A stretch of DNA of 61,643 bases, from positions 1 to 61,643 of the IMG/VR virus record IMGVR_UViG_3300034691_000060; one strand, given 5' to 3'. Positions within the stretch are counted from its first letter, which is position 1. Every line of letters starts with the position of its first letter. This document shows, in pieces, positions 1 to 61,643 of this stretch. The translations under genes and the position numbers were made by a program. A model generated the notes under the pieces. The model made no database searches. It was not told where the DNA came from and saw only the letters and a list, made by a program, of their open reading frames with translations. This DNA comes from a virus.

Positions 1-127
1 GTGTTCCACGCGGATGCCTCGCGACATATTGGGAACTTGCATCCCGCCTTTCGGCGACGGCGGGTGCTGCTTTACGACCAGGTCTTTCGGATCGAGCATG
101 ACGATTACTCCACCGCAGCGGTCAGGT
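1..127. repeat. 127-bp exact overlap with the window end (61517..61643); circular-assembly junction
   Basis: First 127 nt read identical to last 127 nt. Unique unit is 61,516 bp. An operon runs across the junction: vWA stop at 105, next ATG at 99 (= 61615). Confidence 0.9.
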
Positions 128-1919
128 GCATGTCGCGCTTGCCGACGATCTCCGCCACCTTGACGAACGTGGTCTCGGCGAATTCGGTCAGGTTCTTGGT
201 CGTCACGTAGTTGGGGTAATAGTCCTTGACCGAATCGGTCATCAGCCCGATGCCGAACGTCTCGATGCCCATCTTCATCGCGGAGCGCACCACTTCCTTG
301 GTGTAGGATTGCAGCGCCACAGGATTGTCTCCCACGCAGCACGGCTGACCGTCGGACACCACGATCAGCAGCTTGCGTTTCTCGTAGCGCTTGTTGAGAT
401 CGAGCGCCGCCCAGACGATGGCATCGGGGTCGGCGTTGTTCTCGCCGACGAAGTCCGAGATCGCCATGAGCGAGCCGCGCGCCGCCGCCACGGTGTCTGT
501 CCACTCCTTGAATACGAACAGGCGCATCGCCTCGTAACGGGCAAACCCAAACCCGGTTGTCCGTATTGCGGCGCGCCTGCCCTCCTCCATGAACTTGGTG
601 TAGCGGCTGGCCAGCGACACCATGCTGCCGGCGGCATCCAAGGTCCGGAAGGTGTTGTCGAAGCCGACCACATGCACGGCGCAACCGATGCGCTCCAACA
701 CGATGGACAGCAGCGCCGTCACATCCCGTGCCAGGTCGACCTTCGAAGCCATCGAGCCGGACAGATCGATCAGGATGCTGACCGCCGTGTCGATCTCGGG
801 CGTCGCGGACCGGGTCTTGAACACCCGCTCCACCCCCTGTGCCGCTGCCACCAGGCGCTTGGAGTCCAGCCGCCCGACCGTGGCGCCGCCCGTCCACTCG
901 CGCTGCCGGTTGGCCAGCAAGGCCCGCTCCATGCGGCGGGAGATCACGCCGATCTTGCCGGACATGCGGGAGTAGAAGTCGGCCCACAGGCTCAGGCTTC
1001 CGCTCGCCATCTTGCGGGAGTACGCGTTGCCGTTGTCCCTGCGGTGGAACACCCGGTCGTACTCGGTCGTCCACACCAGGTAGTCGTTGCGCCCGGTGCG
1101 CTTGGTGCCACCCGCCGGCATGTGGCTATTCGGCAGGCTCTCCTTGCGGGCGGCATCGAAAATCGAGGCGGCTTTGCCGGGGCCGTCCATCTCGCTCTCC
1201 TCGCCCTCCTCCTCGCCCTCGCCCTCCGCTGAGGGCATGTCGGTGTCGCCGCCCTCGCCCTTGTCACCCTCACCCTCACCCTTGCCCTTGCCCTTGCCCT
1301 TGCGCTCCGGCATCTCCTTCGCCATCAGCCGAGCGACCTTGAGCACATCGGCCGACGACTCGCAGTCCAGCGCCTGCTTCACGAAGCGCTCCGCCAGGAC
1401 CAGGGTTTCCGTGTCGATCTTGTCGAGCACCGCCGCGGCATGCTCGCTCTCGATTCCGTAACGCTTGCGCCCCAGCAGCGCCGCCGCCAGGGGCAGCAGC
1501 TGGCCCGACGCCTTGAGCATGGCGAACGGCTGGTCCGCGATTAGCTCCGCCGTCTTGCGGTACGACGCACCCAGCGTGTCCTTGGCGCCGGGGTACAGGG
1601 CGATGTAGCCACGCTCCACCCGCAAGTCCTCCAACGCATCCAGCGCCACGGTCAGGGTGCCGCTGGGGTCCTCGCGCTGCGCCTGCTTCAGCACAGCGAT
1701 GTCGCTCTGCCGGATGTGCGCATCCTCGTGATCGATGTACCCACGATGGATGTCGACCTCCGCCTCCGTCATCTCCCCGCCCAGCGGGAGCGGCGGCACA
1801 TAGATCGTGTCGCCGTCGGTCTGCGGGACCGTGCCGTGGAACACCACCTTGCCCTTGGGCTTGCGACCCAGGGTCTTACTCACGCCCGTCGCCTCGGCTG
1901 CATACCTGTCGTTTCTCAT
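105..1919 (-). CDS. vWA-domain protein, CobT/NorD-like partner of the upstream AAA+ ATPase
   Basis: 604-aa ORF. MIDAS-type DxSxS motif (ILIDLSGSMAS). Gly/Lys/Glu low-complexity insert (KGKGKGKGEGEGD...EEGEESE). Sits directly downstream of the AAA+ gene. Confidence 0.85.
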   Translation of the reverse strand: MRNDRYAAEATGVSKTLGRKPKGKVVFHGTVPQTDGDTIYVPPLPLGGEMTEAEVDIHRGYIDHEDAHIRQSDIAVLKQAQREDPSGTLTVALDALEDLRVERGYIALYPGAKDTLGASYRKTAELIADQPFAMLKASGQLLPLAAALLGRKRYGIESEHAAAVLDKIDTETLVLAERFVKQALDCESSADVLKVARLMAKEMPERKGKGKGKGEGEGDKGEGGDTDMPSAEGEGEEEGEESEMDGPGKAASIFDAARKESLPNSHMPAGGTKRTGRNDYLVWTTEYDRVFHRRDNGNAYSRKMASGSLSLWADFYSRMSGKIGVISRRMERALLANRQREWTGGATVGRLDSKRLVAAAQGVERVFKTRSATPEIDTAVSILIDLSGSMASKVDLARDVTALLSIVLERIGCAVHVVGFDNTFRTLDAAGSMVSLASRYTKFMEEGRRAAIRTTGFGFARYEAMRLFVFKEWTDTVAAARGSLMAISDFVGENNADPDAIVWAALDLNKRYEKRKLLIVVSDGQPCCVGDNPVALQSYTKEVVRSAMKMGIETFGIGLMTDSVKDYYPNYVTTKNLTEFAETTFVKVAEIVGKRDMHLTAAVE

Positions 1920-1944
1920 GGCCCCAACCTCGTTGCTCGTTCAT

Positions 1945-1968
1945 CGAAAACCCCGAGTCCCTTCGGGG
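1945..1968 (-). terminator. hairpin plus U4 between the AAA+ and vWA genes (possible attenuator)
   Basis: Minus strand reads CCCCGA-AGGGAC-TCGGGG followed by UUUUCG. It contains copy 1 of the gene-boundary motif. Confidence 0.4.
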
Positions 1969-1983
1969 CGTGTGTCGTCGTGC

Positions 1984-3192
1984 CTACCCCAGCGCCCTCA
2001 CGGCAATGCCTTCCAGCACGGTGGCATCCTGCGCACTCGCCGCATTCAGCACGGTGGATTCGAGCGCCGCCTTCAATGCCTTGGCTTCGTCCTCGAAGAT
2101 CGGAAACAGAAACGCATACGCCCGGCCCATCGACACGATATTGCGGGGGCTCAGCGGGTGCATGATCTGCGCCGATTGGAACGCCTCCCGATGCTCCGCC
2201 ACGTAGCGCATCATTCGGGTGACGATGTGCTCCGGCAGCGACGGCACCCGGGACTTGAGCAGCTTCGCTTCCTGATCGACGTGCATGTAATCCACATGCA
2301 CCCAGGTCTGAAAGCGATTGAGAAAGGCAGCGCTCTGCACTCGTGCCCCGGGGTACAGCCCGGTATCGTCGCCGCCGCCCTTGGTATTCGCCGTCGCCAC
2401 GATGCGGCTGTAACGATGCGGCTGCACCAGGCGACCACCGTCCTCCGCCAACAGCAGGCCCTTCTCGTCCAGCGCCCGCTGCAAAACGTACATCACATCG
2501 GGTCGGCCGAAGTCGACCTCGTCCATGCAGATAATCGCCGGCTGCGCAATCCACTGCGGCAACACGCCCTCCACGAAGCGAGAGACTTGCTGCCCCGCAT
2601 CGTTCACCACCAGCGTGTCGCGGCCCATCAGATCCATTCGGCCGATCTCGCTGTCCATGCTGATCACGATGGTCGGCCAGTTCAGGCGAGCGGCAATTGC
2701 TTCGACCAGCGAGGTCTTGCCCACACCGGTATGCCCATGCAGCCAAGGCCGGCTGTTGTGCAGCAGCCCCATGAGCACGGGCAGCAGGGAGTTGGGCCGG
2801 AACACGTAGTCCGGATCGAGCGGCGGCACATTCGGGTGCGCCCCGTCCCACCTGAACACGGGGACCTCGAACTTGAGCATGTCCTTCGCCTTGACCAGCC
2901 CCAGCGCCGACCACGCCGGCACCATCTCGACGCCCAGCAACGCCGGGATCTCGCCGCTCGCCGCCATCGTCACCGGCGCTACCGGCACGGAGCGGGCCGA
3001 CTCCAGCTCGCCCAGCACGGCAGCCAGCTTGTCGGACAGCGACTCGTTCTGGTCTTCCAGCTGCCGGAACGCCTCCTCGAATTCGTTGATGGGCGCCAGC
3101 CCGGCCAGCTTCAGCACGCCATTGACGGTGGCGATGTCGATCCCCTTGCCGACGGAAGTGGACGGACGGGCAACGGCGGGTTTCTTAGCCAT
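1984..3192 (-). CDS. AAA+ ATPase, MoxR/CobS-like
   Basis: Walker A GHTGVGKTS, Walker B IICMDEVD, MoxR-like length (402 aa). Start chosen at MAKKPAV, preceded by AAGAGAACGCATC. Confidence 0.85.
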   Translation of the reverse strand: MAKKPAVARPSTSVGKGIDIATVNGVLKLAGLAPINEFEEAFRQLEDQNESLSDKLAAVLGELESARSVPVAPVTMAASGEIPALLGVEMVPAWSALGLVKAKDMLKFEVPVFRWDGAHPNVPPLDPDYVFRPNSLLPVLMGLLHNSRPWLHGHTGVGKTSLVEAIAARLNWPTIVISMDSEIGRMDLMGRDTLVVNDAGQQVSRFVEGVLPQWIAQPAIICMDEVDFGRPDVMYVLQRALDEKGLLLAEDGGRLVQPHRYSRIVATANTKGGGDDTGLYPGARVQSAAFLNRFQTWVHVDYMHVDQEAKLLKSRVPSLPEHIVTRMMRYVAEHREAFQSAQIMHPLSPRNIVSMGRAYAFLFPIFEDEAKALKAALESTVLNAASAQDATVLEGIAVRALG

Positions 3193-3223
3193 GATGCGTT
3201 CTCTTGTGTGTGTCGAAATGGAA

Positions 3224-3248
3224 AGGCCGGAGCGGTTTGCCCCGGCCT
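3224..3248 (-). terminator. GC-rich hairpin followed by a U-rich tract
   Basis: Minus strand AGGCCGG-GGCAAACCGCT-CCGGCCU then UUCCAUUUCG, between the stop at 3281 and the start at 3192. Confidence 0.45.
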
Positions 3249-3280
3249 CGGTTCGCCCTCTCCCTTCGGGGCGGGTGTCG

Positions 3281-3670
3281 TTACGCCTCCGCCCTGACGA
3301 CGCGCCGGTCGACGAAAGCGAAGCCGGCATACTTGTTCCGCGTGGCTTCGTCCTTCATCGCCAGCAGATACGCATGCAATTCGGGAACGGCTTTCCCCTC
3401 GGCATCTTTCATCGCGGCATAGCACTCCACCACCAACGCGCTTCCATGCTCGGAATACGAAAGCTCGCCCTTGCAGATTCCGCAGCACGCCTTCTTCGCC
3501 TTCTCCGCGCTGCGAATCGCCTCCTCGCTCAGGATCCCGCTGTGATGGTCCGAAGCCCAGGCCACATGCCGCGGGGTGATGCAATACGGATGCGGCACGG
3601 CAATCGAATCCGCCGCCAGCTTGAAGTTGCCGTGCTCGCTCGCCTCGGGATAGGTGCCTTGGATGCTCAT
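3281..3670 (-). CDS. hypothetical protein (129 aa)
   Basis: ORF tail from MSIQGTYPE. ATGA overlap with the upstream stop at 3667. No recognisable motif. Confidence 0.65.
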   Translation of the reverse strand: MSIQGTYPEASEHGNFKLAADSIAVPHPYCITPRHVAWASDHHSGILSEEAIRSAEKAKKACCGICKGELSYSEHGSALVVECYAAMKDAEGKAVPELHAYLLAMKDEATRNKYAGFAFVDRRVVRAEA

Positions 3671-3858
3671 TCGCTTGCTCCTGTGACGCGCCGATTCCAG
3701 TAGAGGCCGGCGCCAATCTCGTTGGATTCCAGGCGGCACCCGCATTCCTCGCAGTCCACAATGCAAGACTGCCGCGGGGTCCCGATTCGGTCGATCTGCG
3801 CCGCCCCTCCGCAGAACGGGCAGGGCAGCAGCGGCGGGAACAGCGAACCGTTGCTCAT
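3667..3858 (-). CDS. Lar-family-like zinc-ribbon protein (restriction alleviation-like)
   Basis: 63 aa. CPFCGG...C..C zinc ribbon and C-terminal WNRR, as in the Lar family. ATGA coupling on both sides. Confidence 0.65.
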   Translation of the reverse strand: MSNGSLFPPLLPCPFCGGAAQIDRIGTPRQSCIVDCEECGCRLESNEIGAGLYWNRRVTGASE

Positions 3859-4205
3859 GCCGCCGCCCCCTTCGCCGCAAACGCATTGATCTTGTCGAGC
3901 AACGCCTTCGCCTTGGGGTCGCTCAACGCCTGCCGATGCAGCGCCGCCACCGTGGACGCCAGCGACTTGGTCTCGTTCGCCTGCTCCTTGCCGTGTGCCA
4001 GCGCCAGAGTCAGCGCCTCCACGAAGCTGGCGCCGCCCTCCGGGTGCCCCTTCAACAGCATCGCCACCAGCGTTTTGCTGGGAATGCGCACCGTCTTCCT
4101 CGCACTCAGCTCGGCAATGGCCACCGGAATCGGGACCTCGCCGGCATCCAGTAGGGCTGCCACTTCCAACGCCGTCTTGCCTGCCGTCATCTGCTTCTCG
4201 CTCAT
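3855..4205 (-). CDS. hypothetical protein (116 aa)
   Basis: Starts MSEKQMTAGK, preceded by GGAGACAAGCA. ATGA overlap with the upstream gene. Confidence 0.65.
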   Translation of the reverse strand: MSEKQMTAGKTALEVAALLDAGEVPIPVAIAELSARKTVRIPSKTLVAMLLKGHPEGGASFVEALTLALAHGKEQANETKSLASTVAALHRQALSDPKAKALLDKINAFAAKGAAA

Positions 4206-5080
4206 TGCTTGTCTCCAGGGTTGTCGATGTCCAGCCCGTCTCCCTTCGGGGCGTGTGTCTCGTTCGGCAGCGGCGCCTCGGCGATGTACAAGCCCCGCTT
4301 GTCCGCCTCGATCAAGCACATCACCGCCAACAGGTGCGCTCCGGTCTTCTCGTTCTCGGCATAGCGTGCCGTCAAGTCGTCGTCGCGCAGCTCGGCCAGC
4401 TCCTCGTGGTACGCATAGATCCCGCCCGGATCGAGCGTCGCCATCTCGCAGCGCGCCGGCAGCAGGTTCAACGCGTCGGCAATCAGCCGAGCGTTCTTCT
4501 CGCTGTCGCACAGCGCCACTGTCTCGTACCTGCCGCACGCCAGCACCACCCGATGCTTCGGCAGCTTCATCGGCAGCTCGCCGGAGATGACGGAGTACGG
4601 TCCGACCGTATACGGGCGCCCCTCCCGAGCCATTGCCTCGCGCCACGCCTGAGTGCGGTGCCGCTGCATGTCCTCGAGGAAGCGAATCATCCGCGGCCTG
4701 AGATACGTGTCGCGCACCCGCTCCACCACGCAGCAGCTGCCGTTGTGATGCTCCTCCCAGCGCCGGCACCGCGACGAGTAGCCAATCATGTCCCGCACGA
4801 AGCGATACAGATTCTCCGCCTCGTTACGCCCAGCCTCGAACGAGAACGGCGCCGAGTCGAGTAGCTCGCGCTGGCTCATGGCGAACAGGTCGGACTTGCC
4901 TCGTGCGTCCAGCACCGTCACCGTGTCGGCCAGTGCCCGCTGCAAAGTGCGCTGGTTAATACTGGCGGCCAGCCAACCCCGGGTGTACTCCATGCCATGG
5001 ACCGGGAAGTCCGGCGGCGAGTAGGCCAGCCCCTGCTCGTAGTCCCTGTGCCCGTCGGTCTCGAAGCTGCTCTCGCTCAT
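4202..5080 (-). CDS. hypothetical protein (292 aa)
   Basis: Long ORF with start MSESSFETDG in ATGA overlap with the upstream stop at 5077. The gene-boundary motif lies inside its last 20 codons. Confidence 0.7.
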   Translation of the reverse strand: MSESSFETDGHRDYEQGLAYSPPDFPVHGMEYTRGWLAASINQRTLQRALADTVTVLDARGKSDLFAMSQRELLDSAPFSFEAGRNEAENLYRFVRDMIGYSSRCRRWEEHHNGSCCVVERVRDTYLRPRMIRFLEDMQRHRTQAWREAMAREGRPYTVGPYSVISGELPMKLPKHRVVLACGRYETVALCDSEKNARLIADALNLLPARCEMATLDPGGIYAYHEELAELRDDDLTARYAENEKTGAHLLAVMCLIEADKRGLYIAEAPLPNETHAPKGDGLDIDNPGDKQ

Positions 5081-5271
5081 CGGTCGCCTCCGTAAACGCA
5101 AACGCAATCCACAATGACCAGCTCCGCACTCTGTGCGTCCTCGTCGTCAAGCAGCACCACGCCTTGCTCGTAGTCCGCCTCGAGGATCTCGATGTTGCCG
5201 TCGTTGACGTAGGTCAGGCCCTGCACGAAACCGCATAGGGCAACCGCCGATCCAGTGACTCGTACTCTCAT
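5077..5271 (-). CDS. hypothetical protein (64 aa)
   Basis: MRVRVTGSAV.... ATGA overlaps at both ends. Confidence 0.55.
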   Translation of the reverse strand: MRVRVTGSAVALCGFVQGLTYVNDGNIEILEADYEQGVVLLDDEDAQSAELVIVDCVCVYGGDR

Positions 5272-5591
5272 GCCGCGATCTCCTTGAGCGACCGCTCGCT
5301 CAGCTTGTAAATGCGAAAGGCCACGAAGCTGTCCTCCGGGCGCACCGTGCGGAACCCGTCCAGCAGAAAGCCCTGAGCCACCAGCTGCGGCCCCAACTCC
5401 TCGGCAAAGTCGTTGTCCAGTGCCATCTCGTTCGCACGGAGCGGCGAATCGGCCAGGTTGACGCTGGCCTTGAGCACAGGCGACTTGTCCTCCGCGTCCA
5501 GGAAGACCAGCGCCGGCCTCCCGTTGCTGTACTGCGCCCAATGGTTGGTGCAGGTATACGTCGTGCCGTAAATCGTCACCGTCGTCGTCAT
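5268..5591 (-). CDS. hypothetical protein (107 aa)
   Basis: MTTTVTIYGT..., preceded by CACACACAGGAGATCGAG. Confidence 0.65.
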   Translation of the reverse strand: MTTTVTIYGTTYTCTNHWAQYSNGRPALVFLDAEDKSPVLKASVNLADSPLRANEMALDNDFAEELGPQLVAQGFLLDGFRTVRPEDSFVAFRIYKLSERSLKEIAA

Positions 5592-5664
5592 CTCGATCTC
5601 CTGTGTGTGAAGCCGGCCCGGAGCGAGCCGACTGGACGCCTCCTCCCTTCGGGGCGCGTGTCGC

Positions 5665-5799
5665 TCAGCGACAGCCACCCCACGCGCACGCATCCTTGCG
5701 CCCCTGTGCCTCGATGTGGGCCCCCCACACCCACGCCCCGCCCAACACCAGCGCTGCCACCACCACGCCCACTGCCAACCATCTCGCGTCGCCTTTCAT
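5665..5799 (-). CDS. small single-pass membrane peptide (44 aa)
   Basis: MKGDARWLAVGVVVAALVLGGAWVWG.... Leader AACACACACAGGAGAGGCGAC. Stop followed by the boundary motif. Confidence 0.5.
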   Translation of the reverse strand: MKGDARWLAVGVVVAALVLGGAWVWGAHIEAQGRKDACAWGGCR

Positions 5800-5818
5800 G
5801 TCGCCTCTCCTGTGTGTG

Positions 5819-5953
5819 TTAAAGCCCAGCCAACCCGCACGCAGCGCACCCCTGAAGACGCGCCGCCACCCGCCCAAGATCCGCCACCGCGAAGTTCACG
5901 CAGCCAGCCACCAAGCCCGCCGCCAACGCCAACGCCAAGACACGCGCCGCCAT
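5819..5953 (-). CDS. small lipoprotein (44 aa), below the ORF-track size cut-off
   Basis: Manual translation: MAARVLALALAAGLVAGCVNFAVADLGRVAARLQGCAACGLAGL. Lipobox LVAG|C. SD-like GGGGGA 7 nt upstream. Confidence 0.5.
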   Translation of the reverse strand: MAARVLALALAAGLVAGCVNFAVADLGRVAARLQGCAACGLAGL

Positions 5954-6056
5954 CGCCCGATCCCCCTTTTCCTACTGCCCTCTTCGTGTTCTCGACACGC
6001 AGACAAGCGAAAGCCCAGGCCACCCACACGGGCAGCCCAGGCCAGCGATCCCGGGA

Positions 6057-6341
6057 CTACAGCGCAGCCAAGTAGCCGTGCTCGGTCACCGTCAAGCCAA
6101 TGGGCGCCAGGTCGTGCCGCAGCGCCTCAAGCGTCGGCCAGACCTTCGCGCCTTGACGCGTCGTCCACAGGTCTTCCAGCCGAGGGTGCGGCTTCGAGAC
6201 GGGGGCAATCACCACCACGCAGCGCGTCCGGTCGCGCTTCTCGGGCACGGCAAAGGCACGCCAGCCGGACAGCGGGTCCACGGCCTTGCGGTTCTTGAGC
6301 GAGCGAGCGGCCTTGAGCGAACGAAGCGAACGAGTAGCCAT
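6057..6341 (-). CDS. hypothetical protein (94 aa)
   Basis: MATRSLRSLK.... Leader CACACACACTGGAGACACACAC. Confidence 0.6.
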   Translation of the reverse strand: MATRSLRSLKAARSLKNRKAVDPLSGWRAFAVPEKRDRTRCVVVIAPVSKPHPRLEDLWTTRQGAKVWPTLEALRHDLAPIGLTVTEHGYLAAL

Positions 6342-6408
6342 GTGTGTGTCTCCAGTGTGTGTGTCAGCGGCGCCCGGAACCCCGAGCGCCACGCCTGCCC
6401 CGCCTGCC

Positions 6409-6831
6409 TCAGCCCGCAATCTCCGCCAGCCGGGTCACCAGCTTGAACATCGCCCCAGCGACTTCAGCCACCTCACGGAGCTTGTCGGCGTCGTTCGCCG
6501 CCCGAGCCTGCCCCGTGGTCGGACGCTCGGCACCCGCCGTCTCGCGCTGGTTACGCAGTGCGGCCTTGCGCTTGTCGAGTGCGGCGCCCTTGAGCGCCTT
6601 GCCGTTTTTGTCCAACAGCACATCGCCGTGCACCGGCGCCGGCTTGACCTTCGCTTTCGCCGTGTCGCCCGAACCCGTCAAGGCGTCGTAGAGCGCCTGA
6701 CTCGGAGCGCGCAACTTGTCTTTGGTCTCGAAGTAGGCCACGACAGCCGCGGAGGTCGTGAGCCCGGACGCCAGCATGGTGCGCAGCTCGGAAGCGGTCT
6801 TGCCGTTCAATTGGGTGGTGGTCTTCGCCAT
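6409..6831 (-). CDS. hypothetical protein (140 aa)
   Basis: MAKTTTQLNGK.... Leader AACACACACTGGAGACACGATC. Confidence 0.65.
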   Translation of the reverse strand: MAKTTTQLNGKTASELRTMLASGLTTSAAVVAYFETKDKLRAPSQALYDALTGSGDTAKAKVKPAPVHGDVLLDKNGKALKGAALDKRKAALRNQRETAGAERPTTGQARAANDADKLREVAEVAGAMFKLVTRLAEIAG

Positions 6832-6908
6832 GATCGTGTCTCCAGTGTGTGTTGGGACCGCCGGACAATCCGACGATCTGCCGTCTCGTTCCCTTCGGTG
6901 TGTGTGTC

Positions 6909-7010
6909 CTATGCCTGCCCAGTCGTGTAGGCCCAGATCGCAACGCCCAGCGTGCCAAGGCCGAACAGGACAAACGCAATCTCGCAAGCCGTGAATAGCG
7001 CGTCGTACAT
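6909..7010 (-). CDS. small hydrophobic membrane peptide (33 aa)
   Basis: MYDALFTACEIAFVLFGLGTLGVAIWAYTTGQA. Leader GGGAGACACACCC. First gene of the minus-strand block. Confidence 0.45.
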   Translation of the reverse strand: MYDALFTACEIAFVLFGLGTLGVAIWAYTTGQA

Positions 7011-7123
7011 GGGTGTGTCTCCCGTGGTGCCGCCGGACAGCCCGACGACTCGCCGCCTAGTTCCCTTCGGGTTGCGTGCCTGTGCGTACGCGTCGCCTGC
7101 CTGCGTCGTGTTACGTGCGAGCG

Positions 7124-7171
7124 ATAAGCCTGGCCTTATGCCGTCGGATCGGGACATAAGCTGGGCCTTAT
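7124..7171. promoter_or_regulatory. two operator-like palindromes ATAAG-N6-CTTAT, 32 bp centre to centre
   Basis: ATAAGCCTGGCCTTATGC at 7124 and ATAAGCTGGGCCTTATGC at 7156, in the divergent intergenic region. Confidence 0.45.
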
Positions 7172-7461
7172 GCGGGGCGTGCGCGTTACGCCTGTGAGCG
7201 TTGGGTGGATAACGCTTTGGAGTTTTCGGTTCGCAAAATTTCCGTGTGTCGTACGCAATCACGTACGCGAGGGAGGGCCTGGGTTAGGGGATACCCACAG
7301 CGGCGAGGCAGGCACGTGGGGGGGTGGGCCTCATGCCGGCGCGGGTCCCATCGCAGTCGACTCTCTTTCTGTCCCCCCAGAAAAATTCCCCCATTGCGTC
7401 GAAAACAGCCCAGCCGAACCCGTTGAGCCTGGACGTAGGCGGGGGCGGAGGTTTGGCGTGT

Positions 7462-7495
7462 GGGAGGGGGAGGAAGAGAAGAGGGAGGGGGAAAG
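7462..7495 (+). repeat. 34-nt pure homopurine tract (near-mirror repeat)
   Basis: GGGAGGGGGAGGAAGAGAAGAGGGAGGGGGAAAG, read directly. Confidence 0.8.
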
Positions 7496-7623
7496 TAGAA
7501 GATGATCCGAGTTGTCCGGCCCTCGTCCCGAGGCCTACCGATGTTAGGAATGTATAGGGAAGAAATTTGTAACGCTTACGGATCATGGGCTTAACCCCCC
7601 TACCCCCTACCCATACCTACGAG

Positions 7624-7629
7624 TATAAT
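7624..7629 (+). promoter_or_regulatory. perfect TATAAT hexamer 38 nt upstream of the first plus-strand gene
   Basis: TATAAT in a low-GC patch. No convincing -35 (TACCCC). Confidence 0.3.
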
Positions 7630-7666
7630 CGCGTTTCTTTACAACAAAAACGCATTGAGGACGGGA

Positions 7667-8353
7667 ATGGGCGCGGAGAAAGAGGCCAACCTACTGAGCC
7701 ACCTGAAGGATTTCAGCTGGACCTACCACCGTCCGCTGGCCGAGACGGCGGAGGACGCCGAGCTGAAGCCCCAGACGCGGCTCCTGGTGTTGCTCCTGGC
7801 TACCCAGGGCACGGACGGGATCTCCCGCGTGTCGCAGAAGCGGATCGCCAAGGTGATGGGCAACTCGCAGCAGACGGTGTCGCGCTTGCTCATCGGCTTG
7901 TGCGACATCTCCCGGCCGCTGGTGGCTCGGGTGAGAGAGGGGCACGCGACCTACTACATGCTGGATCCGAGGCGGTTCTACCGCGGGCGTGGAGCGGCGG
8001 CGAATGCTCGAATCAAGCGGTTCTTGGCGCTATCGGGGGCAGACGAAAAGACGTTCGAAGAGCGGGTGAAGGTCATTCAGCAGAAGCGTTACGAAGAGAA
8101 GTACCCGTTCGATCAGCGTATCGAGGAGTCGCCAGGCGGGAGCGGCGGCAAGGTAGCCGTTGTGATCGACACGCGGGATGGGGAGGAGTTTGCCGAGTAC
8201 GCCCCAGAGGTCATCGGCAGCAAGCTGGTGTTGCTGACGCGGGAGGAGTTATGGGAGCGCTACGGGCCCGAGCGGCCTGGAATAGACGCCGGCCCCACCC
8301 CCGGCTACACTGAACCTGCCCTAGTTGAAAGCGAGGCGGCCGATGGCGAGTAG
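7667..8353 (+). CDS. winged-helix/MarR-like DNA-binding protein
   Basis: ATG at 7667 after GAGGACGGGA. The segment ISRVSQKRIAKVMGNSQQTVSRLLIGL looks like an HTH. Confidence 0.65.
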   Translation: MGAEKEANLLSHLKDFSWTYHRPLAETAEDAELKPQTRLLVLLLATQGTDGISRVSQKRIAKVMGNSQQTVSRLLIGLCDISRPLVARVREGHATYYMLDPRRFYRGRGAAANARIKRFLALSGADEKTFEERVKVIQQKRYEEKYPFDQRIEESPGGSGGKVAVVIDTRDGEEFAEYAPEVIGSKLVLLTREELWERYGPERPGIDAGPTPGYTEPALVESEAADGE

Positions 8354-8876
8354 CGACTTGGCGTTCCGGGTGTACGGCTTGCCCCGCTCCGGCACCAGCT
8401 GGGCGAGCGTGTGGCTGAGCCAGTGGCCGCTGGTGTGTCTGCACGACCCGTGCGAGCACATGGGGTGGGAGGAGATCGAGGTCTGGGCGCAGGCGTGCCG
8501 GGAGGACGGGAAGTTGCCGGGTATCTCGTGCACGGGCATGTGGATGCACCCGGATCACGACCCGAGCGTGCCGACGCTGCGGTTGGAGCGGCCGTTGGTG
8601 GAGATCGACTTGTCGCTGTGCCGGCTGGGGGTGCCGCGGTTGCCGCGGGCGATGGTCGAGCGGTTTAACGCGCTGCCCTACCCGATGCTGGCATGGACGG
8701 ACCTGTTCGATTCGAAGCGGGCGTGGAAAGTGTGGAAGGCGTTATTGGGCGAGCGGCTGCCGTTCGATGCCGATTGGCACCGCCGGCTGCGCCAGTTGCG
8801 CATCGTGCCGAGCGACGAAACGATTGAGCGGTTAAAGCGGACATTGCGGAGGGGCGAGTGGGCAGTCGCAGACTGA
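8343..8876 (+). CDS. hypothetical protein with a sulfotransferase-like PSB loop (GLPRSGTSW)
   Basis: N-terminal YGLPRSGTSW resembles the PKSGTTW/PRSGST 5'-phosphosulfate-binding loop and is not a Walker A (no GK[ST]). Function call is weak. Confidence 0.55.
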   Translation: MASSDLAFRVYGLPRSGTSWASVWLSQWPLVCLHDPCEHMGWEEIEVWAQACREDGKLPGISCTGMWMHPDHDPSVPTLRLERPLVEIDLSLCRLGVPRLPRAMVERFNALPYPMLAWTDLFDSKRAWKVWKALLGERLPFDADWHRRLRQLRIVPSDETIERLKRTLRRGEWAVAD

Positions 8877-9580
8877 AGGGGAAGGACCCGGACGACGGGA
8901 TCGAGCGTGGCGAGCCAGGGACCGGGTGGCGGTTGTCGGAGGAGCCGGTCGGGCTGGACGAAAAGTCAGGGGCGCCGATGTACCAAGAGGTGCGCTTCTG
9001 TGCCGCGGTGGACTGCGGGCGCCGGTTCGAGCTGGTGGTGAAGTTTGCCGGCGGCGGCGGGCAGCGGTATTGCTCGAAGGGGTGTCAGGATCGGCAGAAG
9101 TGGCGGCGCCAGAAAGCCCGGGAGGCGGAGGCGGAGCGTAACGGGACCACCACGGTGACCGTTGCGTCGGATGTGGCGCAGGCCCTTCCGCTCATGCGCA
9201 TCGAGGAGCGCAGCGAAGAACGCACTCTGGAGCTGGCGGCCATTCGCGAGCGCACTATTGCTCGGTCCGAGGAGGCGTTGACCAAGCTGGCGGCGCTCTC
9301 GGAGATCAAGATCGACCGAGTGGCGTTGCGGGCGGCGGTGTCGTTGATCGTGATCGAGGAGATCGAGCGCGCCCAAGATGTGTTGCAGGGGAGAGAGAAA
9401 TGGGACGGCGTGCAGGCGAAGGTCTTTCACGGGCTATTGGAGAGGGCGTTGCCGACGGCGCCGTCGGAGCGTGCGGTGGACAACCTGAAGTCCAGCGCCC
9501 GCCGCAAGTTAGACGACTTGTCGGTGGACGAGCTGGAGGCGATGCTGGCGGAGGAGGTCCCCGGGCGGGTCGTCGAGTGA
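8858..9580 (+). CDS. hypothetical protein: Cys4 zinc ribbon plus coiled coil (start uncertain)
   Basis: CAAVDCGRRF...YCSKGCQDR, then a long helical region. GTG start overlaps the upstream gene by 19 nt. Confidence 0.55.
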   Translation: MGSRRLKGKDPDDGIERGEPGTGWRLSEEPVGLDEKSGAPMYQEVRFCAAVDCGRRFELVVKFAGGGGQRYCSKGCQDRQKWRRQKAREAEAERNGTTTVTVASDVAQALPLMRIEERSEERTLELAAIRERTIARSEEALTKLAALSEIKIDRVALRAAVSLIVIEEIERAQDVLQGREKWDGVQAKVFHGLLERALPTAPSERAVDNLKSSARRKLDDLSVDELEAMLAEEVPGRVVE

Positions 9581-9783
9581 CCGAGGCCGAGGTCCTGCGT
9601 CGCGTACGCCGGGCGGCAGACGCAGCGGGAGGGCAGTCGGCGTGGGCCCGTCAGCTCGGGTGTTCGTCGGCCTTTGTCGGCGGGATTATCGACGGGCGGC
9701 GCGAGCCAAGCGGCAAGGTGCTGGCGGCGGTCGGGATCCGGGCGCAGTGGGTGAAGCACTTCGAGGAGGCGCCAGATGGGTGA
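9577..9783 (+). CDS. small HTH protein (68 aa)
   Basis: GTGA overlap start. GGQSAWARQLGCSSAFVGGII resembles a Cro/C1-type HTH. Confidence 0.5.
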   Translation: MTEAEVLRRVRRAADAAGGQSAWARQLGCSSAFVGGIIDGRREPSGKVLAAVGIRAQWVKHFEEAPDG

Positions 9784-9991
9784 CGTGGTGGTGCTCGATG
9801 TCGTTACGTCGCTGCCGCTCCCGCCGGACCGGGTCCTGGAAGCGGCACTGGGGAAGTTGCAGACCGTGGTGGTGATCGGCTACATGGAAGACGGCAACGA
9901 GTATTTCGCGTCGTCCGAGTCGGCGGGCCCCGAGGTACTGTGGCTGATGGAGCGGGCGAAGCTGAAGTTGTTGGAGATCGTCGATGGCTAG
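9776..9991 (+). CDS. hypothetical protein (71 aa)
   Basis: ORF overlapping the upstream stop. Confidence 0.5.
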   Translation: MGDVVVLDVVTSLPLPPDRVLEAALGKLQTVVVIGYMEDGNEYFASSESAGPEVLWLMERAKLKLLEIVDG

Positions 9992-10026
9992 GCAACATCG
10001 CCCCCTGCGGGGCGCGGATTGAAACG

Positions 10027-10239
10027 ATGGGTAGACCGGCACATTCGACGCTGTCGTTGGCGGACCTGGGCGAGGCGATGCGCGCGCTCGACCCGGCGTC
10101 TATTCCTTTAGATAAGCGCAAGCACGCGATCAAGCTGCGGCTGTTGGATCTGATGGGGCAGACCCTGGTCGATCCGGCCGAGCGGATGGTGGCTCGGGGC
10201 GCGTTGTTGCTGGAGCAAGAGGCGGAGGCCCGGCGGTGA
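10027..10239 (+). CDS. hypothetical protein (70 aa)
   Basis: MGRPAHSTLS.... ATG at 10027 within ORF 9940..10239. Confidence 0.5.
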   Translation: MGRPAHSTLSLADLGEAMRALDPASIPLDKRKHAIKLRLLDLMGQTLVDPAERMVARGALLLEQEAEARR

Positions 10240-10514
10240 GCAAACGGAAACTGGCGGAGCGGATGCGGGCGGCGGCCGACGAGATCGAGCGGCTGCAGGG
10301 CCCGATGAAGGCGGTCGAAGGCGAGCCGCCGCGCTGCGAGGGCTGGCGTCGTAACGGCGGCGCGTTCACCCTGGGCCCGGTCGAATGGCGTCAGTGCGAG
10401 AACCGAGCGATGGCGTTATTGACCACGGCTGATGGCGTGTTCCCCGCGTGCCGGGTGTGCTGGGCCGAAGCCGGCGCGTTGGACATCGAGATTCTGGAGG
10501 CCGTCGAGCTATGA
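10236..10514 (+). CDS. hypothetical protein (92 aa)
   Basis: ORF with overlapping junctions on both sides. Confidence 0.55.
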   Translation: MSKRKLAERMRAAADEIERLQGPMKAVEGEPPRCEGWRRNGGAFTLGPVEWRQCENRAMALLTTADGVFPACRVCWAEAGALDIEILEAVEL

Positions 10515-10693
10515 GGGAGCGGCTGCGCCAATGGCGGCATCGGGTGTCCCACTGGCTCGGTTGGAACGAGGGCGATGTGGTGGTCTGGCCCGACGGCAAG
10601 GGCGGCTACCGGGTGGGGTTCCGCTGCGACGTTTGCGGCAAAGTGGACGGAGAGGACGATTGCTTCCCAATCGACCGAGAATCCCATGAGTGA
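10511..10693 (+). CDS. hypothetical protein (60 aa)
   Basis: MRERLRQWRH.... ATGA overlap start. Ends 8 nt inside terL. Confidence 0.5.
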   Translation: MRERLRQWRHRVSHWLGWNEGDVVVWPDGKGGYRVGFRCDVCGKVDGEDDCFPIDRESHE

Positions 10694-12617
10694 CTCCCGC
10701 GAGGCGGTGTTGCGGCGGGTGTTGGCGCTCAAGACGGCGCGCGAATCGTTCCCCGGGTATGTCCGACTGCGGCACCCGGACTGGAAGCTTCAGCCGTTTC
10801 ACCACGAGCTGGCGAATGCGTTGGACGCCATCGGCAAGGGCGAGCTGGTGGGGGACGACGGGCAGCCGGTGACCAACATCCTGGTCAATATGCCGCCGCG
10901 TTTCGGCAAATCGGAATACTGTACGAAGCTCTTCCCCGCCTGGTATCTCGGGCGCGACCCCCGCCGGCATGTCATGAGCGTGTCCTACAACGCGGTGCTG
11001 GCCCGCGACTTCGGGCGCGAGGTTCGCGAGTCGATGATGAAGCCGCCGACCAGGCAGGTGTTCCCGGATCTGGAGCTGGCGCTGGGTGCGCGTTCGGCCG
11101 ATGCGCTGACCACCACCCGCGGCGGGCATTACTTTTCCATCGGGTTGCGGGCCACGACCTCCGGGCGGCCGGCGACCTGTTTCGTGGGCGACACCCCCGT
11201 GGCCACGCCCCAGGGTCCGGTACCGATTCGCGATCTGCGGGTGGGCGACCGGGTGTTCGGCTACGACCACGCGACCAAGCAGATGGCGGTAGAGACGGTG
11301 GTGGCGACGCAGAAGACGCTGCGCCAGGCCATCGATGCCGGGCCTTTCCGCTGCACCGCGGACCATCCGATCTGGGACACCGAGGCGAGTTACGTGCCGG
11401 CCCGGTTGGCGTTGTTCGCGCAAGACATGGCCGGGGCCAAGGTGGCGTTACTGCGGGCCAAGCCGGTCGAGCCGAAGGATGTCGAGGTGTGGGACATCCA
11501 GGTCTCGCGGGTGAGCAACTTCTACGCCGGCACCCCGGCGGTGCTGGTCTCCAACTGCCTGATCGTCGACGACCCGCACAAGTCCAGAGCCGACGTGCGC
11601 TCGAAGTCGGCGCGCGACGACATGTGGAGCTACTACACGTCCGCCTTGGACGCCCGCCTGCAGCCGGACGACAGCGGGCTGCCGCCGATTCGTGTCGTGG
11701 TCTCCACCCGCTGGAGCCCGGACGACTTCAGCGCTCGCATCATGCAGACCGACTCGTGGGAACGCGGCGAGTGGTTCCACCTGTGCTACCCGGCGATTCT
11801 GGACGACGCCTCGCGGACGGTGCTGTGGCCCGAGCGCTTCCCCTACGAAGTGCTCGCCGACAAGCGCAAGCTCGACCCGTTGGAGTTCTCGGCCCTGTAT
11901 CAGCAGCAGCCCTATGTCGAAGGCGGCGAGATCCTGCGCTCCGAGTGGTGGAAGTGGTATTCGGACGAGCATGTCCCGGCCACCTTCGCGATGGTCATCA
12001 TCGTCGCCGACACCGCCATCAAGGGCGACGAGCTGGCCGACTTCTCGGTCTTCCAGGCCTGGGGGCTGTGCGCCGACGGCAATGTGTTCCTGCTCGACCA
12101 GCATCGGGAGCGGATGGAGTTCCCCGACCTGAAGCGCCGGCTGCCGTCGTTCTGTGCGCGCTGGCGTGGGCGTGGGCTGCGCGGTGTCTACATCGAGGAC
12201 ATGGCCAGCGGCAGTGCCCTGGTGCAGGAGCTGAAGCGCGAGACCAGCCTGCCGATCCTGCCGTGGCGTTCGTTCAAGGACAAAGTCATGCGTGCCAACA
12301 CGGTGTCGCCGTTGATCGAATCCGGCCGGGTGTTCCTGCCGTCGAAGGAACCGTGGTCGCTCGGGTTCGTGCGCGAGTGCGAGCAATTCCCCAACGGACC
12401 CAACGACGATCAGGTCGACTGCGCCACGATGGCGCTGGATGTCCTCACCCGCGTGGCCTTGCCGTCGAGCTTCGCCGTGGAGATGGGCGAGTCGTTACTG
12501 GAGGAATACAACCGCTCGCGCGAGCTGGTGGTCGGCAAGCAGGGATCGCTGGCGCAGCAGCAAAAGCTCAAGGGCAGCGTCTGGGCGACCCATACGTGGA
12601 AAGGTTGGGGCCAGTAA
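10686..12617 (+). CDS. terL: terminase large subunit, interrupted by a mini-intein
   Basis: Walker A PRFGKSE. Walker B LIVDDPHKS immediately after the intein. C-terminal nuclease-like region. Position is upstream of the portal gene. Confidence 0.9.
   Translation: MSDSREAVLRRVLALKTARESFPGYVRLRHPDWKLQPFHHELANALDAIGKGELVGDDGQPVTNILVNMPPRFGKSEYCTKLFPAWYLGRDPRRHVMSVSYNAVLARDFGREVRESMMKPPTRQVFPDLELALGARSADALTTTRGGHYFSIGLRATTSGRPATCFVGDTPVATPQGPVPIRDLRVGDRVFGYDHATKQMAVETVVATQKTLRQAIDAGPFRCTADHPIWDTEASYVPARLALFAQDMAGAKVALLRAKPVEPKDVEVWDIQVSRVSNFYAGTPAVLVSNCLIVDDPHKSRADVRSKSARDDMWSYYTSALDARLQPDDSGLPPIRVVVSTRWSPDDFSARIMQTDSWERGEWFHLCYPAILDDASRTVLWPERFPYEVLADKRKLDPLEFSALYQQQPYVEGGEILRSEWWKWYSDEHVPATFAMVIIVADTAIKGDELADFSVFQAWGLCADGNVFLLDQHRERMEFPDLKRRLPSFCARWRGRGLRGVYIEDMASGSALVQELKRETSLPILPWRSFKDKVMRANTVSPLIESGRVFLPSKEPWSLGFVRECEQFPNGPNDDQVDCATMALDVLTRVALPSSFAVEMGESLLEEYNRSRELVVGKQGSLAQQQKLKGSVWATHTWKGWGQ
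11178..11555 (+). mobile_element. 126-aa mini-intein (Hint domain) in terL, just before Walker B
   Basis: Begins CFVGDTPV (Cys1). TxxH block TADH. Ends VLVSN followed by +1 Cys (NCLIVDDP). No homing-endonuclease domain. Confidence 0.8.
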
Positions 12618-12651
12618 GCCATACTTGCCTGCAAAATCACCGGGGCGAACG

Positions 12652-14505
12652 ATGGCCGACTACCTGATAGCGAACCTTTCGGATCACCTCGATGCGTTGC
12701 TGAATTACGAAGACATCGCGGTACGGCTGACGGACGAGCAGCACAGCCGAATCGTCGAATACGTCCGCGCCTGCCACACGATGTCGTTCCGCAAAGTCCG
12801 CGGGCGCTATGACCACTGGAAAGAAGCCGACCGCGCCCACGACTGTTACGTCCCCGCCGACTCCACCGACTTTCGCGAGAAAGCGGTTATCCCCGACACC
12901 CGAGCGATTACCGACACCGTCCTGACCTACATGATGGCGGCGCTCGCCGGCCGGAATCCGATGTTCCAGCTGGAGGGGTTGAATCGAAAGTCCCGCAAGC
13001 AGGCGATGATCCTCGAACGCATTCTCCACCAGGGGATGCGCCGCACGGCCGGCGAGGCCCGGATCGCTCAGCTCTTGCTCGACTCCATCCGCTACGGGTT
13101 TGCGCCGACCAAGTGCCTGTGGCTGCCTAACCGCAACCAGAACTTCATCTCGAACTTCGATCCCCGCCGCGCCTTCCCGGATCCCCGGGTGACCTGGGGC
13201 GACTGGGAGCGGATGCAGTTCATCGTCTTCTCCGACACCACCAGCTACGCCGAGCTGTACGCCTCGGGCCAGTATCCCTACGTCAACGAGCATCCGGAGC
13301 TGCGCGAAGAGCGGGCGTCGCGGGGGACCTGGGAGGGGCACGACTGGCACAAGGAAGCCGGCCGCGGGTTGTCCATCGATCCCAACGACAACACCCAGGG
13401 CACCGGCCACTTCTCGCTCGGCAACAACCGCTGGGTCGACGAAGCCTGGCTGCGCGTGGGCGGTTACGAGATCGGGGCCGACCAGATTCACAGCCTCTGG
13501 CTGGAATGCACGGTGCTCGACGAGAAGAAAGTCGTGTCGTTACGGCTCAACCCGTACGGTCGCCAATTCCCGACCGTCATCGGCGGGATGTTCTTCGACA
13601 CCCACAAGACCTATTCCGAGAGCCTGTACGACCTGATGCTCCCGCTGCACGACATTGCCACCTGGCTGTTGCGCTCCCGGGTGGACAACGTCCAGGCGGC
13701 CCTCAACAACCTGATCTTCGTGGACCCGCTTCAGGTCTCCATCCCCGACCTGATCGACCGCAACCCGTGGGGCGTGGTGCGCATGAGCCCCGGGGCCAAG
13801 GCGGGCGACGGGGTCTACGTGGCCGCCATTCCCGACGTGACCCGTGGGCATTGGAACGACATCGCCGCGTTGTCGGATATGAAGCAGCGCCTGTCCGCCG
13901 CCTCCGATGCGCAGCAAGGGATTCCGACGCCCGATGTCCGGACCGCCACCGAGATCCAGCGCCTGACCCAGCTCGGCAGCCAGCGCCTGGGCATGATGTC
14001 GCGGGTGTTCTCGGCGACCACCTTGCGCCCCTTGGTCCGGATGATGACCTCGAATATCCAAGACGCCCTGTCCCATAGCGGATCGGTGCGCATGTCCGAG
14101 GACCAAGTCCCCGGGGCGCTGGCCGGCTCGGTCCAGGACGGCTACCTCGACTACGATGTGCAGGATCTGCAAGGCGAGATCGATTACCTGGTCATCGACG
14201 GCACCCTGCCGTTGGAGCCCAGCCGCGACGCCAACAGCTGGATGTCCGTCCTGCAGGTGCTGAACCAGACCGGCATGATCATGGAGTTCCGCGCCGACAA
14301 GATCGTGGAAGAAGCCATCCGCGCCATGGGCGTGACCGACATCGATCAATACCGCATCGGCAAGGAGGAGCAGGGCCAAGGGGCGAAGCCGCACCAACAA
14401 CTGGCGCTGATGGAAAAATCCAGGGGCGCGTCGGTGCAACCCAACGAGCAGGTCCAGAAGGAAGTCGAGAAAGGCAACCTCGTATCCATTGGGAGCCGCC
14501 GATGA
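12652..14505 (+). CDS. portal protein
   Basis: 617 aa, immediately after terL. ATG at 12652. Confidence 0.8.
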   Translation: MADYLIANLSDHLDALLNYEDIAVRLTDEQHSRIVEYVRACHTMSFRKVRGRYDHWKEADRAHDCYVPADSTDFREKAVIPDTRAITDTVLTYMMAALAGRNPMFQLEGLNRKSRKQAMILERILHQGMRRTAGEARIAQLLLDSIRYGFAPTKCLWLPNRNQNFISNFDPRRAFPDPRVTWGDWERMQFIVFSDTTSYAELYASGQYPYVNEHPELREERASRGTWEGHDWHKEAGRGLSIDPNDNTQGTGHFSLGNNRWVDEAWLRVGGYEIGADQIHSLWLECTVLDEKKVVSLRLNPYGRQFPTVIGGMFFDTHKTYSESLYDLMLPLHDIATWLLRSRVDNVQAALNNLIFVDPLQVSIPDLIDRNPWGVVRMSPGAKAGDGVYVAAIPDVTRGHWNDIAALSDMKQRLSAASDAQQGIPTPDVRTATEIQRLTQLGSQRLGMMSRVFSATTLRPLVRMMTSNIQDALSHSGSVRMSEDQVPGALAGSVQDGYLDYDVQDLQGEIDYLVIDGTLPLEPSRDANSWMSVLQVLNQTGMIMEFRADKIVEEAIRAMGVTDIDQYRIGKEEQGQGAKPHQQLALMEKSRGASVQPNEQVQKEVEKGNLVSIGSRR

Positions 14506-15659
14506 GCAACGTCTCGAATCTCACCCGGCCGCGGGCGGAGCAGGTCTCGTTCAAGTCCGCACGCACCGGCGCGCATGGGCTGGACGATTATCTGGAGCAG
14601 TGCGAGCTGGGCGACCGGACGGTGCCGGACCTGTTGGCGGAGTTGCTCGACGCCCGCGGCGTGGTGCGCCCCGACCTCCTGATCTTCCGCACCAACCCGG
14701 CCTCGCCGTCCGTTCTCGAATACCGCATCGGCACCGACGCCTCCGCCCCGTGGCAGGTGGCGACCGATCTCTCCGGCATCATCGGCACCTTCAGCTTCAC
14801 GATGGGCATCCCCGGCCAGGGCGGCAAGCCGGCGCTGGCGTCCGTCGTCAACACGATGATCTTCGGCCAGCACCCGCACGTGACAGCCGGCGCCCTGAAC
14901 ATCCCGCCGCACGCCCGGGTCATGTTCCTGTTCGACGGGGTGACCTACGAGTGGGTGGGCCCCGACAACGTGAACCTCGGGCTGTCCGGCGACTACACCG
15001 CGCGGGTGTCCGACTTCCTGTTCCTGTTCGACGCCCGCAGCCTGGTGCGAGTCGGGGCGATCAACCAGACCTTGCAGTATGTGGCGACCGCGGGGCAGAC
15101 CGTGCAGTCGCTGGCGGTGCCGGACCAGTTCGGCAAGACCTACACCCTGGCCGCCATCGATCCGTTCGACGCCGTGACCCTGGTCCTCAACGGCGTGACC
15201 CTGGCGCTGGACGACAGCAGCGGCGCGGTGGGGGACTGGCGCCCGGTCACCGCGAACAACACCGTGGTCTTCACGGCGCCGTTACAGGACGGAGACGAGA
15301 TCCAGATCGAGCTGGTGCCGCCCCCGGAAGTGAAGCAGCTGGGCGCGACGCTCAACGGAGCGACCCTGCTCGAATCGCTCGACACCGACTGGGACGGCTC
15401 GGTCACCGGCACCGCGGGAACCACTGGCTTGCAGGACGGCACCCGAACCTCGTTCCGCCTGTTCGTCATGGTGGGGCAGACGCCCACGCCCATGACCCTG
15501 TCCGAACCGGCGCACATCGCGTTCTTCGTCGACGGGGTTCGGCAGCGCCCGACTTTCGATTACTCCATGGCCTCCGGGGTCGTGACCTTCGCCCAGCCGC
15601 CGCGCGCCGATGCCGCGACCTGGGGGCTCTACTATCCGTTCGGGACCCCCACGCCATGA
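14502..15659 (+). CDS. virion protein with T7-tail-fibre-N-terminal-like beta repeats
   Basis: Repeat pattern Q..Q......Y.L......V.LNGV.L.....W.......V.F..PL..GD.I.I, in the structural block. Confidence 0.65.
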   Translation: MSNVSNLTRPRAEQVSFKSARTGAHGLDDYLEQCELGDRTVPDLLAELLDARGVVRPDLLIFRTNPASPSVLEYRIGTDASAPWQVATDLSGIIGTFSFTMGIPGQGGKPALASVVNTMIFGQHPHVTAGALNIPPHARVMFLFDGVTYEWVGPDNVNLGLSGDYTARVSDFLFLFDARSLVRVGAINQTLQYVATAGQTVQSLAVPDQFGKTYTLAAIDPFDAVTLVLNGVTLALDDSSGAVGDWRPVTANNTVVFTAPLQDGDEIQIELVPPPEVKQLGATLNGATLLESLDTDWDGSVTGTAGTTGLQDGTRTSFRLFVMVGQTPTPMTLSEPAHIAFFVDGVRQRPTFDYSMASGVVTFAQPPRADAATWGLYYPFGTPTP

Positions 15660-16516
15660 CCGCACGCGTCCAGACCGACCGACTCGACACCGCGGGCCAG
15701 GTGCCGGCAACCGGCAGCCCGCCCGGGACCCTGCACGCCAATCTCCCCGACCGCCAGCTGTTCGCGTCCTCCGCCGCCAAGGTGGCCGAGCCGTTGCTGA
15801 GCGTGCGGTTCTTCGATGTGCGCTCCGTCTACAAGAAGGACGACATCGTGGCCACGCTGGGGATGCTGGCGGTTGCGCTGTCCGACCAGGGTCCGGGTGC
15901 GTTCGACCCGGCGCAGTGGGCCGCCATCGTGCCGGGGGACGGGCGCTACCTGTTGCTGACCGGGGGCACGCTGACCGGTCCCTTGATCGTGCCGACGCCG
16001 ACGCTGGACACCCAGGTTGCCACGCTGGGGGCGGCGCGGGCCTTGGTCGGGGTCGCGGTGTTCTCCTCGGTGAAGACTTACGTCAAGGACGCGCTGGTCT
16101 CCGTCGGCGACGGGAATGTCTACCGGGCCAAGGGGGTCATCTCGCCGGGCGCCTTCAACCCGTCGCAGTGGCTGGCGTTCGGCGCCGGGGTCTACCTGCC
16201 GCTGACGGGCGGGACCTTGCTCGGACAACTGACGATCCCTCCGGCGACGGCGCCCGATCATGCCGTGACCCGCAGCCAGGTCGAGACGCTGATTGCGCAG
16301 AACGAGATGCCCATCGGGGCGGTCGTGGACTTCGCCATGCCGACCGCGCCGGAGGGCTGGCTGTCGTTACAGTCCACCGTGCGCAATGTCTCGCGCGGAA
16401 CCTACGGCGCCCTGTACCAGGTCATCGGGACGCTCTACGGGCCTGGCGACGGCAGCACGACCTTCGGGCTCCCGCCGCGTAGCAGCCCGCCCTTCTACCC
16501 CTGCATCAGGTACTGA
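15656..16516 (+). CDS. tail fibre protein with a C-terminal phage tail-collar domain
   Basis: LTGGTLTGPL fibre motifs. C-terminus PIGAVVDFA..PEGWL...YGALYQVIGTLYGPGDGSTTFGLP matches the tail-collar pattern. Confidence 0.8.
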   Translation: MTARVQTDRLDTAGQVPATGSPPGTLHANLPDRQLFASSAAKVAEPLLSVRFFDVRSVYKKDDIVATLGMLAVALSDQGPGAFDPAQWAAIVPGDGRYLLLTGGTLTGPLIVPTPTLDTQVATLGAARALVGVAVFSSVKTYVKDALVSVGDGNVYRAKGVISPGAFNPSQWLAFGAGVYLPLTGGTLLGQLTIPPATAPDHAVTRSQVETLIAQNEMPIGAVVDFAMPTAPEGWLSLQSTVRNVSRGTYGALYQVIGTLYGPGDGSTTFGLPPRSSPPFYPCIRY

Positions 16517-16521
16517 GCGCC

Positions 16522-18387
16522 ATGGTCTCCAAGGTTAGAACCCACCGCAGCAACACCGCCGGCTCGCGCCCTGCGGCCAACTCGCGGCGCTCGGGCGAGC
16601 TGTACATCAACCTGGCCGACCGGCAGATCGGGTTCTTCGACGAATCCGAGGTCCCGCGCGACGCCATTCCGATCCGCTTCTATACCGACACCGCCGTCTA
16701 TGCCGCGGGCGACTTCGTGGTGCGTAACGGCACGCTGCTCAAATCCAAGGCGGACTTGTCCCCCAAGGCGTTCGACCTGGCCGACTGGGACTCGCCGATC
16801 TCGCTGACCGGCTACGTGCTCAAGGCCGGCGATACCCTGCTCGGGCCGCTGGTGCTGCCAGGGGCGCCGACGCTCGATCTCCAGGCGGCGACCAAGAAGT
16901 ACGTGGACGAGACGGTGGCGGCCCATCCCGGGGTGGCAGACCACACCCAGCTGACCAACCGCGCCGCGGCCGACGCCCATCCGATGACGGCGATCACCGG
17001 GCTGGCGAGCGCCCTGGCCTCCCTGGCGACGCCCGCTCACAACGGACTGACCGGGCGGGACATTGCCGACGCGCACCCGAGCGGTGCCATCACCGGGCTG
17101 GATGCCGCGCTCGCGGCTTACCAGGCCGCCATCGTCGCCCTTCAGGGAAAGACCCACAACGCCTTGACCGGACGCGACGCCGCCGACGCGCATCCGCTGG
17201 CATCGATCACCGGGCTGGCCGCGGCATTGGGCGCCGCCATTTCCGATACCCCGCCGACGAGTCCGCCGACCGGACGGCTGTGGTACGACACCGGCACGAC
17301 CGGGCGCATGTTCGTGTGGAATGGGACGCAGTGGGTGGATGCCAGCCCGGCGCTGATTCAGGACCTGACGGGGTATTTGCAGAAGACCGACTTCGAGTCG
17401 CGGATGCTGAGCTATCCTGGGCGGAATAAGATCATTAATGGAGATATGGCAATCTTCCAGCGCAATACAGGGAGTGCGATTAGCCCCAACAACACTGGCG
17501 TATATACGTTAGATCGGTGGATGGCTAATACTATCGGTGGGGTTGGAACGGGTGTCGCGTCTGTAAATAAAGTTGCTGGAGGCCCAAGCGGGTTTCCGTA
17601 TAGCTTGAAGTGGATAACAACAAATGCGAAACCTGTATCGTCAACGACAGATAGCTTTATTGTTTACCAGCATATAGAAGGCGATTACATCACTGATTTA
17701 CTTTATGGTACAGCGAATGCTAAGACCGTATCGCTGCAATTTAGAGTTATGTCGAGTTTGGTTGGTACGTTTTCGGTTGCTATACGCCCTATATGCGGTT
17801 CAGGAACTATTCTTCGCTCTTATGTTACAACATACACGATTAGCAATGCCAATACTTGGGAGCTTAAAGAAGTAGTTATTCCTGGCGATATAAACGGATC
17901 TGCGACCGATGCAGGAAATACAGTAGGAATGACTTTAGCTTTCGATTTGGGTAATGGAAGTTATTATGCAGGCCCTGGGAATACATGGGTGGCGGGTACT
18001 GCGTATTCGGTAGCAGGCACAGTACGCGTCATAGGTACTTTAAACGCTACCTGGCAAATCACAGGTGTGCAATTAGAGGTAGGTAGCAAGGCGACACCAT
18101 TCGAGAATCGGCATCCTGGGATCGAGTTAGCTTTGTGTAAGAGGTACTATACTCAACAGCGTTTTGTGGCTTGTTGGGGGGGGATAGGTGGAAATTATTT
18201 TAAGTTACTCGTCAATTATCCGCCTATGAGGGCTATTCCAACGGTTTCCGAATTGGTTGTTGGTGTCTTAAATTTAGGTGCTAGATCTTATGCTCCTGGA
18301 ATATCCTATTGCGAGGTGGATGCAGTTGCAGTTGCTACGGGATTAACTGAACTCGGAGCAATTATAGGGCTAGATGCGGAGCTATAG
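16522..18387 (+). CDS. tail fibre protein with a low-GC C-terminal receptor-binding module
   Basis: N-terminal SGELYINLADRQIGFFD. Three DAHPxxAITGL repeats. The last ~330 codons are visibly AT-rich. Confidence 0.85.
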   Translation: MVSKVRTHRSNTAGSRPAANSRRSGELYINLADRQIGFFDESEVPRDAIPIRFYTDTAVYAAGDFVVRNGTLLKSKADLSPKAFDLADWDSPISLTGYVLKAGDTLLGPLVLPGAPTLDLQAATKKYVDETVAAHPGVADHTQLTNRAAADAHPMTAITGLASALASLATPAHNGLTGRDIADAHPSGAITGLDAALAAYQAAIVALQGKTHNALTGRDAADAHPLASITGLAAALGAAISDTPPTSPPTGRLWYDTGTTGRMFVWNGTQWVDASPALIQDLTGYLQKTDFESRMLSYPGRNKIINGDMAIFQRNTGSAISPNNTGVYTLDRWMANTIGGVGTGVASVNKVAGGPSGFPYSLKWITTNAKPVSSTTDSFIVYQHIEGDYITDLLYGTANAKTVSLQFRVMSSLVGTFSVAIRPICGSGTILRSYVTTYTISNANTWELKEVVIPGDINGSATDAGNTVGMTLAFDLGNGSYYAGPGNTWVAGTAYSVAGTVRVIGTLNATWQITGVQLEVGSKATPFENRHPGIELALCKRYYTQQRFVACWGGIGGNYFKLLVNYPPMRAIPTVSELVVGVLNLGARSYAPGISYCEVDAVAVATGLTELGAIIGLDAEL

Positions 18388-18389
18388 CT

Positions 18390-18800
18390 ATGTATAAGAT
18401 ACTCGCTAACGGTATGGTACAGCGGCTATCCGATGGTGCTTACATTCCGCCGGACGACGCCAACTCCGACTATGCGGAATACAAGAAATGGGCGACCGCG
18501 CTCGGCCTCTATCCGACGATTCGCGAGGGCACCGACGCCCCGCTCGGCTGGGCCGACCCGGTCTCCGAGACCCGTAACGGGCACAAGGTCGGCGTGATCT
18601 ATCCGCTCGGCACGCCCGCCCAGATCGCTGCCGCGAAGGCCGAGAAGGCGCTTGCGGCCCAACGCGCGGTGTGGGCAGAGCGGGCTGAGAAGCGCCGCCG
18701 CGAGGCCGCCATCCGCACCCTGAAACCAACCCTGGTCGACAACTCGCCCGCGTCCGTGCAGGCGCGGCTCGACGCACTCAGGGTCCTCACCGGAGCCTAA
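18390..18800 (+). CDS. hypothetical protein (possible fibre assembly factor)
   Basis: 136-aa ORF directly after the fibre gene. The functional guess is positional only. Confidence 0.6.
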   Translation: MYKILANGMVQRLSDGAYIPPDDANSDYAEYKKWATALGLYPTIREGTDAPLGWADPVSETRNGHKVGVIYPLGTPAQIAAAKAEKALAAQRAVWAERAEKRRREAAIRTLKPTLVDNSPASVQARLDALRVLTGA

Positions 18801-18803
18801 CCA

Positions 18804-19079
18804 ATGGCCTTTATCTGCAAGTTCGATGTGAACAACCCCGTCGCGGCAGAGCTGCTGGACGCCGCCGATAAGATCCTCGACGGGCTTGCGACCCTGCACC
18901 GCTTCGAGGCCACACGCGCCGGGACGGTGAACGAGGGATTGCCGATCTTCGTCTCGGTCTTTGGGGTGACCGCCAACGCCCAAGCGTTTAGCGATCGCAT
19001 GGGCGCGGTCAACGCCGGGACCGGAACATTGGCGGCGCTCAAAGAGATGTGCGCCGAAATGGTCGAAGCCGGAGCGTAA
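18804..19079 (+). CDS. hypothetical protein (91 aa)
   Basis: ORF between fibre genes. Confidence 0.55.
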   Translation: MAFICKFDVNNPVAAELLDAADKILDGLATLHRFEATRAGTVNEGLPIFVSVFGVTANAQAFSDRMGAVNAGTGTLAALKEMCAEMVEAGA

Positions 19080-19085
19080 GCCGCC

Positions 19086-19703
19086 ATGCCCTTCTCCTTC
19101 CCGTCCAGCCCCACCGTCGGCCAGACCTACGCCGGGCCGAACAACGTCGTCTACACCTGGAACGGCACCGCCTGGACGGGAGGGTCGCAGTCGGCCGGGT
19201 TCGTGGCCAAGTCGGGCGACTCCATGACGGGGGCGCTCACGCTTTCTGGCGCGCCTGTGAATACGCTGCATGCCGCGACGAAGGCGTATGCGGATGGGAA
19301 GATTGCCAAGTCCGGCGACACGATGACCGGGCCGCTGGTCGTTCCGACACTGACAGTTGGGACATTAGGAATTCCTGGAGAGCGCCAATGGACAGACTTT
19401 ACTAGCCAGAGAACGCTGGGAAGCACTTATCAAAACGATACATCGTTTGACATTGAGGTATCCATTACGCTTATGCAGGCGGCAGGAGCTGCATTGTCGA
19501 TGGGGGCCGAGCTAAGGGTTGGGGATAACGTAGATGGAACTACACATATTATTGGCGACATGATCTACTTCCCAAGGGCAGGAGATAGTGCGGCCGGAAA
19601 TTTCTTTGCGACATTAAAATGCAGAATACCAAGAATGAAGAAGTATTCCGTAAGAAACTTTACGTTGGCTACTTTGTACAAATGGAGCGAGTTAAGGTCT
19701 TAG
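19086..19703 (+). CDS. short tail fibre protein with a low-GC C-terminal module
   Basis: PSSPTVGQTY...YTWNGTAWT and SGDSMTGALTLSG/SGDTMTGPLVVP fibre motifs. The last ~115 codons are AT-rich. Confidence 0.8.
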   Translation: MPFSFPSSPTVGQTYAGPNNVVYTWNGTAWTGGSQSAGFVAKSGDSMTGALTLSGAPVNTLHAATKAYADGKIAKSGDTMTGPLVVPTLTVGTLGIPGERQWTDFTSQRTLGSTYQNDTSFDIEVSITLMQAAGAALSMGAELRVGDNVDGTTHIIGDMIYFPRAGDSAAGNFFATLKCRIPRMKKYSVRNFTLATLYKWSELRS

Positions 19704-19712
19704 CGAAAGAAA

Positions 19713-20009
19713 ATGAGCCGCCCGGCTTGGTTTGTGGCCACCCTGTTGCTCATGCTCCTGATGCTGATGACGGCGCATCTCTACGTTATTCGGGTCGGCA
19801 TCCGGGAGTGCGACGAGTACGCGCAGGTGTTGATCGAGCAGGCGAAGCGACTGGCCAAAGACCAAGCCGCCCAAGTCAAGATCGAAGCCAACAATACCGA
19901 ATGTAACAACATCGAGGACGACTTCAGTAAGCTCGCCGCCCAGTACATCTCCCTGGTGCTCGCCTTGCTGGGTGGCGCTGGGATCACCGCATCGGGGAAG
20001 ACGCCATGA
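19713..20009 (+). CDS. membrane protein (N-terminal TM, coiled coil, C-terminal hydrophobic segment); lysis-cassette candidate
   Basis: WFVATLLLMLLMLMTAHLYVI and LVLALLGGAGI segments. Confidence 0.6.
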   Translation: MSRPAWFVATLLLMLLMLMTAHLYVIRVGIRECDEYAQVLIEQAKRLAKDQAAQVKIEANNTECNNIEDDFSKLAAQYISLVLALLGGAGITASGKTP

Positions 20010-20236
20010 GCATCCTAGACCACAACATCGACGCCAAGTCCGTGACCCAGTCCACCAGCGCCCGCGGGCTGTTCGTGGCCATGGCCGCTTCGGTCGCCCC
20101 CAGCGTGGCGTCTTCCCTGGGGATGCCGGCCGAGGAGCTGGTCTCCGGGGTCTCCGCCGTGGTGCAGGCTGGCGGGTTCCTGTGGTCCCTCTACGGCATC
20201 CTCAGCCGCTGCGACATCAAGCTGCCGTGGCAGTAA
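20006..20236 (+). CDS. holin-like small membrane protein
   Basis: 76 aa with two hydrophobic stretches (GLFVAMAASVAPSVA, VVQAGGFLWSLYGIL). The call is positional. Confidence 0.5.
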   Translation: MSILDHNIDAKSVTQSTSARGLFVAMAASVAPSVASSLGMPAEELVSGVSAVVQAGGFLWSLYGILSRCDIKLPWQ

Positions 20237-20243
20237 GCGGCAG

Positions 20244-20453
20244 ATGTTGATCAAGCTCTCCGACGGGTGTTACGTGGCAGCCGACACGATTGCCGAGGTC
20301 AAGGTGAACGACTACGGCAACAGCATTACCGTGCGAACGAAAAGCGGGATCGGGCACTGCCACGAGCCGGGGTATGGGCAGGGTGTTTACGATGCCCTTG
20401 CCGACCTGGTCAGGCAGATAAACGAAGCAACCTCTTCTGGCGAGAACACATGA
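20244..20453 (+). CDS. hypothetical protein (69 aa)
   Basis: ORF with ATGA junction downstream. Confidence 0.5.
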   Translation: MLIKLSDGCYVAADTIAEVKVNDYGNSITVRTKSGIGHCHEPGYGQGVYDALADLVRQINEATSSGENT

Positions 20454-20884
20454 CCGAATCTATGAATAAGCTTCTTGGGACCATCTTCTTCGCGTGCCTT
20501 ATGGCCGTCGTCTGGGGGATGTGGACAACCCTGGCCAATGCGGCACCCGTGACGGTGGGCAGCGACTGCGCCTTCGCCTGGGATTACCCGACTACCGAGC
20601 AAGTCAAAATCGACGGGTTCCGGCTGTACCTGGACGACAAGGTCCAGAACACCGCGGCCCCCACGGATCGGCAGATGTACTGCAAGCCCATGGCGCCCGG
20701 GGTCGTCCATACGGCAACGCTGGTGGCGTTTAACGCGAAGGGCGAGAGCCCGCGGTCGGCCGCCGTGGAGGTATTCCTGCCGGTCGCCGGGCCGGTCATC
20801 CCGCCCCCTCAAGAGATTCAGCTGCCCGTGGCGCCGACCGGGTTCCGCACGGTGGTGACGATTAGCGTGGTGCCTGCCCCATGA
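20450..20884 (+). CDS. secreted beta-sandwich (FN3-like) protein, paralog 1
   Basis: Signal peptide LLGTIFFACLMAVVWGMWTTLANA. Body F.WDY...IDGFRLYLDDK. Ends PVAPTGFRTV. Confidence 0.65.
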   Translation: MTESMNKLLGTIFFACLMAVVWGMWTTLANAAPVTVGSDCAFAWDYPTTEQVKIDGFRLYLDDKVQNTAAPTDRQMYCKPMAPGVVHTATLVAFNAKGESPRSAAVEVFLPVAGPVIPPPQEIQLPVAPTGFRTVVTISVVPAP

Positions 20885-21246
20885 AATGCCCCTCCGTCGC
20901 GTTCGTGATCGTGCTGGCAGCGCTTCCCATCATCGGGAAAGCGGCAACCTTTACCTCGGCCAATCGGTTTTGCTGGGACTACAACCTTCAGGCTTCCGCC
21001 GGGCTGGACGGGTTCAAGGTGTTTGTCGACGGCAAGCAGGCGAAGGTCGCGCCGCGCTACTCGACCTGCGTCTTTATCAACGACATTGCGTTCACTCCCG
21101 GCCCGCATACCTTTGAGGTCGCCGCCTTCCGCGGGGCCGAAATGAGTCCGAAGACGGCGCCGGTCGTGGCCGAGTACGTGGCGGGCGTGGTCGCGCCGCC
21201 GGCCATCGTGCTGCCTTCCGCGCCGACCGGGTTTAGGGTGCTTTGA
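20881..21246 (+). CDS. secreted beta-sandwich (FN3-like) protein, paralog 2
   Basis: Signal peptide MKCPSVAFVIVLAALPIIGKA. Body FCWDY...LDGFKVFVDGK. Ends PSAPTGFRVL. Confidence 0.65.
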   Translation: MKCPSVAFVIVLAALPIIGKAATFTSANRFCWDYNLQASAGLDGFKVFVDGKQAKVAPRYSTCVFINDIAFTPGPHTFEVAAFRGAEMSPKTAPVVAEYVAGVVAPPAIVLPSAPTGFRVL

Positions 21247-21875
21247 GCCATTGGCTTTACCCGATCTACGTCAACATCGATACGCCGAGAAACCCCCAGG
21301 AAGGGATTATCCGCTCGGACAAAACGGTCATCGACGCGGCGGCTTTTCGGCGAGAAGTGGATGCGATTCGCGAGGAAATGGTGGAAACGATACGAAGCAA
21401 AGCGCTGGAGATCCTGCTGCCGTTGCTCAAAGAATGCGAGGGCTGCCGGCTGCATGCGTACCGCGATTCGGTCGGCGTCTGGACCATCGGTTACGGGCAC
21501 ACCCAAGGGGTGACGCCAGGCCAGTGCATCTGCCAGGAAGAAGCGGACCTCATGCTGGAACGGGAGGCGGCCAACTTCCTGGAGCAGGTGGGGCGGTGCG
21601 TAACGGAGGGCGTCAGCGCAAACCAGCTGGCGGCCATGACTTCGCTGGCGTACAACATCGGTGTTGGCGCGTTTCGCAAGTCGACGCTGTTGCGCCGGGT
21701 CAACGAGGGCAAGCCATGGTTAGCCGCCGATGAGTTTCTTCGCTGGGACAAGGGCGGCGGTCGAAAGATTGCTGGACTCACGCATCGCCGCCAGAAAGAA
21801 CGGGCCATCTTCTTACGAGAAACCGATGCCGGAACCGACGATTCCCCCAGAGAACCTCACGCAGTACGCGCTTGA
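21243..21875 (+). CDS. endolysin, GH24 (T4/lambda-type lysozyme) with ~60-aa N-terminal extension
   Basis: ECEGCRLHAYRDSVGVWTIGYGHT catalytic-region pattern. Confidence 0.85.
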   Translation: MSHWLYPIYVNIDTPRNPQEGIIRSDKTVIDAAAFRREVDAIREEMVETIRSKALEILLPLLKECEGCRLHAYRDSVGVWTIGYGHTQGVTPGQCICQEEADLMLEREAANFLEQVGRCVTEGVSANQLAAMTSLAYNIGVGAFRKSTLLRRVNEGKPWLAADEFLRWDKGGGRKIAGLTHRRQKERAIFLRETDAGTDDSPREPHAVRA

Positions 21876-22215
21876 GAACATCTCGCGGCGCATAGACTCG
21901 CTAGAGGAGGAGGTAAAAGGCTTGCACGACGCACACCGCACCACGGTCGAAGCGATGCGAGCGAATACCACGGCGATGGAGGGACTGAACCGCACCATCG
22001 AACGGATCGAGTCCACGGTGGAAAAGAAGGTGATGTCCCTCTCCGACAACTATTCGCAGCACATCCTGGACACGGCGAAAGACCAGGCGAGTCTCAACTA
22101 TCTCGCACTGAAAGCGTGGGGCACGACGCTGGTGGCCATCGGGTCTACCCTGCTGCTGCTGTGGGCCTACCGCGCGCCGCTGATGGCGATGCTCTCGGGG
22201 GGAGGCGGGAAGTGA
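21826..22215 (+). CDS. coiled-coil protein with a C-terminal TM segment (lysis accessory candidate)
   Basis: MPEPTIPP... start inside the endolysin 3' end. C-terminus TTLVAIGSTLLLLWAY. Confidence 0.5.
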   Translation: MPEPTIPPENLTQYALENISRRIDSLEEEVKGLHDAHRTTVEAMRANTTAMEGLNRTIERIESTVEKKVMSLSDNYSQHILDTAKDQASLNYLALKAWGTTLVAIGSTLLLLWAYRAPLMAMLSGGGGK

Positions 22216-22637
22216 AACGGGAGACGCCGGAGGTCTACCGCTGCAAGACCCGGACGTGCCGGGCGTGGAACCACTGGCTGAACCCGTTCGGCAACTGGCT
22301 GGAACCCCTGCCCACCCCGACGCACAACCAGACGGCAGCAGAGCAGTCCCGGCTTCCTCCCGCCGTGTGGTGGGCGCTGCGCAATCCACTCACCAACCTG
22401 ACCCACTTCTGGCTGGGCATCGTGCCGGTCGGTGCCAGGTATGTCTGGGAGACGCCCGAGGCGCGCGGGTGGTCACGGGCGAAGCAGGGCAACTGGTCGT
22501 GGTGGGTCAAGCGCGGGCGTCTGCCGCTGCCGTATTACCGGGTGGACAAGCCGGCGTTCACCTTCTACGCCGGGTGGTCTAGCCGGGGGAATCTGGGGCT
22601 GGCCTTGCGGAAGAACTCCGGGGCCGCCGCGTCGTAA
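22212..22637 (+). CDS. hypothetical Trp-rich protein (141 aa)
   Basis: GTGA overlap start. Confidence 0.5.
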   Translation: MKRETPEVYRCKTRTCRAWNHWLNPFGNWLEPLPTPTHNQTAAEQSRLPPAVWWALRNPLTNLTHFWLGIVPVGARYVWETPEARGWSRAKQGNWSWWVKRGRLPLPYYRVDKPAFTFYAGWSSRGNLGLALRKNSGAAAS

Positions 22638-22648
22638 CGGAGACAGCC

Positions 22649-22936
22649 GTGAGCTACAACAGAAACCTCGCCCTTCTCGCCCGCTTCGGAGGCCCGGTCG
22701 TGCCTGGCGTCCAAGCGCTGCGCGACCTGGCGTTCACCCACAACATCTTCCTCCCAGGCGCCTGGGTCTCTCCGGTCGGGGCCGCCGCGGTCCTGTACCG
22801 CTGGGACCCGGCCAGCACCGACGCCGACGACGGCGATGTCACGGTCGCCGCGACGGGTCACGCCACGGCTGGCCGCTGGATCAAGTCGCCGGGACCGGTC
22901 GCCGTCGAAGCCGAACTCGACTGCGGCACCTATTAA
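22649..22936 (+). CDS. hypothetical protein (95 aa)
   Basis: GTG-start ORF. Confidence 0.5.
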   Translation: MSYNRNLALLARFGGPVVPGVQALRDLAFTHNIFLPGAWVSPVGAAAVLYRWDPASTDADDGDVTVAATGHATAGRWIKSPGPVAVEAELDCGTY

Positions 22937-22963
22937 CCCCCACCCACCCAGGAGACCCACGCC

Positions 22964-23179
22964 ATGGCAGACCCCCCCGTCGTTGTCGTTCCCAAAGGCC
23001 CCTCCGGCCTGGATGCCGTCGCCACCAAGTCCGGCGCTGTCGCCGGCACCCCGGCCAATGTCGACCCGGTGACCGCCACCTGGGCGGCTGTGGTGCCGAC
23101 GCTCAGCAACCCGTGCCGCATCGCCGACTTCCGACAGGACAGCCCCGGCGACGCCCCGGTCTTCCCTGCGGTTGCTTGA
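22964..23179 (+). CDS. hypothetical protein (71 aa)
   Basis: ORF whose stop overlaps the next ATG. Confidence 0.45.
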   Translation: MADPPVVVVPKGPSGLDAVATKSGAVAGTPANVDPVTATWAAVVPTLSNPCRIADFRQDSPGDAPVFPAVA

Positions 23180-23463
23180 TGGACCTGGCGACACAAGCCG
23201 CACTCGCCCGCGACCTGGCTGCGATGGAAAGCAGCCCGGCGTGGGAGGCGATCCGCGCGCACCTACGCGAGGCGTCGCTGGCATCCGTCAAAGCGCTGGG
23301 GGCACCAGGGACGATGCAGGAACAACAGGTCCACTTCACCCGTGGGGCGATCTGGGCCTTCGAGGAATTGCTGGCGTTGCCGCCTCGGTTACGCCTAGCG
23401 ATCGATAACGAGATCGCCATGGTCTCGGCCAAGGCCAAGCTCGCAGATAGAGAACACACATGA
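23179..23463 (+). CDS. hypothetical protein (94 aa)
   Basis: MDLATQAALA.... ATGA junction with the scaffold gene. Confidence 0.55.
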   Translation: MDLATQAALARDLAAMESSPAWEAIRAHLREASLASVKALGAPGTMQEQQVHFTRGAIWAFEELLALPPRLRLAIDNEIAMVSAKAKLADREHT

Positions 23464-24521
23464 GCGCAACGCCCGAAGACATCATTGCCCGTATTGCCGC
23501 ATCCCAACTGGGCCCCGGCCAGCCGCCTGCCGCCGCCGCGGTGCAGACCGGTCCCGCCGGCATGCCCGAGGGCGTTCCTGCAGGACCCCCGGCACCGCCG
23601 CCCGAGCCGCCTGCGACGCCGCCGACGCCCAGCGAGATCGCACAGCAGGCGCTGGCACCCAAGGACGAGGGCACCGCCATGGGTTCGCCCGCGGTGAGCT
23701 ACAAGGTGCCGTTCGGGGAGGGCGACGAGCGCGAGCTAACGCCGGATCAGATCAAGGGGACGTTCGACCGTTACGGGGCGTTGAACCATCGGCACGCCCA
23801 ACTGAAACCCTTCGTCGATCTGGGCGACGAGCTGATGAAGCGGGCCCCGCCCGGGACCGATGCCTCGGTCATCGCCCAGGCCATGGTCAAAGCGCTGACC
23901 CAAAACGTCCAGATGGGCGGGCAGCAGCAGGCACCCGCCGCGCCGGCGCCGCAGAAGGAAACCAGTAACGAGGATCTTTCCGAGCAGCTGCAAGCCTGGG
24001 AAAGGGACAACGCCGTCAGCCTGCCGCCCGGTTACAAAGAACTCATGTCCTCCGTAACAGGGACGACGGGGCAAATGAGTGCCATGCGCCAGATGTTGGA
24101 ACAAGTTCTCGGCCAGGCCCACGGCTCCGTGCAGGCGGCGCGCGAGTCGCACCAGCAGGGGCAACAGGACGCGGTCAAGACGCGCGAGCAGCACATCATA
24201 AATAACCTTAATCGTGTGCAGCAACAGCTGGGGCTTCCGGTCGAAAGCGCCCAAGATTTTCAAATGTTTACGGCAGAACGAGGGTACACGCTGGCGGACT
24301 TCGCCGACCTCGATCTGTTGATGAAAGTGGCGAGCGACTTCAAGGCCACGATGGGCAACGGCGAGCTGGAAAGGCTGCGGGCCATTCACAGCCGACGCCA
24401 AGCTTTCACCGGGGCAGCCGGCGGGAGCCCGGGCGCAGGACCTGGGGCAGCGCCGGACCCGGGCGCGGCTCGGCTCCAGGGGTTGACCGACTTCGCAATG
24501 AAGCAACGCGGGATGTCGTAA
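23460..24521 (+). CDS. scaffolding protein (putative)
   Basis: 353 aa, Pro/Ala-rich N-terminus then helical Q/E-rich region. Lies upstream of the capsid gene. Leader GAGAACACAC. Confidence 0.6.
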   Translation: MSATPEDIIARIAASQLGPGQPPAAAAVQTGPAGMPEGVPAGPPAPPPEPPATPPTPSEIAQQALAPKDEGTAMGSPAVSYKVPFGEGDERELTPDQIKGTFDRYGALNHRHAQLKPFVDLGDELMKRAPPGTDASVIAQAMVKALTQNVQMGGQQQAPAAPAPQKETSNEDLSEQLQAWERDNAVSLPPGYKELMSSVTGTTGQMSAMRQMLEQVLGQAHGSVQAARESHQQGQQDAVKTREQHIINNLNRVQQQLGLPVESAQDFQMFTAERGYTLADFADLDLLMKVASDFKATMGNGELERLRAIHSRRQAFTGAAGGSPGAGPGAAPDPGAARLQGLTDFAMKQRGMS

Positions 24522-24531
24522 CGCAAAGAAA

Positions 24532-24568
24532 AACGCCCCGGGGGATTGCTCCTCCGAGGCGTTCTTTG
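24532..24568 (+). terminator. possible hairpin terminator after the scaffold gene
   Basis: AACGCC...GGCGTT stem followed by CTTTGG. The U-tract is weak. Confidence 0.3.
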
Positions 24569-25025
24569 GTGCCATTCCCGGCCCAGCCATGTCCTGCCGA
24601 CCCCAGCCGTGTCGGCCGCTCCCTGCCCATCCATTCGCGTCCTCGCCATTCCTTGTCGGCCGCTCCTTGCCTGTTCCGCACCCAACCCAGCCGCGCCATG
24701 TCGGCCACTCCCTGCCGGTCCGCACCGCGCCTGTCCAGTCCGTGCCACGCCGCGTCGGCCGGTCCTATCCCGACCAGGCCGCGCCAAGCCAAGCCTCTTC
24801 GGCCTGTCCTAGCCTATCCCGGCCATTCCGGGCCTTGCCGCGTCTGCCACGCCACGCCCCTCCAAGCCCCGCCTATCCTCGTCGGCCTCTCCACGCCGCA
24901 CCAGTCCCTGCCCATCCAGGCCGCGTCTGCCACGCCACGCCAAGCCCGTCCTTGCCTCGCCTCTCCCTTCCTCGCCTTGTCTGCCAGTTCTAGCCTTGCC
25001 GTGTCTGCCTTCTCCCCGACCGGCT
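24560..25025. repeat. array A: C-rich degenerate tandem repeats (~10 units of ~40-50 bp)
   Basis: Units share the core YGTC(G/T)GCC-N-CTCC-N-TGCC at 24608, 24652, 24697, 24752, 24840, 24923, 24976. The 19-mer gcgtctgccacgccacgcc is exact at 24840 and 24923. Stop-free in all six frames. Confidence 0.8.
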
Positions 25026-25040
25026 ATTGTCGAGAGAAGT

Positions 25041-25060
25041 TGCAACCAGTCTAGGTTGCA
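25041..25060. promoter_or_regulatory. palindrome TGCAACC-N6-GGTTGCA at the end of array A
   Basis: Read directly; ~190 nt upstream of the capsid ATG. Confidence 0.35.
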
Positions 25061-25111
25061 GCCGGCACTCTGTCAAGGGCCACAGAAACCTTTCTTGGGT
25101 TCAGTTCGTAA

Positions 25112-25140
25112 TTGACTGATTGACAACGGCGGACTAACCT
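25112..25140 (+). promoter_or_regulatory. sigma70-like promoter candidate for the capsid gene
   Basis: TTGACT-N17-TAACCT in a low-GC spacer. Confidence 0.35.
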
Positions 25141-25242
25141 TCACTGCATACCTCCCCGCTCCGGCCGGGAGTCAGACGCGTTAGGCAAGCGACGGTTATC
25201 CCGCTGCCACAAGAACCTTACTGACTCTCTTATTCGGAGCGA

Positions 25243-26445
25243 ATGAACATGGGCGCACCTGTCGTACCAGGAATTAATGGACTAAGAGGCACTGGCCAAT
25301 TCAATACGGATTTCAGGCCAACAAATTATCGGCAATTGTATACCCTTCTCGAACCCAATGGCGACGCGCCATTGCAGGCCCTGCTTTCTATGGCAGGCGC
25401 CGAGTCCACCGACGATCCGAAGTATTCGAATTTTCGCGATCACATGCCGGACCGCACGCTCGTTGCATCCGCCGCCGTTGCCAGTGCATCCACTGCCACT
25501 GTGGTAATGAAGGATTCGGATGAAAATAGATTTGTCGTCGCCGGCTCTATTATCATCAGCTCGAAGACCGGCGAAGTGGCGCATGTCACCGCCTATGACG
25601 ACGCCACCAATACGCTCACCCTGGTGCGTAACATTGGCGGCACGGCCCATCAAATCGCTGCCGATGACGAATGGTTCGTTGCTGGCTTCGCAGCAAAGGA
25701 AGGCGCCGATACGCCCGAGCCGATTACATTCGATTCGACCGTTGCGTATAATTATACGCAAATTTTTAGGCAAGCCTTCTCGCTCTCCGGCACCCTCGAT
25801 CAGACCTATCTGCGCACCGGCCCCAAGGCGGACGAGATGCGTACCAAGGCGCTCAAGATCCACATGTCCGACATCGAGCGGGCAATGTTTTTCGGGCGCA
25901 AGCACATCATCAACCCGACCTCTGCCGAGCCGACACGCTTCACCGGCGGCATCATCAACGAGATCACCGGGGTCACCGACCTGGCCACGGCGACCGTCCC
26001 CGGGCGTATGTCCGAGGAAGAGTTCGACGCCCTATTGATCGATAAGATCTTCGCGTGGGGCAGCAAAGAGAAGCTGTGCTTCTGCGGTCCGAAGATTGCC
26101 GGTCACATGCAGGGAATGGGTAAAGATCGCTGGCAGCCGCAACAGGTCAGCGGGACGTATGGAATCGGGTTTGTGAGATACCAAACCTTCTCCGGCGACT
26201 TGCTGGTGCATGTCCATCCGCAATTCCGCCAGGTCCCGGGAATGGAGAACAGCGCCATCATTCTCGACTTCCCGTATATCAAATATCGTTTTTTGCAGAA
26301 TCGCGATACGCAGCTGCTCGAAGGTCGGCAGGGCAATGGCGAGGACCGCAAGAAGGACGAGTATCTGACCGAATGCGGGCTGGAGCTGCTACAGGATATG
26401 GTCCACCATTATATTAAAGGGTGGGCAAGCTATAAGGCGCCATAA
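25243..26445 (+). CDS. major capsid protein (N4 gp56/SU10-like pattern)
   Basis: 400 aa. N-terminal NGLRGTGQF..FRPTNYRQLYTLLEPNGDAPLQALLS....STDDPKY matches my memory of that capsid family. SD GGAGCGA. Strong terminator downstream. Confidence 0.8.
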   Translation: MNMGAPVVPGINGLRGTGQFNTDFRPTNYRQLYTLLEPNGDAPLQALLSMAGAESTDDPKYSNFRDHMPDRTLVASAAVASASTATVVMKDSDENRFVVAGSIIISSKTGEVAHVTAYDDATNTLTLVRNIGGTAHQIAADDEWFVAGFAAKEGADTPEPITFDSTVAYNYTQIFRQAFSLSGTLDQTYLRTGPKADEMRTKALKIHMSDIERAMFFGRKHIINPTSAEPTRFTGGIINEITGVTDLATATVPGRMSEEEFDALLIDKIFAWGSKEKLCFCGPKIAGHMQGMGKDRWQPQQVSGTYGIGFVRYQTFSGDLLVHVHPQFRQVPGMENSAIILDFPYIKYRFLQNRDTQLLEGRQGNGEDRKKDEYLTECGLELLQDMVHHYIKGWASYKAP

Positions 26446-26470
26446 CCGCCGCCTGTTCCTACGATTCAAT

Positions 26471-26494
26471 GGGGGGCCGCGCGCCCCCCTTTTC
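26471..26494 (+). terminator. rho-independent terminator after the capsid gene
   Basis: GGGGGGC-CGCGC-GCCCCCC followed by TTTT. Confidence 0.75.
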
Positions 26495-26511
26495 GCATTG
26501 AGGACCCGTCC

Positions 26512-26766
26512 ATGGCAGATACCCCCCGCGCTCGCGACACCGCCACCCACAAGGCTTCTCACCCGCCGGCAGAGCACGCGCCGGCCCACACCACCGTGCG
26601 CTTCGAGTCGACCGGCGAAGAGACCACACAATTCGTGGTCATGGATGTGCGTTCCTTCCGCAAGGAAGGCGACCCGCTCCGCGTCGTCTGGGATGTCCCG
26701 TCCGACTTGGTCGAGCGCTTCTCCCGGCACTTCTTCGTGGTAAACGGAAGAATCAAGCGAGCCTAA
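26512..26766 (+). CDS. hypothetical protein (84 aa)
   Basis: ORF after the capsid terminator. Confidence 0.55.
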   Translation: MADTPRARDTATHKASHPPAEHAPAHTTVRFESTGEETTQFVVMDVRSFRKEGDPLRVVWDVPSDLVERFSRHFFVVNGRIKRA

Positions 26767-26768
26767 CG

Positions 26769-27158
26769 ATGAACCCCCACATCAAGGACGCCCCGTCCCC
26801 GCTCCGGGCGCTCATTGGCCAGGCGTTGCGTCGTTACGGAGACTTCTCCGGGGCCTCGGTCCAGGGCGAGGCGGCCTCGATGTTTCTGGAATTCGCCAAT
26901 GCCATCGTCGACGACTGGGTTTTTCATCCGACGCTCTCCGACATCCCCGAGGTCTCGCACTACATCTCGGTGGACGAGGCGCGCGATGTCCCCGATGTCG
27001 TCATGCTTCAGGGCCTCCTGCTCCACTACGCGGCGCAGCAGGTCTCCGAGAAATTCCCTGTGTACCAGGGGCAGTATTATCAGGCCCTTAATCGCGAGGC
27101 GCTGAAGGTCTGGAGCGGCGGGCGCAACCGCAAGATCGAGATGCGGGTGATGCGTTAA
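26769..27158 (+). CDS. hypothetical virion-module protein (129 aa)
   Basis: ORF with a tight junction. Confidence 0.6.
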   Translation: MNPHIKDAPSPLRALIGQALRRYGDFSGASVQGEAASMFLEFANAIVDDWVFHPTLSDIPEVSHYISVDEARDVPDVVMLQGLLLHYAAQQVSEKFPVYQGQYYQALNREALKVWSGGRNRKIEMRVMR

Positions 27159-28660
27159 TGCGACAGTCGCGATCTCCGGCTGGGGTCGAATACAAGGCCG
27201 TCACCTACGCCCCCTTCCTTGGCCTCGACACGATGCGCGATGTCGCGTCGATGGACACGGGCAAGTCGCAGGCGCTGACCACCCTCACCAACGGCTTCGT
27301 GGATTCGTCCGGGCAGATCGTGCGCGAGCCACCGGCGGCCCATGTGGAAGGCGCGCTTCCCTGCCGCTTCGTGCGGTTCATGGACCAAGACCTCTTCGCT
27401 TATTCGCAGGAGACCGACGCCGGGGTCAACCTGACATCCAACCGCGGGCACCTCCTAGAAGCGGCCTACCTCCCCGGGTCGCCGCTGTCCGGGTCGCTGT
27501 TCTCCGACAAGCTCTACGTGGCGTCCTTCGGCCAGGCGCTGCGGACCTACGACGGCGGCATCTGGCGCGAGTCCGAGCGCAAGGCGATTCGGGAGAACCC
27601 GCCGGCGATGGTGTGCGTGGTCAATCGGCGCCTGGCGGTCGCGGGGATGGAGCGGCATCGCTCGCAGATATGGCTGAGCCGGGTGGACCAGGCCGACACC
27701 ATGCCGGCCGACGAAGACCCGAACGACGAGAACGTGCTGCGCGCCGGGTTCATCGACATCGCCAACATGACCGACGGGCGCGAGATCGTTACAGGAATCC
27801 ATTCGTTCGAGTGGAACCGCCTGGCCGTCTTTACCGGATCCCGGGCGCTGGTCTATGTGATCGACCCGGACATCGACAAGTGGTCGATTGCCGACCAGAC
27901 CGTGGTCAACGTCGGCTGCGTGTCCAACAACACCATCGTCAATGCCGGCAACCAGCTGCTGTTCTGCTCCAAGTCCGGCGTCCATGCGATGTCCAGGTCG
28001 CAGTACAACAATGTGTCGGTGAATGCGGTCGGTATGAGCCGCTCCGTCGAGATCCTGTACCGCAGCCTGCTGTCCCAGGTCGGCAACCTGGCCTCGATCA
28101 GCGCCGTCTGGGATGCCGATACCGGCCGCTACCATGTGTTCTTCCCGGTCGCGCCGACCAAGGCCTACCGCATGACGCTGGTGCTCCCTGTGGCCCAAGA
28201 CGATCCGCCGCGTTGGGCACTGGGCGCCTACCTCAGCGCCGCCTGTGCGGACGCGCTGGACGGCGCAATGCTGCTCGGGACCCCGTCCGGCATCTACCGG
28301 CCTTTCGAGATCGGGCAGCCGATTTCCGGCAGCCCTCCGCCCGTGGATCTGGACATCCGCACGCCGATTCTGTGGTGCGGGTCGACCTCGGACATCAAGG
28401 AAAGCTACAGCTACCTGCTGCACATGACCGGCCAGGGCACCGTGAAGGTCAGTGCAACGGACGAAGAAGGCATCCCGATCATGGAGGACATCATCGATCT
28501 CGACGGGGCCGCCCAGCCGTTACGCTTCCCGATGGAGCCGCTGTCTCGGCAGTTCGAGCGCAAATTCGAGCGACGCTTCCGCGGCGTCAGGTTCCGCTTC
28601 CAGACCTCCGGCACATCGTTGGTGCGTCTGAGTGCGTTCGCCATCAATGTGAGGAAATAG
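27158..28660 (+). CDS. virion structural protein (500 aa; tail tube/nozzle-like candidate)
   Basis: Long ORF in the structural block. Repetitive beta-rich sequence. Confidence 0.7.
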   Translation: MRQSRSPAGVEYKAVTYAPFLGLDTMRDVASMDTGKSQALTTLTNGFVDSSGQIVREPPAAHVEGALPCRFVRFMDQDLFAYSQETDAGVNLTSNRGHLLEAAYLPGSPLSGSLFSDKLYVASFGQALRTYDGGIWRESERKAIRENPPAMVCVVNRRLAVAGMERHRSQIWLSRVDQADTMPADEDPNDENVLRAGFIDIANMTDGREIVTGIHSFEWNRLAVFTGSRALVYVIDPDIDKWSIADQTVVNVGCVSNNTIVNAGNQLLFCSKSGVHAMSRSQYNNVSVNAVGMSRSVEILYRSLLSQVGNLASISAVWDADTGRYHVFFPVAPTKAYRMTLVLPVAQDDPPRWALGAYLSAACADALDGAMLLGTPSGIYRPFEIGQPISGSPPPVDLDIRTPILWCGSTSDIKESYSYLLHMTGQGTVKVSATDEEGIPIMEDIIDLDGAAQPLRFPMEPLSRQFERKFERRFRGVRFRFQTSGTSLVRLSAFAINVRK

Positions 28661-28662
28661 CC

Positions 28663-30243
28663 ATGGCACGACTGCGCCAGCTGCACCCGGCCAATTACGG
28701 GTTCCCCGGCAACACGTCCGACGATTTCGAGAATGTCGTTCGCTACCTGAATGCGGCGGAGCTGGGCAATCGCACCCTGGCCGAGTTGATGGCGGTCCTG
28801 TTCGACGGGGAGGGGCACTTCCGCGGCCCGGTCGAATTCCGGGTCGATCCGCTCAATGGGCTCCAGTTCCGGGTCGGCGACTACAACCGCGCCTGCATCC
28901 CTGAGACCGAGGCGGGATGGAGCACGCTGGTCGCCTACGAGGACTTGCGCGGCTCTCCCGGGTCTTCGTGCGGGCTGGTGGCTCAGCCGCTCTATTCCAA
29001 CCGAGTGGACGCCGTGGCCACCGACGGGCAGACCGTGGTGCCGGCCGGGATCAACGCGGACACCACGCCCGTGGTTTACAAGAACGGGCTACTGAAGACC
29101 GAGGCCCACGACTACACGATCCAAATATCGGCGACCCTGCCGAGCGGGCTGCCGGCGGGAATCAGTGGAGTCGTGTTCACGGCACCCTTGGTGGCGGGCG
29201 ATCGCATCACGGTCTTCCTGGTGCTGTCGGACAAGACCAGTGCGTTTCGCCGGCAGGACTACGACATTGCGGCGCCCACGGCGGTGCTGGCCTTCACCTT
29301 CTCGGCCGCCGAATCGCTGTCGATTTACCTCAACGGCGTGTTACAGCGCGAGGGGTCGTCCGCCGACTACGTGCTGAATCAGGCGTCCGGCACGATCATG
29401 TTCGTCAATGCGCTCGTGGCCAGCGACCGGGTGAGCATCGTCGTGCTGGACAACACCACGCGCAATGCCGTGGTCGGCCTGATGCTGGCGGAGCAGTTCG
29501 TCGATCCGCTGACCGGGTTCATTCGCGGCAACCGGGTGCAGTTCGACGACGAGGGCATCCCGCCGATCAAGGTCACGGGGCTCCATGCGGCGCTGACGAT
29601 CATGGCGTCGTCCACCCTGGCGGCGACCGAGCCGAATCCGCCTACCCAGTTCTGGTTCGACACCGGCGCCAACCCGGCGCGCCTGATGTACTGGGACGGC
29701 ACCCGCTACCTCCCCAGCTCCGGCGACCTCAACCTGCCGGTCTACACGGCAGCCGATGCGCGGACCTTCCTGCAGGTGAACGGGACAGGCACGGCGCTGG
29801 TGTGGGGGGCTCCCGATCTCTCCGGGTACCTGCGCAAGACCGAGAAGGGCGCCGCCAGCGGGGTGGCGTCGCTGGACTCCCAGGGTCGCATCCCGTCTTC
29901 CCAGCTCCCCAATCCGCGCAACCGGCGGACGATCTGGAAGGAATGGACGGGCACCGTGTCGGCCAACGATGTCCACGTTCACACGCGCATCTTCATGGAA
30001 AAGGGCCAGATCGCCGGGGTGACCGCGCGGCTGGGTGCCGGCACCGGATCGATCCAGATGTCGGTGGACAACATCGATGTCGGGTCCGTCATCCCGGTCA
30101 GCGTCACCACCAACGACAGCGTGCTGGGCGCTGTGGTCCCGGTCGACGGCACCACCGTCGCCTCGACGATCAAGTTCAAGGTGACCGCCGCGGCAGCCGC
30201 TTCGAATCTCGACATCGGCATCGTCTTCGAGACCGTGGGGTAA
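28663..30243 (+). CDS. virion structural protein with T7-fibre-N-terminal-like repeats (526 aa)
   Basis: Repeats such as VVYKNGLL...DYTIQ...VVFTAPLVAGDRITVFLV and SIYLNGVLQ..DYVLN..GTIMFVNALVASDRVSIVVL. Confidence 0.7.
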   Translation: MARLRQLHPANYGFPGNTSDDFENVVRYLNAAELGNRTLAELMAVLFDGEGHFRGPVEFRVDPLNGLQFRVGDYNRACIPETEAGWSTLVAYEDLRGSPGSSCGLVAQPLYSNRVDAVATDGQTVVPAGINADTTPVVYKNGLLKTEAHDYTIQISATLPSGLPAGISGVVFTAPLVAGDRITVFLVLSDKTSAFRRQDYDIAAPTAVLAFTFSAAESLSIYLNGVLQREGSSADYVLNQASGTIMFVNALVASDRVSIVVLDNTTRNAVVGLMLAEQFVDPLTGFIRGNRVQFDDEGIPPIKVTGLHAALTIMASSTLAATEPNPPTQFWFDTGANPARLMYWDGTRYLPSSGDLNLPVYTAADARTFLQVNGTGTALVWGAPDLSGYLRKTEKGAASGVASLDSQGRIPSSQLPNPRNRRTIWKEWTGTVSANDVHVHTRIFMEKGQIAGVTARLGAGTGSIQMSVDNIDVGSVIPVSVTTNDSVLGAVVPVDGTTVASTIKFKVTAAAAASNLDIGIVFETVG

Positions 30244-30248
30244 TCGCG

Positions 30249-31595
30249 ATGGCCACTCCAGGGAAGCAACAGAACATCCCCGTGAATACCGTTTACGGGA
30301 CATACGGGCAGCCAGACGGGATCTCCGGCTCCGCCTACAACCAGTGGGCGCAGTTCGGCGACATGGGCGGGGCTCCGGCATGGATGCAGCCTGGCAAAAA
30401 GCTGACCGGTTGGACGCGTTACACGACTCCGCCGGCGCCGTCGTTCGGTTACAACGCCAGCAATGAGGACGGGTTGCCCCAAGGAGCGAATCTCACTCGG
30501 CCGAATACGGGCTGGTTCGACACATCCACTTACGTTCCGATCTGGGAACAGGACAGTGCGCCGGCTCAGGCCCAGGCCCCGGCGGCAGTTCAGGCCGCGC
30601 CAGCCGTGACGAACCAGGGTCAGGCCGCTGCCGAGGTCGCCGCCCAGCAAGCGGAGATCAACAAGAACACGCAGCAGTCGGCGGAAAACGTCCGGCTCAG
30701 CGGGCTGTCGGCCCAGGCCCAATCCATTCTCGACAGCCTCGCCGGATCGATGGGCGGGCTGACATCCAAGACCGGCTACGGCATCGATAACGCCCGCGCT
30801 CAGTCGCAACAGGCCAGCGACATCCTGGCTCAAATCCTCGGCTCGGGGGCGGTGTCGCAGGGCCTGTACGACGCCAGCGGGGCCAACCTACTTAAGACCC
30901 GGCTCGGCAGCTACGGATCGACCCTGGACACGCTGACGGGCCAGCGCCAGGCGGAACTGACAGCGCTCCTCAGCGGCGCCCAAGGGCAAATGACGACGGC
31001 TTCGGGACTCAACGACTGGGACGAGGCGAATCTGCGCAAGGCGATCTCGGCCATCACCGGCGCCCAAGACACGCTCGGCACTTACCAGGGCGGCGATGTG
31101 GCGGGGGCGGCCGATGCGTTACGGTCGATCTACGGCGGGGTCAACACCCGACTGACCAATCTCGGCACCAAGCGCGGCGAGATCGAGACCGGGGCGCAGG
31201 ACATCTACAAGAACCTTCAGGCCGGCACCTACCGCGGGCTGGGGGAGCTGACCCCCTACGAGCAACAGGTGGAGGCGCTCAAGGGCAACCTGGACAAGTG
31301 GGGCGCCTCCCAGGCCACCGACGAATACCAGGCCATCTTGGACATGCTGGGGGTCAATCGGACCCGTCTCCAAGGCGAGGCGGACAAGATCGCCAGCCAG
31401 GATGCGGAGGCGGCCAAGCGCTACCGGCAGCTTCAGGGGGACCTCTCGACGGGGGCTCGCGCGCCGCTGTCGCCCCAGGCAATCGGCGCCTCGACCAACA
31501 TCGCCGGGACCAACTTGCAGTCGTTACAGAACGACAAGCAGGACGTTTCCGGCTACGACACGGCGGCGCTGTTGCGTGCGCTGGGTCTCGCTTAA
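30249..31595 (+). CDS. internal virion/ejection protein candidate (448 aa)
   Basis: Q/A-rich, low-complexity, helical. The call is positional. Confidence 0.65.
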   Translation: MATPGKQQNIPVNTVYGTYGQPDGISGSAYNQWAQFGDMGGAPAWMQPGKKLTGWTRYTTPPAPSFGYNASNEDGLPQGANLTRPNTGWFDTSTYVPIWEQDSAPAQAQAPAAVQAAPAVTNQGQAAAEVAAQQAEINKNTQQSAENVRLSGLSAQAQSILDSLAGSMGGLTSKTGYGIDNARAQSQQASDILAQILGSGAVSQGLYDASGANLLKTRLGSYGSTLDTLTGQRQAELTALLSGAQGQMTTASGLNDWDEANLRKAISAITGAQDTLGTYQGGDVAGAADALRSIYGGVNTRLTNLGTKRGEIETGAQDIYKNLQAGTYRGLGELTPYEQQVEALKGNLDKWGASQATDEYQAILDMLGVNRTRLQGEADKIASQDAEAAKRYRQLQGDLSTGARAPLSPQAIGASTNIAGTNLQSLQNDKQDVSGYDTAALLRALGLA

Positions 31596-31607
31596 GGGGT
31601 CACGACC

Positions 31608-32825
31608 ATGCCATTCGGACTTGCGATGCTGGCGGTGAGTGCCTATGGCGCCTATTCGTCCGCCCAGTCGGGGAAGGCGGCATCCAAGCAGGCGAAGAAC
31701 GCCGCCGCCCAAGAAGCTGCCTCCCAGGAACAGCAACTCGCCTTGCAGCAGCAGGCGATGCAGTACACCAAGGATCAGAACAGCTGGCGCATGGCGCAAG
31801 GACAGGAGAACCAGGACTACACCCGCGCGTGGTCCGAGGCCGACCTTCAGCGCCGACTTGCTGCCGCCGGGTCTGCCGAAGAACGGATGCAGATCGCTGA
31901 TGCGATGGACATGGCCGAGCGGATACGCCAGATCAACCAGATCAACTCCAACCAGCAGCTCTCCGAACAGGAACGGCAGCAGGCACTGAGCTACCTGGAC
32001 TACAACCAGCGCCAGGCCGCCCAAGAGCGAGAGTTCGATGTGAACCGGCTGGCCCGCATGGAAGACAAGGCGGGCTACATCGGCGACCGAATGGAGCAAA
32101 CCCTGTCCGGGCTCGGCAGCATGGTGAAGCGACCCGAATACGGCGCCAGCGATGTCAATTCGGCTTACCAGGACATCCTGGGGGGCTACATGTCGGCCGC
32201 CGACCGGGCCGCCGACCGGGTGGCCAGCGTCAACGAGGCACAGGACATCGCCCGCGGGATGGATTCCTCAAGCACAGGCGAGTCCTCGCGCCGCCGGGTG
32301 CTCCGGGATCAGGTGTCGCCCCTCTACGAACAAGCCCAGGCCAAGGCGCGGCTGGAAGCCCAGCAATACATCTCCGGGCTGGCCGGGCTCCAGACGAGCT
32401 ACGGCAGCCAGGAGCTGGCGCGGCGCAATCAGACGCTCGATGAAGTCAGCAAGGCGCTCAGCCCAGAGCTTCAAGCCTTGATGCAGATGAAGACCCCGGG
32501 AAGTGCGACGAGCTACCAGGCGCCAACGAGCATCGGGTCGGCGTTACAGCAGGCGTTCAACGTCAACAAAGGCTACAACGACCAGATTGCCAACCCGGTT
32601 CAGACCTACGGAACGTCGGCGCCGACGTTCAATCTTGCGAGCCTGAACCTGGACAACTTGTCCGGCGGCAGCTCCGGCGGCGGATCTGGCGGGAGCAATG
32701 CGCTGGGTTGGGCGCAAGAAGCGGCGAAAGGCTATTCGGCCGCCGGCAGCGGGATCACCGATCTGATCACCCAGCTTTCGAAGACGCAGTGGGGCAAGGA
32801 CATGACCGCGAAGTGGGGGGGCTGA
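31608..32825 (+). CDS. internal virion protein candidate (405 aa)
   Basis: N-terminal hydrophobic segment, Q-rich helical body, Gly-rich tail. Confidence 0.65.
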   Translation: MPFGLAMLAVSAYGAYSSAQSGKAASKQAKNAAAQEAASQEQQLALQQQAMQYTKDQNSWRMAQGQENQDYTRAWSEADLQRRLAAAGSAEERMQIADAMDMAERIRQINQINSNQQLSEQERQQALSYLDYNQRQAAQEREFDVNRLARMEDKAGYIGDRMEQTLSGLGSMVKRPEYGASDVNSAYQDILGGYMSAADRAADRVASVNEAQDIARGMDSSSTGESSRRRVLRDQVSPLYEQAQAKARLEAQQYISGLAGLQTSYGSQELARRNQTLDEVSKALSPELQALMQMKTPGSATSYQAPTSIGSALQQAFNVNKGYNDQIANPVQTYGTSAPTFNLASLNLDNLSGGSSGGGSGGSNALGWAQEAAKGYSAAGSGITDLITQLSKTQWGKDMTAKWGG

Positions 32826-32829
32826 GGCC

Positions 32830-34908
32830 ATGGCAGCATTCGGCGGATACGGGTGGCAGCAAGGGATCGAGCATTCGCAGGAGCGCTCGGACCGGCGTCG
32901 AGCCGATGTCGCCCGGGCCTTTCAGGAGATGCGCAACGCCAACCCGAACGCGACCCTGGCCGACCTGTCGTCCTGGATCGAGGGAAATGTCGGGCCGGCC
33001 GACTTCTATCTGCGCGGCACCCTGCCGGACGAGAACCAGCTGGGTCGCATCGCTCAGGAGAACGAGGACAGGAAGCGCCAGGCGGAGCTGACTCAGCGCA
33101 TGGGCGTGATCGAGTCGAAGGCCAATCTGCGCCAGAAGATCGACAAGATGATCGACGACCGGCTGATGTTCGCCAGCGGGTCAGACTACCAGGGCATCAT
33201 CCGCGACGTAACGAAGGAGCTTGGGATCGAAGGCGACCCCGAGATGACGGCTATGGTGGCGGGGATTGCCGGCGATCTGGACGGGCGCAAGCGGCGACTG
33301 GACAACCAGGTCTGGACCCAGAATCAGCCCAACTGGACAAGCGCCATCGAGACGATGAGTCGGGCCGGAATGGCGCCGGACCGCCGGGCTTTCGAGCAAG
33401 CGATCGGAACCAACGTATCCGATAGCAACTGGGCGAATGCGCAGCAGCATTACGAGTCTTCGCGCCTGGCGAAGGCCCGCGACGACGAACTGAAGATGTT
33501 CGACATCGAGAGCAAGGTGGTCGGAAACGAGTCCTACACCAACTCGCTATCGGTCTCCGGCGACAACACGACAATGGCGGCAATCAAGGCCGGCATCCGC
33601 GAACAGCTCAAAGCCGTGGTCCCGGCCGCCGATCTGGATGCCCGCATCGAGAGTGCCTACAACCAGATCGAAGGGCAGGCAATGATCAAGCGCCGGGCGC
33701 TGATCACCGCCAAGCAGACGACCGAAGCCAAGACCCTGATCGACCGCTACGACACCCAGGCCAAGCAGGGAAAGGACATGGTCGAAGGGCTGGTCAAGTC
33801 GGGCCTCATCCCCGGCGCGGAGAATGCGGTCACCGCTCTGTCCGTCCAGTATTCGTTGCCTCCGGAAGCCTATACCTCGGTCGTCCCGGAGGTCATCAAG
33901 ACCAACAAGGACTTTGCCAAGAAGAACCCCAAGGAACAGCAAGACATCCTGCTTGCCGCACTGAAGGACAAGGGCATCGTGCCAGTAGAGATCGCCGGGA
34001 TCGAGAAAGCGGCGGCGGAGAAGGCCAGGCAGGCGGTTCCCTACCCAATGCTCCAAGCCGAGTTCGAACGGAAGGCAACAGAGAAAGCCAGCTCGTACAT
34101 AAAAAGCGCAAGGTCAGCGCTCGACTCTGTAACGAAGTCGATTTTCGCTCCGGACATCTCCTCCCAATCCGAGCTGGATTCGCTCATCGCCGACCGGAAG
34201 GCCCGGCTCGAGGCCTATGTCGAAGACCTTGGAAAGCTCAAGCAAAGCTTGGTCGAAACGCGACTTAACCCATTGGAACGCGACGGAAGATGGTCGGACG
34301 ATGCAGGCCAGGCCGCTATCGACGAGATCGACATGGCGCTCAAAGGGGCGCAGCGCGAGTTGGAGCTACCGATTATTCGGACTACCCCGCTTGGAACACC
34401 GTCGAGCGCACCGCCGAGCGAACCGCCAATCGACCTTAGCCAATTCGGGTATGGAGCAGTAGGAGCCGGACAGAAAAGCGCCCCAATCGCCGGCCTCAGC
34501 CACTCCGCCCAACGCCGGGCCGCCACCTACATGCCGGTCATCAATCAAATGGCGCCGCAGTACGGGCTCGACCCCAACCTGATTGCCGCCATGACGATTC
34601 AGGAAAGCGGGTTCAATCCGGACGCCAGGTCGTCGAAGAATGCCCAGGGCATCATGCAGCTCATCCCGGACACGGCGAAGCGGTTCGGCGTAACGGACCC
34701 GTGGGACCCGATCCAAAACCTGCACGGCGGGATGCGATACATGGTGTTCCTGCTGAATCGCTACGACGGGAATATCCCGTTGGCCTTAGCCGCTTACAAC
34801 GCGGGGGAAGGAAAGGTCGACAGGTACCGCGGAATCCCGCCATATCGGGAAACGCGCGAGTACGTGAAACGAATCATGTCCCGCTACATGAATAGCCAGA
34901 CCGCTTAG
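32830..34908 (+). CDS. internal virion protein with a C-terminal lytic transglycosylase (SLT) domain
   Basis: MTIQESGFNPDARSSKNAQGIMQLIPDTAKRFGV...AYNAGEGKV at about 34,530-34,870. Confidence 0.85.
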   Translation: MAAFGGYGWQQGIEHSQERSDRRRADVARAFQEMRNANPNATLADLSSWIEGNVGPADFYLRGTLPDENQLGRIAQENEDRKRQAELTQRMGVIESKANLRQKIDKMIDDRLMFASGSDYQGIIRDVTKELGIEGDPEMTAMVAGIAGDLDGRKRRLDNQVWTQNQPNWTSAIETMSRAGMAPDRRAFEQAIGTNVSDSNWANAQQHYESSRLAKARDDELKMFDIESKVVGNESYTNSLSVSGDNTTMAAIKAGIREQLKAVVPAADLDARIESAYNQIEGQAMIKRRALITAKQTTEAKTLIDRYDTQAKQGKDMVEGLVKSGLIPGAENAVTALSVQYSLPPEAYTSVVPEVIKTNKDFAKKNPKEQQDILLAALKDKGIVPVEIAGIEKAAAEKARQAVPYPMLQAEFERKATEKASSYIKSARSALDSVTKSIFAPDISSQSELDSLIADRKARLEAYVEDLGKLKQSLVETRLNPLERDGRWSDDAGQAAIDEIDMALKGAQRELELPIIRTTPLGTPSSAPPSEPPIDLSQFGYGAVGAGQKSAPIAGLSHSAQRRAATYMPVINQMAPQYGLDPNLIAAMTIQESGFNPDARSSKNAQGIMQLIPDTAKRFGVTDPWDPIQNLHGGMRYMVFLLNRYDGNIPLALAAYNAGEGKVDRYRGIPPYRETREYVKRIMSRYMNSQTA

Positions 34909-34918
34909 GACGCCCAGC

Positions 34919-37900
34919 ATGCCAATTTACGAGCCAGACCTGTCGCGCGTCGTCTCTCCGTCCAACGAGCTGGAGCAGGGATTCACCAAAGACATCCCGG
35001 CGAACGAACTGCTGAAAGACCGGCGCGTCCTGCAACAGATGCGGGACTACTACAACGAGACCGGCGAGTCGTTCTCCAATGACGAAGAGATGATCTCCGA
35101 GTACATGTCCGACATGCGCTGGCGCTCTGCCAATACGGTCGGCGCGGCGATGGATCTCAACACCACCGAAAACCTCACCCCCAAGGGCAAGGAGGCGTAC
35201 GCCAACCTGCTGGATGTCTTCCAGCGGGTGCCGAGCTTTTCCGATGAAGGCGGCGGCGTGCTCGGCTGGCTCACCACCTATGGCGCGGCCGGCATCCTGG
35301 ACCCCATCAACCTCGTGGGCGGGGCTGTCGGCAAGAGCGTCGGGATCGCCGGGACCAAGGCGGCGACGATTGCCGGGCAAAGCGCGCTGCGCGAGGGCAT
35401 CAAGGCGGGCGTGAAGCATGGCGCCATCCAAGAGGCGGCGGCCAATGCGGCAGCCTCCGGAGTCATCAGCGGACTGGAGCAGGAGCGCGACATCGGCCTG
35501 GGGCGCCGGGACGAGTTCTCGAAGATGGAGCTTCTTGGCGATACCGCCCTGGGCGGTGCAATCGGCGGCGTCCTGGGAGGCGGCATCGGCGGCGCGGTCG
35601 GGGCAGTGCAGGCACCGAAGCGCATCCTGGCTGAGCAGGCCCGGCAGATGGGCGAGCTGGGGCTGCCCGACGCGGCTTCGGCTCCCGGGCTGGGCGAATC
35701 GATTGGCATCGGCGCCAGGGGACTCGGGCGCGAGGCGTGGGATACCGTTGCCCGCCCGTTCGGCAAGGCCCCGAGCGAGCTGAGCCCCGAGGGGAGTGCC
35801 GGGCGGTTCGACGAATTGGCGCGCGGGCAGGCCGACCAAATCTCCGTCGCCCGGCAGGCCGAAACCGACCGGTTGGCGGCCGAAGCGGCGGCGGCGATTC
35901 CGGAAGTCGAGACTCCCCCGGTAACGCGCAACTTCGCTGCCGAGCTGGCGGCCGAGCGGAAGCATCTGGAAGACCTCCGCAAGTCGAAAGTCGACAAGGA
36001 CACCCTGGCATTCCAGCAATCTCGGGTGGACGACATCGGCGCGCGGATGCAGATCCAGCACGAAATCGACTCCGTTACGAAAGCCAAGGCGTCGATGGAA
36101 GACGGCGGGAAGGCCGACCCGGCCACGCTGTCGACCTTCACGTCCCGCCTGGAAACGCTGCAAGACGCGGCGACCCGCATCGACAACGACCCGACAACCA
36201 ACGGGCTCGAGGAACTTCGCAAGCTGCGAGGGATTCAGGCTGCGCAGGCGAAGCAAGAAGTCAACGTCGACCCCCAGGCGAAGAAAGAGGGCAACGCCGA
36301 TGCGAACGGGGAGCAGAAATCCGCTGACCAAAAGTCCCCTGAAGACACCCAAGTCGCGGGTGACCAATCCACTCAACCGAAGACAATTCCCGAAGGAACA
36401 ACGATTCCGGGGGTCACGTCCGCACAAGCCCAGCCCGAGACGCAAGGGGTAGTCCAACCGCCACCTCCGCCCCCGGCCGACCGCACTGCCGAGCTTCCGG
36501 ATCTGGCGCGGCAGTTCTACGACGTTTTCGCCGCAGATAACCCGGGGTTTGCCGATTACTTTTCAGGGAAAGTTGCTGCCGGACTCGACCCGAAAACCGT
36601 CGAACCGAAAACGCTTTTTCAGATTCACGCCGAGTTGGTGAAAGGACCCGCCACCCCTAAGCCGGACCCCGTCATCAAAGCCCAAGCGGCGGAGCGGGCG
36701 AAGACCGAGCGGCTGGCCACGGCGCCGCCCCCGGTTGCCGACCCGCGGGTGCTCGACGAGATCGAGAAGGGCCGCTACATCGGCAATGCCAGCGGGGAGA
36801 AGACCAAGGCGAAGCTTCAGGAGAACGCCCACCTGTTGACGGCCGAGGATGTCCAGGCAACGCGTAACGCCAAGGGTCTGACGGTCGGCGAGCTGGTCGA
36901 CAAGAAGGTGACCGAGCGCCGGCGACAACAAGTCGTCAATGCGAAGGAGGCGGAGAAGCAGGAGAAGGTCCGCGCCCAGCAAATCGAGGCAGAGCTGCGC
37001 GCCCAGCAAGCGTCGGCCGGAGAGAAAGCCGCCGCCGCCGAGAAGACAGTCAAGGTCGCAGAGCAAGCGTTCACGCCGATGACGCCCGAGGAAGCCAGCG
37101 CCAAGGCGATGGACTTTCTCAACACGACGATGTTCGCCGACTTGCTTAAGGGCATCGAGTCCACCGACCTCGGGCGCGAGGCGCTCGCCGCCGCGGTGGC
37201 CGTCTACCGCAACATCGGGCGCACATCCGCCGGCGTCATGGACCGCATGCTGTCCAAGATCGGCGCCGATGTGGCGGACCTCTACCGGGGCAAGCTCGAC
37301 AAGATCGAGAACCTGGTCGCCGACACGATGCGCGATGTCTATGTCGGCGCCGGGGACGATCCGCGGGTAGCCGAGCTGAAGGCGCTGGTTTACACCTTCG
37401 GGCTGAAGGCGAAGGAGGCGGCACCGCCCAAGGGTGCCACGCCGAAGGAGGCATTCCCCTACCTTGGCGGCTCGTTCGGGTCGGAGATGGAAGCCCAGGC
37501 CCACGCCACGATTCAGGCCAACAAACAGGTCATCGTCGGCTACCGAACCGCGACGGTGCCGGACCGTAACGTGGTGACCGGCGCCATCACGATGCGTCGG
37601 ATGAAAGTCCCGATCTACCAGAAGCAGGGATTCTCGGATCCCGTCCCGTGGGTGTTCTCCGGAGCGGCCGAGGAGATCGACCAGGTCGGCCGGGTGGATC
37701 TGCGCAGCGGCAAGCAACGCAAGGCGCCGAAGCGGGCGGTCCCATTTACGTCCGGCCAACGCGTTTGGTACGACCCGATCACCCGCCGCTCTTACGGCAC
37801 CATGGAGGAGCTGTTGCAGGTCCGCGACGGCAAGGGCTTCACCAGCGCCCCGGTCGCCCGCGAGGACCTGACGCCCGACCGGCAGCCCAGCGAGGCGGAG

Positions 37901-40900
37901 CAGGCTCGAGCCCAAGCGGTTATAGAGCAGAAGGCGCAGGCGGCACAGGAGCGCGTCGACGCGGCACAGGATGCCGTGACCCAAGCAGCCGACTTCCGCG
38001 ACCGTACCCCGCCGGACAGCGAGAACCTGCCAATGGCGGAGGAAGCGCTGGCCGGTGCCGAGCTGGACCTTCAGGCGGCACAGAAGACGCTGGATAGGCT
38101 CCTCGGAAAGGCGGCGCCGACACCGATCGACCGGAAGGAATTCATCCGGCTGGCCCGCACGTCCGGCGTCGATACGGCAACCGATCGGCTCCACGCCCAG
38201 ATGCTGGAACGCGAGCTGAAGCCAGCTCCAGAGGCGCCCAAGCGCGGGATCGACCGCGAGGTACGCGCCCGCAAGGTGGCGGAGATGCCGACCGAGGTTC
38301 CGACCGGGCGCCGCGGGGCCCTGTTTCCCAAGGACGGCAACATCCATGGCGTGCGGATTCTGCGCGACAAGCAGGTGGCGGAGGGAAAGACCGTCCGCGA
38401 CTTGCTGGGGGAGGAAGGCAACCCGGAAGACTTCATCGTCGGGCATGTGCCGGAGACCCTGGCCGCCGACAAGAAGAACGCCGCCGCCTACTTCGAGCCG
38501 TTCGAGTCGAAGGCCACGACCGAGGCGCCGAAGCCCAAGGGGATGAGTCGGGATTCGGCCACGATGATGCTGTTACGCGACAGCGATATTGCCGAACTGA
38601 GATCCGCCGGGTGGGCTGTCGACCCGAGCCGCACCGTCGAGTGGCTGAACCACGTTCTTGCCTTCGAGGATGCCGAAAAGTCCTGGGGATTGATTCCGAA
38701 CAAGGACACCTTCGGGGAGCATGTCGATAAGCTGCGCGCCGGGTATCGGGTGTTGTCCGAGCTGGCGCCCGGCGGGATTCTGCGCGATGTCGCGACGCGC
38801 GAAGAGGCGATTGCCGAGGTTCGGCGGATGTTCGCCAAGCAGCCGCCTGCCATCCTGGCCGAAGCCGAGCGTTTTCTGGCACGGCTGGCTGGCGATGCGT
38901 CTCCCATTCTCTCCCGCGATCCGTTGAGCCCGCCGCGTGAGGGGAAAGTCGTTCTCGGGCAGTTCCGGAAAGACCTCGACACGGCGGAAGCCAACCGCGT
39001 CTACGTCAACACGGAAACGGATGTCGCCCATCCTGTGATGGGCACGACCGCGGCGCTGCAAACGCTGTGGCACGAGGTTGCTCACTGGGCCTACATCAAC
39101 ATCCTCACCCCCGAGGACCGGCTGACCTTCTGGGAGGGGGTCGGCGAGCAGATGTACGACAAGAAAACCGGCCAGATTTCAGAGGCGGCGTTCGACCGTC
39201 TGTTAGGCCCGCGGCATAACGAAAAAGCGACCGGCGGAAACCTGACGGGGAACGGTCGCTCCGTCGTCAACGAGCTTTTCGCAGAGCAATTCGTCACCTG
39301 GATGGGCCGGGAAAGCGAAACGGTGGGAGATCCGGCGTTCTGGGGCCGCATGACCCAGATCCTCAAGGCGGTGTTCGACTGGTTCCACGGCAAGAACCCG
39401 GTCGCCCCCGAATTCGAGGCGCTGTTCTCCAAGATCGTGCCCAACGAAGAGGAGCGGATGCGGCTGGCGGCTGGCGGCGGCATGCGACTGGCCGATCTGT
39501 CCGACATCGGGCGCCATGTGCGCAGTCGAGGGCTTCAGCTCGACGATCTCGAAAACGACTTCTTCCCCGCCTGGCTGGACAGCGACCCGGCGGCCATGGT
39601 TTACCAGTCCAAAGAAGTACTGCGCCACATTGCTTCGCTGGTGCCCAGTTTCCACGGTAAGGAGAAGGCAAAGGGCAGCTTTGGGCCGCTGGCCGGGATG
39701 CGTAACGAGCTAATAGAGGCGCGCAAGGCGTTGCTCGTGGCCTTCCGGGATTCCGGCATCGAGGTCAACGAGGAAAAGCTCTCCGTCGCCGCATCCCTGG
39801 ACCGGTCCGACCCGTTCCTGACCGAGCTGACCGAGCTATTCGCGACCGGGAAAGCCGACGCCGACACGCTGGACGCCCTGTTCGAGATCCGGGCCATTCC
39901 CAAGCAGATGGAGCGGCGCATCCGGCAGGCGATGTCGGACCCACAGGCCCGCGCCAAGGTGTTGGACGATGTCGCGGCCTACGTGGAAGAGTCCCCTGTG
40001 GTTGGCGATGCGGCGGCGGACGCAGCCTTCGTGCACGAGCAACTGGGCGAAGACGGGGTCATGCGGATTGCCGACCCGCGCTATGCCGACAAGGCGCTGC
40101 GGGACCTCTTCGAGACCATGAGCCTGCCAGACCTGTTCGGCACCATGCGGGCACTTTACCGGCAGGCGTTGATCGATACCGACGGGATCGGCACGCTCAA
40201 CATGGCGGAGATCCCCGAGTCGATCCGCCAGGCCAAGACGCTGACCCCCGAGATGCTGAAGAAGCACCGCGAGCAGTTCCGGTCGCCGCCGGCGGCCATG
40301 CGTCGTTACGAGTCGCGGCTGCTGTCGTTGGGCATCGAGCCTCCGCCGCGCCGGGTGGGCGAGCCCGGGGCCAAAGCCGTCGGGCAGGAGCGGACGGACG
40401 CTACCAAGGCACGCAAAGCGCAGGCGGCAGCGGCGATCAGCCGGAGGAAGCTGACCAAGCTCGATCAAGACGGGTTGCTCGACCTGTGGCGCAAGACCGA
40501 CAGCGATGCGGACAAGCGACAGATCGCGTCCGTCCTGACCGAGAAACTCAACGCCGAAATCCCAGCGTCCGAGGCGGAAATCTACGGGCGGCAGAGCGGC
40601 CGGCGCCCCTACACCGGACTGCGCTCTCCCGAGTTGCACGCCAAAGCCATCGAGTTGTTGGATTCAGGAGACGCCGACGGGGCGCGACAGGTCGCCATGG
40701 AGATGCGGCTTCGGCAGATGAAGAAGTCCGGCGACAGTGCCGGGCTGTCGATGCTGACCTTCCGCGAAACGGCCATGCGCGACGGGATCGAGGACAGCGT
40801 CAGCGTGCCGGCGAAGGCGCCGTTGCTGATGAAGCCCCTGCTGAAGGCCATGCAGCACCGCGACCCGGCGATTGCCCGAACCCAGCGCACCCTGGCCTTC

Positions 40901-43900
40901 CGTCTGCTGTCGCTGGCCGGCGACCACCAGCTGCTGACCAACGCCCATGTGGCGGAGCTGTTGGGCTGGGACCCGCCGGAGACCGTCTCCCCGATCTCGG
41001 TGTCGGACGATGCCTACAAGGAACTCAGAAAATCGGCACGGCATCTGGCCGTGGCCACACAGCGCGGGGCGGCCGACCCGGAGGAGACCGTGGGGCAGCT
41101 GGCGAAGTTGCTGGTCCGCTCCGGCGCCCTGTCCGACCGACGCGCAGACGTCCAAAGCCTGTTCGACCGCTGGGTCGACAGCGAGGCCGGGCGCGGTGCC
41201 GCCCTGGATACCTACGACGGAATCCTCACCGATACCCCCGAGTCCTGGCTGGCGTCGCTGTGGACCAAGACGGCGTCCAACACGCCCTCGCCGCAGCCGG
41301 ACTGGGTCCTGGACATGCCCGTGGCGCCGGAGGTCTTCTCCCGCCTGACTTCGGTCGGCGCGTTCGATTCGACGGCGTACATCACCCCGCGCGTCCTGGC
41401 GGAAAAGGCGATGAGCCTGGAGCTGGCGGCGTGGAAAGCGCTTGGCGACAAGGCCGGATTCGACCGGGTCATGGCGGAGCGGGCCGCGGTCTACGACGCC
41501 CTGGAAACCGCCCTTCCGACCGGGGTCAAGATGCCCACGGTCAGCGCCAAGCAGACGCTGGCCCAAGCCAAGGCGATCTTCTCGAAGCACGACCCGGAAG
41601 TGCTCGATGCGGCGATTTCGCTGCTGTCGGGGACGGGGTTCCGCGGCGGCGAGGGGTTCCGGCTGCGCGAGGCCGACCTGAGTGGCGAGGGCGCGCGGGG
41701 AATCACGACGCTCGGCTTCCGCGGGACGGAGTCGAACGCGGTCGTCTTGTCGAATCGTTACGGAAGCATGGCGACCGGGGAGAAAAACCCGCAGTCCGGC
41801 GCGGATCGGCTCAGCACCCTGATTCACGAGGTCGGGCACTGGGCCTACTTCAACATCCTCGGGCGCGACGAGCGCGACGCGTTTTGGAAGTGGGTCGAGA
41901 CCGCCAACTTCAAGCGGGGGCCCGACGGCGGGTTCGTCCGGGAGGCGCCGCTGCTCCACACGAACCCCTCTGCCGACCCGTCGTTCGGCGGGGTGCGCTC
42001 GAATGCGGCCGAATCCCCGCAGGAAATGTTTGCCGAGCTGTTCAACGCCTGGGCGCAGTCGCGCGGGGACTCCCCCGTGGCTCAGCCGTCGTGGTGGGAC
42101 ACCTTCTCGGCCGATGTCCGGGACGTTCTGGAGTGGCACACCAATCCGATGTCGGTGCCGGACGAATTGACCCAGGTCATGTCGCGCATTCTCCCGGTCG
42201 GCGACTCGGGCATCGCGCTGCCGGTCGGGACCGCGGCGAAACTCCACGGGCTGTCGGTCAATGCCGCCTTCCCCCGGGAGCTGTTCGGGGCCGATCTCGC
42301 TGCCAAGGGGCGCGCCGTGCTGCAGGACATGACCGATGCCGCCGCCTATGTGCTCAACGGGCAGGTGGCCGACGGGGCGCTCAAGGACCGCTATCTGCGC
42401 CTGTTCTTGTACGGCGACTTGTTCGACAACACCGACAAGGCGCTGTCCCTGGATGCCCGCGTGCGCCCGGGGCGCGAGGCCGACTACGAAGCCAAGCTGC
42501 TCACGGCCATGAGCCAGACCGAGCGCGAGTCGCTGCGCCAGTGGACCCGCGGCGGGGCCGGCGAGTACCCCGACGGGTCGCCAAAGGTGCACTACCTGAC
42601 GCCCGACGGAGAGATCGTTCGGCGCACGCCGGGGGCCAAGCGCACGCCGGGGCAGCTGACGAGCCCGCGTGCCGTGGCTCTGGCGGAGCGGCGTAACGAC
42701 TTGCTGGATGCCGCAGACCAGTCGGACTTCCGGGCGGAAAACCTGCGTAACGTCTTCCGCACCAACGGCGGAGACACGCACCTGACCATGGCGCGAGAGG
42801 CAGAGGCCCGGGCCCGGCGACTGGAAGACCAGGCCAACGCCATCGAGGACCGCCTGACCGAGATGGGTGAGCCGCTGTTCTCCCCGGTCGAAGCCGTCTC
42901 CATCCGCGCCGACGATCCGCTCGACCTGAGCGATTCCGCCTGGATGGATGTCCAGTCGTCCCAGTTCGAGGACGTTGTCTCCTCCGTTGCCGCGCGGGCG
43001 GCGCAACGCTATGGCGGGGTCGACATCGAAGACGCGCTCCGCATCTACGCCAGCGCCGAATCGGTCGGCGGCACCACGGTGCGCGGCGACGTCTTCTACC
43101 AGTCGCTGCTCGATGCCGTTGCCCACTCGGTGGAGACCGACCAAGGCACCGCCAAGGCATTGGTCGATGCGTCCATGTTCGACCTCGGTCACGACGTCGT
43201 GCTGCATGCCGGCGGCCAGGTGGTGCTGCGCGATCCCAGCGTCCAGGCGCGCTCGATCAAGGGGCTGTTGGAGAACCCCGAGCCGAAGGAATCGCTGACC
43301 CCCAGCCCCGTGGCGGGCCGCACGGTCGGGTCCGTGATCCAGGCCATGGCACTGAGCGACGATGCGGCCACCCCCAAGCATGCGCTGCGCACGGCATTCG
43401 GCAGCCTGCCCCCGGCGGACCGCGAGATCGGCGACCTGTTCTCCGAAATCTCCGAAGGCGGGGTGCCCTCCGAGGCCGGGCTGACGAAGCTCCGGGAGGC
43501 CTCCCGCTCGACCCGCACCTTCGGCACCAATGCCAAGCGGATGCACCAATACGGGATGCGGTATCTCGGCAAGTACACCGAGGATTACTCCCCAGCGGTG
43601 AACCAACAGTTCGGACAGTGGTGGGCGCCGCTCGTGGACGCGTTACGCGCCGTCGAACCGGAGTCGAGCGCACTCGGACGGGCCGCCAGGAACTACGGCA
43701 AGAACCTGCTGGCGCCCTTCTCCAAGGCGGAGCAACCGGAGGCCCACGCCAAGGTCATGCGGGTGCTGCGCTACGCCCCCGGGACCACGCACTTCGACCG
43801 GCTGTGGGCGGGGCTCAAGCCCAAGGAACGCGATCTGTACAAGACGGTGCGGCAGACCTTCGGCTCCGCGCTCGACCGGCTTAAGCAAGCAGGCGTGGTC

Positions 43901-46168
43901 ATCGGCACGGTCAAGAACTACGTCCCCCAGGTGTGGGACACCAACGTCATCGCGAAAAGCCCCGAGGCCTACCGGCACGTGATCGCCGGGTACCTCAAGC
44001 GCGAGTGGGCACGCGAGGGGCGAACGGTCGACAACCCGGACCTCAAGGCGCAGGAGATTGCCGACGGCATGCTGGCCAAGCTGACCCAGGAAGACGGGGT
44101 CTACATCCCCGAGCACCGCGGCACCGGCGGGGCGGGGCGGGCGGACAGCCTGGACTACCAGCGGATGATCCGGCTCCAAGACGACCCGATTGCCATGGCC
44201 GAGATCGACGAGTTCGCGCGTAACGGCACGCCGTTGCTGCTCGACAACCTGGAGACCATCACCGTCCGCTACCTGGACCAGGCCGCACGCCGGGCCGTGG
44301 AAGCCGACACCCTGGGGCACCGGGCCTTTGCGCTGAACGACTACACCCGCGCCGTCTTCGAAGGCCGGGGCGCCGTGGCCGATCTGCTGTCGTCCAACAA
44401 GGTGTGGCGGATGCGCCGCTACATCGGCAGCGACGGCGGCATGGAGATGCGCGAGGACAACCTCCCGGTCGCCATGCCGTTTGCCACCGCCAAGGAAGCG
44501 ACCGCCTTCGTCGATACCCTCACCGCCGCCATCGGCGAGAACAATCCAGCGGCTGGGGTCGCGATGATCATGGCCCGGATGCCGGAAGCCAACCGCCAGC
44601 CCTACCAGAAGGCCGCCTACGCCCGCCGGGCCGAAGCGATCGCTAACGGGATTGCCGATGCCGGGGGGTACGCCAAGGACACGGGCGTGCCGCTGAAGCC
44701 CATCCATGCCCAGGGCTACAAGGACGCCATGGGCACCGTCCTGGCCCTGCAGGGGCGCCTCAACTCCGGGGCCAACGAGCACATGAAGGCCTTCTCGCGC
44801 GGCATGCGCACCTTCAACTCGATCAGCCTGCTGTCCATGGCGACCCTGTCCTCGCTGGGGGATGTCCTGCTGCCGCTGGTGCGCTCGGGAGACTTCAGGG
44901 CGTGGACCAAGGGCATGGCCAAGTTCGCCTCCGATCCCGACTACCGGCGCCAGATCCGCAACACGGGCGTGGCCTGGGAGTCGGTCCTGCACAACCGCAT
45001 GACCGGCCTCTACGCCGGGGATGTCGGCGGCACCGCTGGGAAGATCCAGACCGCGTTCTTCAACTTCAACATGCTGACCCAGTGGACCGACCTGGCCCGG
45101 CAGCTGGCTGGGGCGACGGGGTTGGAATCGCTGCGCACCCAGGTGGACATCGCCGCCCGCGCCTACAAGCCGAAGTTCCCGCCCATGGCACAGCCGCCGG
45201 AGTGGAAGCGGGCGAACCGCATCCTCAAAGCCTACGGGTTGGAGAGCTGGGCGACCAAGCCCGCAGGACTGTTGGATCCGTCCGACCCTGCCGTGGCGAG
45301 GGCGATGATCAAGTTCGCCGACGACACGGTGTTCTCCCCCGGCGCCGCGGAGACCCCGCTATGGGCGCAGACCCCGGCCGGATCGATGGCCTGGCAGCTG
45401 AAGAGCTTCCCGATGGCCATGCAGCGGATGGCGCTGGGCTCGGATGGACGCGGCGGGGTGCTGCGTAACGCGTTCCGGGCGGGGCGGCAGTGGCTGTCCC
45501 AGAGCAACCCGGCCTTCAAGGACCTGGCCCGCCCCGGGGACGACGCCTACACGGCGAAGGACGCGGTCCCGGCAATGATGCTGCTGAGTGCCGCTCCAGC
45601 CTTCGGGGCGCTGGTGGTGGGGGCGAAGGATCTGGCACAGGCGCGGGGGAAGGACGAAAACGACAAGTCGGCCCGTCAGCTGAAGGTGCGCAACCTGGCG
45701 ACCACGCCGGTCGGCGAGTTCATGGGGATGGAAGCGAGCGACCAGCACGACGTCTACGGCTGGATGTGGGACTCGATGCTGATGGTGGGCGGGCTGGGGT
45801 ACCTGGCCGAACTGTTACAAAGTACGGCTGCCAACGCGGACAACGGGTATTTCGGCCTTAACCGGACCATGTCCACCCTCCTCGGCCCCAGCTACGCCAT
45901 CACCACGGACGCCTACGCGGTGCTCCAAGGCGGGCTGCGCGGGACCAGGCGGGCGGCAGGGTTCATCCCGGAGGAGGAGCTGGGCACGGTCGGGCTGGAG
46001 CGGGGCGCCATCAACACGGTGCTCAAGCGGGTGCCTGTGCTGGGATCCCAGAACGACGCGCGCATGGGCATCGTGGATTCCATCGTGCCCAAGGAGGACG
46101 AAGGCGCGACCAAGAGCCCTAAGGGCTGGGGCGAGGCCGGGTGGGGCAAGAAGGGGTGGGGGAATTAG
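34919..46168 (+). CDS. giant virion-associated multidomain protein (3,749 aa) with two HExxH zincin-like modules
   Basis: Uninterrupted ORF. HEVAH at 39071..39085 plus NELFAE. HEVGH at 41825..41839 plus QEMFAE. Gly/Ala-rich hydrophobic N-terminal segments. Confidence 0.9.
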   Translation: MPIYEPDLSRVVSPSNELEQGFTKDIPANELLKDRRVLQQMRDYYNETGESFSNDEEMISEYMSDMRWRSANTVGAAMDLNTTENLTPKGKEAYANLLDVFQRVPSFSDEGGGVLGWLTTYGAAGILDPINLVGGAVGKSVGIAGTKAATIAGQSALREGIKAGVKHGAIQEAAANAAASGVISGLEQERDIGLGRRDEFSKMELLGDTALGGAIGGVLGGGIGGAVGAVQAPKRILAEQARQMGELGLPDAASAPGLGESIGIGARGLGREAWDTVARPFGKAPSELSPEGSAGRFDELARGQADQISVARQAETDRLAAEAAAAIPEVETPPVTRNFAAELAAERKHLEDLRKSKVDKDTLAFQQSRVDDIGARMQIQHEIDSVTKAKASMEDGGKADPATLSTFTSRLETLQDAATRIDNDPTTNGLEELRKLRGIQAAQAKQEVNVDPQAKKEGNADANGEQKSADQKSPEDTQVAGDQSTQPKTIPEGTTIPGVTSAQAQPETQGVVQPPPPPPADRTAELPDLARQFYDVFAADNPGFADYFSGKVAAGLDPKTVEPKTLFQIHAELVKGPATPKPDPVIKAQAAERAKTERLATAPPPVADPRVLDEIEKGRYIGNASGEKTKAKLQENAHLLTAEDVQATRNAKGLTVGELVDKKVTERRRQQVVNAKEAEKQEKVRAQQIEAELRAQQASAGEKAAAAEKTVKVAEQAFTPMTPEEASAKAMDFLNTTMFADLLKGIESTDLGREALAAAVAVYRNIGRTSAGVMDRMLSKIGADVADLYRGKLDKIENLVADTMRDVYVGAGDDPRVAELKALVYTFGLKAKEAAPPKGATPKEAFPYLGGSFGSEMEAQAHATIQANKQVIVGYRTATVPDRNVVTGAITMRRMKVPIYQKQGFSDPVPWVFSGAAEEIDQVGRVDLRSGKQRKAPKRAVPFTSGQRVWYDPITRRSYGTMEELLQVRDGKGFTSAPVAREDLTPDRQPSEAEQARAQAVIEQKAQAAQERVDAAQDAVTQAADFRDRTPPDSENLPMAEEALAGAELDLQAAQKTLDRLLGKAAPTPIDRKEFIRLARTSGVDTATDRLHAQMLERELKPAPEAPKRGIDREVRARKVAEMPTEVPTGRRGALFPKDGNIHGVRILRDKQVAEGKTVRDLLGEEGNPEDFIVGHVPETLAADKKNAAAYFEPFESKATTEAPKPKGMSRDSATMMLLRDSDIAELRSAGWAVDPSRTVEWLNHVLAFEDAEKSWGLIPNKDTFGEHVDKLRAGYRVLSELAPGGILRDVATREEAIAEVRRMFAKQPPAILAEAERFLARLAGDASPILSRDPLSPPREGKVVLGQFRKDLDTAEANRVYVNTETDVAHPVMGTTAALQTLWHEVAHWAYINILTPEDRLTFWEGVGEQMYDKKTGQISEAAFDRLLGPRHNEKATGGNLTGNGRSVVNELFAEQFVTWMGRESETVGDPAFWGRMTQILKAVFDWFHGKNPVAPEFEALFSKIVPNEEERMRLAAGGGMRLADLSDIGRHVRSRGLQLDDLENDFFPAWLDSDPAAMVYQSKEVLRHIASLVPSFHGKEKAKGSFGPLAGMRNELIEARKALLVAFRDSGIEVNEEKLSVAASLDRSDPFLTELTELFATGKADADTLDALFEIRAIPKQMERRIRQAMSDPQARAKVLDDVAAYVEESPVVGDAAADAAFVHEQLGEDGVMRIADPRYADKALRDLFETMSLPDLFGTMRALYRQALIDTDGIGTLNMAEIPESIRQAKTLTPEMLKKHREQFRSPPAAMRRYESRLLSLGIEPPPRRVGEPGAKAVGQERTDATKARKAQAAAAISRRKLTKLDQDGLLDLWRKTDSDADKRQIASVLTEKLNAEIPASEAEIYGRQSGRRPYTGLRSPELHAKAIELLDSGDADGARQVAMEMRLRQMKKSGDSAGLSMLTFRETAMRDGIEDSVSVPAKAPLLMKPLLKAMQHRDPAIARTQRTLAFRLLSLAGDHQLLTNAHVAELLGWDPPETVSPISVSDDAYKELRKSARHLAVATQRGAADPEETVGQLAKLLVRSGALSDRRADVQSLFDRWVDSEAGRGAALDTYDGILTDTPESWLASLWTKTASNTPSPQPDWVLDMPVAPEVFSRLTSVGAFDSTAYITPRVLAEKAMSLELAAWKALGDKAGFDRVMAERAAVYDALETALPTGVKMPTVSAKQTLAQAKAIFSKHDPEVLDAAISLLSGTGFRGGEGFRLREADLSGEGARGITTLGFRGTESNAVVLSNRYGSMATGEKNPQSGADRLSTLIHEVGHWAYFNILGRDERDAFWKWVETANFKRGPDGGFVREAPLLHTNPSADPSFGGVRSNAAESPQEMFAELFNAWAQSRGDSPVAQPSWWDTFSADVRDVLEWHTNPMSVPDELTQVMSRILPVGDSGIALPVGTAAKLHGLSVNAAFPRELFGADLAAKGRAVLQDMTDAAAYVLNGQVADGALKDRYLRLFLYGDLFDNTDKALSLDARVRPGREADYEAKLLTAMSQTERESLRQWTRGGAGEYPDGSPKVHYLTPDGEIVRRTPGAKRTPGQLTSPRAVALAERRNDLLDAADQSDFRAENLRNVFRTNGGDTHLTMAREAEARARRLEDQANAIEDRLTEMGEPLFSPVEAVSIRADDPLDLSDSAWMDVQSSQFEDVVSSVAARAAQRYGGVDIEDALRIYASAESVGGTTVRGDVFYQSLLDAVAHSVETDQGTAKALVDASMFDLGHDVVLHAGGQVVLRDPSVQARSIKGLLENPEPKESLTPSPVAGRTVGSVIQAMALSDDAATPKHALRTAFGSLPPADREIGDLFSEISEGGVPSEAGLTKLREASRSTRTFGTNAKRMHQYGMRYLGKYTEDYSPAVNQQFGQWWAPLVDALRAVEPESSALGRAARNYGKNLLAPFSKAEQPEAHAKVMRVLRYAPGTTHFDRLWAGLKPKERDLYKTVRQTFGSALDRLKQAGVVIGTVKNYVPQVWDTNVIAKSPEAYRHVIAGYLKREWAREGRTVDNPDLKAQEIADGMLAKLTQEDGVYIPEHRGTGGAGRADSLDYQRMIRLQDDPIAMAEIDEFARNGTPLLLDNLETITVRYLDQAARRAVEADTLGHRAFALNDYTRAVFEGRGAVADLLSSNKVWRMRRYIGSDGGMEMREDNLPVAMPFATAKEATAFVDTLTAAIGENNPAAGVAMIMARMPEANRQPYQKAAYARRAEAIANGIADAGGYAKDTGVPLKPIHAQGYKDAMGTVLALQGRLNSGANEHMKAFSRGMRTFNSISLLSMATLSSLGDVLLPLVRSGDFRAWTKGMAKFASDPDYRRQIRNTGVAWESVLHNRMTGLYAGDVGGTAGKIQTAFFNFNMLTQWTDLARQLAGATGLESLRTQVDIAARAYKPKFPPMAQPPEWKRANRILKAYGLESWATKPAGLLDPSDPAVARAMIKFADDTVFSPGAAETPLWAQTPAGSMAWQLKSFPMAMQRMALGSDGRGGVLRNAFRAGRQWLSQSNPAFKDLARPGDDAYTAKDAVPAMMLLSAAPAFGALVVGAKDLAQARGKDENDKSARQLKVRNLATTPVGEFMGMEASDQHDVYGWMWDSMLMVGGLGYLAELLQSTAANADNGYFGLNRTMSTLLGPSYAITTDAYAVLQGGLRGTRRAAGFIPEEELGTVGLERGAINTVLKRVPVLGSQNDARMGIVDSIVPKEDEGATKSPKGWGEAGWGKKGWGN

Positions 46169-46908
46169 GTCAGAGCAAAGGTCTCGCGAGCCGCCTCGGC
46201 AAAATCCATGGCGGCTTGCTCGTCCTTCTGCATCAAGCCGAACAGGTATTCCAGGCCCTTTGCCGTGACAAGGATCTGGCGCCCCATCTCCCACCCGCCT
46301 ATCAAGACAGGGACGGCGACATACTCGAAGCGCCCGGCGTCGATGTGCTTCTGGTATGGCGCCCCGTTACGACGCAACAACCCCCACTCCGCATACTTCG
46401 CACGTAGACGCTTCTCGCCGATGCCGAGAACCTTGGCAGCCTGGTCCGTCGGCATCGAGCCTTTGGACCCGGAGAGCCGACGGTGGTAGTCGACGGAGAA
46501 CTGGGCAGCCTCGAGCTTTGACTCCAGGCACAGAACCTTCTCGACCTGATCCGCCCACGCCCGTGCCGCAATCGCCGGGTTGGTGAAGTCGGGGAGGCCG
46601 AAACCGGGCTTCTTGATGACGGCTTCCTCTAGCTCGGCAAGCCGTTTGATGACCCGCATCCTGGCGGTGGAGTCGTAGCCGGTCATCAGGCAGTACACGC
46701 TGTCGCGATCCATGACGACCTGGCGGTTGACCTTTCCGGAAGAGTCGACGTAAGTGCTTGATGTAAAGCCTAAACCCAAATCTGGGTTCAGTGTCTCTAG
46801 CAAAGAATCTATGTCCCTCAGCACATGAGCATGGCGCTTCCCGGTCAGCTTGGAGACTTCCCGGCTGGTCATGGTAAGGGTGGACGGATGGACGATTTCG
46901 TTGGCCAT
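46165..46908 (-). CDS. Rha-family regulator fused to a KilAC/ANT antirepressor domain
   Basis: MTSREVSKLTGKRHAHVLRDI (Rha pattern). C-terminal DQAAKVLGIGEKRL...APYQKHIDAGRFEY (KilAC pattern). Its stop overlaps the giant-gene stop. Confidence 0.8.
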   Translation of the reverse strand: MANEIVHPSTLTMTSREVSKLTGKRHAHVLRDIDSLLETLNPDLGLGFTSSTYVDSSGKVNRQVVMDRDSVYCLMTGYDSTARMRVIKRLAELEEAVIKKPGFGLPDFTNPAIAARAWADQVEKVLCLESKLEAAQFSVDYHRRLSGSKGSMPTDQAAKVLGIGEKRLRAKYAEWGLLRRNGAPYQKHIDAGRFEYVAVPVLIGGWEMGRQILVTAKGLEYLFGLMQKDEQAAMDFAEAARETFALT

Positions 46909-47033
46909 AAAAACCCCACTTGGTTGGACGATATGCTCGGGATGGAACAGGCACCCGGTTAAGGCTGCCCCCCGAACAGATCGCCCACCGAGTGGGGCTG
47001 CGCCGGGTTCCATGCCGACCCGGCAATCCTACC

Positions 47034-47252
47034 TCACACCTCAGCTGGCTGCAACCAGGCGGCGTCCAGCTCACCGCGGGCGCCGTTCCTCACCGACGCG
47101 AACGCCACCAGCCAGCCGGTCTGACAGCGCGCCTCGCTCACCTGCGTGACGCGGCACAGCCCGTACTGCGAGTGCGGCGGCACGGTCTCGTCCCAGAGGT
47201 CAAGGCGCACCAGGTCGCCGACTTCGAAGGGCGCCTCGTATCTCATCGTCAT
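47034..47252 (-). CDS. hypothetical protein (72 aa)
   Basis: ATGA-coupled ORF tail MTMRYEAPFE.... Confidence 0.55.
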   Translation of the reverse strand: MTMRYEAPFEVGDLVRLDLWDETVPPHSQYGLCRVTQVSEARCQTGWLVAFASVRNGARGELDAAWLQPAEV

Positions 47253-47608
47253 AGTTCGCCCCAATCCAGCGGCTGGTATTTCGTAGCGACGACTTCGACC
47301 GGGTTCGGCATCTCTTCGCTGAAAACGACACACACTCCGGCGCGCGTCTCGTATGCAAGCCGCGCTTCCAGCTCTCTCGTTATCGGCACACGGCAGTCGA
47401 TGACAAGGACCGTTGTCTCTGGGGTATGTAATTCCGTCTCCATGAGCCAGCCGACATCGCGGACCTGGATGTCTCTCCGTTCGAAGTATGCCGAACAATC
47501 CCGCGCCGCCTTGTAGTCGAAGTCGTTACAGATGTAATAGGCCCCGAGCGGCGCATCGAGCATCTGCCGTTCGTGGGCCGGCAATGGAATTTCCAGTGTG
47601 CTAGTCAT
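47249..47608 (-). CDS. hypothetical protein (119 aa)
   Basis: MTSTLEIPLP.... ATGA coupling at both ends. Confidence 0.6.
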   Translation of the reverse strand: MTSTLEIPLPAHERQMLDAPLGAYYICNDFDYKAARDCSAYFERRDIQVRDVGWLMETELHTPETTVLVIDCRVPITRELEARLAYETRAGVCVVFSEEMPNPVEVVATKYQPLDWGEL

Positions 47609-47814
47609 GTCGCTCTCGCTCCCGCAATGGCTGACCCGCACCCGTTGCACAGCCGATCCGGCCGGCGGAGATAACCAGAGGGGCGCCAGGCAATGGCTGC
47701 CTCCGCAATCCCACGCCCGCAATGGCAGCAACGGGATGCCTTTCGACTGCCATTCGTGCGCAGCCAGAACACTTCCTTCCAGTAAAATCTCGGTGCCTTC
47801 TTAGAGCTTGGCAT
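47605..47814 (-). CDS. Cys-rich zinc-ribbon protein (69 aa)
   Basis: CCHCGR...CNGCG. Confidence 0.5.
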   Translation of the reverse strand: MPSSKKAPRFYWKEVFWLRTNGSRKASRCCHCGRGIAEAAIAWRPSGYLRRPDRLCNGCGSAIAGARAT

Positions 47815-47943
47815 GGGCCCCTCGGGATGCTATGTTGTGGCTACAGGGTTGCAGTGTGTGTGTCATCTCTGTGTGTCCTCGCCGGATCTCTCCGCCCCAG
47901 ACTCCCGGCACGCCGATCGTTCTCGGCAGTGATAAGCCTCGGT

Positions 47944-47963
47944 CCCCAGCGCCGGGGCTTTTT
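47944..47963 (+). terminator. weak plus-strand hairpin plus T5
   Basis: CCCC-AGCGCC-GGGG C TTTTT. Confidence 0.3.
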
Positions 47964-48005
47964 GCTGTCTGGGGCCCGATTTCTTCTCGCTCCAGTTGTG
48001 GACTC

Positions 48006-48038
48006 GGCCCGGCCAGCCTCCCGCCGGGCCTCTTTTTG
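48006..48038 (+). terminator. plus-strand intrinsic terminator inside the minus-strand module
   Basis: GGCCCGG-CCAGCCTCCCG-CCGGGCC followed by TCTTTTTG. There is no U-tract in the minus orientation. Confidence 0.55.
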
Positions 48039-48044
48039 CCCGGG

Positions 48045-48293
48045 CTAGATCGACGGCTCGGGCAGCTCCAGGTCCTGCTGCGCCTCAAGCCCAATGCGGT
48101 GCCGCTCCCAGGCCACCAGGGCGCGCTCCATGCGGGTCCGCTGGGCGCCTTCCTTCAGCCCCAGAACCTCGGTCACATACCGGCGGACCTCGGTCTCGTT
48201 GGCGCGGGTCGCCGTGATCAGGGAGTCGTGGGCCTCCGCCTTCTCGCGGTCTTCGAAGATGGACCCGTCGTCGGTCAGGAATCGCAGTGCCAT
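48045..48293 (-). CDS. hypothetical protein (82 aa)
   Basis: Complete ORF. Confidence 0.6.
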   Translation of the reverse strand: MALRFLTDDGSIFEDREKAEAHDSLITATRANETEVRRYVTEVLGLKEGAQRTRMERALVAWERHRIGLEAQQDLELPEPSI

Positions 48294-48356
48294 GTGTCGC
48301 TTCTCATGTGGGTGGGTGCCCCGATGCGCCCGGGGCGATGCGTTAAGTCGTTGATT

Positions 48357-48797
48357 CTAAAACGGAATGTCGTCGTCCTCGAAGGTCGCCGGCCGGGTGG
48401 TGGTCGTTCCCCCAGCCGTACGCGGCGGCGGGCTGGACCGTGGCGCTTCCTCCGCCCGCTTCTCGGGCACGGCGTTCTTCGGCTTGGCTTCCGCACTCCC
48501 AAACTGGATCTCGCGGACGTTGATCGACACGTCCGGGCGGGGATTGCCCTCCTTGTCGGTCCAGAACTTGATGGGTTCCATGTCGCCGATGACGGCTACC
48601 TTCATCCCGCGGACAATGATCGGAGCCAGCTTCTCTGCACGCGTCTTGTAGAGCATGCAGCGCACCCAAAGCGTTTCCTTGCGATCTCCCCAACCGGTGT
48701 CGACGCCGACGATGACAGGAAGATAAGCCGATCCGTCCTTGCTGTACTTCAACTCCGGGTCGCGCCCCACATTGCCGAACAGCGTCATCTGAATCAT
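48357..48797 (-). CDS. ssb: single-stranded DNA-binding protein
   Basis: OB-fold-like N-terminus (TLFGNVGRDPELKY). Pro/Gly-rich linker. Acidic tip FEDDDIPF. Confidence 0.9.
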   Translation of the reverse strand: MIQMTLFGNVGRDPELKYSKDGSAYLPVIVGVDTGWGDRKETLWVRCMLYKTRAEKLAPIIVRGMKVAVIGDMEPIKFWTDKEGNPRPDVSINVREIQFGSAEAKPKNAVPEKRAEEAPRSSPPPRTAGGTTTTRPATFEDDDIPF

Positions 48798-49396
48798 GCG
48801 ATGCGTCCCATGTGCCCGAGCACATTCGCCGCCACTTCTTTTGCCCCAGCCAACAGCTCAGCTATCATCGTTTCGTCTCGCTCGTAAATGATGTGGAGAT
48901 AGTCGACCGGCGTTACGCAACGTGGGTCGTATGAAACGAAATGCGCACGCTGGCGCTCGGTCACCCCGAGAATGAACTGCATCTGTGCGATGTATTCTGC
49001 CGGCGCCTTCTGCTCCAGCCAGTACCCGCAATGCACGCGGGTGCTTGGCGCCTTGATCTCGATGATGCCGTCCTTCCCGATCAGTCCGTCCGGGCTGCAC
49101 CCGATGGCGCCCTTCCACCCGTCCAGCCAGGCATAGCCGACGATCTCCACGGGGAGGCCGGTTTCCAGATCGAACCGCAGCCGCGCCGCCCGCTCGGTCT
49201 CGTTGCCCCAACGCATCGCTTCGGTGTTGCCGTGCTCTTCTATATGCCGAGACGCCCGCTCGGCGAATAGCTCCTTGATCAGCGTCCTGCGTTTCGCCGG
49301 AGTGAGAAGCTGCCAGGCACAGGTACTGCCGACAACGCCCCGTCGCATGACCAGCCACTCCGACGACCCCTGTTCGACATCCACCCACTCAGGCAT
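48794..49396 (-). CDS. YqaJ/lambda-Exo-like recombination exonuclease
   Basis: QGSSEWLVMRRGVVGST and GCSPDGLIGKDGIIEIK (PD-(D/E)xK). Confidence 0.85.
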   Translation of the reverse strand: MPEWVDVEQGSSEWLVMRRGVVGSTCAWQLLTPAKRRTLIKELFAERASRHIEEHGNTEAMRWGNETERAARLRFDLETGLPVEIVGYAWLDGWKGAIGCSPDGLIGKDGIIEIKAPSTRVHCGYWLEQKAPAEYIAQMQFILGVTERQRAHFVSYDPRCVTPVDYLHIIYERDETMIAELLAGAKEVAANVLGHMGRIA

Positions 49397-50087
49397 CGGG
49401 CGGCGCCTCCCTGGATGCCGCATACGCATTCGCTTCCATGCGCTTGGTCAGGATCTTGATGGCCTGTGCCAAGGCGTCGTTCGGCATGTCGTCCAGCGAG
49501 GCGACCTTATAGGCGCCCATGAGCTTCTCGGCTGTCGTGGCGCCCTTGGCCAGCAAGTCGTCCAGGTGGGAACGCATGCCGGCGTCTTGGGACGGGATGT
49601 CGGCGGCTTCGAATTCCTCGCGTAACGACTGGACGTAGCGGGAGTCGTCAAACTTCCCAAGGAATACGTCGATGCTGAATCCGAGCTTTGAGAGCGCCTT
49701 GCTCAGCGTATTGGTTTCAAGTTTCTTGACCCAATCCCCGTCATAGATCCCCTGCTTGGCCGAGAAGATTGGCATGTCGTTGCCGATTTCGAATGACCCC
49801 TGAGGGTAATAGAACACGGCACTCATCATGCAGTAACGGTTGGTTAGCTTCTCCGCCAAGGGGTCGCCCACCGCCGGGAATATCTCGCGCTTGATGTCGC
49901 GCAATCCCCAGTTGCTTCCGTACGGGCCCCACTCTTTCGTCGCCTGCATAATGAGCCAAGCCGGATCGATGTCAGTGTATTCTCGGCCCCGGTCTTTCAC
50001 CTGCTTGGTGTAGCGCGGGTCGGTCTTGCATACCCGCTCCCATAACTGCATGTTGCTGATCTCGACGGCTACCGTCTTCTCGCTCAT
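49389..50087 (-). CDS. single-strand annealing protein, Rad52/Sak-like (putative)
   Basis: Positioned upstream of the exonuclease and SSB. TNTLSKALSKLGFSIDVFLG resembles the Rad52-family helix-hairpin. Confidence 0.6.
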   Translation of the reverse strand: MSEKTVAVEISNMQLWERVCKTDPRYTKQVKDRGREYTDIDPAWLIMQATKEWGPYGSNWGLRDIKREIFPAVGDPLAEKLTNRYCMMSAVFYYPQGSFEIGNDMPIFSAKQGIYDGDWVKKLETNTLSKALSKLGFSIDVFLGKFDDSRYVQSLREEFEAADIPSQDAGMRSHLDDLLAKGATTAEKLMGAYKVASLDDMPNDALAQAIKILTKRMEANAYAASREAPPDA

Positions 50088-50647
50088 GGCTTCTTCCCCA
50101 CTGAAACTGAAAGTTGCTTCACCGACCACTCCCCGTCGCGCACCAGAACGCTGCCCAGGCGCCGCAGATCGTCGCGTCCGCCCGGCGTGAGCTTCAGCCA
50201 CTGGCTGCGTTTCATGCTGATTTTTGTCCCGGTCGCGCCGGCCATGCTTTCCGAGATAACGTTCTGATCTTCCTTGCTCAGGGTCGACATGAGCACGGCC
50301 AGCCTGTCCTCGGAAATGTCCAGCTTCACATGGACCTTCGGGTTGCGGACCATCTCGTATTGCTCGCCGGCGACGAAGAACTTGAACGACTCGGCGCTTT
50401 CGGGGATGTTCAGCAGCGCGACCAGTTGCTCGGTGTGCTCGCGCTTGTTGCGCATGGCAATTCGGATCTCCTCGCTGGAAGCGAAGATATGCCCGATGCG
50501 TTTCTTGATGTTGTGTTCGAGGATGTCCGGCTTCGGCACCGGCGGAGGGAGAATATCTGCCGGCACATACGGCGGCGGCCCGATGACGGGGACGGGCGGC
50601 TCTTTCGCTTCGAGGTCGTCGAAGCTGTCGGGGAGTGTGTGTTTCAT
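50084..50647 (-). CDS. hypothetical protein (187 aa)
   Basis: ORF with ATGA coupling downstream. Confidence 0.65.
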   Translation of the reverse strand: MKHTLPDSFDDLEAKEPPVPVIGPPPYVPADILPPPVPKPDILEHNIKKRIGHIFASSEEIRIAMRNKREHTEQLVALLNIPESAESFKFFVAGEQYEMVRNPKVHVKLDISEDRLAVLMSTLSKEDQNVISESMAGATGTKISMKRSQWLKLTPGGRDDLRRLGSVLVRDGEWSVKQLSVSVGKKP

Positions 50648-50687
50648 GGCGCCTCGGTTGTTTGGGAAAAATACATCTCAGGATGCA

Positions 50688-51068
50688 TTAACCGTCGATC
50701 ATGGCAAGTGTGATGGCCTCCTCCCGTGGGGTCCAGAACGATGCCTTGCTCCACCCGCCGGCAGCCAGCCGACGCTTGCGCTTGCTCCAGCCAACAAGCA
50801 GCAGCGTCGTGCCGGGGGTGGAGAGCCAGGCCCGGGTCATATCTGCGTTCGTAACGGTGAGCTTTTCCTTGTGCTCCGAGAACGACGTGCCGCAGGATTG
50901 CACGCCAATGACGCCGTCGGCACCCAGGGCAATGATGTCAATGATGCCCAGGTAGTCCTGCCTGAATCCTCCGCCCGGTACGCCAGGCTTAGCGATCCAT
51001 CTTTCGACCATGCCCACCGTATAGCCCCGATCCCTGAGCCAGCCCAGCGTCCGTTGGGTGTTGGTCAT
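50688..51068 (-). CDS. PD-(D/E)xK-fold nuclease / Holliday-junction-resolvase-like (putative)
   Basis: ERW...DYLGIIDIIALGADGVIGVQSCG pattern. Weak call. Confidence 0.5.
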   Translation of the reverse strand: MTNTQRTLGWLRDRGYTVGMVERWIAKPGVPGGGFRQDYLGIIDIIALGADGVIGVQSCGTSFSEHKEKLTVTNADMTRAWLSTPGTTLLLVGWSKRKRRLAAGGWSKASFWTPREEAITLAMIDG

Positions 51069-51328
51069 AGCCGTTCCATCGAGATCAGCCGGGCGCCGAA
51101 CACATTCATCAGCGCCTTCATGACCTCGTCTTCGTTACAGTCCGGGGCAATGACCCGCAATGCCGAGTCCGGCTTATCGGTCAACCGATACTCGTATGCG
51201 GGGCTTGGCTTAGTCGGAGCTGGCTCGTCGAAGAGCGCCGCTTCGAGTGCGTCGTCGTCGAGCCATGGCTTGTCATGCGGCACGGAAAGGCCCCATCGCC
51301 CGCCGCGGGTATGAATTTTCAAACCCAA
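51065..51328 (-). CDS. hypothetical protein (start uncertain)
   Basis: ORF overlaps the upstream gene by 56 nt if the ATG at 51328 is used. An in-frame GTG at 51283 would reduce the overlap to 11 nt. Confidence 0.45.
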   Translation of the reverse strand: MGLKIHTRGGRWGLSVPHDKPWLDDDALEAALFDEPAPTKPSPAYEYRLTDKPDSALRVIAPDCNEDEVMKALMNVFGARLISMERL

Positions 51329-51542
51329 CCTGCTCGCTCATGGCCACCCACTCGTCGCGGCTCATGCTCTTGCGGGCATCGCTGAACTTCTGCGAGAACA
51401 GCTTACCCACCGCACCGCGGAACCACGGCGTGCCGAATGGGGTCATGCGCCATTTCTCAAGCAGCTGAATGGGCGTCGCCTTCCCAAGCCACTCGATCAT
51501 CTGCTCCTCGCTCATGCCGCCTTCTGCAATTGACTTTCCCAT
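51273..51542 (-). CDS. hypothetical protein (89 aa)
   Basis: Complete ORF. Confidence 0.55.
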   Translation of the reverse strand: MGKSIAEGGMSEEQMIEWLGKATPIQLLEKWRMTPFGTPWFRGAVGKLFSQKFSDARKSMSRDEWVAMSEQVGFENSYPRRAMGPFRAA

Positions 51543-51706
51543 TGCTCGCCCTCCGACTCGTAGATTTCGATCAGCAACCGACTGCCGGCCCAGGTCGGTA
51601 TCGGTTGCGGCCCGTAGGTGCCAGGCGGCGGGAGCTTCGAGAGTAGATACTCGGCAGCCCTGTCGCTGTTGGTTCCGTTGATGTGATGAGGAATTTCGGT
51701 CTTCAT
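51512..51706 (-). CDS. hypothetical protein (64 aa)
   Basis: MKTEIPHH... 9 nt after GGGAGG of boundary-motif copy 7. Confidence 0.5.
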   Translation of the reverse strand: MKTEIPHHINGTNSDRAAEYLLSKLPPPGTYGPQPIPTWAGSRLLIEIYESEGEQWESQLQKAA

Positions 51707-51734
51707 CGGTTCCATCCTCCCTTCGGGGGGTGTG

Positions 51735-52190
51735 TCACGTAGACAGGCGCTCGGCTCCAGGCGGCTGCACATTTCCTCCGACGATGGCCCAGCACACGGT
51801 GTATTCGTCGCTTTCGTCCGGCTCCATGTCGTAGCTGCACATCAACTTAATGTGGGCGTATTCGTCGAAGCGGGAAAGGGCGTTCACGAATACCTCCCGA
51901 ATGCCTTCCGAAACAACCTCGGCCATAAACATCGCGGTGCATGCGGCATGCATTGCGTCTCTGATCGACAGCTGTCCCGCTTTGGCCCCCGCGATTTCCT
52001 GCCGGGCGAACTCGATGAAGTACATACTCGGGTCGCTGCATCCGAATTTCTTTTCCAGTATTTTGGAGAGCTTCGGATCGGCGAGATGGTCCCTGGCGCT
52101 CTTTCGCCACAACTTGATTTCTTTCTTGGCGATGCCGATTCGCTGCGGCGCCTCGCCCTTGCGGACTAACTCGAATAACAGCGTTTTCAT
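51735..52190 (-). CDS. hypothetical protein (151 aa)
   Basis: Last 151 codons of track ORF 51735..53456. ATGA overlap with the helicase stop. Confidence 0.65.
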   Translation of the reverse strand: MKTLLFELVRKGEAPQRIGIAKKEIKLWRKSARDHLADPKLSKILEKKFGCSDPSMYFIEFARQEIAGAKAGQLSIRDAMHAACTAMFMAEVVSEGIREVFVNALSRFDEYAHIKLMCSYDMEPDESDEYTVCWAIVGGNVQPPGAERLST

Positions 52191-53665
52191 TTGCCCCTCA
52201 GTGCATGTCTTGCAGCAATGTCCAGACTCGTTACGTACTTTAGCACAACCTCGTTCGGTTGCGCAGTTCCCAGGTCCGGCATGTGCGAATCCGGCTTCTT
52301 TCCGTACCGTTTCAGGTAAGCGAAATGGACCCACCCCGGCTTGTATCCGCGCTGCATGGCGACATGCCGTAGCCCCGCCAGAAACTCGGCACGCTGCGTC
52401 GGCGTCTCGGCCAGGTAGTGCTTCTCCGCCGCAGTCGGCTTGAGCAAGGTCAGCGATCCCTTCTCCACCTTCGGCTTCTTGCCGCGGATAGTGGAGTGCC
52501 CGCAGATCAGGCACACCGCATACCCCGGCGGGCGCACGGCGTGGCAGTTCGGGCAGGTCGAAGGCAGCTTCTCCTTGGCCGGCTCGCACACCGACTTGGC
52601 GAATCCGTTTTTGCTGTCGTCCAGCACTAGCGGCACAGGGTCGGTGTGGAATCCCAGGCGCTCGAAGTTGCCGGCGTGGTCCAGAATGAGCGCCCGGGTC
52701 TTGGCTGTTCCAGGCGACGGACGCAGCACCCGACCCACCATTTGGCAATGCAGCATGCGGCTCTTGGTCGGCCGGGCAATGACTAGGACCTCCGCCTCGG
52801 GCGCGTCGAACCCGGTGATCAGCGTCCCCACGGACGACAGCACCTTGACCTTGCCGGCCCGGAAGTCGGCGATGTAACGCTGCCTTATTTCGCCATCCGT
52901 ATAGGCATCGATGTGGCGCGAGTCGATGCCCGCCGCGGAGAAGGCTTCCACCAGGCTCTTCGAGTGCTCGACGCTCGACGCCATGATCAGCGTGCGGCGC
53001 CCTTTCGCCATCTTGTGCCAGTGGTGCGGGATGTCGCCGACCAGCCGCATCCTGGCCTCCGCCTGCTTCATGTTGAACTCGCCGGCCAACACCTGGACAT
53101 CGTCGAGATTCGCCTTGCTCGGGGAGTAGACATCGGCTTCCACCAGGTAGCCCTGCGCAATCAGCTCCTCGATGGAAATCGGCACGATCAGGTCGTCCCA
53201 CAGCAAGCCCAGCCCCGCCGTCCACGGGGTCGCCGACAGCCCGATCATGGGCACCGCATCCCATGCCGACATCAATTTCGACAAGGTCCGGTTGCGCACA
53301 TGGCATTCGTCGACGATGCCCAGCCCGAACTCCCACCACTTGCGCCGCGCCATGGTATGGATCGAGATGACTTGCACGGGCTTGTCGCGATCCATGCGCT
53401 CGTGCTGCCCCTGAATGACGCCGTGATCCAGCCCGGCATGGTCCAGCGCATCGCACGCCTGTTGCACCAGCTGAAGCCGGTCGACAATGAAGGCCACCCG
53501 CCGATCCTTGGCGACTGCCGACTTGATGATCTCGGTCGCGATCCGCGTCTTGCCCCCGCCCGTGGCCAGCTGTAACAGCGGGCGCTTGAACCCGCTGGCG
53601 TAGCTCTGCCGCAGCAGAAACAGCGCATAGGTTTGGTACTCTCTCAGCGCATGTGTGTCGCTCAT
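52187..53665 (-). CDS. SF2 DEAD/DEAH-box DNA helicase with a C-terminal zinc finger
   Basis: Motif I LATGGGKT, II VDECH, III SAT, VI QMVGRVLR. CPNCH...CLICGH. Confidence 0.9.
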   Translation of the reverse strand: MSDTHALREYQTYALFLLRQSYASGFKRPLLQLATGGGKTRIATEIIKSAVAKDRRVAFIVDRLQLVQQACDALDHAGLDHGVIQGQHERMDRDKPVQVISIHTMARRKWWEFGLGIVDECHVRNRTLSKLMSAWDAVPMIGLSATPWTAGLGLLWDDLIVPISIEELIAQGYLVEADVYSPSKANLDDVQVLAGEFNMKQAEARMRLVGDIPHHWHKMAKGRRTLIMASSVEHSKSLVEAFSAAGIDSRHIDAYTDGEIRQRYIADFRAGKVKVLSSVGTLITGFDAPEAEVLVIARPTKSRMLHCQMVGRVLRPSPGTAKTRALILDHAGNFERLGFHTDPVPLVLDDSKNGFAKSVCEPAKEKLPSTCPNCHAVRPPGYAVCLICGHSTIRGKKPKVEKGSLTLLKPTAAEKHYLAETPTQRAEFLAGLRHVAMQRGYKPGWVHFAYLKRYGKKPDSHMPDLGTAQPNEVVLKYVTSLDIAARHALRGK

Positions 53666-53678
53666 CGATCCGCCCTCC

Positions 53679-54032
53679 TCAATTAACCAGCAGCCATTTC
53701 GTACCCAGCGAAATGTGCCGAAATCCGACGGCGCCGTCAGCCTCCCGACGGACCGCCACCACCATCGGGCGCTTCGGGTATTCCGAGGCGTCCACTTCCA
53801 ACACCACGTACTCGACCCCCGTGCCGTCGTCCGAGTCCCGCCGCACCACGGCCCCGGGGCGCACGCCGTAGACCAGCGAGGCCCCGAACTCCCGCTCCCG
53901 TAGCAGTGCCTTCTCCGTCTCCCGGATGCGGGCCGAGATCCGTAACGCTTCCTTCTCCAGCAACAGGCGCTCGGTGGCCAGCTCCCGAATCCGCTTCTCC
54001 AACTCCTCCACGGCGAGCGCTTGGTTGTCCAT
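53679..54032 (-). CDS. hypothetical protein (117 aa)
   Basis: MDNQALAVEE.... Start shares one nt with the upstream stop. Confidence 0.6.
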   Translation of the reverse strand: MDNQALAVEELEKRIRELATERLLLEKEALRISARIRETEKALLREREFGASLVYGVRPGAVVRRDSDDGTGVEYVVLEVDASEYPKRPMVVAVRREADGAVGFRHISLGTKWLLVN

Positions 54033-54325
54033 CACAGCCCCGACAGCACGATCTCGATGGCCCGCCCCGAGCGGCGCAGGAAGGCCTCCTCGATCCGGCT
54101 GCGTAGGAGCCCCGCAGAGGCGCTGGCAGGGACGACCCTGGCCGCCCACCCTCGACGCCCCTGCTCGTCGCGCCACAGCCTCACCCAGGCGACGTGGATG
54201 CGGGACCAGTCCGCCGCCTCGGATAGCTCCGCGTCGTCCTGGATCCCGGCAGCCAGCTGCGTTATGACGTTCTCCACGTCCGCCCGGACTACGCACATCG
54301 TGTTGATGATCTCCTGCTCGGTCAT
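54032..54325 (-). CDS. hypothetical protein (97 aa)
   Basis: MTEQEIINTM.... ATGA coupling. Confidence 0.6.
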   Translation of the reverse strand: MTEQEIINTMCVVRADVENVITQLAAGIQDDAELSEAADWSRIHVAWVRLWRDEQGRRGWAARVVPASASAGLLRSRIEEAFLRRSGRAIEIVLSGL

Positions 54326-54519
54326 GCCACGACCTCCGGGCTGACCGCCGCCTCGCAGTACCCGCTGTTGAGCAACACGCAGATGACTGCCTCGACTTCC
54401 TCGTCGCTTACGTCCTCGCGGATCCGCGCCAGGTCCGTCGCCGTCTCCAGAAACGCCGGGTCTATCGTCCACCCGTTCGCCAAGTCCTTCCCAGTCGCCA
54501 TCGGAATACCTTTCGTCAT
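54322..54519 (-). CDS. hypothetical protein (65 aa)
   Basis: Leader GACACACAACTGGAGCGAAAC. Confidence 0.55.
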   Translation of the reverse strand: MTKGIPMATGKDLANGWTIDPAFLETATDLARIREDVSDEEVEAVICVLLNSGYCEAAVSPEVVA

Positions 54520-54541
54520 GTTTCGCTCCAGTTGTGTGTCG

Positions 54542-55441
54542 CTATCGCTTCGTTACAGTGCGCCACGCACTTCTTGCAGCCGCCTTCGCTTCATCCTCAG
54601 GCAACGGTGGGCTGCATGCCGCCGCCGCTTGCAGTGCCCGGTCCATCACCACCGTCGGATCGCTGGTGTCTATCGCTGCCGCTACGGATACGTTATACAC
54701 GTAGAGGTTTCTCCCGCCCTCCCCGGTCCCGCGGGCTGTCCACTTGCGCCCCTCTCCGGTCGGCTGAGCATGGGTCCGAACCGGCGCTGGGGCTTTGCGT
54801 GCCCTCTCCGCCTCCAAGCGAATCTCCCGCTCGAATGGGTGGGCGAATTGCTTGAACCGGCCGAACTCGTACGGCGCATGCTCGGCGACATCGATCAGCT
54901 GCACCATGACCGCCCCGCGCTTGCGGTGATAGAGCCCCGGCAATCGCATCACCCGCGCCGGCTCGGCCACCGTCGGGTCCCCGCCGAACATCTCAGCCAA
55001 CCCCTGCCCGCAGTCCTTGTAGGCTTTGAACTCCGGCCCGAACATCGGCGTGCCTTCCACCAAGTAAACGCACTGGTAGCGCCCGGGGCTGGACTCGATG
55101 GTCAGGTGCGGCTTGACCTTCATCGCCCTCGCCAGTCGTAACGCCTTCTCGCCGCCAGTGTCCAAGTCCAACAAATACCCGCGGGCCTCGCAAATGTTCT
55201 CGGCTTTGCGATTGGTTCCGGCCGTCTCCTGCCGGTTGATCAGCACGAACACGCCGTAGCCATGTTCGTTACGCTCGGATAGGACGGGCCAGAGATCGGC
55301 GAGGGTGCCGGAGAGAACCTGCGGGCGGAGGGTGGGGTGGTCGGTCTTGGGCTCAGCGATAAGCTGGATGCAGAGCGGTTCGTCGAGGGTGCCGGTGAGG
55401 CGGTGAACGAAGGATGACGCTTGAGCGAGGTCTGATGTCAC
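54542..55441 (-). CDS. DNA primase, AEP superfamily (RepB'-like) with a C-terminal PriCT-1-like domain
   Basis: GYGVFVLIN, YLLDLD, ESSPGRYQCVY, RLPGLYHRK. C-terminus GGRNLYVYNVS...CSPPLPEDEAKAAARSAW. Confidence 0.75.
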   Translation of the reverse strand: MTSDLAQASSFVHRLTGTLDEPLCIQLIAEPKTDHPTLRPQVLSGTLADLWPVLSERNEHGYGVFVLINRQETAGTNRKAENICEARGYLLDLDTGGEKALRLARAMKVKPHLTIESSPGRYQCVYLVEGTPMFGPEFKAYKDCGQGLAEMFGGDPTVAEPARVMRLPGLYHRKRGAVMVQLIDVAEHAPYEFGRFKQFAHPFEREIRLEAERARKAPAPVRTHAQPTGEGRKWTARGTGEGGRNLYVYNVSVAAAIDTSDPTVVMDRALQAAAACSPPLPEDEAKAAARSAWRTVTKR

Positions 55442-55478
55442 GGTAAGTGCCTGTTGTTTGTACCTAACGAAACGGACG

Positions 55479-55570
55479 GATACCCTATCCGATACCCTAT
55501 CCGATACCCCGTAGCCTCCTGCCTTAGCCTCCTGTCAGTGCCAGTGCCAGTGCCTTAGCCTCTAGCCTCC
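55479..55570. repeat. iteron cluster (candidate replication origin)
   Basis: GATACCCTATCC x2.7 (55479-55510). TAGCCTC(C) x4 (55512, 55525, 55556, 55563). CAGTGC x3 (55536-55553). Lies between the primase gene and gene 55555..56049. Confidence 0.6.
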
Positions 55571-56049
55571 TGCCTCCTGCCCAATGCCGCCTCCTCCTTC
55601 CGGGCCCTCCGCTCCGCCTTCTCCGCCTTGCTGCTCCTCCCAACCAGCCCGTGGGCCAGCCGGAAAGCCGCCACGATGGGGAGGTCGTCGGGGAATCGCT
55701 CGATGTAGTCCAGCAGGTTGATCGCCCAAAGCTCGTGACTGGCCAACGTCCCGCCCAGCTGGTCGAGCATGTTGCCGAGCCCGCGAATCCAGACGATGCG
55801 GCTTTCGTAGTCGCACCAGCCCAGCGATTGCAGGTCGGCGAGGATCTTGAGGATCTCGTCTTCGTCGAGGCCGGTGTCTTCGGCGGCAGCATGTGCGTCG
55901 AAGCGGTACAGCCCGCTGATGTGGCTGTTCGGACCCGTTACGAGATAGGCGAATACGAGAAGGTGGTGCGGGCTCATGGCCCTGAGCTGGGATGCGAAGT
56001 TGCTGATCCAGAACTTCGGCGGGAGGATTGCTGTCTTGCGTAGGTTCAT
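55555..56049 (-). CDS. hypothetical protein (164 aa; possible replication/wHTH protein)
   Basis: Complete ORF adjacent to the iterons. The functional guess is positional only. Confidence 0.65.
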   Translation of the reverse strand: MNLRKTAILPPKFWISNFASQLRAMSPHHLLVFAYLVTGPNSHISGLYRFDAHAAAEDTGLDEDEILKILADLQSLGWCDYESRIVWIRGLGNMLDQLGGTLASHELWAINLLDYIERFPDDLPIVAAFRLAHGLVGRSSKAEKAERRARKEEAALGRRQEARG

Positions 56050-56060
56050 TGGTTGCCCAT

Positions 56061-56144
56061 AAAAAAACCCTCAGGGCTGTCGAGTGGACCGGGCATCACC
56101 CCGGTCAGCGTGCCAGTACACGCCTTACCCGCCAGCCCTGAGGG
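56061..56144 (-). terminator. branched stem-loop plus U7 (complex terminator or 3' end of an ncRNA)
   Basis: Perfect 12-bp inverted repeat cagccctgaggg (56133..56144) / ccctcagggctg (56068..56079). It encloses two hairpins (GACCGGG/CCCGGTC and GCGTG/CACGC). Followed by seven U on the minus strand (56061..56067). Confidence 0.6.
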
Positions 56145-56257
56145 CGCTCTATCGCTTCACTGGTCTTGCCACGCCGCGGGTGATGAATCCGCGGATGCGA
56201 TGTGGCGACACCAAGGCTAGGTCCAACCTAGCCCGGTGTCAAGCGTCGTCATTTGTG

Positions 56258-56360
56258 CCGTGTCGGCCTGGCCCAACCACTCCCGTCCTCGCCATGCCGT
56301 GCCGCGCCACGCCGCGCCGGGCCTCGTCTGCCTTACCGTGTCCGCCCGGCCGTCCTCTCC
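56258..56360. repeat. array B: short C-rich repeat block of the same family
   Basis: tgtcggcctggcccaacc... gcctcgtctgccttaccgtgtccgcc. Shares cctggcccaacc with array C. Confidence 0.6.
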
Positions 56361-56447
56361 GGGTGAGTCTCGCCGCCGTGGCGCTCCGTGATCGTCAGCG
56401 AAACCATTTCGTCGGCTCGGGCAAAATGGTCTCGCCGCGTGTTTCCC

Positions 56448-56675
56448 TTACGCGTCCGACTCGTTCTCGGCCAGCGTGTTCTTCGCCACAGCCTCAGCCA
56501 GCTCGTCGGTCTGCGCCGACAGCCGGGCGCTCAGCTCGGCAACTGCCGCCATGTCTCCGCCTGCAATTGCTGCGTCGAGGGCTTCCTTGAGCCCGTTGAG
56601 CAGCGCGATTGCCGAGTCGCCGACGGTTTCGATTTGTGTTACACGATCAGCCAGGGAGTCGAGGGTTGCGCTCAT
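56448..56675 (-). CDS. hypothetical coiled-coil protein (75 aa)
   Basis: MSATLDSLAD... after GGAGATACGGAAG. Confidence 0.55.
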   Translation of the reverse strand: MSATLDSLADRVTQIETVGDSAIALLNGLKEALDAAIAGGDMAAVAELSARLSAQTDELAEAVAKNTLAENESDA

Positions 56676-56816
56676 CTTCCGTATCTCCGTCAGTAGGTTA
56701 TCGAGGAGGGACAGCAGGGTGCCGGCCCACGGCGGGGTCTCGGGCGGGTCGTGCCCGCCGTGCCACGTTTGGAAAATCAACACGTCCAATCTAGCAACTC
56801 GCTTGCGCGGGGGCGC

Positions 56817-56924
56817 TCACTTGCCCTTCGGCGACTTGCCTCCGCCCTTTTTCGGCTTCCCATCCGTCGCATCCTTCGCCTCTTTTTTCGAGAACGGATT
56901 CGGTTTTTTCACTGCCTTAGCCAT
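56817..56924 (-). CDS. tiny Lys-rich basic protein (35 aa; 46 aa if the ATG at 56957 is used), below the ORF-track cut-off
   Basis: Manual translation MAKAVKKPNPFSKKEAKDATDGKPKKGGGKSPKGK. AAAGG lies 10 nt upstream of the second ATG. Confidence 0.4.
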   Translation of the reverse strand: MAKAVKKPNPFSKKEAKDATDGKPKKGGGKSPKGK

Positions 56925-56957
56925 TGTCGTTACGCCTTTGTCGTTGGTGTGAGCCAT

Positions 56958-57445
56958 CCTTGGCGCCTGTGCTTTCCATTGCAACCCATCTCAGCCTAGC
57001 CGCTTCGGCCCGTCCTGGCCCAACCGCGCCTCGCCGGGCCTTGTCTGCCTGTCCCTGCCACTCCCGACCTATCCACGCCTAACCGGCCTTTCCCGGCCCC
57101 ACCGTACCCCTCCCTTCCCCGCCTTGGCTGCCTCTCCAGGCCCGTCCACGGCTCGCCTCGCCAAGCCTCGCCCCGCCGGCCTGTCCATGTCCCGCCTGAC
57201 CCAGCCTATCCTAGCCCTGTCTGCCCATCCGCTCCGCTCCCGGCCGAGCCAGTCCTGTCCTACCCTCTTCGGCCTCTCCATGCCACTCCCGTCCGCTCCG
57301 CTCCAAGCCGCGCCTTGTCGGCCTGTCCGGTCCACGCCGCGCCTGTCCCGTCCGGGCCTTGCCGCATCTGCCTTTCCATGCCTAACCGCGCCTCGCCGCG
57401 CCGCGCCTGTCCGCGCCTCGCCTCGTCTTCCGATCCGCACCGTGT
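56958..57445. repeat. array C: C-rich degenerate tandem repeats (~10 units)
   Basis: Same core family, e.g. ccttgtctgcctgtccctgcc at 57039 and ccttgtcggcctgtccggtcc at 57313. In 57001-57060: C ~48%, G ~27%, A ~5%. Begins with the 16-mer GCCATCCTTGGCGCCT (56953). Confidence 0.8.
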
Positions 57446-57469
57446 TCTATTCAACATCCCTGCATCCCG

Positions 57470-57931
57470 TTAAGCACCCAGCTCGGCAGCTGCTTGCGTT
57501 ACGGTACCAATCGCTCGATCAATCGTGAACGCCGCATCCTCCCCGAGATACCGAGCCAGCGTCCTTGCCCTGCGTAACGCATTCGAAGCTCGCATAAACT
57601 CGGCAGCAACCGCATCCCTTGCCGCATCCGCATCGGTGCGCAGCTTCGGCGTCGCGACGTACCCCTGCTCATTCGCCTCGGCGCTCGGGTCTCGCACATA
57701 GGCGGGGATAACGAACGACCTTTCTTCGACCGACACGTTCAGCTTGACGCTACGAATCAGCTGGCGCGCCTGGTACAAGCGATGCGCCCGGCCCGCCTTC
57801 TTGTCGTCCCACTCGAACTGATCGTGAATCGGACTCTTCGCCGACCTCGCCGATGCCACCACCACGTCGGCAGTAAGCCGACCGCCGCCCTCGTTTGCCA
57901 GCCGTTGCAGTTCGTCTTTGACGGCGCTCAT
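57470..57931 (-). CDS. hypothetical protein (153 aa)
   Basis: MSAVKDELQR.... ATGA coupling with the upstream gene. Confidence 0.65.
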   Translation of the reverse strand: MSAVKDELQRLANEGGGRLTADVVVASARSAKSPIHDQFEWDDKKAGRAHRLYQARQLIRSVKLNVSVEERSFVIPAYVRDPSAEANEQGYVATPKLRTDADAARDAVAAEFMRASNALRRARTLARYLGEDAAFTIDRAIGTVTQAAAELGA

Positions 57932-58731
57932 TCGGCTGCCTCTTCGGCCTTCTTGCCTTTCTTGGGCGCCGGGGTCTTGCCGCGCCGCTCGATCTCCTCG
58001 TAAAACCAAGACAGCAACCGCTCGGTCTCGATGTCGTGCGTCTCCGGGTTGGCAATCGCTTCCATCTGTGCCTCCCGAGCGCCGGCCTCAACGATCATGC
58101 GCATCTCGGGGTCATCGTTCGACACCACACGGAACCGACCGTAGTCTCCCGATCCCTTTTCGACTCGCCAATCGCCGACGCCTTGCGTGATTCCGGCCGC
58201 AGCGAATAGCTTCGCAATCGTCGTGGCATTCAGCGCCGGCTCCACAAACTCCACCGTAACGGTGGCACACCAGTCGGTGAGGATGGCCCTCGTTCGAATG
58301 TCCGGCGTTCGCTTCGCATCGGCGGACCTGACGACCGACAGGAAGACGCGGGGGATACCGAAGACCGGAACCTCAGACCCCACCACATACGCCAGCCTGC
58401 CGATCTGCGTCTTGCTGGCGCCGGGCAAATCGAGTGCCGCACCCATCGCCGCCCGCTTAAACGAAACGCCCGGCAGGTAGAGCGCCGTCGGGGCGTCCTC
58501 ATTGCGGGTCATGTAAAGCGAATTCTGAAACTCGATCAGGGGTTCGTGCTTCAGGCTCGCCGCCTTGTCCGCCGCCGTCTTCTTGCCCGGCGGGAGGATC
58601 AACACCTGCCGCGTCTTCTCGCTCATCGCATTGAAAATCAGGGGCGACTGGCCGAGAAGGTTAAGAGTTACGCGCCCTTGCTGAATGTCTAAGACATTGA
58701 TGGTCAGGGTGGGTTCTTTACGTGCAGCCAT
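57928..58731 (-). CDS. hypothetical protein (267 aa)
   Basis: Complete ORF. Leader CAACACACACATAGAGACACACACCA. Confidence 0.7.
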   Translation of the reverse strand: MAARKEPTLTINVLDIQQGRVTLNLLGQSPLIFNAMSEKTRQVLILPPGKKTAADKAASLKHEPLIEFQNSLYMTRNEDAPTALYLPGVSFKRAAMGAALDLPGASKTQIGRLAYVVGSEVPVFGIPRVFLSVVRSADAKRTPDIRTRAILTDWCATVTVEFVEPALNATTIAKLFAAAGITQGVGDWRVEKGSGDYGRFRVVSNDDPEMRMIVEAGAREAQMEAIANPETHDIETERLLSWFYEEIERRGKTPAPKKGKKAEEAAE

Positions 58732-58763
58732 TGGTGTGTGTCTCTATGTGTGTGTTGAATGAA

Positions 58764-58985
58764 TGCCATCCTTGGCGCCTCGCCCATCCATGCCTTTCCC
58801 AACCACGCCTCGCCGATCCATGTCGGCCTTGCCCATCCATCGCTATCCCGTCCTTGCCCTTCCGAGTCGGCCGCGCCTAGCCCAGCCCCGCCAATCCTCG
58901 CCAGTCCTCTCCTCATCTGCCAACCCTTGCCGTGTCCGCCAGCCAATCCCTGGCCGGCTCCACTCCATCAACCCTTCCTTCCCTT
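58764..58985. repeat. array D: C-rich degenerate tandem repeats (~5 units)
   Basis: Begins with the same 16-mer GCCATCCTTGGCGCCT (58765). Unit example ccatgtcggccttgcccatcc at 58818. Confidence 0.75.
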
Positions 58986-59002
58986 CGGGGCGTGTGTCGC
59001 GC

Positions 59003-61643: not shown

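Follow-up and report, generated by a model that had tools for sequence, protein, structure and literature searches.

A candidate distal guide-RNA array of a VIPR system in the head-gene module of a temperate CRP-810-type phage

The C-rich repeat array located between the scaffold-like and major capsid genes of a phage genome (hereafter array A) is best read as a distal vrRNA array of a VIPR system in a temperate CRP-810-type phage, a reading to which we assign a probability of about 0.85 from sequence comparison. It is unlikely to be a signal for replication, packaging or termination. VIPR (Viral Interference Programmable Repeat), first reported in 2026, is a phage-borne system of RNA-guided DNA binding that is kin to CRISPR ancestors. 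It combines a phage-encoded minimal RAMP protein, Vipr, the fold of which has an RRM core, a glycine-rich loop and a thumb, with vrRNAs made of 9–16 YNNGG repeats, in which GGY is conserved and NN is hypervariable (bioRxiv 10.64898/2026.04.26.720920), and each repeat is bound by one Vipr protomer (bioRxiv 10.64898/2026.04.26.720927). The NN dinucleotides pair with dsDNA, every third target base being skipped, by which competing phages are repressed; natural targets are typically in phase with codons, and the known systems are divided into seven types, with that of phage SUSP1 representing type II (2026 bioRxiv preprints).

The DNA analysed (hereafter the window) is the whole of IMG/VR record IMGVR_UViG_3300034691_000060, 61,643 nucleotides in length, and corresponds to a genome of 61,516 bp that was assembled as a circle, the two ends overlapping by 127 bp. 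The phage is assigned to the CRP-810 family (PMC11288001), and because it encodes both a tyrosine integrase and a Rha/ANT antirepressor we regard it as temperate. The main features of the window are listed in Table 1. An N4-like affiliation, suspected from a 3749-aa open reading frame, was dropped, together with early hairpin promoters and R-loop origins, which had been considered alongside it, because the capsid and portal are of the SU10/CRP-810 type and the phage is temperate.

Table 1. Features of the window that relate to array A, its sister arrays and the vipr–vap operon
Feature	Position	Strand	Remarks
Scaffold-like gene, 353 aa	23460-24521	+	Upstream of array A
Hairpin, probable bidirectional intrinsic terminator	24529-24566	both	Based on folding energy
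Array A, candidate vrRNA (guide) array	24569-25017	-	66 GG-pentamers, 10 landmarks
Array A landmark starts	25009, 24985, 24931, 24887, 24848, 24804, 24760, 24706, 24661, 24617	-	Minus-strand coordinates
σ70-type promoter-like site, TTGACA-N17-TAGACT	25048-25076	-	Reads into array A; 10/12 consensus positions
Major capsid gene	25243-26445	+	PF17236 SU10_MCP; 59% identical to Roseobacter phage CRP-810
Array B, short vrRNA-type array	56255-56375	-	2 landmarks; ~1.1 kb downstream of vap
Array C, vrRNA-type array	56955-57445	-	Directly downstream of vap; 7 strict-motif landmarks and two looser candidates
vap candidate, 153-aa accessory gene	57470-57931	-	ATGA overlap with vipr stop codon
vipr candidate, 267 aa, Cas7/Csm3-like RAMP	57928-58731	-	G-loop GVGDWR, residues 184-189; thumb R146/R148
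Array D, vrRNA-type array	58765-58985	-	Directly upstream of vipr; 3 landmarks
Tyrosine integrase	60311-61111	-	

Five-nucleotide register of array A and its sister arrays

Array A had been predicted to be C-rich and A-poor on the plus strand, and its base content bears this out (C 47.9%, G 22.3%, T 20.4% and A 9.4% over 24560-25025). The six reading frames, described as stop-free, are nearly but not fully so, with 0–3 stops per frame over the same interval. Period-3 power is at background level, i.e. there is no coding signal, in agreement with the original prediction; a protein-coding role was rejected, and the open reading frames across the array are low-complexity by-products of base composition.

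The periodicity expected above a shuffled control is present, and it is strongest at 5 nt, a register that the original prediction had missed. Windowed power at period 5 is 3.05, compared with 0.67 ± 0.12 in 500 dinucleotide shuffles (z = 20); periods of 3, 4, 6, 7, 10 and 11 nt have a power of ~0.3–0.55 each. When the minus strand is read in this register, GG opens 66 of 69 pentamers, position 3 is mostly C or A (C 36, A 23, T 6 and G 1), and positions 4 and 5 are approximately uniform despite a genome G+C content of 64%. The pentamers are punctuated by ten landmarks of the form GGC(C/A)GA(C/A)NN on the minus strand, separated by steps of 24, 54, 44, 39, 44, 44, 54, 45 and 44 nt. Array A thus divides into ~10 guide units with 6–9 pentamers each. 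These landmarks, mostly 44 nt apart, correspond to the roughly ten degenerate units with a YGTC(G/T)GCC core that had been recognized on the other strand. The exact repeat also reported there does recur 83 bp apart; it is a 22-mer, GCCGCGTCTGCCACGCCACGCC, at 24837 and 24920, rather than a 19-mer at 24840 and 24923.

Three further arrays (B, C and D) on the minus strand share this construction. The degenerate DNA pattern CC(NNKCC)x6 has 24 matches in the window against 0.00 expected, all on the plus strand and all inside arrays A–D. Alignment of the four arrays on 22 landmarks gives an information content of 1.5–2 bits for GG, 0.4–1 bit for position 3 and 0.02–0.2 bit for NN. Most landmark spacings follow 9 + 5k nt (i.e. 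24, 39, 44, 49, 54, 59 and 64), the two that do not being 45 and 176 nt, and 6–11 pentamers lie between landmarks. Some units are partly duplicated: GGCAGA(C/T)GC GGCAA GGCCC GGA is common to arrays A and C. The four arrays together hold ~22–24 guide units in ~1.3 kb of genome, which is a large guide load. As far as can be judged from sequence, this pattern shows apparent selection for GG and for the register, with diversifying dinucleotides, and not a decaying satellite.

Arrays B, C and D are co-oriented with array A, as had been claimed when the latter was assigned to the same family and polarity as three arrays of the minus-strand module. Family membership and shared polarity were taken to mean a strand-specific role that is independent of the surrounding mRNA, and both do point that way. 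The shared polarity is explained more simply by the fact that all four arrays read GG-x-NN on the minus strand, which is the vipr-coding strand.

We rejected a CRISPR array because a repeat–spacer structure is lacking, because Rfam at gathering thresholds finds no known RNA family, including CRISPR repeat families, in the whole window, and because a lone RAMP gene is the sole Cas-like gene. The earlier description of array A as not CRISPR-like therefore stands as far as the architecture is concerned, but it overlooks what would be the guide component of a CRISPR-related system.

Inserted cassette between the scaffold-like and capsid genes

The placement of array A between scaffold and capsid genes was predicted correctly: it is flanked by the stop codon of the 353-aa scaffold-like gene and by the SU10_MCP gene. 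A single-protein capsid search of viral and metagenome contig collections returned no close relatives, and an alignment query was required. In CRP-810 and four metagenomic relatives, one of them with 76% capsid identity, the corresponding spacer is 214–266 bp long and is taken up by a stop codon, a terminator hairpin and a capsid leader, the last of which is conserved. A further 77 relatives have no GGNNN array within 3 kb of the capsid gene, and their median spacer is ~194 bp, compared with 721 bp in this genome. Array A is therefore absent from the scaffold–capsid spacer in 82 of 82 relatives. The genome of the closest relative aligns up to the stop codon of the scaffold-like gene and resumes from ~25075. 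This alignment break and the short spacers of the relatives indicate that ~555 bp have been inserted, comprising the hairpin, array A and a minus-strand promoter-like site.

These observations bear on the possibility that array A is a DNA-level element, whether a replication terminus or pause region, an additional origin, a pac or end-recognition site, or a centromere-like array to which protein binds. Its location roughly opposite the iteron cluster (55.48-55.63 kb) on the circular genome, its polarity, which is that of the arrays beside the iteron cluster, and its super-unit of ~44 bp would suit such an element, and centromere-like sopC of the F plasmid offers a comparison with 12 repeats of 43 bp. 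The antipodal arithmetic holds, yet the skew has no matching signal: the cumulative GC curve tracks the direction of the two transcription modules and does not switch at array A (24.7 kb). Nor do the units contain inverted repeats, none being found in array A. Syntenic arrays, sought as a sign of conservation, occur in none of the 82 relatives, which share the replication and packaging modules; array A consequently cannot serve the family as a conserved terminus, origin or pac element. We regard a DNA-level role as extremely unlikely. The suggestion of a protein-binding array was right in spirit, though the binding would take place at the level of RNA rather than DNA.

The signals at both ends of the array point to transcription from the minus strand. 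Three promoter-like sites occur in the region against 0.2 expected, and the one that reads into the array has an exact paralogue at 56242-56214 on the minus strand. At the other end, the hairpin at 24529-24566 has a folding energy of -29.2 kcal/mol on the minus strand (z = -3.9) and -27.6 kcal/mol on the plus strand (z = -3.1). It is followed by UUUUUCUUUG on the minus strand, which has the better U-run; on the plus strand, where it comes after the stop codon of the scaffold-like gene, the subsequent T-run is TTCTTTGG, weaker than the TTTTTTT of relatives. A simple terminator scan missed this hairpin. It is probably a bidirectional intrinsic terminator, which on the minus strand would end the array A transcript.

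The weak plus-strand T-run could also be taken as a sign that array A acts on the late plus-strand transcript, either as a C-rich rut site or insulator that halts read-through from the scaffold-like gene ahead of the capsid promoter, or as a C-rich antisense sponge that silences the guides late in infection. The composition of the plus strand (48% C, 22% G and no coding signal) fits a rut site, and a location between the terminator and the capsid leader suits an insulator. However, a rut site needs neither an invariant dinucleotide every 5 nt, nor a 9 + 5k punctuation, nor a dedicated minus-strand promoter, and it leaves the G-rich sense of the sister arrays unexplained: arrays B–D yield G-rich RNA in their own operon, by which rut sites are excluded there. 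Relatives, moreover, manage without any such element. The rut-like element that had been proposed upstream of the capsid gene does not account for these features, and we consider action on the late transcript very unlikely.

A guide array remains our preferred reading of the insertion. Judged by its sequence signals, the cassette (i.e. promoter, array and terminator) between head genes on the opposite strand resembles a 'moron', and it could be active without late transcription, perhaps in the prophage. More generally, it is conceivable, at somewhat less than even odds, that VIPR guide arrays can be dispersed as self-contained 'RNA morons' with their own promoter, array and terminator, lying antisense among late genes and tens of kilobases away from vipr.

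The vipr–vap operon and its association with arrays in other genomes

Arrays D and C directly flank a two-gene minus-strand operon, vipr–vap, located in the lysogeny/early-gene region of the genome, as vipr also is in phages Philus and LESphi2. No Pfam family matches the 267-aa vipr product. Its AF2 model (pLDDT 88, pTM 0.82) was compared with the PDB using Foldseek, and the top 50 matches are all CRISPR RAMPs (i.e. Csm3, type VII Cas7, Cmr4 and Cmr6), among them chains E and F of 6IFN; at the top of this list, E-values run from 4e-5 to 1e-3 and probabilities from 0.98 to 1.0. Chain E of 6IFN is the query by which Vipr was discovered (bioRxiv 10.64898/2026.04.26.720920). The model thus shows that the predicted product has a Cas7-like RAMP fold.

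The 267-aa product contains an invariant-glycine block (G180-G198), D187 and R189 are invariant over 51 homologues, and the GVGDWR hexapeptide is identical to that of SUSP1 Vipr. An hhalign comparison of residues 146-202 with residues 136-187 of SUSP1 Vipr has a probability of 95.4% and E = 1.8e-8, and pairs R148 with R138, D187 with D177, W188 with W178 and R189 with R179 (this Vipr and SUSP1 Vipr, respectively). The published residue numbers were confirmed by placing the SUSP1 locus in KT454805, with vipr at 28474-29061 on the minus strand. In SUSP1 Vipr, R138, D177, W178 and R179 hold G1 and G2, and replacement of D177 or R138 by alanine abolished silencing (bioRxiv 10.64898/2026.04.26.720927). 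The alignment shows that the residues by which SUSP1 Vipr recognizes the two guanines are retained in the predicted vipr product.

The vap candidate matches phrog_15946 and has homologues downstream of vipr in a metagenomic locus (42% identity, E = 2e-37) and in Mycobacterium phage Philus (gp53; 33% identity, E = 6e-13). It has no significant similarity to SUSP1 Vap, and its single-sequence AF2 model (pLDDT 48) is too poor for use.

We also analysed the association between arrays and proteins in other genomes. A scan of IMG/VR by the DNA pentamer pattern alone, i.e. with loci chosen without protein information, gave at least 120 loci, many of which contain long NNGCC arrays. A profile of the 267-aa family detects a homologue adjoining the array in 56 of the 120 loci that were fetched, and has 0 matches in 87 control loci (547 kb). 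The G-rich strand of the nearest array is the vipr strand in all 55 scorable loci, and this array lies no more than 781 nt from vipr (median 40 nt). That array polarity follows the vipr-coding strand in 55 of 55 unrelated loci also speaks against the DNA-level role considered above. Homologues of vipr occur, furthermore, in phages of Mycobacterium, Gordonia and Pseudomonas. Phage Philus contains a (GGCNN)n array just upstream of its vipr homologue, which explains the blastn match of array A to this phage. Punctuation by GGCAGA(T/C) recurs in a homologous metagenomic locus.

Some of these loci were inspected for other RNA features. Rfam finds no known RNA family in four array-rich IMG/VR loci, and ARAGORN finds no tRNA genes in one locus (L047), the arrays of which are interleaved with T-arm-like hairpins. 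In Gordonia phage Pipp and in Philus, guide arrays have been annotated as open reading frames (gp43 and the 5' part of gp52, respectively).

The position of array A differs from these examples. Five complete VIPR phages (i.e. SUSP1, Philus, LESphi2, ODay and Pipp) have intergenic arrays only beside vipr, within 800 bp; array A is co-oriented with vipr yet lies 27-33 kb off, among the late structural genes and on the strand opposite to theirs.

Several other repeat-based elements were considered and rejected: T7-type primase sites (GTGTC and TTGTC), σ54 sites, two-tetrad G-quadruplex or i-motif DNA, Chi-like sites, CsrA-type sponges and ToxI-type antitoxin arrays. All of them leave the invariant GG, the random NN and the RAMP linkage unexplained.

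Proposed action and comparison with known systems

We infer the following steps from homology and sequence signals: (i) host RNA polymerase would start at the minus-strand promoter (25076-25048) and transcribe array A antisense to the late genes; (ii) transcription would stop at the hairpin (24566-24529); (iii) the transcript may be cut at or near the GGCMGAY landmarks, giving guides of ~39–54 nt; (iv) by analogy with published systems, one Vipr protomer would bind each pentamer, with GG-x sequestered and NN exposed; and (v) the NN dinucleotides would pair with dsDNA of a competing phage or prophage, skipping every third base, which would lead to repression.

Targets were sought by exact scans, i.e. 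without mismatches, of four long guides against IMG/VR and GTDB genomes. Under the 1-nt-skip rule, two 9-unit guides of array A have 0 and 2 non-homologous matches, which is chance level; a 10-unit guide of array C has one independent match, out of wobble phase; and an 11-unit guide of array B has no match in the GTDB genomes. The published target search tolerates mismatches; it used nhmmer, an NN match of at least 80% and large pangenomes. In local mismatch-tolerant scans of the phage itself and its relatives, skip-1 matches do not exceed those of other skips or of shuffled guides.

The outcome of the skip-rule scans, in which no targets of array A guides were found, would also be expected if array A were a functionless copy of the vipr-proximal arrays that was moved to the head-gene spacer by recombination. 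Its restriction to this phage among 82 relatives, its distance from vipr, which is unlike that of every other array examined, and the partial duplication of its units in array C are consistent with such an origin. However, neutral decay would hit all positions alike, and GG is kept in 66 of 69 pentamers with NN approximately random; the landmark spacing still runs in 5-nt steps; and the cassette retains a near-consensus promoter and a terminator, both correctly oriented. We consider a dead copy quite unlikely.

A guide array of this kind would extend the range of VIPR to a marine-type, temperate phage of the CRP-810 family. An autonomous antisense array that lies far from vipr in the head-gene module implies that locus-centred searches may miss guide arrays. 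Should distal arrays prove general, the published surveys, which looked at 20-kb windows around vipr, would have counted too few guides, and the cassettes might pass whole from one phage to another. Expression of the guides could in that case depend neither on the vipr operon nor on late transcription, and could occur, for instance, from the prophage. GG-x-NN arrays are also easily mis-annotated as open reading frames, and CC(NNKCC)x6 could serve as a detector that is independent of protein similarity, given its matches in at least 120 IMG/VR contigs and the Vipr homologues in 56 of the 120 fetched.

A conserved triplet followed by a 2-nt spacer, with a 5-nt period and one protein subunit per repeat, is also the layout of the TRAP-binding RNA of the Bacillus trp leader, in which (G/U)AG triplets are spaced by 2–3 nt. 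TRAP, however, is a ring protein unrelated to RAMPs, and the RNA that it binds serves as a regulatory target rather than as a guide.

The system shares its RAMP fold with the Cas7 backbone of class 1 CRISPR systems (e.g. Csm3 of type III-A, 6IFN, and type VII Cas7), and, according to the two preprints, the likeness extends to oligomerization along a guide RNA at a fixed nucleotide period. Unlike class 1 CRISPR systems, it has neither a repeat–spacer array nor cas genes, its period is 5 nt instead of 6 nt, and specificity is spread over dinucleotides rather than held in one contiguous spacer.

The closest likeness in organization is to SUSP1 VIPR. Both have a two-gene vipr–vap operon, flanking intergenic arrays that are co-oriented with it and built of 5-nt repeats in which GG is invariant and NN hypervariable, a GVGDWR G-loop with a thumb arginine, and σ70-type promoters at the arrays, those here being predicted. 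They differ in several respects: (i) Vipr has 267 aa here and 195 aa in SUSP1, similarity being detectable only in the thumb and G-loop region; (ii) the two Vap proteins have no significant similarity; (iii) repeat position 3 is C, A or T here (A in ~35% of array A pentamers) and only a pyrimidine in SUSP1; (iv) guides are bounded by the 9-nt landmark GGCMGAY here and by a ~40-nt pseudoknotted tail in SUSP1; (v) units have 6–11 pentamers here and 9–16 in SUSP1-type vrRNA; and (vi) there are four arrays here, one of which, unlike in SUSP1, lies ~30 kb from vipr with its own predicted promoter.

Position 3 deserves attention because the pocket of SUSP1 Vipr excludes purines there (bioRxiv 10.64898/2026.04.26.720927). 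The available portions of the companion preprint describe VIPR variants with NNNGG repeats, with tail-less 'staggered' arrays and with arrays interspersed with ribozymes (bioRxiv 10.64898/2026.04.26.720920). According to the legends of Fig. S17 and S18 and the Methods, staggered vrRNA arrays have continuous pentamers and abutting guides, as the arrays here do. The relaxed position 3 resembles that of the NNNGG-type repeats, a likeness of description rather than of placement among the seven types. From the repeat sequences, failure of the GGY rule in array A argues for a variant rather than for exclusion from VIPR. A possible explanation is a variant Vipr clade in which adenine is accepted at position 3 and guides are marked off by the 9-nt GGCMGAY rather than by a structured tail; both the relaxed third base and the remote, 'moron-like' cassette may be variant features of VIPR. 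In brief, the system to which array A would belong adds to the recently described VIPR kind, within which the distal, self-contained position of this array is unusual.

Candidate origin and the leader of the DnaD-like gene

The repeat cluster that the original prediction described as iterons lies with the RepB-primase-like gene on one side and the DnaD-like gene on the other. This position fits a replication origin. Ahead of the DnaD-like gene, a paralogue of the promoter-like site of array A (a putative vrRNA array) is followed on its 3' side by a long-range inverted repeat, CCCTCAGGGCTG ... CAGCCCTGAGGG, with TTTTTTT at its end. This promoter and inverted-repeat region resembles an attenuator or a structured leader; a search of the region against Rfam returned no matches.

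Features of the window outside the putative vrRNA arrays
Feature	Coordinates	Strand	Description
CobT-like VWA protein (604 aa) and AAA_5 (CobS/MoxR-like) ATPase (448 aa)	105-3330	-	
3749-aa ORF	34919-46168	+	last of the structural module, convergent with the minus-strand module
RepB-primase-like gene	54542-55441	-	
Repeat cluster	55479-55630		GATACCCTATCC x2.6, CAGTGC x3.2, GCCTCCT-type repeats
DnaD-like gene	55555-56049	-	
Promoter paralogue and inverted-repeat region	56060-56245	-	directly 5' of the DnaD-like gene start codon
Paralogue of the array A promoter	56242-56214	-	TTGACA-N17-TAGCCT
Small ORF	56820-56925	-	~35 aa, very basic peptide (MAKAVKKPNPFSKKEAKDATDGKPKKGGGKSPKGK); just 3' of array C

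Capsid leader and other coding regions

A leader of ~150 nt upstream of the capsid gene is kept across relatives (window 25100-25242; 200-349 in the closest relative, L007; and the loci L002, L003 and L004). Conserved examples are CCCCGCT..GGGGTCAG and motifs of the GATGG-N-AT-CCGC type, the latter repeated in L003 and L004. The leader could act as a late promoter or an activator site, or could form a structured 5' UTR.

The product of the 3749-aa ORF is possibly a virion RNA polymerase-like protein or a giant internal protein. The small basic ORF is preceded by the motif GGCGCCAAGGATGGC, which also closes array D ahead of the vipr candidate. Auxiliary pairs of a CobT-like VWA protein and an AAA_5 ATPase are frequent in marine phages; the CobT-like ORF of the window contains C-rich hexamer repeats at 1197-1303.

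Arrays in other phages and IMG/VR loci

In Gordonia phage Pipp, the whole annotated CDS of gp43 overlies a GGCNN array (L219 33093-33362), and in Mycobacterium phage Philus a GGCNN array is overlain by the 5' extension of the annotated gp52 CDS (L128/L216 36664 to ~36990). Both Pipp gp43 and the Philus gp52 extension are probably mis-annotated vrRNA arrays, and the true start of the Philus vipr homologue looks to be at position 2481 of locus L128. The pentamer arrays of two IMG/VR loci (L047 6900-7300 and L010 650-1200) alternate with conserved hairpin modules. Those of L047 resemble a tRNA T-arm (GTGGAGTCGAACCAC, C-rich strand), despite which ARAGORN found no tRNA in this locus. In L010 an element of ~50 nt recurs between arrays. 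Both kinds of inter-array element probably represent vrRNA tails, or else processing signals, that are specific to a clade.

Follow-up and report, generated by a model that had tools for sequence, protein, structure and literature searches.

A cysteine-free protein of 3,749 residues at the end of a phage virion module: a probable gp16-class ejection protein with polyvalent-type cargo

Among the components of short-tailed phages, the ejection proteins are the most poorly understood. The window analysed here, the whole 61,643-nucleotide stretch of IMG/VR virus record IMGVR_UViG_3300034691_000060, raises the question of what kind of protein a single reading frame of 3,749 codons at the end of a virion module encodes. 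We conclude, with a probability of about three in four, that its product is an internal-virion (ejection) protein, the last and largest one of a short-tailed phage, and belongs to the gp16 class, its N- and C-terminal modules being pushed apart by ~2,600 residues of polyvalent-type cargo. The original prediction, an ejected and multifunctional (polyvalent-type) internal virion protein, is supported computationally by the homology of the N-terminus, the modelled fold of the C-terminus, the complete lack of cysteine and the presence of an ART-PolyVal domain in relatives.

The open reading frame lies at 34919..46168 on the plus strand, starts with ATG and contains no internal stop. An AGGA Shine-Dalgarno sequence lies 8 nt 5' of the start codon and shares nucleotides with the TAG that ends the preceding gene. 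With a GC content of 65%, ~2.5% stop codons are expected in a random frame, so that 3,749 open codons cannot be attributed to chance. The phage genome is complete. The window contains a 127-bp terminal direct repeat, from which a unit genome of ~61.5 kb follows, and the gene thus accounts for 18.3% of it, confirming the earlier claim of one uninterrupted frame covering 18% of the genome. No near-identical DNA was found among phage records.

The virion module runs from terminase and portal through fibres, an SU10-type capsid protein and tail proteins to three small to medium proteins. The gene for the giant terminates the module and converges with a 4-nt overlap on a minus-strand gene for an anti-repressor-like protein; convergent early genes follow the giant. 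Locally, two tail-like proteins of 500 and 526 aa are followed by proteins of 448 aa (30249..31595, plus strand), 405 aa (31608..32825, plus strand) and 692 aa (32830..34908, plus strand). The 448- and 405-aa proteins match no family and are candidate ejection proteins. An 892-aa frame at 28917-31595 was initially considered as a single gene; it is an over-extension and was replaced by two calls. The 692-aa protein occupies a gp15-like position and carries a C-terminal SLT lytic transglycosylase domain (aa 570-676; PF01464, E 2e-27), as had been anticipated for one of the three proteins preceding the giant. In podophages the order is gp14-gp15-gp16, and the lysozyme may reside on the gp15-like protein (PMC8954989). 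The terminal position after the SLT protein matches this order and supports the reading as an ejection protein. Like T7 gp16, the 'internal virion protein D', the giant is the last and largest gene of its cluster, and a lytic transglycosylase on the preceding protein is also found in K1E and epsilon15.

The N-terminal domain (aa 1-240; 34919..35638, plus strand) has homologues at the N-terminus of gp16-position proteins named 'internal virion protein D'. BLASTP pairs aa 32-241 of the giant with aa 29-260 of HTVC142P gp35 (E 8e-16), a protein of 1,283 aa in the gp16 position of a T7-like pelagiphage of the Autographiviridae. Searches of the N-terminus by tblastn returned pelagiphage internal virion protein D and gp36 of Roseobacter phage CRP-810, which is annotated as 'internal virion protein D'. 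The domain is kept in 24 of the 40 family members checked. It contains a DPxNL motif and two hydrophobic, Gly/Ala-rich Gly-zipper segments at aa 111-138 (nt 35249-35332, plus strand) and aa 211-230 (nt 35549-35608, plus strand), which are the segments that the original prediction had noticed near the N-terminus and which may insert into a membrane. The domain is followed by a spacer rich in Ala, Glu, Lys and Pro (aa 241-1124; 35639..38290, plus strand). Its low-complexity parts extend over aa ~300-720, where A, E, K, Q, R, D, P and T make up 60-80% of residues, and over aa ~960-1140; the first corresponds to the ~450 residues of charged low-complexity sequence described before, and the second is additional.

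A further compositional feature is the avoidance of cysteine. Not one cysteine occurs in 5,294 consecutive residues formed by the three preceding proteins and the giant (448 + 405 + 692 + 3,749 aa), whereas the other structural proteins of the same phage contain 0.4-1.2%, and cysteine is present in the 526- and 500-aa tail-like proteins just upstream. In 33 complete relatives we count 2 cysteines in a total of 103,981 residues. T7 gp15, T7 gp16, HTVC142P gp34, HTVC142P gp35 and the N4 virion RNA polymerase (vRNAP) contain none. Ejection operons have been described to suppress cysteine as a characteristic mark (PMC11445570). That the giant shares this property with its three upstream neighbours and with known ejected proteins supports ejection.

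Cysteine content also bears on the possibility that the giant is a scaffold or core protein inside the capsid that stays in the head or is degraded, with its zincin modules serving only as assembly or maturation proteases that process the giant or other head proteins within the procapsid. We consider this unlikely. If the giant never came into contact with the periplasm, it would be difficult to account for the extreme lack of cysteine that it has in common with its three upstream neighbours and known ejected proteins (PMC11445570). In addition, the N-terminus is homologous to gp16-position proteins, and relatives carry an ADP-ribosyltransferase, an effector-type enzyme without a role in assembly. 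What speaks for a scaffold is the location in the virion module together with the resemblance to 'structural protein' families, the known or proposed action of polyvalent MPTases in processing before packaging, as for P1 DdrB (PMC5512222), and the fact that, of the genes that we scanned, none stood out as a separate protease for head maturation.

The C-terminal module (aa 2860-3749, 890 aa; 43496..46165, plus strand) is the best-conserved part of the family. It corresponds to the large C-terminal region in which the original prediction recognised no motif. The module carries NYVPQVWD, the best-conserved motif of the family, and a Trp/Lys-rich tail. Two hydrophobic TM-like helices at aa 3302-3321 (nt 44822-44881, plus strand) and aa 3548-3573 (nt 45560-45637, plus strand) are conserved in the family. 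An AF2 model calculated with 14 relatives is all-alpha (pLDDT 67.8, pTM 0.68). In Foldseek searches against BFVD, this model retrieves family members (E 1e-36), the 'structural protein' of KPP25 (E 4e-8, TM 0.44) and at least 10 entries named 'internal virion protein D / internal core protein', including those of BB8, VP2, RSB3, Cota, CB5A, JG068 and phiKT, at E 1e-7 to 4e-3 and probability 0.94-1.00, with TM scores of only 0.2-0.44, a range in which large all-alpha proteins may match loosely. As modelled, the C-terminal module appears to resemble internal core proteins at the level of fold, among them many annotated gp16-type proteins. Against the PDB, the best Foldseek match has E 0.07, and T7 gp16, whose structure is solved as 7EYB (PMC8954989), is not returned; a profile of the module gave nothing significant against PDB sequences.

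By sequence, the likeness to T7 gp16 is sub-threshold. An hhalign comparison with an alignment of T7-like gp16 proteins pairs aa 2885-3030 of the giant with gp16 553-702 over 131 columns (Prob 45%, E 2e-4), which is below any accepted threshold; the probability is 12% against the single T7 gp16 sequence and 34% against epsilon15 gp17, in an overlapping part. The alignments with T7-like gp16 and with epsilon15 gp17 both centre on the NYVPQVWD motif, and a YVPxV(W/Y)D block is shared with aa ~665-671 of T7 gp16. The gp16 protein is alpha-helical with two predicted TM helices (PMC8954989), as is the C-terminal part of the giant, and both proteins are free of cysteine. Three PHROGs (684, 6958 and 30152), all annotated as 'virion structural protein', match 6-11 of 14 family members. 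We also considered homology of the module to the C-terminal part of the pelagiphage gp16-position protein and rejected it, as no similarity was seen.

Could the giant be an external component of the tail instead (a needle at its centre, a long fibre or a ruler-like protein), with the coiled-coil spacer extended and the zincins degrading surface proteins? The spacer is long, charged and probably helical, the gene lies just past tail-fibre-like genes, and enzymatic domains are known on some tail proteins. However, the neighbouring true fibre genes match tail or fibre PHROGs and the giant does not, the adjoining tail proteins differ from it in cysteine content, the structural neighbours of the C-terminal module are internal core proteins rather than fibres, and the all-alpha model has no beta-helix or trimeric fibre features. 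A tail protein is improbable.

Between the spacer and the C-terminal module, we find zincin-like modules. The first, M1 (aa 1255-1528; 38681..39502, plus strand), has HEVAH at aa 1385-1389 and a downstream Glu helix, NELFAEQF, and represents the hallmark of the family, HExxHWAYFNIL ... SPQEFFANQF. The second, M2 (aa 2171-2446; 41429..42256, plus strand), is an intact M1-like duplicate with HEVGH and QEMFAELF. M1 and M2 are 25% identical (E 3e-22) and are true paralogues in which HExxH and the downstream Glu are both intact, so that the two zincin-like modules of the original prediction stand. To these we add a third, catalytically dead module, M2', in which M2 is nested. Its N-terminal part (40475..41248, plus strand) was recognised by alignment with 9 relatives, and its C-terminal helix (..YVLNGQ..RLFLYGDLF; nt 42281-42448, plus strand) resumes after the nested M2. 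In M2' of the giant, HEIGH has become GQLAK and AEEWFAE has become PESWLAS. The nested duplication is shared with the nearest relative, P0003 (38% identity), and explains ~360 extra residues between M1 and the C-terminus. Across the family, the distance from M1 to the C-terminus is otherwise fixed at ~2,010 aa, and that from the N-terminus to M1 varies from 1,129 to 2,169 aa.

The H, E, H, E and A residues of the zincin are invariant in 6 aligned modules and in 21 diverse family members. The best matches of the zincin profile in the PDB are the M48 proteases Ste24p/ZMPSTE24, in register at HExxHW but not significant (E 0.2-1). An AF2 model of M1 from 3 sequences reached a pLDDT of 38 and was for that reason left out of the fold search. 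The zincin assignment is drawn from sequence motifs, and the intact modules are putative proteases.

Following the zincin modules is a relic of an ART-PolyVal domain, an ADP-ribosyltransferase of the H-Y-D type (aa ~2560-2790; 42596..43288, plus strand), whose second half aligns with relatives. The active site of ART-PolyVal is H-Y-D (PMC5512222). In the giant, the catalytic motifs YHGTP and GxFGxGxY are lost, the Tyr motif reads AKRTPGQL, and Pfam gives zero matches in this region. In some relatives the domain is intact: ART-PolyVal (PF18760) is detected in 2 of 14 at E 8.7e-7, and the Tyr motif is present in 12 of 33. The giant thus holds two intact zincin-like modules of one type, one dead zincin and one ART relic, and some of its relatives combine zincin with ART-PolyVal. 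The combination of MPTase and ART is the commonest among polyvalent proteins predicted to be injected (PMC5512222).

This arrangement is similar to the polyvalent proteins described by Iyer, Burroughs, Anand, de Souza and Aravind in 2017, which also carry several zincin-like MPTase-type modules per polypeptide, share ART-PolyVal with the relatives of the giant, are encoded in a late or virion gene context and are predicted to be delivered with the DNA, as we propose here. BFVD relatives bear the name 'Large polyvalent protein associated domain-containing protein'. In contrast to those proteins, the giant has a decayed ART and matches none of the Pfam models from that work: the curated polyvalent models (MPTase-PolyVal, the LPD families and ART-PolyVal) do not match, the whole protein has no Pfam match at E ≤ 1, ten pieces of it have none at E ≤ 10, and NCBIfam gives no match either. 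It also embeds the effector modules in the chassis of a gp16-class ejection protein, an arrangement not found in that paper (PMC5512222).

A known analogue in overall design is the virion RNA polymerase of the Schitoviridae, N4 gp50 and DEV gp71. These proteins belong to the same ~3,500-aa class, are cysteine-free, are encoded beside other ejection proteins and have the same order of N-terminal hydrophobic helices, cargo, zincin-like (HExxH) module and large alpha-helical C-terminal domain. In N4 vRNAP, an MPTase likewise follows the cargo (PMC5512222), and a beads-on-a-string architecture has been proposed for the passage of the N4 giant through a ~35 Å channel (PMC13434306). The similarity between the zincin modules and the N4 MPTase is weak and no more than suggestive (Prob 7-23%). 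The window phage differs in capsid protein and genome type, the RNA polymerase module is absent from the giant, and the C-terminal domains are not detectably related; homology to the C-terminal third of N4 vRNAP was considered and rejected after hhalign found nothing.

That the giant is nevertheless a divergent N4-type virion RNA polymerase, or another nucleic-acid enzyme masked by divergence, is very improbable, even with its comparable size (3,749 vs 3,500 aa), its lack of cysteine and a zincin-like module after the cargo in which HExxH, NEF..W and AP..E..FS are colinear with N4 at similar spacing. By phmmer, no mini-vRNAP or other polymerase chain in the PDB matches at E ≤ 1, Pfam gives no RNA polymerase signal, and tblastn of three segments of the giant against phages returns no Schitoviridae or N4-like record. 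The giant also leaves no space for a polymerase: the sequence before M1 is mostly of low complexity and variable in length, and the sole unassigned folded stretch between modules has ~330 aa. The absence of T7/N4-like RNA polymerase motifs noted in the original prediction is borne out; a polymerase in profile searches had been named beforehand as the refuting outcome, and these searches gave no such signal.

By sequence similarity, the giant is a member of a large and uncharacterised protein family, most of whose representatives come from marine phages. Exhaustive search yields 225 protein clusters of relatives, mostly of 2.5-4.1 kaa. Scans of IMG/VR with single proteins returned no relatives, and an alignment-based scan found 251 loci. 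In a word-indexed protein search, the C-terminal module and the zincin alignment had no match, and a short core alignment retrieved a single CRP-810-like fragment. Relatives in genome collections are ~31% identical and occur in marine Gammaproteobacteria and assorted MAGs, with no host assignable. A protein of 92% identity, P0002, was discarded as a relative: it is the window's own protein from the same Logan contig.

The family includes gp36, gp35 and gp34 of Roseobacter phage CRP-810 and ~250 marine UViGs, which are colinear with the giant over aa 12-378, 907-2570 and 2868-3740. They have the same modules, occupy the same position before lysis or early genes and are free of cysteine. Their identity to the giant is only 27-37%, their capsid and replication modules differ from those of the window phage, and, unlike in the giant, the second zincin is intact, the ART often is, and the nested M1-like duplicate is missing. 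In CRP-810, the region that is one frame here is annotated as three, of which gp36 alone is named. This split falls together with a tandem duplication of 23 nt where gp35 meets gp34, which makes CRP-810 the odd one out. More distant are ORF088 of the Pseudomonas phage KPP25 (Kochitakasuvirus), a 'virion structural protein' in the depositor's annotation, and gene 66 of the Aeromonas phage phiA008. These proteins of ~2,000-2,100 aa have several features in common with the giant: the C-terminal module (identity of 24-28% across aa 3268-3506 of the giant; Foldseek E 4e-8), one upstream HExxH...E module, a Gly/Ala-rich N-terminal region and the lack of cysteine. They differ from the giant as short forms with a single zincin and neither the long spacer nor the ART; by eye, phiA008 gene 66 has a putative nuclease-like N-terminus.

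An artefact, be it a spurious frame that is long because the DNA is GC-rich or several genes fused by assembly error, is extremely unlikely. Such DNA does yield long shadow frames (980 aa on the opposite strand at 40664-43606), and CRP-810 is annotated with three genes, but its split is the exception. Colinear single frames of 3,181-3,582 aa are present in 33 IMG/VR contigs that are independent of one another and range from 37 to 56% GC, the relatives form 225 clusters, and similarity extends along the whole length.

We return to the gp16-class ejection protein. The N-terminus is homologous to proteins in the gp16 position and the C-terminal model resembles internal core proteins; unlike T7 gp16, the giant has a spacer, zincin modules and an ART relic, ~2,600 aa inserted between the two. 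The gp16-like proteins of a 2022 survey measure 609-1,337 aa (PMC8954989), and the giant is 2.8 times longer than the largest of them. A few copies of the giant would be packed alongside the three cysteine-free proteins encoded before it, in the core of the capsid. Upon adsorption, all four would exit unfolded via the portal-tail channel, and the SLT protein would cleave peptidoglycan. The Gly-zipper segments of the N-terminus and the two hydrophobic helices of the C-terminal module would insert at the inner membrane and complete a conduit for DNA. The intervening domains, namely the charged spacer, the two intact zincin-like modules, the dead zincin and the dead ADP-ribosyltransferase, would be delivered as beads on a string, and the zincin modules might thereafter cleave either the giant itself, releasing working fragments, or proteins of the host.

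Beyond this single phage, the family may represent an undescribed class of at least 225 clusters, mainly from marine temperate podophages, in which the gp16-class subunit that the DNA ejectosome places at the inner membrane doubles as a vehicle for effector delivery. We put this forward tentatively. Such proteins would be counterparts of N4 vRNAP without the RNA polymerase, in which N- and C-terminal membrane or core modules bracket exchangeable cargo (zincins, ADP-ribosyltransferase and a spacer of variable length) that is threaded into the cell before the DNA enters, to act on host proteins or defence systems. The dead ART, the one dead protease and the one duplicated protease found here could then be a snapshot of cargo turnover.

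To our knowledge, the giant polymerase of N4 is the only well-studied cargo of megadalton scale threaded through a tail. If our reading is true, a widespread family of environmental phages delivers proteases and ADP-ribosyltransferases, rather than a polymerase, embedded in a gp16-type channel protein. This would provide a new model of how proteins are moved through the portal-tail channel and a source of candidate enzymes for host takeover or anti-defence. It would further offer a practical rule for annotating ejection operons in metagenomic phages, namely to look past the tail genes for consecutive cysteine-free genes, the last of them a giant, and would correct the annotation of CRP-810-type genes that are now labelled hypothetical.

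The 3,749-aa giant protein closing the virion module of the window is best read as a gp16-class ejection protein, of the T7 gp16 or internal virion protein D type, whose N- and C-terminal modules flank an insert of polyvalent-type cargo. We give this reading a probability of about 0.75 on evidence that is all computational. The N-terminal domain (aa 1-240) contains a DPxNL motif and, at aa 111-138 and aa 211-230, hydrophobic segments of Gly-zipper type. It is followed by a low-complexity spacer rich in Ala, Glu, Lys and Pro (aa 241-1124), with peaks at aa ~300-720 and ~960-1140. The two zincin-like modules of the original prediction are both found as intact paralogues with 25% identity (E 3e-22). 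M1 (aa 1255-1528) carries HEVAH and, 67 residues on, NELFAEQF, while M2 (aa 2171-2446) is an M1-like copy nested within M2' (aa ~1853-2110 plus ~2455-2510). M2', the second zincin module of the family, is dead in the window, with GQLAK in place of HEIGH and PESWLAS in place of AEEWFAE. The next element is an ADP-ribosyltransferase (ART) relic (aa ~2560-2790), which has lost the YHGTP and GxFGxGxY motifs and of which the second half can be aligned with relatives. The C-terminal module (aa 2860-3749) is all-alpha; it includes two hydrophobic helices (aa 3302-3321, aa 3548-3573) and has a tail rich in Trp and Lys. Searches of the giant against Pfam, NCBIfam and PDB sequences give zero matches, and PHROGs return weak 'virion structural protein' matches in the C-terminal module only.

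Genome-collection relatives of the giant are distant, and a word-indexed homology search recovers almost nothing. An exhaustive phmmer search with aa 2250-3449 against 1.84 billion representatives yields 225 clusters at E<1e-3, 169 of them below 1e-30, with sizes nearly all of 2.5-4.1 kaa. The best match is the window's own protein and was rejected as a relative; the nearest true relative, P0003, shows only 38% identity. IMG/VR holds 251 relatives. In the 33 loci with the whole gene (median 3,207 aa), it is one ORF except in 1-2 cases. The family order is N-terminal domain, variable spacer, M1, M2', ART and C-terminal module, with the motifs HExxHWAYFNIL ... SPQEFFANQF in M1 and HEIGH ... AEEWFAE in M2'. 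From M1 to the C-terminus the span is fixed at ~2,010 aa, except in the window and P0003, which share the nested M1-like duplicate and span ~2,370 aa; from the N-terminus to M1 it ranges from 1,129 to 2,169 aa. Pfam recognizes ART-PolyVal (PF18760) in 2 of 14 relatives, and 12 of 33 carry the Tyr motif of the ART.

By tblastn, three proteins of the Roseobacter phage CRP-810, gp36 ('internal virion protein D') and gp35 and gp34 (both 'hypothetical'), are jointly colinear with the giant and cover its aa 12-378, 907-2570 and 2868-3740. A 23-nt tandem duplication (ATGCTCCGTGGCCGCAAGCTCGA) is seen in CRP-810 at the gp35/gp34 boundary (13900-13990 and 7880-7990). Related UViGs have a continuous ORF here. 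The published split into three genes probably stems from an artefact of sequencing or assembly, or else from a recent disruption. The paper on CRP-810 covers 251 marine UViGs related to it and leaves these three genes undiscussed (PMC11288001). tblastn also finds relatives of ~2,000-2,100 aa in KPP25-type Pseudomonas phages and the Aeromonas phage phiA008. They share the C-terminal module with the giant, differ from it in having a single HExxH...E module upstream, and those of the KPP25 type are annotated as 'virion structural protein'. The phiA008 protein (4039-10191) starts with YDGDTIY..FRLYGIDTEE, by eye of staphylococcal-nuclease type; if so, N-terminal cargo would be exchangeable in the superfamily too. 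The C-terminal module also has relatives in bacterial genome assemblies, namely those of Kistimonas scapharcae JCM 17805 (72.5-kb contig) and Motiliproteus coralliicola (1.5-Mb scaffold). These are presumably prophages, in agreement with reports that phages of the CRP-810 type are temperate. A GNAT-type acetyltransferase-like gene lies amid internal-virion or tail genes in CRP-810 (gp40, 684-1142) and in epsilon15 (gp13, 11122-11586, annotated as 'internal virion protein').

Across 21 diverse modules of the family, neither HExxH nor a Glu in the conserved helix that follows ever varies; this is the zincin signature of polyvalent-protein MPTases (PMC5512222). Among known zincins the best matches, to Ste24p and ZMPSTE24, are weak (E 0.2-1) and keep the register at HExxHW. 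Judged from these motifs, we lean towards metallopeptidase function for the zincin modules, and the giant itself or host proteins could be substrates. Three blocks, TL.HE..H, NEF..W and AP..E..FS..L, recur in the MPTase region of N4 vRNAP in colinear order and at comparable distances, with hhalign probabilities of only 7-23%. This triad aligns aa 2208-2370 of N4 gp50 with aa 1365-1520 of the giant, pairing TLIHELVH with TLWHEVAH, ALNEFMAWG with VNELFAEQFVTW, and APALGEDMFSNLL with APEFEALFSKIV in M1, each weak by hhalign. The protease modules of N4 vRNAP and the giant may thus have a common ancestry.

At the N-terminus, aa 32-241 of the giant match aa 29-260 of HTVC142P gp35 with E 8e-16. This 1,283-aa protein stands in the gp16 position in a pelagiphage of the Autographiviridae, with the gene order capsid, tubular A, tubular B, two small proteins, a 655-aa protein, gp35 and fibre. 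The C-terminal module was modelled with AlphaFold2 from an alignment including 14 relatives, and the model is helical throughout (pLDDT 67.8, pTM 0.68). Foldseek finds no match for it in the PDB. In BFVD it retrieves fragments of family members under the name 'Large polyvalent protein associated domain-containing protein' (E 1e-36, TM 0.67), the KPP25 structural protein (E 4e-8, TM 0.44) and many entries named 'internal protein D / internal virion protein / internal core protein' (E 1e-7 to 4e-3, probability 0.94-1.00). The latter come from Bordetella BB8, Vibrio VP2, Ralstonia RSB3, Xylella Cota, Marinomonas CB5A, Burkholderia JG068, Acibel007 and phiKT. With hhalign, the family alignment of this module gives sub-threshold matches to T7-like gp16 (Prob 45%, E 2e-4) and epsilon15 gp17 (Prob 34%). 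The two alignments overlap within the module and centre on NYVPQVWD, the best-conserved motif of the family, which corresponds to TYVPHVYD at ~aa 665 of T7 gp16; the link drawn from these profiles is suggestive and falls short of proof. No similarity is detected between the C-terminal module and the C-terminal third of N4 vRNAP or the C-terminal part of the pelagiphage gp16-position protein. The gp16 link suggested for this module is drawn from predicted-structure matches with modest TM-scores and sub-threshold profile matches.

The gene order of the window agrees with the podophage gp14, gp15, gp16 scheme, in which a helical gp16 carries two TM-like helices and the lysozyme may belong to the gp15-like protein (PMC8954989). 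The giant is 2.8 times as long as the largest gp16-like protein of that survey. Among functional analogues, the vRNAP of N4 and DEV comes closest; it is likewise giant and cysteine-free and is ejected. Like the giant, vRNAP has hydrophobic helices towards its N-terminus, and its cargo is followed by a zinc motif and by a large C-terminal domain that is helical. A beads-on-a-string design has been proposed for vRNAP to allow transit of a ~35 A channel (PMC11445570, PMC13434306).

The strongest independent argument for ejection is the absence of cysteine, which would apply to all four gene products concerned. The 448-, 405- and 692-aa proteins and the giant (30249-46168) contain 0 Cys in 5,294 consecutive residues. 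Other structural proteins of the window, including the tail-like 500- and 526-aa ones just upstream, contain 0.4-1.2%. In 33 complete relatives we count 2 Cys in 103,981 residues, and in 14 representative giants 1 in ~48,000. T7 gp15 and gp16, HTVC142P gp34 and gp35 and N4 vRNAP are Cys-free as well. Conserved suppression of cysteine has been published for the ejection operon of the Schitoviridae and is ascribed to passage through the oxidising periplasm (PMC11445570). A core scaffold that carries a maturation protease and is never ejected would accommodate the zincin modules and would account poorly for this cysteine avoidance; we consider it unlikely. An external tail component is improbable: the tail-like proteins upstream contain cysteine and the giant has none. 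A hidden polymerase would match the vRNAP-like architecture; given zero Pfam matches and a C-terminal module dissimilar to that of vRNAP, we hold it to be very improbable. An artefactual ORF can be practically dismissed: even at 65% GC, 3,749 open codons exclude a chance origin, and in genomes with a GC content of 37-56% the colinear homologues are likewise encoded by one ORF each.

The ORF stands as predicted at 34919..46168 (+), starting with ATG and stop-free over 3,749 codons, with a Shine-Dalgarno AGGA ahead of it that shares bases with the preceding gene's stop codon. An exact 127-bp direct repeat at the window ends (1-127 and 61517-61643) indicates that the window is complete, either circularly closed or terminally redundant. 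The giant takes up 18.3% of the ~61.5-kb unit genome, matching the predicted 18%; the corresponding contig in the Logan assembly of SRR10968153 measures 61,546 bp. Phage genes include large terminase, portal, tail-fibre proteins, an SU10-type major capsid protein (PF17236) and the SLT-bearing protein, and early genes on the minus strand encode an anti-repressor, exonuclease, helicase and CobS/CobT-like proteins. The anti-repressor gene (Ant/Bro-N-like, 46165-47013 (-)) is convergent with the giant and overlaps its stop by 4 nt, leaving no space for a terminator between them; on the P0003 contig, an early module with SSB, YqaJ and Bro-N converges in a similar way. PHROG 17276 and 249 identify a CobT-like gene (105-1919 (-)) and a CobS/porphyrin-biosynthesis-like AAA ATPase gene (1984-3330 (-)). 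Such genes are an auxiliary type reported in marine phages, in keeping with the largely marine origin of the giant's relatives, even though the window has 64% GC. Two sets of mechanically listed ORFs were rejected. The 892-aa ORF at 28917-31595 is probably an over-extension typical of GC-rich DNA; tightly packed gene calls place here the 526-aa protein (28663-30243), with weak tail-fibre or minor-tail PHROG matches, and directly after it the 448-aa protein (30249-31595), without PHROG match. The 980-aa ORF inside the giant (40664-43606 (-)) and nearby ORFs of 449-627 aa are GC-rich shadow artefacts.

Ejection proteins and polyvalent proteins are known kinds, and databases already list relatives of the giant under generic names. 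A description of the family, of cargo embedded in a gp16-type chassis, of the constant/variable geometry or of the cysteine avoidance is not found in the CRP-810 paper (PMC11288001), the polyvalent-protein paper (PMC5512222) or the other literature searched. The window member is distinctive in its dead ART, dead M2' and duplicated M1, and no relative exceeds 38% identity. Beyond this family, a run of cysteine-free genes may mark the limits of the ejection operon in uncharacterised podophages.
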